Assembly (NCBI GenBank): GCA_025451995.1
Contig: JANWJE010000060.1
Coordinates: 1-24,000, forward strand
DNA from: Parachlamydiaceae bacterium
GTDB taxonomy: Bacteria > Chlamydiota > Chlamydiia > Chlamydiales > Parachlamydiaceae
Direction of reading: 5' to 3'
DNA length: 24,000 nucleotides
Positions 1 through 24,000 of the stretch are shown piece by piece. The stretch's first letter is position 1. Every line of letters starts with the position of its first letter. The notes under the pieces are model-generated. The model had not been told where the DNA came from. It ran no database searches and worked only from the letters and a program-made list of their open reading frames with translations. A program made the translations under genes and the position numbers.

Positions 1-1212
1 GTTCATATCGATGTTATCGCGAGGTTCAGTGAAGCCCAAAGCTTCTCTTGCATCGCTCATAATAAAAAAGGTGCCGCAAATGACTAAGACCTCTCCTGCT
101 TGTTGTGCTTCTTCCTTCGCTTCTGTGATAGCTTGCGAAAGAGAAGGGTGGAGAAAGATGCGATTTTTTTGGACGCGTTGACTTAATCTTTCGCGCAATT
201 CAATTGGGGAGCACCCTCTTCCATTTTTTGTTTCGACAAGATGGAAAGCTCTTCCCTTTTTAGCTAAAAGATCGAGACAGCCCTCTAAGTCCTTGTTTTT
301 TGAAAGGCAAAACAAAAAGCGGATGGCTTGATTTGGGTAATCGTTGTCGAGCATGGCTATTAAATGCTTAATTCCATCGGGATTATGGGCAACATCTAAA
401 ATGATTGGAGAGTGTCCCGGCACTCTTTCAAATCGGCACGGTTGTTTTCTTTCTAATCCTTTAAGAATGGCTTGTGCATCGATGTGAAATCGTGTTGAAA
501 GATAGTCTAAAGAAGCTTTGGCGATCGATCGATTTTCCTCTTCGTATAAGGGAGTTTGATGTTTCACCTGTTGAATCGGGCTATTCATTTCTCTTGCAAT
601 TTCAAAGAAAATGTCTTTAGGAAGGTTAGGGCCGATAATGACTGGAACTTTGGCTTTGATTATCCCCCCCTTTTCTTTTGCGATAGCGTCGAGTGAGGGA
701 CCTAGGATCTCGATATGATCGAGGCTAATTGAAGTGATAATGGAGAGAATGGGGCTAACAACATTTGTCGCGTCGAGGCGGCCTCCCAAGCCAGTTTCTA
801 AAACAGCAATGTCCACATTCATTTGGCGAAAATATAAGAAACATAAGAAAGTGGTCAGTTCAAAAAAAGTGGCGGGGATTTTATTCTCTTCACAAATACG
901 AAATAAATAGTCTAGGAGATTCGTAACAGCCTTTTCGTCAATCATGCTTCCATTGATCTTAATTCTTTCTCTAAAGCATGAAATATGGGGCGAGGTATAA
1001 AGGCCCACCCGATATCCCGCATATTCACAAGCCGAGGCAATCTTTGTTGAAACGGATCCTTTGCCATTTGTGCCTGCGACATGGATAATAGAAAATGATC
1101 GGTCGGGAAAATCGAGAAGTTCTTGCAAGGCAAGGGCATTTTGCAGGCCAAGCTTGATCCCTCCAAATTGGTTCACATGAAATAATTTCTTAAGGAGTGT
1201 TTGGTAAATCAT
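1..1212 (-). CDS. folC: Dihydrofolate synthase / folylpolyglutamate synthase (FolC, Mur-ligase superfamily); 3' end runs off the window
   Basis: Absent from the ORF track because it has no in-window stop. Hand translation of the minus strand from ATG 1212..1210 gives 404 codons without a stop: MIYQTLLKKLFHVNQFGGIKLGLQNALALQELLDFPDRSFSIIHVAGTNGKGSVSTKIA...LETGLGGRLDATNVV...ILDVAHNPDG...LVICGTFFIM. HVAGTNGKGS (P-loop), GLGGRLDATN and DVAHNP are classic FolC motifs. The start overlaps the PHP gene by 23 nt. Track ORF 942..1166(-) is an out-of-frame artefact inside this gene. Confidence 0.88.
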   Translation of the reverse strand, partial: MIYQTLLKKLFHVNQFGGIKLGLQNALALQELLDFPDRSFSIIHVAGTNGKGSVSTKIASACEYAGYRVGLYTSPHISCFRERIKINGSMIDEKAVTNLLDYLFRICEENKIPATFFELTTFLCFLYFRQMNVDIAVLETGLGGRLDATNVVSPILSIITSISLDHIEILGPSLDAIAKEKGGIIKAKVPVIIGPNLPKDIFFEIAREMNSPIQQVKHQTPLYEEENRSIAKASLDYLSTRFHIDAQAILKGLERKQPCRFERVPGHSPIILDVAHNPDGIKHLIAMLDNDYPNQAIRFLFCLSKNKDLEGCLDLLAKKGRAFHLVETKNGRGCSPIELRERLSQRVQKNRIFLHPSLSQAITEAKEEAQQAGEVLVICGTFFIMSDAREALGFTEPRDNIDMN

Positions 1213-2035
1213 TATTTTTTCTAAAATGATCCATTAATCCATTGAAGGTTTGTTCATTGACCCATGAGCTTCCTAGCGGCTGTTCCGGTTTGATGTCTCC
1301 ATGGAAATCCGAGCCGCCTGTGATGATCCAATTTTTTTTGGCTGCTATTTTTAACCAGCGTTCATTTTTTGTCTGGGGAAACCGAGCATAATACCCTTCG
1401 ATCCCATCAAAATTCATCGAGAGGAGATCCCTTAAAATGTCAGATTTATCAATCAAGTGAGGGTGCGCAATGATTGCAAGACCATTGGCTTGATGGATCA
1501 CATCTAATGTTTCTTCCACACTAAAAGGAGATCCTGCGATATAGCACGGTTTCCCATCTCCAAGATAGTTTTGGAAGGCTTCTTGGATGCTTTTAACATA
1601 GCCTTTTTTCATCATTGCATAGGCTAAATGCGGCCTTCCAAGCGATTGGGGAGAAAAACTTTCGAAATCCTCACTAGTTAAAATCTTTCCCTTATCTGCT
1701 AAACGCTCAACCATTTTATAAAATCTTTCTGTGCGTCTTTGCTGATGTTGTTTGCAAAAATTTTTTAAGGCGGAGGATTGAAGAGAAAAGCTGTATCCTA
1801 AGATATGGACGCTGGTTTTTTTGTGAACCGAGGATAATTCTATCCCTGAAAGAAAATTAAATCCTTTTTCATTGGCATAAGGAATAGCCTCTTCGTAGGC
1901 AGCAAACGTGTCATGGTCTGTGATGGATAATCCATTTAACTGCAAATCGATTGCTAGATCGATAATCTTTTTAGGGGAAAAGGTGCCATCCGAACAGGTG
2001 GAATGGCAATGAAGATCTGCTCTAAATCTCTCCAT
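1190..2035 (-). CDS. PHP-domain metal-dependent phosphoesterase (TrpH/YciV-like)
   Basis: The N-terminus RADLHCHSTCSDG...SITDHDT is the PHP His/Asp metal-binding signature. Later IIAHPH and GGSDFHG motifs are also present. The gene overlaps murB by 14 nt and folC by 23 nt, consistent with an operon. Confidence 0.8.
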   Translation of the reverse strand: MERFRADLHCHSTCSDGTFSPKKIIDLAIDLQLNGLSITDHDTFAAYEEAIPYANEKGFNFLSGIELSSVHKKTSVHILGYSFSLQSSALKNFCKQHQQRRTERFYKMVERLADKGKILTSEDFESFSPQSLGRPHLAYAMMKKGYVKSIQEAFQNYLGDGKPCYIAGSPFSVEETLDVIHQANGLAIIAHPHLIDKSDILRDLLSMNFDGIEGYYARFPQTKNERWLKIAAKKNWIITGGSDFHGDIKPEQPLGSSWVNEQTFNGLMDHFRKNNDLPNTP

Positions 2036-2921
2036 GATAGGGGATTACCCTCACCTCATGAATCAAATCTATCCCTGTTTTTTCTTTCACTTGGGTGCGG
2101 ACATGTTCAATGAGATTAATAATATCATGGGATGTCGCATTTTCAGCGTTGATTAAAAAATTGGCATGAAGAGTTGACACTTCCGCTCCTCCTATTTTTT
2201 CCCCTTTAAGGCCGCTTTTTTCAATTAAAGCGCCGGCATGTCCACAGGAGGGGTTCCTAAAAACACATCCGGCAGATTTTGCATTATAAGGTTGTGTTTT
2301 TTTTCGATATTCAATGATTTCAAATTGTTTATTTCTGGCTTCTTTGTCTTCTATCAGTTTAAAAGCAGCCCCAACGATCGCCCCTTTTTTTTCTTGAAAA
2401 GAGGAAAAGCGATAGCCAAATTGCAGATCGGCTTTAGAAAGTGTCATTAAGTTTCCTTCATGATCGATAAAATCAACAGAAACTAAGCTTTCAGATGCTT
2501 CCTTGCCATTAGCTCCGGCATTCATATAAACCGCCCCGCCGACACTTCCCGGTATTCCTGAGGCGAATTCCAGCCCTGACCATCCTTGTCTTGCACTCTG
2601 CGTTCCAAGAAGAGAAAAACTATATCCGGCGCCTACATGCCAGCAGCCATTCTCTTTATTTATAAATTGAATGCGATTGGCAATGACCATCCCAAAAAAA
2701 CCGCGATCATCAAAAAGAAGATTTGACCCTTTACCCAATATAAAATAGGGGAGATTCTCCTTTTTAGAAAAAAGAATCGCCTCTTGCATCTCTTCAATGG
2801 TACACGCTTCTACAAAAAAAAGAGCCGGCCCACCGATTCCAAAAGTGGTCAATTCTTTTAAAGAGTGGTTCTTCTTAATGTTAATCGGCATGATATAATT
2901 TGTCGACAATTGCATTGACAA
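2022..2921 (-). CDS. murB: UDP-N-acetylenolpyruvoylglucosamine reductase (MurB)
   Basis: Motifs seen: TTFGIGGPA, ILGKGSNLLFDD, GIPGSVGGAVYMNAGANG, SAGCVFRNP, GGAEVSTLHANFLIN. The start is uncertain: track TTG at 2921, alternative ATGs at 2915 and 2891. None has a clear RBS, so translational coupling to nusB is likely. Confidence 0.9.
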   Translation of the reverse strand: MSMQLSTNYIMPINIKKNHSLKELTTFGIGGPALFFVEACTIEEMQEAILFSKKENLPYFILGKGSNLLFDDRGFFGMVIANRIQFINKENGCWHVGAGYSFSLLGTQSARQGWSGLEFASGIPGSVGGAVYMNAGANGKEASESLVSVDFIDHEGNLMTLSKADLQFGYRFSSFQEKKGAIVGAAFKLIEDKEARNKQFEIIEYRKKTQPYNAKSAGCVFRNPSCGHAGALIEKSGLKGEKIGGAEVSTLHANFLINAENATSHDIINLIEHVRTQVKEKTGIDLIHEVRVIPYHGEI

Positions 2922-3285
2922 AGGCAGCTGATTCTGGGGAACTAAATTTCCTTGAAAGCCGGATAGCTTCAGCGATGATCACTTTTGGGGGGACCTCTTT
3001 TTCAAATAGAAGTTCATAGATAGCTAATCTGAGGATCATTTTTGTGACCAATTGAATGCGTTCAATATCGTAACTCGTGGAAACTGAAGTGATTAAAGGG
3101 TCGATCTCCGAAGTTAAACCATCTATTTTTAAAACTTTATCGTATGCGAGTTTCACTTGACTTTTTGGAACTGAAAGCTCATTCATCATCAAGGGAATGA
3201 CAAGTTCTTCTCCAGGGTGAGCGACCTCTTGACTGTACAGCAGTTGTAAAACAATTTCTCTAAATTTTTGGTGGGATAAAGTCAT
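2881..3285 (-). CDS. nusB: Transcription antitermination factor NusB
   Basis: 134 aa. FREIVLQLLYSQE at the N-terminus and LAIYELLF...PPKVIIAEAIRLSRKFSSPESAAFVNAIVDKL at the C-terminus match the NusB pattern. Confidence 0.85.
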   Translation of the reverse strand: MTLSHQKFREIVLQLLYSQEVAHPGEELVIPLMMNELSVPKSQVKLAYDKVLKIDGLTSEIDPLITSVSTSYDIERIQLVTKMILRLAIYELLFEKEVPPKVIIAEAIRLSRKFSSPESAAFVNAIVDKLYHAD

Positions 3286-3318
3286 AGGTTTTCATTAAAT
3301 AAAAAAGCTGTGAAGATT

Positions 3319-3487
3319 ATATACTGCTTCCAGCTGAATCTTGGACTTTTGGGCTGCTTCAAAGCCCCGGGATTGAGAGATCGCAAGAGGCATTGTATTG
3401 GTTTAATACTATGCCTCTTGCGATCTCTCAACCGCGAGAGCTTTCAAGCTAGCCCAAAATTCCAATATTCAACTGGAAGCAGTATAT
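3319..3487. repeat. 169-nt near-perfect hairpin (palindromic) element, copy 1; MITE-like or structured-RNA element
   Basis: Left arm atatactgcttccagctgaat... pairs with right arm ...attcaactggaagcagtatat. The central perfect stem is gagagatcgcaagaggcat / atgcctcttgcgatctctc, around a small loop (ggttt). It is 159/169 identical, with no indels, to 4416..4584. Extra flanking pairing agctgtgaa (3306-3314) / ttcacagct (3504-3512) is seen in this copy only. Confidence 0.85.
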
Positions 3488-3531
3488 TCCATTGGGAATT
3501 TATTTCACAGCTTCTTGATCATCCTAATTGG

Positions 3532-3846
3532 CTAGAGGATGGCGAAAGCAATTACCGAAATGATGCCGATACCAATTCCCCCGGTCATTAATTTAACACC
3601 GGTTTCTGAAAGTTCATTTGCTCCGGAGCCCGGGTGTGTTAAGGGTGCCATAAAAAACGTATGGGCAGCGCCCACAACTACAGCGGCTGTTGCAGGGATT
3701 GTGCCTGCTACAGAGATGAGAAGAGCCACTTTTCTAAATTGAGTCGAACCAAAAGCTGCTTCTACCATTTTACTGGTTATCGCTGTGCCAATGATGAAAG
3801 CCGCTGAATAATTGACAAAATGACTACTTTGAGTAGGACTACACAT
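3532..3846 (-). CDS. Small Gly/Ala-rich integral membrane protein, unknown function
   Basis: Three hydrophobic segments: AAFIIGTAIT, VALLISVAGTIPATAAVVVGAA, LMTGGIGIGIISVIAFAIL. I moved the start to ATG 3846 (MCSPTQ...) because AAGGAG lies 8 nt upstream. The track start is GTG 3855. Confidence 0.55.
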   Translation of the reverse strand: MCSPTQSSHFVNYSAAFIIGTAITSKMVEAAFGSTQFRKVALLISVAGTIPATAAVVVGAAHTFFMAPLTHPGSGANELSETGVKLMTGGIGIGIISVIAFAIL

Positions 3847-3948
3847 TTTATACACTCCTTGTTGATTATGTAATTAAATAATAAATAAATTAAAATTGTA
3901 AATTTAAATTATTTTTTTTAAATTAAATAAAGTTAAATTTTTTGTTAA

Positions 3949-4356
3949 TTAACTGGTTATTGTAATTTCGTGCTTTTTTTTGAGATCTTTATGATAGATA
4001 TAAAGCCTTCTCAATCGGGATTGATCGTCAAATTGAAGGTTAAATTCCATCCAGCCTCTCTTAAAGCAATAAGAGAATAGGGAATTTTGTTTGAACTTTT
4101 CTTTTCTTTTTGCTGATTGAAAGATGTTTTCCGCTTGCTCTCTTGGCATGAAACGGCATAATTTGGCCGGCTTTTGTTGTGGATTGGTGAGGGATCCGAT
4201 CAATTCTTGAAAACTAAAAATGTTCTTTAAGGGAATTCCCAGATCGGATGCAACATCTTCTGGGAGAGAGACAGGATAACGCAATCGAGCAAATAGATAG
4301 ACAAGGGATTTAATATAATTCATAGAGACTGATGATAAATTCAGAATGCTAACCAA
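3949..4356 (-). CDS. Hypothetical protein (no family recognised)
   Basis: 135-aa ORF with coding-like composition (..PVSLPEDVASDLGIPL..RFMPREQAENIF..GWMEFNLQFDD..RLYIYH). The track start is TTG 4356; alternative ATG at 4323 (MNYIKS). No clear RBS for either. Confidence 0.5.
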   Translation of the reverse strand: MVSILNLSSVSMNYIKSLVYLFARLRYPVSLPEDVASDLGIPLKNIFSFQELIGSLTNPQQKPAKLCRFMPREQAENIFQSAKRKEKFKQNSLFSYCFKRGWMEFNLQFDDQSRLRRLYIYHKDLKKKHEITITS

Positions 4357-4415
4357 TTTATCTTAAAAAATCATTTGATAACAAGAAAAAATTGATTCCT
4401 AAATTTTTTTTTGAT

Positions 4416-4584
4416 ATATACTCCTTCCAGCTGAATCTTGGACTTTTGGGTTGCTTCAAAGCCCCGAGGTTGAGAGATCGCAATAGGCATTGTATTGATC
4501 TAATACTATGCCTCTTGCGATCTCTCAACCGCGGGAGCTTTCAAGCTAGCCCAAAATTCCAATATTCAACTGGAAGGAGTATGT
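4416..4584. repeat. 169-nt hairpin element, copy 2 (same orientation as copy 1)
   Basis: Aligned by eye to 3319..3487: 10 substitutions and no indels. It ends 12 nt before the ATG of the exonuclease gene. Confidence 0.85.
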
Positions 4585-4596
4585 GATTTCGAGGTT

Positions 4597-5193
4597 ATGC
4601 AAGCAATTTTTTTAGACACCGAGACGACCGGGTTAGACCCCACCATTCATAGGCTTTTAGAGATTGCCTTTAAAATCGTCGATATCCCATCAGGTTACGA
4701 GAAATTGACTTACCAAGCGGTTGTTAAGCAACCCAAAGAAGTTTGGGAGAAGCGCGATCCAGGAAGTGTTGAAGTCAACGGATTTACATGGGAAAAGGTA
4801 CAGGTAGGCAAAGAAGAATCAATCATTAGAGATGAAATCATTCAAATTTTTACTGATTTACAAATAGAAAGAAAATCTACAGTCTATATTTGTCAAAATC
4901 CAGCCTTTGATCGGAATTTCTTTTCACAATTGATCGATCTTCACACTCAAGAGAAAAACCATTGGCCCTATCATTGGCTGGATTTGGCCTCAATGTATTG
5001 GGCTTTGCAAGTCAAAAGGCATCGCGATTTACATGCTCCTTTCCCAAAAGAGCTCATTTTATCAAAAAATAGCATCGCACAACAATATGGCCTCCCCATT
5101 GAAACAAATCCCCATTCCGCTCTCAATGGGGTTGATCATCTATTATTATGTTATAAGGCAGCTATTGGCTTCGATTCTTTTTTGCAAAATTAG
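4597..5193 (+). CDS. DEDDh-type 3'-5' exonuclease (DnaQ/epsilon-like domain protein)
   Basis: FLDTETTGLDP (Exo I), ICQNPAFDRNF (Exo II) and HSALNGVDHLL (Exo III, His type). Confidence 0.8.
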   Translation: MQAIFLDTETTGLDPTIHRLLEIAFKIVDIPSGYEKLTYQAVVKQPKEVWEKRDPGSVEVNGFTWEKVQVGKEESIIRDEIIQIFTDLQIERKSTVYICQNPAFDRNFFSQLIDLHTQEKNHWPYHWLDLASMYWALQVKRHRDLHAPFPKELILSKNSIAQQYGLPIETNPHSALNGVDHLLLCYKAAIGFDSFLQN

Positions 5194-5766
5194 CAAGGAG
5201 GGAGAATCCTTTCGATTGACCCATTGGTGATGGCAGCAGCTCCATTCTTTGGGAGATAATTTAGAGATATAGGATAAAATCCGGGATTTTTCATTTGCAC
5301 CTTCTTCATGGCCTGGATAAAATGTCATACTGATCACGCCTCCTGGAATAATGAGATGTTCGCCCTTTTGAAGGCTTTGAAGGGTTGTTTCCGATTCTGT
5401 GGTCTTTTGTTTGTCTCCTCCAGGCAAATATCCTAAATTATATACAATTAATTTGATGCTTTCAGGTGAAATCTCTTCTGGAAAGGTTGAATGGCAATGT
5501 TTCTTTAAAAAAATATTCCTGTAAATTTCGGGAGATAGGTTAGCTTGCAAGTAATGTTTTGTGGTTTCAATAGCCTCCGCTTGAATATCAAATCCATATA
5601 CTTTACCCTTGTCAACCGATAAGCTCAATTGACATAATTTTAATGTGTCAAAACCCTTTCCACACGTAGCATCGATGACGCTATCTCCTATGTGGACAAT
5701 GTGAGACCAGTAGTGATGAGCTAAATCTAAATGAGATTGAAAAAGGGAAAATTTTGAACGTGTCAT
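5146..5766 (-). CDS. mnmM: YtqB/MnmM-family SAM-dependent methyltransferase (tRNA mnm5s2U34 methyltransferase family)
   Basis: VIDATCGKGFDT, VYGFDIQAEAIETT, NLGYLPGGDKQKTT and FYPGHEEG align with the Bacillus subtilis YtqB sequence as I recall it. The 3' end overlaps the convergent exonuclease gene by 48 nt. Confidence 0.78.
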   Translation of the reverse strand: MTRSKFSLFQSHLDLAHHYWSHIVHIGDSVIDATCGKGFDTLKLCQLSLSVDKGKVYGFDIQAEAIETTKHYLQANLSPEIYRNIFLKKHCHSTFPEEISPESIKLIVYNLGYLPGGDKQKTTESETTLQSLQKGEHLIIPGGVISMTFYPGHEEGANEKSRILSYISKLSPKEWSCCHHQWVNRKDSPSLLILQKRIEANSCLIT

Positions 5767-5774
5767 TAGACCTC

Positions 5775-5820
5775 TTGCATCATTCGCTTTGTTTGAGAAA
5801 AAGAAAAATTTTTGGATAGG
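5775..5820 (+). repeat. Copy A of a roughly 46-nt dispersed repeat (partner at 21319..21364); possible regulatory sequence in a 63-nt divergent promoter gap
   Basis: ttgcatcattcgctttgtttg is identical over 21 nt in both copies. It is followed by the similar agaaaaagaaaaatttttggatagg versus ctaaaatgagagattttttggatgg. Confidence 0.7.
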
Positions 5821-5829
5821 AGATGATTT

Positions 5830-7299
5830 ATGAAAACTAAAGAAGTATTAATCATAGGGGCTGGGATCGCCGGTTGTGCAGTAGGCTTAGCATTGGTGAA
5901 AAGAGGAATTTCAGTCACTGTTATCAACTCTCCTTTTGATCAAAGATTGTATCATTCATCTTTTATACAATATGATAAACTAGAAGAAAAAGTTAAAAAT
6001 TTACAAAAAGAAAAGCAAGAACAATTAAATTGCACACGAGCTTACGAGCAATTAATGGAGTTAGCTTCACAAAGTGTTGAAGAACTTTTAGATAAAAGCA
6101 ATCTTGTCGAACGGCATGGAAATATAGATATCCATCGCTCATTGCAAGAGCAATTACGAGAACATGCTAAATGTGAGTGGCTTTCCAATTATACGTTAAT
6201 CGAGCTTTTAACCTTGGATCAACATTCCCAAAAAAAAGTGGACCGCTACAAAAAACAGACGTGCATTGGCGCTGTCGTTTATAATCACACCACACAGCGC
6301 ATTGAAAATCTTTTAGCAAAAGAAATCATTTTAGCTACGGGGGGCGCTTCTTCACTTTTCCCTTATTCTACCCAACCTACAACTGCTTGTGGAAGTGGAA
6401 TCGCTATTGGCTACCGAGCAGGGGCTAGATTGCTTAATTTGGAACAAATCCAATTTCAACCCTTAGGACTTTATGGTAAAGATCGCCCGTGTCTTCCTCT
6501 TCCACTAGGTCTTCTTAACGCAGGGGGAAAAATTTTATCGACAAAATCAACGAGTTTAGAAATCGATTGCACCTCTCCTGTACATTTACTTCATCAACTC
6601 CATAGTCAACTCATACAAAACAATAGTGACCATCTCTGGCTCGATTTAACATTTCTCGATCATGAGGTTTTAAAAGATAAATTTCCCTCGTTAGATGCAA
6701 ATTGCCTTTCGTATGGATACAACATCGTTAAAGATCTCCTTCCCATTGTTCCGATTGCAGTTTATACTTGCGGTGGGATCGCCATTGATAAAGTCGCACA
6801 AACGTCAGTCCAAAGATTAAGAGCGATTGGCGAAGTCGCATGCTCCGGCCTGTTTTGGAATTCCCGAGAAGAAGCGATCAGTGTATTGGAGAGTTTAACT
6901 TGGGCTCTTGCTTGTGCGGAAGACATCGTTAAGCAATTAAATAGATTTATCTACTATTTCCCGGAAGTGAGAGATTTAACTGCTCACCTGAATACCTCTT
7001 GTTCAGTTTTGGAGGAGGATTGGAAAACGCTGCGCCAAATCATGTGGATGTATGTCGGCATTCAGCATGATCAATTGCATGTTGAAAGAGGGTGTTCTCT
7101 ACTGGACCAGCTTGCTTATCTTAATACCCCTCAAGATTACCCCTCTTGCTCCATTGAACAAATACAGCTCTATTATGCCATTCAAACAGCTCAGCTCATT
7201 GCACATGCCATCAAAAGCCAGCAGGGGAGCTCGTTTAGTCGAGCTCAACAACCCTTAGCTGCATTTCAAAAAAACCAGCAGGATGCGCTGAGGTTTTAA
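5830..7299 (+). CDS. FAD-dependent oxidoreductase, divergent L-aspartate oxidase (NadB)/fumarate reductase flavoprotein family
   Basis: Rossmann motif VLIIGAGIAGCAVG. ILATGGASSLFPYSTQPTTACGSGIAIGYRAGARLLNLEQIQFQP and PIVPIAVYTCGGIAID...AIGEVACSGL are collinear with E. coli NadB (VLATGGAS..TTNP..GDGIAMAWRAG..NLEFNQFHPT; PIVPAAHYTCGGV..AIGEVSYTGLHGANR). Confidence 0.72.
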   Translation: MKTKEVLIIGAGIAGCAVGLALVKRGISVTVINSPFDQRLYHSSFIQYDKLEEKVKNLQKEKQEQLNCTRAYEQLMELASQSVEELLDKSNLVERHGNIDIHRSLQEQLREHAKCEWLSNYTLIELLTLDQHSQKKVDRYKKQTCIGAVVYNHTTQRIENLLAKEIILATGGASSLFPYSTQPTTACGSGIAIGYRAGARLLNLEQIQFQPLGLYGKDRPCLPLPLGLLNAGGKILSTKSTSLEIDCTSPVHLLHQLHSQLIQNNSDHLWLDLTFLDHEVLKDKFPSLDANCLSYGYNIVKDLLPIVPIAVYTCGGIAIDKVAQTSVQRLRAIGEVACSGLFWNSREEAISVLESLTWALACAEDIVKQLNRFIYYFPEVRDLTAHLNTSCSVLEEDWKTLRQIMWMYVGIQHDQLHVERGCSLLDQLAYLNTPQDYPSCSIEQIQLYYAIQTAQLIAHAIKSQQGSSFSRAQQPLAAFQKNQQDALRF

Positions 7300-7464
7300 C
7301 CCAAATTCAGTGAATGGAGTGGTAAATAATGGATGCAAATCGCTGTGGATAATCAAGTTGTAGTGGCGAAGACAGACTTTGATAAGTCGGATTCGCCACT
7401 ACAACTTGATTAGCCGCTGCGCGATGCATTCAGGATTCGCCACTACATCACTGAACTTGGGTTA
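7297..7464. repeat. 168-nt imperfect palindrome filling the whole gap between two convergent genes (possible bidirectional terminator or MITE)
   Basis: Outer arms ttaacccaaattcagtga / tcactgaacttgggttaa match 17/18. The inner perfect 21-bp stem is taatcaagttgtagtggcgaa (7350-7370) / ttcgccactacaacttgatta (7392-7412), with a 21-nt loop. No sequence similarity to the 3319/4416 element. Confidence 0.75.
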
Positions 7465-7965
7465 ACGAAAGGTAAAGAGCATTTGAATGTGATGGGGGTA
7501 GCCTAAGATTTGACTGAATAGATGGGAAAGGTCCTGCTTGATTTTTTCAATGATTATCTTTTGGTCTTCAAAAGATACAGCCGGCAAACTCACTAAAATT
7601 TCCATCGCTTGTTTTTTAATTTTTAACTGATAGTCAACGATTTGATTAGGAAATTCCCTTTTGAAATAGTCATCCAAATACTGTTGGACAATTTTTGCAT
7701 CAATTGAAACAACATTTGAATCCAGCTTAATTTGAATAGAGCGCATCTTCAAGCGCCTATACGCTGAGATCATCATTATACATCCCATCAATGCTAAAAA
7801 GCCTCCAAAGATGAGCCAAAGGTATTGTTTTCCAAGCATCCATGTGTTTAAAAGATTTTGAAAAGCAGTCGAATAGGGGAGAATGAGGTGAATGAATCCC
7901 AAAAGTAAAAGAAAAAGCCCAAAGCAAAATGTTAGAAAAAGGGAGGATAATCTCCTAAAATTCAT
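7462..7965 (-). CDS. Membrane protein, AmaP-like (alkaline shock response membrane anchor) candidate
   Basis: Two N-terminal TM helices (LFLTFCFGLFLLLLGFIHLIL; LWLIFGGFLALMGCIMMISAY) followed by a soluble domain. It lies immediately downstream of the Asp23-family gene with an 11-nt overlap, as in Firmicute asp23 operons. The call rests on context and topology only. Confidence 0.5.
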   Translation of the reverse strand: MNFRRLSSLFLTFCFGLFLLLLGFIHLILPYSTAFQNLLNTWMLGKQYLWLIFGGFLALMGCIMMISAYRRLKMRSIQIKLDSNVVSIDAKIVQQYLDDYFKREFPNQIVDYQLKIKKQAMEILVSLPAVSFEDQKIIIEKIKQDLSHLFSQILGYPHHIQMLFTFR

Positions 7966-8428
7966 TGGACTCTTCCTCTTCTAAATTTGATCCAATTAAT
8001 TGAGAGGAAGCATTTGGGATGCTCTTTGCCTGTTCTTCTGTAATGACATTTTTAAAGACAACATGAACGGATGAGACATGCAAACCCGTCATTTTAGTAA
8101 TTTCTTCAGCAATTTTGGATTGAATTTCTTCAGCTTTGTCAGGAATATTTATTCCGTACATAATATTTACTTCGACCCGAATATTAATCGATTGGTTTTT
8201 GTCATTTTGTTCTGCGTAAATTCCCTTAATCCCTTCTGAGCTTCTTCCCAATAAATCATCGATAAAATTTCCCTCTGTTAAAGTAATTCCATCGATTTGT
8301 GAAAGACATTGGAGGACAATGGATTGAAAAACCTTATTTTCGATATCGCGAATAAATAATGTTTCAGGAAGTTGGAATTCCTTGGTATCCACTTTATTTT
8401 TATCAACTTTTAATTTAGAATCAGCCAT
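7955..8428 (-). CDS. Asp23/Gls24-family envelope stress protein
   Basis: IENKVFQSIVLQCLSQIDGIT...IKGIYAE...INIRVEVNIMYGINIPDKAEEIQSKIAEEITKMTGLHVSSVHVVFKNV fits the Asp23 (DUF322) pattern. The start was moved to ATG 8428 (MADSKLK), which has AGGAG 8 nt upstream. The track's upstream extension to 8566 runs through an intergenic palindrome. Confidence 0.8.
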   Translation of the reverse strand: MADSKLKVDKNKVDTKEFQLPETLFIRDIENKVFQSIVLQCLSQIDGITLTEGNFIDDLLGRSSEGIKGIYAEQNDKNQSINIRVEVNIMYGINIPDKAEEIQSKIAEEITKMTGLHVSSVHVVFKNVITEEQAKSIPNASSQLIGSNLEEEESNEF

Positions 8429-8454
8429 GATGAGTCTCCTAAGAAAGCTATTGT

Positions 8455-8620
8455 AAACGCGAGTTTTGGATAAGGAATGCAGCTCATTCGAGAGAGAGTT
8501 TCTTTCAGATTTAAAAATTTTTTCGAAGCCTACATCTATAATATACAGGCGAGAAAAAATTTTCAAAGCTGGAAGAAAAGATCCTCCAAGGAGACCATTC
8601 CTTATCCAAAACTCGCGTTT
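8455..8620. repeat. 166-nt element with perfect 25-bp terminal inverted repeats in a divergent intergenic region
   Basis: aaacgcgagttttggataaggaatg (8455-8479) is the exact reverse complement of cattccttatccaaaactcgcgttt (8596-8620). The AT-rich interior is itself partly palindromic (ctttcagatttaaaaatttt versus aaaattttcaaagctggaag). Confidence 0.75.
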
Positions 8621-8666
8621 TTAAGAGTATCATTCAATCTTTTTATTTAAAAGGAAAAGCAAGTTC

Positions 8667-9125
8667 ATGCCATCACAATCTCATTCTCACATGCTTTACA
8701 GCTTTATCATCCTGTTAATTGTCGGAAGCATGACAGCCTACTATGCCAATCGAAAAGGAAAAAACCCGCTCCTTTGGTTTGTTTTAGGAATGTTGATCGG
8801 CCTTTTTGCTCCCTTAATCCTTTTTTTTCTTCCAAGTAATAAACCTGAAGAAAAATTTCCAACGATGAGTGTCTCGAATCCGGATCCGAGTTTAGCACAA
8901 CTCGCTTCTCCTTTGGAAATCCCGCCCTCCATTGAAGAAAATAAGCTTTGGTATTACCTCGACAAAGATCATCAACAAATGGGCCCGGTGAGCATCATAG
9001 CCCTCCGAGAACTTTGGAATCGAGGTCAACTTGAGCTTACCAGTTATGTTTGGAGCGAGGGAATGGATAATTGGGAAAGGGTGGATAATCTGCCCGATCT
9101 AAAAGCGGCTTTAAATAAGCTTTGA
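8667..9125 (+). CDS. Membrane protein with C-terminal GYF_2 (DUF4339) domain
   Basis: Two TM segments (FIILLIVGSMTAYYA; LLWFVLGMLIGLFAPLILFFL). The C-terminus reads WYYLDKDHQQMGPVSIIALRELWNRGQLELTSYVWSEGMDNWERVDNLPDL, the typical GYF_2 pattern. An RBS-like aaggaaaag lies upstream. Confidence 0.65.
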   Translation: MPSQSHSHMLYSFIILLIVGSMTAYYANRKGKNPLLWFVLGMLIGLFAPLILFFLPSNKPEEKFPTMSVSNPDPSLAQLASPLEIPPSIEENKLWYYLDKDHQQMGPVSIIALRELWNRGQLELTSYVWSEGMDNWERVDNLPDLKAALNKL

Positions 9126-9126
9126 C

Positions 9127-9212
9127 AAAAAATGGACGAACAACCATGGACATTAGACCTCTTGTTTGCAAGAATTGCTTGCCTTTTGTCCATGGCCGCT
9201 AGTCCATTTTTC
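9127..9212 (+). repeat. Compound hairpin directly after the GYF_2 gene stop (possible terminator)
   Basis: The outer stem is aaaaatggac (9128-9137) / gtccattttt (9202-9211). The inner stem is ccatggaca (9144-9152) / tgtccatgg (9187-9195). The T-run is part of the stem, so this is not a canonical intrinsic terminator. Confidence 0.35.
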
Positions 9213-9271
9213 TAAACCTTCCCTTTGCAAAAACCGCGTATGGCGCACTTGGGAAAAAATTGTAATTAGGT

Positions 9272-9306
9272 GGAATAAATAAAGAACGCTGAGAATCTCA
9301 GCATTC
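9272..9306 (-). terminator. Rho-independent terminator downstream of rpsN
   Basis: The minus-strand RNA gaaugcugag-auu-cucagcguuc forms a 10-bp stem including one G-U pair. It is followed by uuuauuuauu. Confidence 0.6.
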
Positions 9307-9318
9307 TTGACTTTGTAG

Positions 9319-9348
9319 AATTTACCAGCTTGAAATTTACCAGCTTGA
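9319..9348. repeat. Exact 15-bp tandem duplication (aatttaccagcttga x2) spanning the rpsN stop codon
   Basis: Copies lie at 9319-9333 and 9334-9348. The second encodes the last rpsN codons (SSW-stop on the minus strand). The first is a downstream duplicate. Confidence 0.85.
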
Positions 9349-9642
9349 TTTGGTGACGCCTGGGATCATCCCCATGGAAGCCAATTCTCTAAATGTTAAA
9401 CGTGAGAGTTTAAATTTTCTAAGAAAGCCTCTGGAACGTCCAGTCAATTGGCATCTGTTTCTTAATCGAATGGGTGATGAATCCCTTGGCATCTTATTGA
9501 GCGCGATGCGCGCTTCTTCTCTTTCTTCATCGCTAAGATTCATATTTGCAGCTTTCTTGCGAAGGTCTTGTCTTTTTTCCCACTTAAGGTTGACAATTCT
9601 TTCGCGGCGTTTTTGCTTTTCTACAGAAGATTTTTTTGCCAT
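9337..9642 (-). CDS. rpsN: 30S ribosomal protein S14 (long, zinc-independent form)
   Basis: [14 protein letters not shown]...[43 protein letters not shown]. Full-length 101-aa S14 with only one Cys. Confidence 0.95.
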
Positions 9643-9654
9643 ATTTGATTTTCC

Positions 9655-9792
9655 TTATTTTTTGCGGGCAGGGCCTTTCTGACGTTGTTTGCGATTTGGA
9701 TCTTTCTTGTTAATAACATACAAACGTCCGGATCGGCGCACAAGTATATCGCCTTTAGAAGGATCCGCCTTAACCGAAGCTTTTACTTTCAT
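9655..9792 (-). CDS. rpmJ: 50S ribosomal protein L36 (Cys-less form)
   Basis: Below the ORF-track size cut-off. Hand translation gives [45 protein letters not shown] (45 aa). An AGGA RBS lies 7 nt upstream, and the gene ends 12 nt upstream of rpsN. Confidence 0.9.
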
Positions 9793-9828
9793 GATAATTT
9801 CCTAATTCATTAAATGGAAGTAGCAGTA

Positions 9829-9857
9829 TTTATAAAATAAAACATCATTTTCTTCAA
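9829..9857 (-). promoter_or_regulatory. Candidate sigma-70-type promoter for rpmJ-rpsN
   Basis: On the minus strand: TTGAAG, 17 nt, TATAAA, located 36 nt upstream of the rpmJ ATG. Pattern match only. Confidence 0.35.
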
Positions 9858-9874
9858 TCCCTATTTCTCCAATC

Positions 9875-9903
9875 TTGCATTTATTTCTTGGAAAATGTAT
9901 TCT
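9875..9903 (+). promoter_or_regulatory. Candidate extended -10 sigma-70-type promoter for rpmH(-rnpA)
   Basis: TTGCAT (9875-9880), 17-nt spacer ending in TG, TATTCT (9898-9903), located 36 nt upstream of the rpmH GTG. Pattern match only. Confidence 0.4.
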
Positions 9904-9939
9904 TCTTCATTATTCAATCTATAAATGAGGAATATAATC

Positions 9940-10077
9940 GTGAAACGTACATATCAACCTAGCAAACGCCGACGTTCTTCTGAACATGGTTTTTTAAAAA
10001 GAATGAGCACTGCAAGCGGACGTAAAATTATCAATCGCCGCCGAAGACATGGCCGTAAGCAACTAACGAGAGTTTAA
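9940..10077 (+). CDS. rpmH: 50S ribosomal protein L34
   Basis: Below the ORF-track cut-off. GTG start with a GAGGA RBS: (M)[44 protein letters not shown]. An in-frame ATG at 9925 would add 5 atypical residues. Confidence 0.92.
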
Positions 10078-10085
10078 AGGAATAA

Positions 10086-10220
10086 AAGGACAATAAGGAC
10101 AATAAGAAAGTAACGAAAATTTTCACCTTATAACAGTATTGTCATAGAAATATTAAGGCGATAATTACATGTCGTTAATGTGTATATAGTCCTTAATGTC
10201 CTTAATGTCCTTAATGTCCA
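10086..10220. repeat. Inverted arrays of a 9-bp unit flanking a roughly 80-nt AT-rich spacer in the rpmH-rnpA gap
   Basis: Right array: gtccttaat x3.5 (10189-10220), plus a degenerate gtcgttaat at 10171. Left array: aaggacaat x2.3 (10086-10106). The left unit is the reverse complement of the right unit with one mismatch per unit. Confidence 0.75.
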
Positions 10221-10247
10221 TTGCCCCCTAAGCCCCCATTTCCTTCA

Positions 10248-10583
10248 ATGAAAACATTTCCATTCAAACCTTCGATGAAAATGCCCTTGCGCAATCGCCC
10301 AAAGGGGTTAAAGCCATTAAAATTTGTCGGGGAATGGATTGTCGCTGACATTTATGTAAGAGGGGACCAGCCTTCACGCTTGGGGATCAAAGTGACAAAA
10401 AAATTTGGCAACTCTCCCAAAAGAAATCGATGCAAGCGATTAATAAGAGAAGCCTTTCGGCTTTCCTTTTCCTCCTTCAAAACTGGATTTGACGTTCTTC
10501 TTCGCCCCCGCTCGAAAGCTGCAGAGGCAAAGATGAGTGATATCCAAAATGAACTTTACTTTTTTATTTCCAACATTTCCTGA
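10248..10583 (+). CDS. rnpA: Ribonuclease P protein component
   Basis: RLGIKVTKKFGNSPKRNRCKRLIREAFR is the RnpA RNR motif region. The start is uncertain: the track uses TTG 10221 inside the 9-mer array, I prefer ATG 10248, and ATG 10278 is also possible. Confidence 0.8.
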   Translation: MKTFPFKPSMKMPLRNRPKGLKPLKFVGEWIVADIYVRGDQPSRLGIKVTKKFGNSPKRNRCKRLIREAFRLSFSSFKTGFDVLLRPRSKAAEAKMSDIQNELYFFISNIS

Positions 10584-12130
10584 TGTTTTGCGGAAAGTTG
10601 ATACACATGCTTGATCGCTTGTATTAAAACTTTTTTATCTGCCAGATGTTTTTTCCAATTTTCTGGAAATTGATCTTGAAATCCTAAAAACACCCCGATA
10701 AGAGCTCCAGCTGCCGCTCCGTTCGTATCAGCATCGCCGCCTTCTTCTGCAAGTCTTTCGATAAGGGTTCTAAAGATTGCCGCTTGATTATCTTTTTGAT
10801 ATTGATCTGCGAGGCGTAAACAATAAAATGCCGATCCCATGCACTTAAACGTGTACCCAATTTTGTTCTGTTTTTCAGAATCATTCCAACCTTCATCCAG
10901 ATCTAAACGTTCCCAATCCCCATGGAGATGGTTCAAAAATTCGGTTTTTACATTTTCAAAAACAATTTCTAGATTTGCCGTCTCTTCAGCAGAAAGAAGA
11001 TTCTCTTCAGCTGCATTTTCAAGCTCTTGGCGTAAAACGGCAAGGCCGGTATCTTCTGCAGCTTTGAATATCTCTTCACAGCTACAGCCTCGTATAGCCA
11101 AGGCTATGGCTATATTGAAAGCAACACAAGAGGCAACGCAGCGCGGATCATAATGGGTGACCTTACAAGCCTCTGTAGAATACTTAACAACATCGTTTAG
11201 GGATCGATAGAAAATCATTCCAACAGGTGATGTTCGCATGAGGGCGCCATTAGCAGCCGGTCTCATGCTTAAAGGGGTCTCAGAGTGATGACTCCAAATC
11301 CTTTTTGAAGTTTGTATGGGATTTTTCAAGAATGTGGGTCTAGATAAGACAGCACCGACCAAAGCGCCCATCCCCATGCAATAGGGGTTGCTACGGCCTT
11401 GAAAAGGTTCTTCCTCTTTTAAACCATAATGAGCCCAGTTCAACAGTTCTTTTGCGAATAAGCTTGAAAATGCAAGAGCGTCTTCATCTTTAGGCATATC
11501 CAATTGCTTAAAAAGGGCTCTTAATAGGCTGAGCGCTTGATCCGTATCGTCAGTCCAACCATTCGTGACGAAGCGTTCAACATGGCCCCAATTGTAAGGG
11601 TTATATAGAAATCTTTTTGGTGCTTCATAGGGATTCAATTCGATGGGTTTCCCATTGATCAATTCGGTCGCTTCAGTTTTACTTGTAAATTCAGTAAAAA
11701 GACCAATGGCATCTCCTAAGGCTTGCCCCATCATCCCCCCGATTTGATGGTTCTTAATCACTCTTGGTTCAACAGCCGGGACAGGGTGGCATTTTTCAAT
11801 GTCAGCAAGGAGTGTTTCAAGAATCGTCAATTTTTTTAAGGAAGCGGCCGTTTTTTCCTCTTCAATGAATGGCATAGAAATACATTCTTTCTTATTTGGC
11901 CAAATCGTGTCTAGAGCGAATTTAAGGCAAATTCCACTAATGCCTACTTTAGCAGCGGACCAAGGGTGTCCTTGAACCAATTGCCAAATACTACATACTA
12001 GAGTGGTCAAAGCAATGGCATTAATTGCAGTTATTTGACTTGAATGTTCGGCAGGTTTTGTAGTAAAGGTTGGAAGAGAGGTCTCGTTTTGTAGTATATT
12101 TTTAATAAATGTCGGCAATGGAAAATTCAT
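10556..12130 (-). CDS. ADP-ribosylglycohydrolase (ARH/DraG family) with a roughly 120-aa hydrophobic N-terminal extension
   Basis: GGMMGQALGDAIGLFTEF, GWTDDTDQALSL and GGDADTNGAAAGALIGVFLG are the ARH metal-binding motifs. The N-terminus has ITAINAIALTTLVCSIWQLV, a QGHPWS loop, then AAKVGISGICLKFAL. The 3' end overlaps rnpA by 28 nt (convergent). Confidence 0.85.
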   Translation of the reverse strand: MNFPLPTFIKNILQNETSLPTFTTKPAEHSSQITAINAIALTTLVCSIWQLVQGHPWSAAKVGISGICLKFALDTIWPNKKECISMPFIEEEKTAASLKKLTILETLLADIEKCHPVPAVEPRVIKNHQIGGMMGQALGDAIGLFTEFTSKTEATELINGKPIELNPYEAPKRFLYNPYNWGHVERFVTNGWTDDTDQALSLLRALFKQLDMPKDEDALAFSSLFAKELLNWAHYGLKEEEPFQGRSNPYCMGMGALVGAVLSRPTFLKNPIQTSKRIWSHHSETPLSMRPAANGALMRTSPVGMIFYRSLNDVVKYSTEACKVTHYDPRCVASCVAFNIAIALAIRGCSCEEIFKAAEDTGLAVLRQELENAAEENLLSAEETANLEIVFENVKTEFLNHLHGDWERLDLDEGWNDSEKQNKIGYTFKCMGSAFYCLRLADQYQKDNQAAIFRTLIERLAEEGGDADTNGAAAGALIGVFLGFQDQFPENWKKHLADKKVLIQAIKHVYQLSAKHQEMLEIKK

Positions 12131-12180
12131 GGTAACCTTTTTAAATTAATTAGTTAATAATTATAAAGATTTTAAATTAA

Positions 12181-12315
12181 TTTATTATTAAATACAACAG
12201 AAACCGCTCGAACAACATCGAAAGTATTACCCAGTGGGCAAAGCTCGTAGTGCGCATCCATGAAGTGGATCCATTACTTTGTTTTTGCGGAACAAGAAAT
12301 TTGATGAGCCCCTAA
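12181..12315 (+). pseudogene. Possible relic of an IS91-family (Y2) transposase C-terminus
   Basis: A single frame reads ...SITQWAKLVVRIHEVDPLLCFCGTRNLMSP-stop. It resembles the conserved W-A-x-L-[IL]-x-[KR]-[VI]-[YF]-E-V-D-P-L-x-C-P-x-C-G segment that I recall near the C-terminus of IS91-like transposases. There is no upstream coding continuation (stop at 12178). Memory-based match. Confidence 0.35.
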
Positions 12316-12327
12316 GACATCTCCCAA

Positions 12328-13578
12328 CTAATTTATGGAACAGATGGATTTCCGGGAGGTATTGTTTATAATTTCTTCGGCTAATTTAATGTATGCAAAT
12401 TTTAAATTGGATTCTATAGTTTTTCGTATATGGGAGGGGAGGTCTTTTTTCTGAAGAAGCTGAAGGCTTAGATCGCGGCATTCTTGAAAATCTCCTTTCC
12501 AATAAGCTGCAACTGAGCATTCAAGAGCTAAATCGTATTGATAGGGAGCCGTCTCCACGAATAATGTATCTTGCGGAAATGGAATGGTCATTCCTAAAGA
12601 GGCTGTTTCATAAGCTTGTTCAAACATGTTTAAACTACGATACAATTTTGCTAAAGCACATAAAGGTTCGGCTCTTGTAGGGCGATAGAAGAAAGCTGTA
12701 TAGAAAGCTTCAATGACTATTTTGGGATCAGCATCAATAGTTTGGTTTAATTTTGCGATTTGATATAGACTATAATAGACTTCTTGATCCCAGCCCCCAG
12801 CTTCGGCTCTTTTTTTATAATTTTCTATAGCAAGTTCAAATTCCCCCGCATCGCGATAAGATTGCGCTAAGTAAAATCTATAACGGACATTATCTGGTTC
12901 TTCTTTTAAAGCTGCCTCTAATACACGTGCATCTTTTAAAAATTTTTGAAGATCGCTAGAACGATGTCCGTCTTTACCGGTTGTGCGATATATATTCACT
13001 AAAGACTCTACCGTTTTACAATCTGGTGAATATAAATACTCATGTAGAACACCGTACCATTTCCAATCAAGAATTGATTTTACTAAGGCAACTCGATCAT
13101 ATTGCAAATTTCCAAAGAGCATAGTCATATCATATCTGTCTTTTTCTAAGTTGGGCCAATAATAGTTATATGAATATTCTAACATTTCATCTGCATCTAT
13201 AAATAATATATAATCTGCTTTACCTTTTGCCAATTCTAATGCCTCATTGCGGTTATAGGCAAAATTGATCCACTGGCTTTCATGTAATTCCCCAGGAATT
13301 TCTTTTAAATATTCTTTGATTATAGTTTGTGTACCATCATTAGATCCAGTATCAACAATGACCCAATAGTCAATAAGGGGTAGAACAGATGCTAAGCAAC
13401 GTGTAATAACGTGACTTTCGTTTTTTACAATCATATTTAGACAGACTCTCTTTTTGTCTATTTTATTGGGAATATCATTCAATGAATCATCTGCAAACGC
13501 CTTAATTGGAATGATTTGATTGCAGGATGCAAATAAGATAAGTAGATAAGTGAATAATACTGTTTGAATTTTAGACAT
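12328..13578 (-). CDS. Family-2 glycosyltransferase fused to TPR repeats, with cleavable-looking signal peptide
   Basis: GT-A core: VCLNMIVKNESHVITRCLASVLPLIDYWVIVDTGSNDGT...ADYILFIDADEMLE (the DAD acts as the DxD motif). C-terminal TPR-like region: YRFYLAQSYRDAGEFELAIENYKKRAE..YYSLYQIAKL. N-terminus MSKIQTVLFTYLLILFASCNQIIPIKAFA/DD, with an A-x-A site. Confidence 0.8.
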   Translation of the reverse strand: MSKIQTVLFTYLLILFASCNQIIPIKAFADDSLNDIPNKIDKKRVCLNMIVKNESHVITRCLASVLPLIDYWVIVDTGSNDGTQTIIKEYLKEIPGELHESQWINFAYNRNEALELAKGKADYILFIDADEMLEYSYNYYWPNLEKDRYDMTMLFGNLQYDRVALVKSILDWKWYGVLHEYLYSPDCKTVESLVNIYRTTGKDGHRSSDLQKFLKDARVLEAALKEEPDNVRYRFYLAQSYRDAGEFELAIENYKKRAEAGGWDQEVYYSLYQIAKLNQTIDADPKIVIEAFYTAFFYRPTRAEPLCALAKLYRSLNMFEQAYETASLGMTIPFPQDTLFVETAPYQYDLALECSVAAYWKGDFQECRDLSLQLLQKKDLPSHIRKTIESNLKFAYIKLAEEIINNTSRKSICSIN

Positions 13579-13774
13579 CTTAAACCCGGTTTATTTGTAA
13601 ATATCGTCAATAATTGATGTTTTTCGTTCCTTACCCGTTAACAATCATCTTAGGAAAAATTTCAGTCCCTAAATTATTAAAGATCTGAATTAAGTATCTA
13701 TAAAAAAAATTTACAAAAAAAATTTTTTTCTTTAAACACCTTTATTGCTGAACAAAATATTAAGGAAAAGGAAC

Positions 13775-14925
<1,151 letters not shown>

Positions 14926-15009
14926 TAAATTTAATTATTCTTTAATAAATTTTTGTGAATTTTAGTAGTTTGTTTTTAATTAATTTCCTGATTATCTTTA
15001 AGGAGTTTT

Positions 15010-15759
15010 ATGTATTGTTTGTTGTTATATTTTATGTCTTTTTGTATTTTTTTAATTCAATCCATAGAAGGAAAGCTAAGGGATGAAGAAAGATACGGAG
15101 AAGAAATTAATAGTCGTTTTATTCTAACATCTGATTTAAAAATTAATTCATTAGTTGATATTCCTTTAAGATCTACTTGGTGGAGTCGAGGCCACGAATA
15201 TGCATGGGCGGCACAATTTGCGGATGCAGACTTAATTGTACTGGATGCTGCATGTGGGATTAGCCATCCATTTAAATGGTATTTAGGTGAAGTTTCATTA
15301 GAAACTTGGGCCTGTGATACCGATCCTCGTATTTCTAAAATGAGTTCTATCATTAAAGAAACTTATGATGACCTCGGAAAAATTGCCTATACTACTCTTA
15401 TTAATAATCCAATTCTTTACAATCAGGTAAAATTAATTAATGCATCAATATGTTCAATGCCAATTAATATGCCTCGATTTGACAGAATTTTTTGTATTTC
15501 TACATTTGAGCATCTCTCGCATAATGATCAAATAAAAGCCATTGCAGAATTTTCACGTCTTTTGACCCCAGATGGCCTTATAATTTTAACAGTAGATTAT
15601 CCTGAAGTTGCTCCCGAAGTATTATTGGAGATTGCAAATTCAGTTGATTTGGTTCCAGCTGGAGAGGTTTTATTGGAACGGCCTTCTAATGACGTTTTAA
15701 CAAATGGTTATTTATCAATTTACAGATGTGTATTAAGACATAAACAAAAAGAAAATTGA
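15010..15759 (+). CDS. Class I SAM-dependent methyltransferase with N-terminal hydrophobic signal/anchor
   Basis: IVLDAACGISHP (motif I-like), FDRIFCISTFEHL and LLTPDGLIILTV. N-terminus MYCLLLYFMSFCIFLIQSIEG. AAGGAG RBS 5 nt upstream. Confidence 0.75.
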   Translation: MYCLLLYFMSFCIFLIQSIEGKLRDEERYGEEINSRFILTSDLKINSLVDIPLRSTWWSRGHEYAWAAQFADADLIVLDAACGISHPFKWYLGEVSLETWACDTDPRISKMSSIIKETYDDLGKIAYTTLINNPILYNQVKLINASICSMPINMPRFDRIFCISTFEHLSHNDQIKAIAEFSRLLTPDGLIILTVDYPEVAPEVLLEIANSVDLVPAGEVLLERPSNDVLTNGYLSIYRCVLRHKQKEN

Positions 15760-16017
15760 TTTAATTATACAGAGACAATTCAATTTAAGATGTTTATTCT
15801 CTAATGACTATGTTCAAAATCTTGCTTATCCTGCCGCTTGCGATCATGCTTATCATGTTAATTTATTAAGGCTAGGTACTTATTTGCGTGATGAGCCATA
15901 ATTAAAAAAAAAATTACGCGGCTCAAAATTCCAAAAACAGTTTCATTAAGACCTGTTCTTATTTATCAAGGTGAATTGTCAAAAGAAGTTTTTGAGAAAT
16001 TATTTTTATATTGCTTA

Positions 16018-16680
16018 TTAGTCTGTTGTATTTTTAGTTAGAAAGATAAATACAGCTTCTGTTTGCAGAGTGTATTTTTGAGGGATAATTTCATAACTAT
16101 AGTCTGGGTACTTTGTAAGATAATCCAAGACATTTCGATGTTTAATTTCAGGATAGATTTGATTTTTAGCGTATAAAGTTGTATAAAGAATAACATAATG
16201 AGGTGAAAAAGAAAAAATATCACTAAGAACTTTTAAATAATCTTCTTCATCGATAATATGATAAAGAACATCAAGACAAACAACTAGATCAAAACATTTA
16301 AACCATTGATTAATAAAATATTTAGGTTCATAAAGCATAAAGCTTTTTGTTTTATCATTTTTAAATTTTTCTGCGCAATTTTTTATACTTGTACGTGAAA
16401 CGTCGATACCGAGGTAGTATGGATATTCAATAAGTCCCAAGTTAAAGCCATCTCCACAACCAAACTCAATAACAGTTTGAATCTCTTTTTTTTTTAAGAA
16501 AATATTTATCGTATCAGCTTTAAATTGAGCTAATTGATTCCTAGAACCTAATCCAGAATTATTTCCTTCTGAGTACCATTTTTCCCACCATTCTTTGTAA
16601 TCAAAAACGGAACTTTCTAATTGAAAACATAATATTAGAATAAAATTAACGAACAACAAATAGTTAAGTTTTTTTTTCAT
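16018..16680 (-). CDS. Class I SAM-dependent methyltransferase with N-terminal signal/anchor
   Basis: VIEFGCGDGFNLG (motif I), YLGIDVS and FDLVVCLDVLYHI. N-terminus MKKKLNYLLFVNFILILCFQLESS. No alternative downstream Met before the catalytic core. Confidence 0.75.
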   Translation of the reverse strand: MKKKLNYLLFVNFILILCFQLESSVFDYKEWWEKWYSEGNNSGLGSRNQLAQFKADTINIFLKKKEIQTVIEFGCGDGFNLGLIEYPYYLGIDVSRTSIKNCAEKFKNDKTKSFMLYEPKYFINQWFKCFDLVVCLDVLYHIIDEEDYLKVLSDIFSFSPHYVILYTTLYAKNQIYPEIKHRNVLDYLTKYPDYSYEIIPQKYTLQTEAVFIFLTKNTTD

Positions 16681-16869
16681 GCAATTAACCTTTGTTAAAT
16701 TTTCAATAGGTTTTTTATTGATACGAATGCTTGCAGATTTTTAAATTTATTTCAATAATTTTATTTAAAACCATTGTTTCAGCAGCGGTTTTTACTGATC
16801 ATTTTTTTTGGCGTAGAAAAGAGCATGGGCACGAGGAACAATTCTTCATCTATCTTTATATAAAAAAAG

Positions 16870-16877
16870 TGTATAAT
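16870..16877 (+). promoter_or_regulatory. Candidate extended -10 element (TGTATAAT) upstream of the HIT-HAD gene
   Basis: tgtataat lies 24 nt upstream of ATG 16901, with AAGGA between them. There is no good -35. Pattern only. Confidence 0.3.
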
Positions 16878-16900
16878 GTATCCTTTTTCTAAAGGAATAA

Positions 16901-18271
16901 ATGATGGTGTCTGGGACTATTTGGTCAAATGGAATTGTGAATTTTAATATTTGTGAAGGGATACCGAGCATTAATTTAACGGATGCTAAACCTTGGCATA
17001 AAGCTACAGAGGAAGAAATTTTATCGTTAGAATCTACAAGCCTAAAAATGCCATACCTAATTCGAGAAGTGTCAGGCATTCCGGACCATGCGATTTGGTC
17101 ATTGCGTAATCAGGAAATAGCTAAACTTATAATTATTTTTGGAAAGTCAAGTAGAAATGCGCCTTTATGTCTCGATGTAGCAAGAAAAGTTGCAATGATG
17201 CAGTTCGCCCTTCAAAAGGGAAGCTTTGAATTAATAAAAATTGACAATGAGACTATTGATGAATTAGCCACAAAAGCGCCGCTGATATTGGATGCACCGA
17301 TTTATGATTGTTCAATAGATTTGAGGAAATATGGATGGAAAAATATTCCACAAGCTATCAGTCTCCTTCAAAAAAGTGTGGCTCTCCCAGAATTATGGGA
17401 AAATCTTTGTGATGCTGATGAAGGGGCAATGGACCCTGCTTGTAAGGTCTTTTGTCATCCATCTATTATTGAAAAGCAACACATTGTATCAACAAAAAAT
17501 TTTCATGTGGTCACCAATGTGACTCCTTATGTTAATTTTCATGTAATGGTAATACCTAAAAAATGCATCAGAAAGTCAAATGAATATTCCAATGAGGAAC
17601 TGTTAGAGAAAAATAAAATAATTCAGAGACTCACATCAATTTTTCTACACCGTTTTAAAGTTCCTATGGTTGGAGCATTGACAAGATTGGGTAGTTTGGG
17701 AGGACAAACACAACCGCATTTACATCATCATATTTTGGGTTTTGATCCAAAGAAGGAACACTTTTGGGTAAGGAATTGGACGGCTGAACTTTTGCAAAAA
17801 GAGGCCTATGATACCGTTTACTTAGAGTCAAATAAACATTTACAATGCATTATCCCCCCTCTTTTTAAGAGAGTTAAAGTTGTAGTTTTTGATTTAGCCT
17901 CAAATTTAATTCAAGAGAGAATTTTGCATTATATCCATAGCTTAAAACACCAAAATTATCGAATTGGTCTTTTGTCAAATACACATGCTACACATTATGT
18001 TTTCAATAAAGAGAAGGCATTGATAGATATTTTTGATTTTGAAATTAATTCTCACCAAACTTCTTTAACAACACTCAATAGAGAGATTTTTGAGAATATC
18101 TGCAGCTTAACAGGTTTAGAGCCTGCTGCACATCTTTTGATTGATGATGTTGAAGAAAATATAGATGCAGCACATGAAATTGGATTTCATGGCATTTTGT
18201 ACAAAGAAGTTGTCATGACAATTGATAATATTGATGAATTGCTTAATAGCAATTCATTAGAAGATATCTAA
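16901..18271 (+). CDS. Three-part protein: unknown N-domain + HIT-family nucleotide hydrolase/transferase + HAD-like hydrolase
   Basis: HIT domain: CKVFCHPSII...FHVMVIPKK...GGQTQPHLHHHILG (histidine triad). HAD-like C-terminus: VVVFDLASNL (motif I with the second Asp replaced), GLLSNT, LLIDDVEENIDAAHEIGFHGI. No signal peptide. Confidence 0.7.
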   Translation: MMVSGTIWSNGIVNFNICEGIPSINLTDAKPWHKATEEEILSLESTSLKMPYLIREVSGIPDHAIWSLRNQEIAKLIIIFGKSSRNAPLCLDVARKVAMMQFALQKGSFELIKIDNETIDELATKAPLILDAPIYDCSIDLRKYGWKNIPQAISLLQKSVALPELWENLCDADEGAMDPACKVFCHPSIIEKQHIVSTKNFHVVTNVTPYVNFHVMVIPKKCIRKSNEYSNEELLEKNKIIQRLTSIFLHRFKVPMVGALTRLGSLGGQTQPHLHHHILGFDPKKEHFWVRNWTAELLQKEAYDTVYLESNKHLQCIIPPLFKRVKVVVFDLASNLIQERILHYIHSLKHQNYRIGLLSNTHATHYVFNKEKALIDIFDFEINSHQTSLTTLNREIFENICSLTGLEPAAHLLIDDVEENIDAAHEIGFHGILYKEVVMTIDNIDELLNSNSLEDI

Positions 18272-18547
18272 AAACAACTGTGCGAATTGAAAAATGCTTA
18301 GAATCAAAAATCTAACAAAAATCGTTGCATCAAAAAGTGGAACTTCCGTTGCAAGAAAGCGCTAAACTGTCGTTTTAGATTTATTCAAAAATTTTTTGTA
18401 AATATTGTAGAAAAAAACATTTGATATTGGCAAAATCTCGAAATTTAGCCTGAATAGAATAACCTGAATTTTGAGTTTATTTCACCCAATTTTTGAAAAA
18501 GTTATTTAAATTAATTTTATTTCTGTGATTTCAAGAAAGAGTATTTT

Positions 18548-19738
18548 GTGTTTAAAAGGATAATTTTTTCGTTAAGTTTGTTGGTGGAATTGACTTTATT
18601 TGCTATTGGCAATGGACCGATTGTGCTCATTGTTGGTACCCGACCGGAAGCAATTAAAGTCATTCCTGTTTATCAAGTGCTAAAATCGGCAGGTTTGCCG
18701 GCGGTGCTTTGTTCTACAGGTCAACATAAAGAACTCCTAGATGATATTTGGGAAATTTTTAATATTAAGCCGGATTTCGATTTTAAGATTATGAAACATA
18801 GTCAAGATCTCTTTTATATCACTGAAGAGGTTATGAGAAAGTCACGCGATGTTTTTGAAAAAATTAAACCCTCACTAGTCATCGTTCAAGGAGATACAAC
18901 AACAGCAATTAGTGCTGCGCTTTCTGCTTTTTATCTGCAAATTCCTGTTGGTCATATTGAAGCTGGTTTGAGAACTGGTAATATTTATGCCCCTTTTCCA
19001 GAAGAACTCAATCGCACGATTATTAGCCGCATTGCTGTTTTAAATTTTGCTCCAACTGAATTTGCTGCTTCAAAACTTCGAAATGAAGGAATAAAGGAAG
19101 ATACAATTTATGTTACCGGAAATACAGTTGTAGATGCCCTTTACTTTATCCGTGACATGATTTCGCTGCGATTAATCAACCCTTCTCCAGCAATAGTCGA
19201 TTTGATACAAAATATAAGGCGAGATCAAGGAGAAATCATGCTCTTAACTGCTCACCGAAGAGAGAGTTTTCAAAAAAGTCTTAAAAAAATTTTTACTGCT
19301 ATAAAGTATTCTTTGATGCAACATCCAAGTCTTCATGTGATTTATCCCATGCATCCCAACCCCATCATAAGAAAAATATTTAATGAGGTGTTTATTGAAC
19401 CAAATGAGCGAATCATTATCCTACAACCACTTCCTTATCAAGAACTAGTTTATTTATTAGATAGGGTTGATGGCGTTGCAACTGATTCTGGTGGAATACA
19501 AGAGGAGGCGATTAGTTTAAATAAAATGACTTTAGTGCTGAGAAATGAAACAGATCGTCCAGAAGGTGTTTTTACAGGAATAGCGACGCTTGTTGGTGAT
19601 GATGAGGATAAAATTATTTCAGGGATCGAACAAATATTCAATATAAAGTCATCACAAATGCAAGGTTCACCCTATGGCGATGGAAATGCAAGTCAAAAAA
19701 TCAAAGAAGTAATTCAAACTTTTTATGAAGGATTATAA
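18548..19738 (+). CDS. wecB: UDP-N-acetylglucosamine 2-epimerase (non-hydrolysing type, WecB/MnaA family)
   Basis: LIVGTRPEAIKV, STGQHKELLD, VIVQGDTTTA, VGHIEAGLRTGN..PFPEE.NR, YVTGNTVVDAL, TDSGGIQEE. The GTG 18548 start (purine-rich aagaaagag upstream) adds the hydrophobic VFKRIIFSLSLLVELTLFAIG. An internal GTG at 18617 (M-LIVGTRPE) would remove it. Confidence 0.88.
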   Translation: MFKRIIFSLSLLVELTLFAIGNGPIVLIVGTRPEAIKVIPVYQVLKSAGLPAVLCSTGQHKELLDDIWEIFNIKPDFDFKIMKHSQDLFYITEEVMRKSRDVFEKIKPSLVIVQGDTTTAISAALSAFYLQIPVGHIEAGLRTGNIYAPFPEELNRTIISRIAVLNFAPTEFAASKLRNEGIKEDTIYVTGNTVVDALYFIRDMISLRLINPSPAIVDLIQNIRRDQGEIMLLTAHRRESFQKSLKKIFTAIKYSLMQHPSLHVIYPMHPNPIIRKIFNEVFIEPNERIIILQPLPYQELVYLLDRVDGVATDSGGIQEEAISLNKMTLVLRNETDRPEGVFTGIATLVGDDEDKIISGIEQIFNIKSSQMQGSPYGDGNASQKIKEVIQTFYEGL

Positions 19739-19744
19739 AAGGAA

Positions 19745-21313
19745 ATGAAAGTAAAATATTTGCTATTTTTATTTTGTTTAACAGCATTTTTGCCACTTTT
19801 TTCAGAGGGTAATAAAAGGGTATTAATTGGTTCACCTATTCGTCAAAAGCCTGCAATTTTGCATGAATTTCTCGAATCTTTAAAACGTCTTGAACAAGAA
19901 GGATATGAAGCTGATTATTTTTTTATTGATGATAATGATGTAGCTGATTCTACATATGAACTTATTGATTTTGCCGACCAATGTGATAAAAATTGCATCA
20001 TTTTAAATCCCGAAGCACAAGTTGATAGAATTCCTTATACATGCAATGAAAATACACACTACTGGAGCGATGCTAACATTTGGAAAGTTGCAGCTTTTAA
20101 AGATACAATCATAGAACATGCGATTGACAAAGAATATGACTATTTATTTTTAATCGATTCAGACATTGTCCTTCACCCAAGAACTATTGTACAACTTATT
20201 GCAACAGAAAAAGATGTTGTTTCAAATATTTTTTGGACATCTTGGCAAAATGGTGCGATAGAACAACCTCAAGTATGGTTATTTGATGAATATACCCAAT
20301 ATCAGGTAATTCCAGGAAATACTATAACTGATGAAATCAAGCGTGAACAAGTGCTTGCGTTTTATCATCAATTAAGGGTGCCCGGCACATATGAAGTTGG
20401 AGGACTTGGGGCTTGTACATTGATTAGCCGCAATGCTTTAACAAAAGGGGCTCGATTTAAAAAAATTTCAAATCTTACTTTTTGGGGAGAAGATCGTCAT
20501 TTTTGTATCCGCGCAGCAGCTTTGGGGCTTTCTCTTTTTGTAGATACCCATTTTCCGGCTTATCATATCTATCGCGAATCAAATTTAATTGGGGTTCCGG
20601 ATTTTATAGCAAACTTTAAACCTCGTGTGACACTTTCGATGGTTGTAAAAAATGAAGCTGATCGATATTTAAGAGAGGTTCTTAGCCATGCCAAAGAATG
20701 CATTACTGATGCAGTGATCATTGATGATTGTAGCGAGGATAATACAATAGAAGTATGTAGGGAAATTCTAAAAGGAATTCCTTTAAAATTAATCCAAAAC
20801 AATCAATCACTTTTCTCAAATGAAGTTAACCTAAGAAAACTCCAATTCGAAGAAACGCTAAAAACTAATCCGGATTGGATTTTGGTACTAGATGCTGATG
20901 AAATATTTGAAGAAAAATTTAAAAGTGAAATTCATAAATTGATATCTAATAAAAATGCGGAAGTTTATTGCTTTAGATTGTATGATTTTTGGGATCAAAA
21001 CCATTATCGTGAAGATACATATTGGCGTGGACATTTAACATATCGTCCATTTCTATTGCGGAACAAATGCGATATAGAATGGACTTGGCTGGAATCGCCC
21101 CAACATTGTGGACGCCTACCTCAAAATATTATTTCTATTCCATGGATTCAATCTCACATGCGTTTGAAACATTTTGGATGGGCAAAAGAAGAAGATCGAA
21201 TTGCAAAATATCAGCGTTATTTGGAATTAGATCCTGGATTTAAATATGGGTGGAAAGAACAATATGAGTCTATAAATGATAAAGAACCAAATCTTATTGA
21301 GTGGGTTGAATAG
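19745..21313 (+). CDS. Two-domain glycosyltransferase with signal peptide (N-terminal GT-A domain with Anp1/Mnn9-like motifs + C-terminal GT2 domain)
   Basis: Signal peptide MKVKYLLFLFCLTAFLPLFSEG. Domain 1: DYFFIDDND...YLFLIDSDIVLHPRTIVQLIATEKDVVSNIFWTSW...GEDRHFCIRA. Domain 2: VTLSMVVKNEADRYLREVL..AVIIDDCSEDNT..WILVLDADEIFEE, paralogous to the GT2 core of 12328..13578. It starts 6 nt after the wecB stop, with an AAAGGA RBS. Confidence 0.78.
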   Translation: MKVKYLLFLFCLTAFLPLFSEGNKRVLIGSPIRQKPAILHEFLESLKRLEQEGYEADYFFIDDNDVADSTYELIDFADQCDKNCIILNPEAQVDRIPYTCNENTHYWSDANIWKVAAFKDTIIEHAIDKEYDYLFLIDSDIVLHPRTIVQLIATEKDVVSNIFWTSWQNGAIEQPQVWLFDEYTQYQVIPGNTITDEIKREQVLAFYHQLRVPGTYEVGGLGACTLISRNALTKGARFKKISNLTFWGEDRHFCIRAAALGLSLFVDTHFPAYHIYRESNLIGVPDFIANFKPRVTLSMVVKNEADRYLREVLSHAKECITDAVIIDDCSEDNTIEVCREILKGIPLKLIQNNQSLFSNEVNLRKLQFEETLKTNPDWILVLDADEIFEEKFKSEIHKLISNKNAEVYCFRLYDFWDQNHYREDTYWRGHLTYRPFLLRNKCDIEWTWLESPQHCGRLPQNIISIPWIQSHMRLKHFGWAKEEDRIAKYQRYLELDPGFKYGWKEQYESINDKEPNLIEWVE

Positions 21314-21318
21314 ACATT

Positions 21319-21364
21319 TTGCATCATTCGCTTTGTTTGCTAAAATGAGAGATTTTTTGGATGG
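21319..21364 (+). repeat. Copy B of the roughly 46-nt dispersed repeat (partner 5775..5820), at the right edge of the glycosylation island
   Basis: ttgcatcattcgctttgtttg is an identical 21-mer in both copies, and the downstream 25 nt are similar. Copy B begins 6 nt after the glycosyltransferase stop. Confidence 0.7.
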
Positions 21365-21440
21365 ATTTATTGCCAAATTGTGAGAGCATATTGAGTTTAA
21401 TATGGTCGAAAAATTTGGCAATAAAGAGGCCAAAAAGATC
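21352..21440. repeat. Imperfect AT-rich palindrome between the glycosyltransferase and uvrD
   Basis: Perfect 13-bp arms ttattgccaaatt (21367-21379) / aatttggcaataa (21412-21424) with a 32-nt spacer. The arms extend imperfectly (about 22/28) to about 21352 and 21440. This symmetry explains why the plus- and minus-strand pseudo-ORFs here look alike. Confidence 0.6.
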
Positions 21441-21512
21441 CATTTTAACAAGCAAATGGAATGATGCAAGATGTCTAATAAAGAGTGTGATTAAGGTAAA
21501 GCAATAAATTGA

Positions 21513-23504
21513 ATGTCTATTTATCATGAGCTTAAATTATTAAATCTCAAACAGTCTGAAGCTGTTAAGAGTGTAGATGGTAGAATTCTCATCTTGGCTG
21601 GTGCTGGAAGCGGTAAAACCAAAGTGCTCACCTTGCGCATGGCCTATCTCATTAAAGAAAAAAATATTTCACCTAAAGCGATCCTTGGTCTCACCTTCAC
21701 TAATAAAGCTGCGGCTGAAATGCGTCAACGCTTGGCCCATTTGATCGACGCTGAAGCTGCTAAACAGGTGACTTTGTCTACTTTTCATAGTTTTTGCATG
21801 CAGATTTTACGCCAAGAAATTCATCATCTTGGCTACACCAAAGAATTTAGCTTGTACGATGAACAAGATGTCCAACGGCTGATTCATCTGATTGTGAGAG
21901 ATATTTTACAGCATGATGGCGAGCTTCCCTCTTTATCCTCGACACTTTCAGCTATTCAACGGGCGAGAAATCAGGGATTAACCCCTGAGCAGCTCAATGA
22001 AGAAAATTGGCATGATGGGTTTGCAAAAGAAGTGTATCGAAGACTTCAAGCGAGCATGAGGGCCTATAACGCGGTCGATTTTGATAATTTACTTGGATTG
22101 AGCGTCGAATTATTCGAAAAATTTCCCGCTGTTTTAGAGAGATTCCAAAATCGCTATCACTACATCATGATTGATGAATACCAAGATACGAATCCCATTC
22201 AATATCGCCTAGCTTCCCTATTAGCTTCAAAACATCAGAACTTATGCGTTGTCGGAGATGATGATCAATCCATTTATGGTTGGCGCGGCGCCGATTTAAA
22301 AAATATATTGCTCTTTGAACAAGCACAATTGATTAAACTTGAGCAGAATTACCGGTCGACGAATTCTATTTTAAAAGCGGCCAATGCTGTCATTCAGAAT
22401 AATCAACAGAGACACCATAAATCGCTCTGGAGTGAAAAAGGAGAAGGAGAAGAGATAGAGGTTTTTCACGCGCCTAATGAACAAGATGAAGCAGAGGCCA
22501 TTGTGAAAAGAATGGTTCAATTAAAAGAGACAAAGGGGCTGAAATGGCGCGACATGGCCATTCTTTATCGCTCAAACGCCTTATCAAGACAATTTGAAAT
22601 CGCCTTAATGAGACAGACTTGGAGAAAAGGGGAGACCTGGGTGCAAGGAATTCCCTATGAAGTTGTCGGCGGGCAAGAATTTTATGAAAGAAGAGAGGTC
22701 AAGGACCTCTGCGCCTATCTTCGTTTAATCGTCAATCCAGCAGATGAGGAAGCGCTCCTTCGCATCGTCAATCAGCCACGCCGGGGGATTGGGGAAGAAA
22801 CTTTAGATCGGTTAACCGAATTTAATAGAAAAAATCACCGCCCCCTTTGGGAAGTGCTCAGTGGAGTTGTGAGGCGCGACCAAGAATTAATGGATTTATG
22901 CCTCTGTGCGAAAGCCTTTCGGGGGATAGAGGATTTTGTGATGTCCATTGAAGAGGCAAAAGAAAAATTCGAACACTCTCCCATCGATGAAACTGTCAAA
23001 TGGTTGATCGCAAGAATTGATTATCAAAGAGCGATTAAAGAAGAGGTGAAAAGTGAACAGATGCGCAATTTTAAAATGGAAAATGTGATGGAATTTGTGA
23101 ATTCTTTTTCCGAAATTAAAAAAGGTGAAGGGGATTCTTTAGCTAACATTCTTGCAGATTTGGCTTTAAACCAGCAATTGTTACAAAAAAATAGAAACAA
23201 GGGAGGGGAAGACCGCGTGAATTTGATGACATTTCATGGGGCTAAAGGTTTGGAATTTCCCGCTTGTTTTCTTGTGGGTCTAGAAGATCACATTATCCCC
23301 CATGAGAAAAGCCTTAAGGAAACCGGTTTGGAAGAGGAGAGGCGCCTCATGTATGTCGCAATCACGAGAGCGCGTCAATATCTTACGCTAAGCATGGCTC
23401 AAAAAAGAAAAAGAATGGGCAAGGAAGAGCAGAGTCGTCCCTCGAGATTCCTACATGAAATCCCAAGGGAATTGCTTCGAATCACCGATTGGAAATTTTT
23501 TTAA
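21513..23504 (+). CDS. uvrD: ATP-dependent DNA helicase, UvrD/PcrA/Rep family (SF1A)
   Basis: LNLKQSEAV, ILAGAGSGKTKVLT (motif I), TFHSFC, IMIDEYQDTN (II), VVGDDDQSIYGWRGA (III), QNYRST, TFHGAKGLEF, MYVAITRARQ (VI). Confidence 0.92.
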   Translation: MSIYHELKLLNLKQSEAVKSVDGRILILAGAGSGKTKVLTLRMAYLIKEKNISPKAILGLTFTNKAAAEMRQRLAHLIDAEAAKQVTLSTFHSFCMQILRQEIHHLGYTKEFSLYDEQDVQRLIHLIVRDILQHDGELPSLSSTLSAIQRARNQGLTPEQLNEENWHDGFAKEVYRRLQASMRAYNAVDFDNLLGLSVELFEKFPAVLERFQNRYHYIMIDEYQDTNPIQYRLASLLASKHQNLCVVGDDDQSIYGWRGADLKNILLFEQAQLIKLEQNYRSTNSILKAANAVIQNNQQRHHKSLWSEKGEGEEIEVFHAPNEQDEAEAIVKRMVQLKETKGLKWRDMAILYRSNALSRQFEIALMRQTWRKGETWVQGIPYEVVGGQEFYERREVKDLCAYLRLIVNPADEEALLRIVNQPRRGIGEETLDRLTEFNRKNHRPLWEVLSGVVRRDQELMDLCLCAKAFRGIEDFVMSIEEAKEKFEHSPIDETVKWLIARIDYQRAIKEEVKSEQMRNFKMENVMEFVNSFSEIKKGEGDSLANILADLALNQQLLQKNRNKGGEDRVNLMTFHGAKGLEFPACFLVGLEDHIIPHEKSLKETGLEEERRLMYVAITRARQYLTLSMAQKRKRMGKEEQSRPSRFLHEIPRELLRITDWKFF

Positions 23505-23533
23505 TTAAAGTAAGTTTAAAAAAGGATTTTTTG

Positions 23534-23986
23534 ATGAATATTAGTAATTACTTTGAAACTATTGCACTTCCCAAAAGTCGTTTGAGTGGAGAACTCGTTG
23601 AGGAAGGTGATATTTTGGCAGGATCTTATGTTGTAAAGGTAAAAATCGTAAAAACAAAGTTTCATTATCCGAATCTTAGAGAAGAAATAATTATTGATAT
23701 TGCCAATAATCAAGTTGTTAGGGTGCGCGAAATGGTAGCTGATCATTTTTCATTTTATCTAACAACTAAAGAAAAAGAACAATTTTGTGAAAAAGTAAAA
23801 GATGACGACATCACCGGTGAACTAATCAGTAGATATGAAACGACTGCCGGTGATAGAAAAGTACATGTCTGTAGACTTACTATTAAACCAACAGTCGGTT
23901 CTTTGCCTAGAATTATCAAAAAAGTGAATGATCAATTTCCGGGAGCGACCGCTGAACCAGATTATATCACCCTGAGTTGCGCATAG
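23534..23986 (+). CDS. Hypothetical protein (no family recognised)
   Basis: The start is set at ATG 23534 (MNISNYFE) with AAGGA upstream. The track TTG 23489 would overlap uvrD. Coding-like composition only. Confidence 0.45.
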   Translation: MNISNYFETIALPKSRLSGELVEEGDILAGSYVVKVKIVKTKFHYPNLREEIIIDIANNQVVRVREMVADHFSFYLTTKEKEQFCEKVKDDDITGELISRYETTAGDRKVHVCRLTIKPTVGSLPRIIKKVNDQFPGATAEPDYITLSCA

Positions 23987-24000
23987 GTTGATTGATCTTT

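Follow-up and report, generated by a model that had tools for sequence, protein, structure and literature searches.

A 169-nt hairpin that occurs twice in the window (here, the whole 24,000-nt stretch of a Parachlamydiaceae contig that was analysed) is best explained as a palindromic, gene-less MITE that inserts at TA with duplication of the target and is most likely acted on in trans by transposases of the IS630/Tc1-mariner type; we put the probability of this explanation at roughly 0.8. According to this model, the terminal inverted repeats (TIRs) bound by such a transposase would be the outermost ~30 nt of either arm, and inside them would lie the conserved clamp, the stem, which co-varies freely, and the AT-rich apex. 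The features concerned are given below in window coordinates.

2881..3285, minus strand: nusB, ancestral flanking gene, outside the element
3319..3487, plus strand: MITE copy 1, element proper 3322-3484 (TACTGCTTCC...GGAAGCAGTA)
3360..3376, plus strand: left half of the clamp in copy 1, CAAAGCCCCGGGATTGA
3396..3408, plus strand: AT-rich conserved hairpin apex (TATT-loop-AATA)
3428..3445, plus strand: right half of the clamp in copy 1, TCAACCGCGAGAGCTTTC
3532..3855, minus strand: p107, ORFan restricted to this lineage, its product small and hydrophobic
3949..4356, minus strand: p135, function unknown but conserved; ancestral, and in relatives syntenic with its neighbours nusB and the exonuclease gene
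4416..4584, plus strand (orientation as copy 1): MITE copy 2, element proper 4419-4581
4597..5193, plus strand: RNase T/DEDD-type exonuclease gene, ancestral flanking gene

Two copies between nusB and an exonuclease gene

An exact recount agrees with the sequence-only reading that the two copies (3319-3487 and 4416-4584) share one orientation and are identical at 159 of 169 positions without indels, and repeat detection recovered them as a direct repeat of 95% identity (3318-3485 and 4415-4582). Copy 1 has TA on both sides (3320-3321 and 3485-3486), differs from the family consensus at three positions and occupies the spacer before nusB, 33 nt upstream of the start of that gene. Copy 2 lies in the promoter spacer from which p135 and the exonuclease gene diverge, 59 nt away from the start of p135 and 12 nt short of the ATG of the exonuclease gene; it is flanked by TA on the left (4417-4418) and, through one substitution, by TG on the right (4582-4583), and it carries the subfamily variant ACTCC...GGAGT.

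Folding of both strands bore out the near-full-length hairpin described for each copy (-109.6 to -121.1 kcal/mol; z-scores of -17.5 to -18.9 over both copies and both strands), and none of 200 shuffled sequences folded equally well. In copy 1 the outer arms span 37 nt each (3319-3355 and 3451-3487) and are 92% complementary, i.e., paired at 34 of 37 positions. A perfect central stem is indeed present in copy 1, but the length of 19 bp given to it has to be corrected, the longest perfect inverted repeat being 21 bp. The ten differences between the copies are as listed before, among them a compensated change from G:C to C:G at positions 8 and 162 of the repeat and G·U pairs in copy 2 at positions 36 and 168. 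In contrast to their earlier reading as mismatch repairs in copy 2, positions 54 and 119 are better read, against the family consensus, as private pair-breaking mutations of copy 1; position 69 of copy 2 is another pair-breaking change. Within the young family, single disruptions of a pair (146) outnumber compensated cells (16), and therefore the window copies show mainly ordinary decay, together with one inherited subfamily variant. This does not support the proposal that the two-copy pattern reflects selection rather than decay.

Two ORFs that run through the copies (3310..3591 and 4392..4586) had been called fake, and rightly so: both frames exist but neither is conserved as coding. The best reading frame is open in 10 of 26 diverged elements, and none is open across the diverged members. 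A coding role, such as an RPE-like in-frame peptide, was rejected on this absence of frame conservation. The MITE family thus gives rise to false ORFs, and many of the contig breaks in the assembly are due to it.

The copies with the DNA enclosed by them had also been likened to a composite cassette, a mobile unit that would have inserted two genes next to nusB, on the side of the exonuclease gene. In favour of it, the copies are direct repeats spaced 1,097 nt apart around an AT-rich segment, and no homologue of p107 was found in 40 relatives or among 5.8 billion proteins. For p135, however, the cassette is refuted by synteny. The gene order murB-nusB-p135-exonuclease-methyltransferase is conserved across genera, and p135 is therefore ancestral; it was detected in 42 of 61 genomes of the bacterial family. 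In six other genera without the elements it has nusB on one side and the exonuclease gene on the other, and this arrangement is seen in the seven genomes G001, G002, G006, G013, G020, G057 and G077. In G006 the gap between nusB and p135 is ~20 nt, and, besides copy 1, only p107 and the AT-rich stretch 3856-3948 in this interval are missing from relatives. Furthermore, the segment 3488-4415 has no second copy in the genome, p107 is single-copy, and each element has its own TA flanks. We consider the cassette scarcely credible. Since p135 occupies the same place in other genera without the elements, copies 1 and 2 are independent insertions in neighbouring spacers that do not mobilise the genes between them.

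A dispersed family at TA sites

BLAST placed members of the family at 169 positions in the 2.9-Mb genome, on most contigs, and a search with a profile of the core at 187; together with the occurrences in relatives across the phylum, this refutes confinement of the element to the two sites in the window. Copies of at least 150 nt number 54, most of them are 93-98% identical, and contig ends host many. The element proper measures 163 bp with TA on each side and is non-coding, and its termini, conserved among 44 copies, read [A/C]TA followed by TACTGC...GCAGTA and TA[T/G]. In size, in the terminal inverted repeats formed by its outer 37 nt, and in dispersed copy number, the element corresponds to a MITE.

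We place moderate confidence in the duplication of a TA target site, which is seen at one paralogous empty site and in tandem arrays. The empty site (C110:39248-39376) aligns gaplessly only with one TA kept, a comparison limited to a single site of 82% identity; in the arrays, adjacent elements have one TA common to both. Upon removal of the elements, four junction-spanning ORFs resulted under the TA model, three without duplication and one under TATA. Two of the restored ORFs had no Pfam domain across the junction, and one was searched for in relatives, where no homologue was found. Overall, the element behaves as selfish DNA: among 93 oriented elements for which a gene was called on either side, only 3 are located within long ORFs, orientation relative to the flanking genes is unbiased (++ 23, -- 33), and chimeric and truncated copies are present. 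Promoter and leader regions hold copies as well, as illustrated by the one next to the exonuclease start codon.

The link with IS630 comes from autonomous elements in relatives. G023 contains an intact IS630-family element with a 353-aa DDE_3 transposase, whose ends (TA followed by TACCGAA..TTCAAAAATTGGC) represent the same TIR type as those of core-bearing MITEs in G015, G022 and subfamilies 4 and 5 of G000. An IS630 element in G006, ending in TA followed by GTACGGCATGTCAATTAAATTG, is similar at its ends to G000 subfamily 3 (4 mismatches over 28 nt), and it adjoins a core element across a single common TA. Further IS630 elements in relatives likewise have TA beside their ends in the sequence inspected. 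The sister subfamilies and genomes just named thus match an autonomous IS630 element at their ends, and no such match was found for the window's subfamily. No insertion sequence with the TIR of the main family (TACTGCTTCCAGCTGAA) was seen at the loci examined in this genome and its relatives, and left/right TIR pairs 400-4,000 bp apart were absent from this genome. Searches by DDE_3, by HTH_Tnp_IS630 and by tblastn with the G023 transposase found no IS630-type transposase in the 142-contig assembly, in which repeats may be unassembled, and none was found in G033, another high-copy genome; a mariner domain had no match in this genome or in any control genome, which makes that search uninformative. 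We infer that the main family, too, is mobilised by a transposase of the IS630/Tc1-mariner type.

A different kind of mobility, REP/RAYT-like or IS200/IS605-like, would have a Y1 (HUH) tyrosine transposase read the imperfect hairpin and move single-stranded DNA. Two proteins of the Y1_Tnp type are indeed encoded in the genome, one at C37:236-754 and the other with its domain at C20:31821-32144, within an ORF that may reach 346 aa, and strict Watson-Crick pairing with fixed mismatches and a bulge is reminiscent of the hairpins that such enzymes read. Nevertheless, the core element is near neither Y1 gene, and the one on C37 is flanked by unrelated REP-like palindromes. Neither an insertion free of target duplication nor a Y1 gene flanked by the repeat, both typical of these systems, was found; instead there is TA on both sides, neighbouring elements use a single TA in common, and the arms are of the same type as IS630 TIRs, as shown for the sister subfamilies. 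Closed relatives, with few copies, display no replichore-related strand pattern. Taken together, these observations make a Y1-mediated origin highly unlikely.

Covariation between the arms

With further copies and relatives included, the arms co-vary far above chance, in line with what two copies had suggested. The between-family set comprised 26 diverged elements from 12 genomes and was collected through the core, which introduces an ascertainment bias; in it, 91.9% of the cells at paired positions were pairing, compared with 71.3% in shuffles and 34-43% with the partners slid. Double-sided changes occurred at 53 of 66 pairs, a level that none of 500 shuffles reached. Within the family, the rate of change is 3.6 times lower at paired than at unpaired positions. 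'Perfecting' variants are over-represented at the mismatches of the outer arms (23/39).

Very strong covariation along the entire hairpin could be the mark of a functional structured RNA, be it a small RNA, a target of RNase III or RNase E that adjusts the mRNAs next to it, or a regulatory hairpin that is mobile, with selection acting on RNA pairing. The slower change of paired positions would fit, as would the conservation of clamp and apex across the families of the phylum and the location of copy 2, which we assign to the leader or promoter of the exonuclease gene because it ends so close to the ATG. However, substitutions at pairs lead almost always from one Watson-Crick pair to another, transversion pairs included, and G:U cells are no commoner than A:C cells (42 and 44, respectively, in the between-family set, and 25 and 35 inside the family). 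Combined with the unbiased orientation relative to flanking genes, this points to strand-symmetric Watson-Crick complementarity and contradicts the 'RNA-type' base pairing proposed from the two copies. Thus, neither the G:U tolerance nor the consistent orientation expected of a structured non-coding RNA was seen. No Rfam family reached its gathering score, and a permissive threshold returned generic miRNA-precursor hairpins only, far below gathering scores. The element also has neither an internal promoter-like site nor a terminator, and its TA flanks, chimeras and pile-ups at contig ends suit mobile DNA. An RNA function therefore seems unlikely to us, and the complementarity of the arms appears DNA-like and strand-symmetric rather than RNA-like.

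Two simpler regulatory roles were considered as well. A promoter (TTGAGA-17-TATTGA across the apex) was rejected, with no promoter-like site lying wholly within the element, and so was a terminator, with no terminator-like site and with a T-run before the inner hairpin and an A-run after it. The single promoter-like match nearby uses the terminal TATACT of the element as its second hexamer.

For a MITE moved by an IS630/Tc1-mariner-type enzyme, complementarity of the ends would follow from the requirement that one transposase fit both TIRs. Complementarity of the inner part may instead stem from a DNA-level process plus selection, namely template-switch 'quasipalindrome correction' and/or selection on a DNA hairpin or cruciform. 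The family represents a clean natural data set in which selection on pairing can be set against template-switch homogenisation of palindromes.

The conserved clamp and comparison with known systems

In the clamp, CAAAGCCCCGGGG is paired to CCGCGGGAGCTTTC; a C·C mismatch, a G·G mismatch and a bulged A are all fixed. Of the 401 genomes that were sampled across the phylum, 82 contain the clamp, and the element was not found among 30 sampled small Chlamydia-type genomes. Both the clamp and the apex have been kept across families of the phylum: conservation of the clamp interior is 87% (0.87), against ~39% (0.39) at the ends, which fall into many types, at least a dozen. In a typical MITE the opposite would hold, with less conservation in the interior than at the ends. 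As a MITE, the element is ordinary; the needs of transposition alone are insufficient to account for this pattern of conservation.

Selection may maintain the clamp together with its three fixed imperfections. We tentatively raise the possibility, with the odds against it, that the clamp and the AT-rich apex form a functional hairpin/cruciform module in their own right. The clamp might be recognised, in extruded or single-stranded DNA, by a protein of the host or of the element, or might alternatively be a two-strand RNA hairpin, and it could have spread through the environmental chlamydiae as 'one cargo, many vehicles', on at least a dozen IS630-type end pairs. If so, the MITE would be the delivery vehicle of a selected structure rather than plain litter, and a phylum-specific structured DNA (or RNA) module would have been spread by transposition. 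The aspects that deserve attention here are the inverted architecture, the retention of three imperfections, and the stems around the clamp that co-vary freely in strict Watson-Crick fashion. Our literature search found no published account of MITEs or palindromic repeats in Chlamydiae, or of the clamp sequence.

Several known systems share part of these properties. Quasipalindrome correction by template switching, described in E. coli, removes the imperfections of inverted repeats, so that paired 'compensatory' changes arise without selection. It fits the excess of perfecting variants in the chlamydial element; it is, however, a mechanism rather than an element family, and it leaves the three fixed imperfections of the clamp unexplained. 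ERIC (IRU) elements of enterobacteria are imperfect palindromes of ~127 bp, conserved across genera beyond neutral expectation, for which compensatory changes have been discussed; a role as RNA has been argued for them, and their orientation is related to transcription. The chlamydial element resembles them as an imperfect palindrome with compensatory changes that is conserved across genera, but differs in its strand-symmetric pairing and unbiased orientation.

Correia elements (CREE/NEMIS) of Neisseria are ~100-160 bp long and present in hundreds of copies, with TA duplication, TATA-type termini and long hairpin potential; they have one TIR type, an IHF site, promoters and RNase III processing, and their transposase is unknown. 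Size, copy number, TA duplication, termini, hairpin potential and a frequent position near gene starts or ends are all alike, whereas the chlamydial element has many TIR types and includes sister subfamilies that match IS630 elements. An IHF site, promoters and RNase III processing were not found for it. RUP of pneumococcus, which occurs with IS630-Spn1, and IS630-derived MITEs such as Nezha in cyanobacteria are short, non-coding, high-copy and mostly intergenic; they insert at TA with duplication, and their ends are like those of an insertion sequence of the IS630 family, from which the transposase is provided in trans. The chlamydial element agrees with them in these general features, including the TA target and, in sister subfamilies, IS630-like ends. 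It differs in that an IS630 transposase was not detected in the assembly of its genome, and it stands apart from them through the near-complete palindrome of its interior and a phylum-wide clamp joined to many unrelated TIR types.

Two independent insertions in a conserved gene neighbourhood

The palindromic element occurs twice in the window, as direct repeats of 169 nt that are identical at 159/169 positions with 0 indels, an exact count that confirms the sequence-only reading.

Features around the two copies
2881-3285 (-), nusB
3319-3487, copy 1, 33 nt upstream of the nusB start
3532-3855 (-), p107, predicted ORF of 107 aa
3949-4356 (-), p135, gene of a 135-aa protein
4416-4584, copy 2, same orientation as copy 1, between the divergent p135 (start at 59 nt) and exonuclease gene (ATG at 12 nt)
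4597-5193 (+), exonuclease gene

A full-length single hairpin is predicted for both copies on either strand (-109.6 to -121.1 kcal/mol, z-scores -17.5 to -18.9), with 0/200 shuffles folding equally well in each case, which bears out the almost full-length hairpin proposed previously. In copy 1, 34/37 of the outer positions pair as claimed, while the longest perfect central inverted repeat measures 21 bp rather than 19. The G:C to C:G change at pair 8/162 is indeed compensated, but represents a subfamily variant common to five copies, and the two supposed repairs in copy 2 are instead private pair-breaking mutations in copy 1.

Because the copies bracket two genes between nusB and the exonuclease gene, they had been read as the ends of a composite cassette carrying those genes. 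This reading is effectively refuted. Homologues of p135 were found in 42/61 genomes of the family, and seven other genomes (G001, G002, G006, G013, G020, G057 and G077) have it between nusB and the exonuclease gene, with a p135-nusB gap of only ~20 nt in G006. The conserved order murB-nusB-p135-exonuclease-methyltransferase indicates that p135 was already here ancestrally; the two copies inserted independently, and the predicted ORF p107 is not carried by them. We noticed that p107 and the AT-rich sequence preceding it, which has 15% G+C and contains promoter-like hexamers (3532-3948 in total), occupy the position where relatives have merely a short nusB-p135 spacer. p107 is a single-copy predicted ORFan, encoding a small hydrophobic protein with no homologues in 40 relatives or among 5.8 billion proteins.

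The element is not confined to these two sites. In the window's own genome (G000; 2.94 Mb, 142 contigs), copy 1 matched 169 places by BLAST, 54 of which span at least 150 nt and are in the majority 93-98% identical, and a profile built on 86 central positions recovered 187 places, with orientation distinguishable at most. These fall into ~12 subfamilies with a common centre and distinct outer arms and apical stems, alongside truncated copies and inter-subfamily chimeras. Four of the latter (C100:14007-14172, C96:33509-33674, C86:10097-10262 and C81:6086-6251) join half of the main family to half of a family ending in ATACCGAAACAACTTCAAAATTTGG, and the position of the junction within the shared centre suggests that subfamilies may recombine. 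Dozens of contigs have an end that falls 100-130 nt into the element (e.g., C82, C130, C68, C15, C140 and C56), making this family a major cause of assembly breaks; fragmentation of the assembly is largely determined by it.

Other palindromic repeats are present as well. One family, at 21306-21482 (also 5765-5813), is unrelated in sequence to the 169-mer and about as abundant, with 208 BLAST matches at ~141 genome places, 79 of them spanning at least 80% of its length. Palindromes at 8455-8620 (166 nt) and 7297-7464 (168 nt) occur at ~17 and ~5 places, respectively, indicating that this genome carries several MITE-like families of near-equal length.

Strand-symmetric pairing and an imperfect clamp

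Within the young family (44 copies), the substitution rate at unpaired positions is 3.6 times that at paired ones; stem changes mostly break pairs (35 A:C, 25 G:U and 86 other mismatches), and only 16 cells, at 7 pair positions, are compensated. We also aligned 26 diverged elements, all <88% identical, from 12 genomes of several genera and families. Their consensus fold is the full hairpin, double-sided changes occur at 53/66 pairs, and 91.9% of cells are paired, a share that drops to 71.3% after shuffling and to 34-43% once the partners are slid. Covariation scored 0.55 versus 0.17, and 0/500 shuffles attained the observed value, so the covariation anticipated from two copies holds over many.

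The earlier claim that substitutions preserve pairing therefore stands, whereas its RNA-type character does not. One-sided (wobble) changes are rare, and G:U cells (42) equal A:C cells (44), which are G:U on the opposite strand; the complementarity is strand-symmetric and Watson-Crick. A functional RNA, which would account for the conserved fold, is also improbable given that the elements show no orientation bias with respect to the ORFs beside them (++ 23, -- 33, divergent 23, convergent 11, within ORFs 3; likewise in the main family), that sequence scans revealed no terminator in the element, nor any promoter-like site confined to it, and that no Rfam family reached gathering score. The symmetry points to DNA rather than to a strand-specific RNA, with complementarity arising from the fit of both ends to one transposase together with hairpin/cruciform formation or arm-to-arm template switching. 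Consistent with template switching, outer-arm mismatch variants were perfecting in 23/39 cases versus one third expected. Symmetry of the terminal inverted repeats may maintain the palindrome, along with quasipalindrome correction, selection for a hairpin that can extrude, or both.

Mean identity between pairs of the 26 diverged elements, by segment; since every element collection was built by similarity to the centre, its conservation is in part a product of ascertainment
Flanks: 0.26
Outer arms: 0.38-0.40
Apical stem: 0.43
Middle stem: 0.70
Apex (TATT-loop-AATA): 0.80
Clamp (CAAAGCCCCGGGG(T/A)TGA paired with TCAACCGCGGGAGCTTTC): 0.87-0.88

Even so, when the whole element was first searched by BLAST in relatives, the matches again covered mostly central sequence (~positions 17-154), not the ends. 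The C·C mismatch, G·G mismatch and bulged A of the clamp are kept in nearly all members and nearly invariant within the family, where rare variants seldom create a pair; in one G006 family they have been symmetrised. The clamp would be under separate purifying selection, apart from palindrome upkeep. Scanning one genome per prokaryotic species, we found both clamp halves in at least 112 stretches; among the matches listed, most are labelled Chlamydiae (Parachlamydiaceae, Waddliaceae, Rhabdochlamydiaceae, Simkaniaceae, Protochlamydia) and a few are bins labelled Verrucomicrobiae, Acidobacteriota or archaeon. They yielded 60 non-redundant elements, all TA-flanked, with many visibly different end types. 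The clamp 16-mer (≤1 mismatch) occurs in 82/401 genomes sampled from the phylum, with the highest count (144) in G000, and is absent from 30/30 genomes of the small-genome family (1.0-1.4 Mb); the reversed 16-mer, as a control, gave at most one match per strand in any of the 401.

TA targets and transposase candidates

The 44 full copies aligned with their flanks share the consensus (A/C)TA-TACTGCTTCCAGCTG ... CAACTGGAAGCAGTA-TA(T/G), and abutting elements have exactly one TA between them. For the insertion at C110:55840-56008, an uninterrupted paralogous site exists at C110:39248-39376 (82% identity over ~130 nt), to which the joined flanks align gaplessly only with one TA kept; keeping zero TA or TATA requires a 2-nt gap in each case. 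We regard the element as most likely a non-autonomous cut-and-paste element inserted at TA (probability about 0.8).

TA duplication, as indicated by the C110 site, is typical of the IS630/Tc1-mariner superfamily, and DDE_3 transposases were found in 16/40 relatives searched. G023 carries an intact IS630-family element (353-aa transposase) with ends TA-TACCGAAGTAAATTCAAAAATTGGC ... GCCAATTTTTGAATCACGTTCGGTA-TA, a type shared with the core-bearing elements of G015, G022 and G000 subfamilies 4 and 5. An IS630 element of G006, whose ends read TA-GTACGGCATGTCAATTAAATTG, adjoins a core element via one shared TA, its ends resembling those of G000 subfamily 3 (4 mismatches in 28 nt); further IS630 elements of relatives also have TA beside their ends in the sequence shown. 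At locus L058 (G023:C84:667-1949), a 162-bp MITE has the same ends as the intact IS630-family element next to it and a non-palindromic interior without the clamp, so the same ends can carry different interiors.

The end of the window's own subfamily (TACTGCTTCCAGCTGAA) was on no insertion sequence found in G000 or in the relatives' loci examined. No IS630-type transposase was detectable in the 142 contigs of G000, and none with DDE_3 in the assembly of either G000 or G033 (80 clamp matches), both among the highest-copy genomes for the motif. Mobilisation by IS630 is a well-founded inference for the superfamily; for the window's subfamily it is unproven, and we consider it reasonably likely. 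The element would have spread recently in G000 and may now be stranded.

Mobilisation by a Y1 transposase, in a REP/RAYT-like manner, is very improbable, although G000 has two Y1_Tnp genes: no core element lies near either. One, within C37:1-1100, is an IS200/RAYT-type gene with a 173-aa open frame (Pfam Y1_Tnp, E = 8e-25), flanked on both sides by REP-like palindromes built on ACAGGCGTGAGCCTGTGG and unrelated to the 169-mer; the second domain falls within an ORF at C20:31671-32708 (at most 346 aa).

Relation to known elements

We found nothing in the literature searched on such elements in Chlamydiae or on the clamp sequence. The closest known elements to this putative TA-inserting MITE are the IS630-derived MITEs RUP and Nezha, and the palindromic, TA-duplicating Correia and ERIC elements. 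To these, our analysis adds an architecture of one centre with many ends, strand-symmetric covariation statistics, and the fixed imperfections of the clamp.

Follow-up and report, generated by a model that had tools for sequence, protein, structure and literature searches.

Closest described systems

BclA1 of Priestia (Bacillus) megaterium is an exosporium nap fibre protein (PMC4674009). It has 220 GxT repeats, an N-domain of 159 aa and a C-terminal domain of about 135 aa, and in strain QM B1551 its gene is carried by plasmid pBM500. In Clostridioides difficile the glycosyltransferase SgtA (358 aa, cytoplasmic, a GT-A domain followed by TPRs, no signal peptide described) is encoded beside the GPT-rich collagen-like gene bclA3, and in vitro it transfers beta-O-GlcNAc from UDP-GlcNAc onto Thr of GPT collagen-repeat peptides of BclA3 (PMC7157674). 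Direct glycosylation of proteins or peptides from nucleotide sugars is also performed by GmaR, the flagellin O-GlcNAc transferase of Listeria, and by the peptide S-glycosyltransferases SunS/ThuS, which act on Cys of a lantipeptide-like peptide; both are cytoplasmic. Human COLGALT1 (GLT25D1) has tandem GT-A domains and acts on hydroxylysine of collagen in the ER after signal-peptide targeting. In Chlamydia trachomatis, secreted GlgA uses host UDP-glucose imported by SLC35D2 for luminal glycogen synthesis (PMC4829429).

Island layout, composition and borders

The stretch of DNA analyzed here, called the window, comprises 24,000 nucleotides of a contig from an environmental chlamydia, a Parachlamydiaceae bacterium (JANWJE010000060.1). 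An island of seven predicted genes was found in it. Its gene content is directly established, as the ORFs and their Pfam and NCBIfam matches agree with the limits and families given by the first-pass annotation. The features of the island are as follows.

12328-13578, minus strand: GT2-TPR protein glycosyltransferase, 416 aa (Pfam Glycos_transf_2 4e-13 and TPR_17/19/16/14)
13579-13774, no strand: spacer between the divergent GT2-TPR and collagen-like genes, presumably a shared promoter region given the gene layout
13775-14875, plus strand: collagen-like protein, 366 aa from the ATG (Pfam Collagen 2.5e-10; signal-like N-terminus)
14579-14872, plus strand: collagen tract, residues 269-366, 31 G-x-y triplets (repeat family D1)
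15010-15759, plus strand: SAM methyltransferase MT1, 249 aa (Pfam Methyltransf_11 3e-9; hydrophobic N-terminal extension)
16018-16680, minus strand: SAM methyltransferase MT2, 220 aa (Pfam Methyltransf_12/23; classic-looking signal peptide, MKKK and then a hydrophobic run)
16901-18271, plus strand: HIT-HAD fusion, 456 aa (Pfam HIT 9e-10 and HAD_2 2e-5; no signal peptide)
18548-19738, plus strand: non-hydrolysing UDP-GlcNAc 2-epimerase of WecB type, 396 aa (Epimerase_2 4e-97; TIGR00236 wecB)
19745-21313, plus strand: two-domain glycosyltransferase, 522 aa (Anp1-like N-domain 9e-8 and Glycos_transf_2 9e-14; signal peptide)
21306-21482, no strand: nested inverted repeats I1 and I2, arms of 42 nt each, at the right edge between the glycosyltransferase stop and the uvrD start

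None of the seven ORFs is interrupted or shortened compared with its homologues. The island is AT-richer than its flanks (GC 0.331 versus 0.395), as spot counts had suggested, and GC3 is 0.16-0.27 in island genes versus 0.30-0.44 in the flanking housekeeping genes, with the exception of orf165 in the flank (0.235). This compositional break is real and modest in size. Because of the low GC3 and the position between housekeeping genes, the island looks horizontally acquired.

To the left of the island lie rpsN (S14), rnpA and an ADP-ribosylglycohydrolase gene, and then an AT-rich spacer of 197 nt; an IS91-like relic previously placed at this border was not found there. The ADP-ribosylglycohydrolase has a hydrophobic segment at its N-terminus. 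A dispersed repeat had been proposed on the right, and this was partly confirmed by the nested inverted repeats and by a 21-nt piece of them which is found again at 5765-5795. A domain search of the window ORFs with 80 aa or more found no Wzx, Wzy, WecA or other priming transferase and no ABC exporter, which bears out the earlier statement on the flippase, polymerase and priming enzyme. A promoter scan of 13579-13774 gave a result not above chance.

The collagen-like protein and its putative glycosyltransferase

The collagen-like gene has a second possible start, a TTG at 13745. Its collagen tract is made of three runs of 13, 6 and 12 triplets with the interruptions 'EE' and 'GA', and Thr occupies the Y position in 19 of the 31 triplets (GPT/GAT/GGT), exactly as first counted; these Thr residues are presumed to be candidate O-glycosylation sites. 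The N-domain of about 200 aa shows beta-propeller-blade-like repeats, and a Lys-rich helix at residues ~249-270, just before the tract, is seen in an otherwise poor structure model. A word-indexed search gave no matches for the N-domain, and a full HMMER search found 77, all of them weak (best 7e-19), with multi-stretch matches to residues 60-140. The protein has no C-terminal globular domain, in contrast to the collagen proteins of other chlamydiae and of Bacillus with which it was compared.

The GT2-TPR protein begins with a hydrophobic signal-like peptide in which LFASC may be a lipobox; a GT-A domain follows, and TPRs make up the C-terminal region. The DAD motif of the GT-A domain (D128-A-D130) is invariant in alignment A1. 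Its top NCBIfam match is SunS, and the closest solved structures in a profile search of the PDB are GmaR (2.3e-14), SunS (1e-13) and a ThuS-like protein (3.5e-8). The alignment with GmaR and SunS/ThuS covers only about the first 250 residues, and the substrates of those enzymes differ from a collagen tract. The likeness to SgtA is one of architecture and gene adjacency, and no signal peptide such as that of the window protein is described for SgtA.

GT2-TPR is a large family which adjoins G-x-Thr collagen-like genes far above chance. Around the homologues in 84 genomic loci, the density of G-x-Thr collagen ORFs is 15 per 100 kb at a distance of up to 1 kb versus 0.6 per 100 kb at 4-10 kb, a 25-fold excess; 35 of these loci have such an ORF, as do 30 of 80 viral loci. 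The adjacency spans many bacterial phyla, phages and giant-virus MAGs. Only 6 of 37 Chlamydiota-labelled loci have a collagen ORF nearby; other immediate neighbours are heterogeneous, and the chlamydial genes are mostly solo or in tandem duplication. Among homologues whose flanking DNA could be retrieved, the nearest (L004, 61% identity) adjoins two collagen genes, and both there and in the cultivable Protochlamydia naegleriophila (57%) collagen genes and an Anp1-type glycosyltransferase lie beside GT2-TPR. Comparative genomics gives good support to the predicted pairing of a collagen-like protein with a protein-type glycosyltransferase dedicated to it.

The accompanying enzymes

The WecB protein reaches 369 bits against TIGR00236 (cutoff 210) and has a hydrophobic N-terminal extension of about 24 aa, which is also present in the orthologue of L085. 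Its pairing with the two-domain glycosyltransferase recurs in L085 and L220-L223 (57-66% identity). In the two-domain glycosyltransferase the DxD motif is kept in both GT-A domains (DSD 138-140 and DAD 383-385) and is invariant in alignment A2. The best fold match of its AlphaFold model (pLDDT 88.6) is human COLGALT1 (E 7.5e-18, TM 0.39, 15% identity over ~500 aligned columns), with a weak sequence match (E 3e-3) and no match to Pfam GT25. The two share tandem GT-A domains but differ in domain orientation, and the COLGALT1 acceptor is not Thr.

MT1 is 46% identical to a methyltransferase beside the WecB and glycosyltransferase genes in L222, and the protein P0193 is a natural fusion of a two-domain glycosyltransferase with an MT1-like domain. 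MT2 is 31% identical to the methyltransferase domain of a glycosyltransferase-methyltransferase fusion in P. naegleriophila. The HIT-HAD protein joins a histidine-triad motif (HLHHHIL) to a YihX-like HAD phosphatase domain, and in the PDB it matches YihX glucose-1-phosphate phosphatase (3.8e-7) as well as generic HIT proteins. Neither the related loci examined nor the metagenome scan yielded a homologue of it, and its role in the island is unproven.

Comparison with the P. megaterium locus

Four of the six island enzymes have homologues around bclA1 on pBM500: MT1 (43% identity), MT2 (51.5%), GT2-TPR (30%, E 2e-23) and the two-domain glycosyltransferase (55-57%; 50-57% to Bacillales homologues, which have no signal peptide). 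The divergent arrangement of the collagen and GT2-TPR genes is common to both loci. The first-pass annotation had likened the tract to BclA by composition; judged from the sequences, the analogy is a real homology at the level of the locus, the cassette corresponding to the bclA1 exosporium-fibre locus, and it does not extend to the BclA C-terminal domain, which the window protein with its 31 triplets lacks. Neither WecB nor HIT-HAD was found in the Priestia stretch examined, whereas the window island has both. Priestia is a spore former, and chlamydiae make no spores. The Priestia enzymes, including the MT2 homologue, have no hydrophobic N-terminal extension and act in the mother-cell cytoplasm, while those of the window mostly carry signal-like extensions.

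Signal-like N-terminal peptides

Signal peptides were judged by hydrophobicity, charge and eye, and six of the seven island proteins carry a signal-like one, HIT-HAD being the exception. For GT2-TPR the extension is directly observed in 34 of 37 Chlamydiota-labelled homologues versus 1 of 34 from other phyla and 2 of 68 viral ones. Chlamydial GT2-TPR, two-domain glycosyltransferase, MT1, MT2 and WecB all have such peptides and their non-chlamydial and viral orthologues do not. These lineage-specific extensions on the cassette enzymes are a new point, and the first-pass annotation had missed the peptides. They would imply glycosylation outside the bacterial cytoplasm, with modification of the exported protein in the periplasm or inclusion lumen as the most likely course.

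Proposed function and alternatives

We lean slightly towards the view that the island specifies a trimeric collagen-like protein that is secreted, together with enzymes which would O-glycosylate its Gly-x-Thr threonines with a short methylated HexNAc-containing glycan. The homologies and gene linkage behind this view are direct observations; the nature of the acceptor and of the sugars, the place of the reaction and the formation of fibres are inferred. The TPR domain of GT2-TPR would recognise the unfolded G-x-T chain and the enzyme would place the first sugar on Thr with a UDP-sugar as donor, as SgtA does on BclA3. The two-domain glycosyltransferase may then add further residues, one per GT-A domain, WecB would supply UDP-ManNAc from UDP-GlcNAc, MT1 and MT2 could O-methylate the glycan, and HIT-HAD may act in the cytoplasm on a by-product, either a nucleotide or a sugar-phosphate.

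The island as one dedicated unit, as first claimed, is only partly supported: the GT2-TPR and collagen linkage stands, while HIT-HAD is unlinked and WecB with its partner occurs apart from collagen genes. Of the chlamydial contexts, the four closest (L085, L220/221, L222 and L223, with MT1 also in L222) keep this pair at 57-68% identity, and in none of the four does a gene for a collagen-like or GT2-TPR protein lie within 10 kb of it. In three cases it stands 2.5-4 kb from a cluster of RmlA/RmlB-like, Wzm, Wzt, GT2 and Wzy_C genes. The first-pass annotation had named enzymes next to polysaccharide genes and without a collagen gene as evidence against its reading, and for this sub-module the neighbourhoods come close to that. 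Two unrelated modules may be neighbours here: GT2-TPR would form a glycoprotein pair with the collagen-like gene, and WecB, the two-domain glycosyltransferase and MT1 (perhaps also MT2 and HIT-HAD) would build or decorate LPS/LOS, an O-antigen-like polymer or another envelope glycan and leave the collagen-like protein untouched. We regard this as rather unlikely, though it deserves appreciable weight: the two-domain fold matches tandem GT-A polymerases such as K4CP and heparosan synthase nearly as well as COLGALT1, and a collagen ORF was found near this enzyme in none of 50 viral loci. However, on pBM500 bclA1 and its GT2-TPR have the two-domain glycosyltransferase and the two methyltransferases around them, the Anp1-type enzyme of P. 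naegleriophila and L004 is encoded between the collagen and GT2-TPR genes or next to them, and low GC3 is common to all island genes. Signal peptides on WecB and the glycosyltransferase also misfit a cytoplasmic Wzm/Wzt pathway, and patatin and PrmA genes intervene between the pair and the Wzm/Wzt cluster in the relatives.

The exported glycosyltransferases could instead be host-directed effectors, leaving by Sec (perhaps type II) secretion and modifying host or inclusion proteins or glycans with host UDP-sugars, the collagen-like protein being a separate secreted adhesin or scaffold. The chlamydia-specific signal peptides, the position of most chlamydial GT2-TPR genes away from collagen genes, the ability of TPR domains to bind many partners, the neighbouring ADP-ribosylglycohydrolase with its hydrophobic N-terminal segment and the precedent of secreted chlamydial sugar-nucleotide enzymes agree with this; but GT2-TPR adjoins collagen genes in the window and in L004 and P. 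naegleriophila, two homologues with readable flanks, its linkage to G-x-T collagen genes is family-wide across phyla and viruses, and no host-targeting domain was found, so we hold it improbable. Least credible, with a very small chance of being right, is a decaying horizontally acquired remnant whose collagen gene has lost its C-terminal domain and whose system no longer functions. The collagen ORF does end within the repeat, without the C-terminal domain that every chlamydial or Bacillus collagen protein in the comparison has, its N-domain is nearly an orphan and the composition is atypical. Against this stand the seven intact ORFs, the retained DxD and HIT motifs and signal-like extensions, and 31 triplets in frame behind a predicted helix which could serve as a trimerisation neck.

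For the favoured reading, glycosylation of the collagen-like protein after export, luminal glycogen synthesis in C. trachomatis is a precedent for chlamydial nucleotide-sugar enzymes working outside the bacterial cytoplasm on host donors; those enzymes, however, leave by type III secretion and have no Sec signal peptides, their product is a polysaccharide and not a glycoprotein, and they are not homologous to the island enzymes. GT-A enzymes require nucleotide sugars, and these are not known to occur in a bacterial periplasm, which counts against the export reading. If the glycosylation is extracytoplasmic, both nucleotide sugar and SAM would be needed outside the bacterial cytoplasm, and they may possibly be derived from the host.

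Gene content and borders of the island

The seven open reading frames (ORFs) of the island at 12181-21364 were located exactly where the first-pass annotation had put them, and its domain assignments were upheld by Pfam and NCBIfam. They are as follows.

12328-13578 (-): GT2 glycosyltransferase with TPR region, GT2-TPR (Pfam/NCBIfam domains)
13775-14875 (+): collagen triple-helix repeat protein (Pfam Collagen, 2.5e-10)
15010-15759 (+): class I SAM methyltransferase, MT1 (Pfam/NCBIfam)
16018-16680 (-): class I SAM methyltransferase, MT2 (Pfam/NCBIfam)
16901-18271 (+): HIT and HAD domain protein, HIT-HAD (Pfam/NCBIfam)
18548-19738 (+): WecB-type UDP-GlcNAc 2-epimerase, WecB (TIGR00236, 369 bits, cutoff 210)
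19745-21313 (+): two-domain glycosyltransferase (GT), an Anp1-like GT-A domain followed by a GT2 domain (Pfam)

The AT-richness earlier estimated from spot counts was borne out over the window, with a GC of 0.331 in the island against 0.395 in its flanks, and GC3 runs at 0.16-0.27 within the island, below the 0.30-0.44 of the housekeeping genes beside it. Core genes lie on both sides of the island: to the left murB, nusB, an rRNA methylase gene, rpsN and rnpA, and to the right uvrD. The IS91-like relic proposed for the left border was not recovered, as the left flank gave just S14, RnpA and ARH in Pfam at E values up to 1. The dispersed repeat proposed for the right border was resolved into nested inverted repeats at 21306-21482, which consist of two pairs of 42-nt arms and fill the spacer between the two-domain GT gene and uvrD; a 21-nt piece of it occurs again at 5765-5795, and together these may represent a small dispersed palindromic element. 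This palindromic piece at 5765-5795 sits in the spacer between the rRNA methylase and an FAD oxidoreductase. Rfam matched neither the palindromic repeats nor any family anywhere in the window. No tRNA was found in the window and no direct repeats border the island, and the promoter and terminator scans gave no excess over shuffled expectation.

Two neighbouring genes were also recorded. An ADP-ribosylglycohydrolase (10556-12130, minus strand; PF03747, 2e-49) lies immediately to the left of the island with a backbone-like GC of 0.413, not an island-like one. It carries an N-terminal extension of about 130 aa with a hydrophobic segment at aa 33-53 and possibly a second one after it; the extension recalls an Inc-type membrane anchor, and the protein may be a secreted or membrane effector. 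A 165-aa ORF (23489-23986, plus strand) without a Pfam family overlaps the uvrD stop and has a GC3 of 0.235, which is like the island genes, yet it stands outside the island.

The collagen-like protein

The triplet count of the first-pass annotation was exact, i.e. 31 triplets with Thr in the Y position of 19, and the collagen region is of the G-x-Thr-rich BclA type. The ORF ends right at the last triplet, 135 nt ahead of the next gene, and Pfam found no C-terminal TNF/C1q-like globular domain (BclA_C) in the protein. The likeness to BclA holds for the composition of the Thr-rich tract, as the first-pass annotation had it, and does not extend to the C-terminal globular domain. Other chlamydial collagen proteins are built from a signal peptide, a His/Lys-rich stretch, a collagen region and a C-terminal domain of about 130 aa, whereas the protein of the window has an N-domain of about 200 aa, a Lys-rich helix and a terminal collagen tail with nothing beyond it. 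Among the related chlamydial C-domains BclA_C was detected in a single locus (L031), weakly (2.2e-7), and the PDB sequence search with these C-domains was empty.

The N-domain gave no match in a word-indexed search, and its relatives are weak and look like repeated beta-propeller blades. The stretch at 13880-14300 (aa ~35-175) matches proteins of about 430 or 840 aa with 3-12 repeated stretches, and these show weak Lactonase, SBBP and BNR_4 beta-propeller signals. The single-sequence AlphaFold model of the collagen-like protein was useless (pLDDT 35). As an idea only, two to three blades per chain could assemble into a six-bladed propeller head in a trimer.

GT2-TPR and its linkage to collagen genes

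GT2-TPR is transcribed divergently from the collagen gene across a gap of 196 nt. It has an N-terminal GT-A (GT2) domain (PF00535, 4e-13) in which D128-A-D130 is invariant in the family alignment, and a C-terminal TPR region, for which TPR_17 passes its cutoff (25.5 bits, cutoff 24.4) and several further TPR families come close to theirs; TPR proteins also appear in the PDB profile search. Profile matches to the flagellin O-GlcNAc transferase GmaR (2.3e-14) and to SunS (1e-13) span the GT domain and reach into the helical region; the nearest solved structures by sequence are GmaR, SunS and a ThuS-like chain (SunS and ThuS being peptide S-glycosyltransferases), all of which glycosylate polypeptides directly. 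By architecture and gene position it may be likened to SgtA (CD3350) of Clostridioides difficile, which has the same GT-A plus TPR design, is encoded directly upstream of bclA3, and in vitro transfers beta-O-GlcNAc from UDP-GlcNAc onto Thr of GPT peptides (PMC7157674).

The GT2-TPR family is very large, with more than 7,300 matches at E<1e-5. One genome per GTDB species was scanned with the family alignment, which gave 80 loci from Chlamydiota, Betaproteobacteria, Polyangiaceae, Flavobacteriia, Acidobacteriota and others; with four loci fetched earlier the census covers 84. The best identity to the GT2-TPR of the window among the GTDB species representatives is 57%. Counting as a collagen ORF any ORF with at least 8 consecutive G-x-y triplets, one was present at 35 of the 84 loci, mostly GAT/GPT-rich and with Thr in Y in 0.3-1.0 of the triplets, and such ORFs become sparser away from the GT gene.

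Collagen ORFs per 100 kb by distance from the GT gene
within 1 kb: 15
1-2 kb: 4.8
2-4 kb: 1.5
4-10 kb: 0.6

GT2-TPR homologues are also common on viral contigs (giant-virus MAGs and jumbo phages), where a collagen ORF accompanies 30 of 80 loci, again enriched within 2 kb. The viral homologues, from IMG/VR (L140-L219, e.g. L174, L188, L194, L209, L213) and phage PP885688.1, are 35-44% identical to that of the window, and often a very long G-x-Thr collagen ORF, with up to 162 triplets and more than 90% Thr in Y, stands 1-2 kb away.

The linkage is rarer in Chlamydiota-labelled loci (6/37) than in other phyla (21/34). The two closest relatives with retrievable DNA both show it: L004 (61% identity) has a row of an Anp1-type GT, GT2-TPR and two collagen genes, and in Protochlamydia naegleriophila KNic (57%; L001, LN879502.1) the collagen gene (7271-8371) is joined by an Anp1/GT/methyltransferase fusion and by GT2-TPR (PNK_1450). 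About 1.7 kb downstream of the latter trio (L001, 12858-15614), a GMC oxidoreductase gene adjoins one for a DegT-type sugar aminotransferase, a pair that we take to recall Mimivirus R135 (GMC-type fibril protein) and L136 (viosamine aminotransferase). What directly adjoins GT2-TPR in chlamydiae is otherwise heterogeneous, and the sole recurrent feature is tandem GT2-TPR paralogues. Two to three of these, 35-53% identical to that of the window, often stand together in chlamydial genomes (L007, L010, L011, L013, L042, L050 and L059), which suggests a lineage-specific expansion of a putatively exported GT2-TPR in chlamydiae.

The bclA1 locus and the two-domain glycosyltransferase

The analogy with BclA was confirmed at the level of the locus, as island enzymes are homologous to glycan enzymes around bclA1 on plasmid pBM500 of Priestia megaterium, where the order is methyltransferase, methyltransferase, BclA1, GT2-TPR, two-domain GT.

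Identity of pBM500 proteins to those of the island
methyltransferase and MT1: 43%
methyltransferase and MT2: 51.5%
GT2-TPR of both: 30% (E 2e-23)
two-domain GT of both: 55-57%

BclA1, with 954 aa and 220 GxT repeats, is reported to form the exosporium nap fibre, and the paper describing it is silent on the flanking enzymes (PMC4674009).

The two-domain GT has homologues at 50-57% identity in spore-forming Bacillales (Priestia, Paenibacillus, Sporosarcina, Peribacillus and Brevibacillus), and the invariant DxD motif is kept in both of its GT-A domains. Its predicted model is confident (pLDDT 88.6), and the top Foldseek match is human collagen galactosyltransferase COLGALT1 (E 7.5e-18, TM 0.39, 15% identity), with tandem GT-A polysaccharide polymerases scoring close behind. 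phmmer aligned the two over 65 residues at E 3e-3, and Pfam found no PF01755 (GT25); the match is treated as a resemblance of the predicted fold and not as GT25 membership. In a metagenomic homologue from ENA (P0193, 729 aa) the two-domain GT is naturally continued at its C-terminus by an MT1-like methyltransferase, and this fusion together with the GT-methyltransferase fusion of P. naegleriophila ties the methyltransferases to the GTs. Another homologue, from Chlamydiia (P0128, 861 aa), carries an extra C-terminal domain of about 330 aa of unknown type. On the pBM500 comparison and these fusions, the collagen gene and four of the six island enzymes, five genes out of seven, make up a cassette that is also found at a bclA locus.

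One pathway or two modules

The island may be a single pathway that acts on the collagen-like protein, or it may join a collagen/GT2-TPR module to a separate module for another glycan. The epimerase matches the WecB model over its full length (TIGR00236 at 369 bits against a curated cutoff of 210, the NeuC model at 70.6 against 235.9). WecB and the two-domain GT are always adjacent in the four closest chlamydial contexts (L085, L220/221, L222, L223; GT 62-65%), with an MT1 orthologue beside them in L222. None of the four has a collagen or GT2-TPR gene within 10 kb of the pair, and in three of them a cluster of RmlA/RmlB-like, Wzm, Wzt, GT2 and Wzy_C genes sits 2.5-4 kb away. For the sub-module of WecB and the two-domain GT these contexts come close to the arrangement that the first-pass annotation had named as counting against a fibre pathway, namely homologous enzymes next to Wzx/Wzy/WecA-type genes without a collagen-like gene. 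The two-module reading stays alive because the pair is collagen-free and near Wzm/Wzt in chlamydial relatives. Within the window, the noted absence of O-antigen and capsule hallmarks was verified: no ORF encodes a polyprenyl-phosphate priming transferase, Wzx flippase, Wzy polymerase or Wzm/Wzt ABC exporter.

The Parachlamydiaceae contexts (L085, L220-L222) share a conserved block, which runs RmlA-like, RmlB-like, Wzm, Wzt, GT2, Wzy_C / patatin, PrmA / WecB, two-domain GT / RsgA, SpoU, poly(A) polymerase, MutL; in the window the pair has left this backbone position. Neither tblastn against the related loci nor the metagenome scan turned up a homologue of HIT-HAD. The HAD portion is similar to YihX, a glucose-1-phosphate phosphatase, the HIT portion is of a generic type, and the protein's tie to the pathway is a guess.

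N-terminal extensions

Six of the seven island proteins, HIT-HAD being the exception, start with a short charged stretch that leads into 10-15 hydrophobic residues, and small residues are frequent at -3/-1 (e.g. SFAFA|ETKR in P0124).

Distribution of the N-terminal extensions
GT2-TPR, Chlamydiota-labelled loci: 34/37 with, 0 without, 3 ambiguous
GT2-TPR, other phyla: 1/34 with
GT2-TPR, viral loci: 2/68 with
Two-domain GT with extension: 60 homologues, median 32 residues ahead of the conserved GSPxxQKP motif
Two-domain GT without extension: 38 homologues, median 10 residues; the named ones all Bacillales
MT1 and MT2: present in the window proteins, absent from the Priestia orthologues
WecB, compared among chlamydial sequences: present in the window and the L085 orthologue, about 24 residues ahead of the conserved GTRPEAIK start

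The comparison of orthologues shows the extensions to be additions, and from the charge distribution and the small residues at -3/-1 we infer that they are probably Sec signals. A eukaryotic or giant-virus origin as Golgi-type signal anchors was rejected, since 66 of the 68 viral homologues are without them. SgtA-, GmaR- and SunS-like GTs are cytoplasmic, whereas GT2-TPR of the window has the hydrophobic extension. If the extensions are functional, nucleotide-sugar- and SAM-dependent enzymes would be active outside the cytoplasm, which is unusual in bacteria. A chlamydial precedent is the luminal glycogen pathway, which is supplied by host UDP-glucose (PMC4829429).

Proposed mechanism

Collagen helices that are free of hydroxyproline, as in the cuticle collagen of Riftia, gain stability from glycosylated Thr at Y, and methylated sugars occur in BclA glycans. 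The mechanism that we put forward, and hold to be somewhat better than an even bet, is that the collagen-like protein would be exported, GT2-TPR would O-glycosylate Thr of its G-x-T tract, the second GT would lengthen the glycan through its two GT-A domains with UDP-ManNAc made by WecB, and MT1 and MT2 would O-methylate it. The helical neck would trimerise the chains into a stalk of about 27 nm (estimated as 93 residues at 0.29 nm per residue) bearing the N-domain. A role on the infectious particle in amoebal attachment or uptake is speculation.

A bolder version, which we consider rather unlikely, has the whole nucleotide-sugar- and SAM-dependent O-glycosylation pathway moved out of the chlamydial cytoplasm and fed by the host. 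The initiating GT2-TPR, the tandem GT-A extender, the UDP-GlcNAc 2-epimerase and the two methyltransferases would each have gained a Sec signal peptide and, acting in the periplasm or the lumen of the inclusion, would draw on UDP-GlcNAc and SAM from the host. The infectious particle would then wear a coat of glycosylated collagen fibres, functionally analogous to the nap of spores or the fibrils of giant viruses.

Significance

Spores of Bacillus and Clostridioides are known to bear collagen-like fibres glycosylated on Thr, and the enzyme set of these spore fibres is now found in a non-sporulating, obligately intracellular lineage. The components and the logic of collagen-Thr glycosylation (SgtA/BclA3, BclA) are already known. 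The literature search found no account of collagen-like proteins or of a collagen/glycan module in Chlamydiae; the cassette in Chlamydiota appears to be new, as do the breadth of the GT2-TPR and G-x-T collagen module, giant-virus MAGs included, and the apparent lineage-wide gain of putative export signals on the enzymes. The pair of GT2-TPR and G-x-Thr collagen is a module that recurs in bacteria of many phyla, in jumbo phages and in giant-virus MAGs, and the island offers candidate enzymes for the steps, yet to be assigned, that extend the glycan of BclA-type proteins. Protochlamydia naegleriophila has the same collagen/GT/GT2-TPR trio and can be cultivated, which makes the system testable. 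If the signal peptides are functional, soluble GT-A glycosyltransferases, a WecB epimerase and SAM methyltransferases would be at work outside the bacterial cytoplasm, and host nucleotide sugars and SAM would be used in the periplasm or the inclusion.
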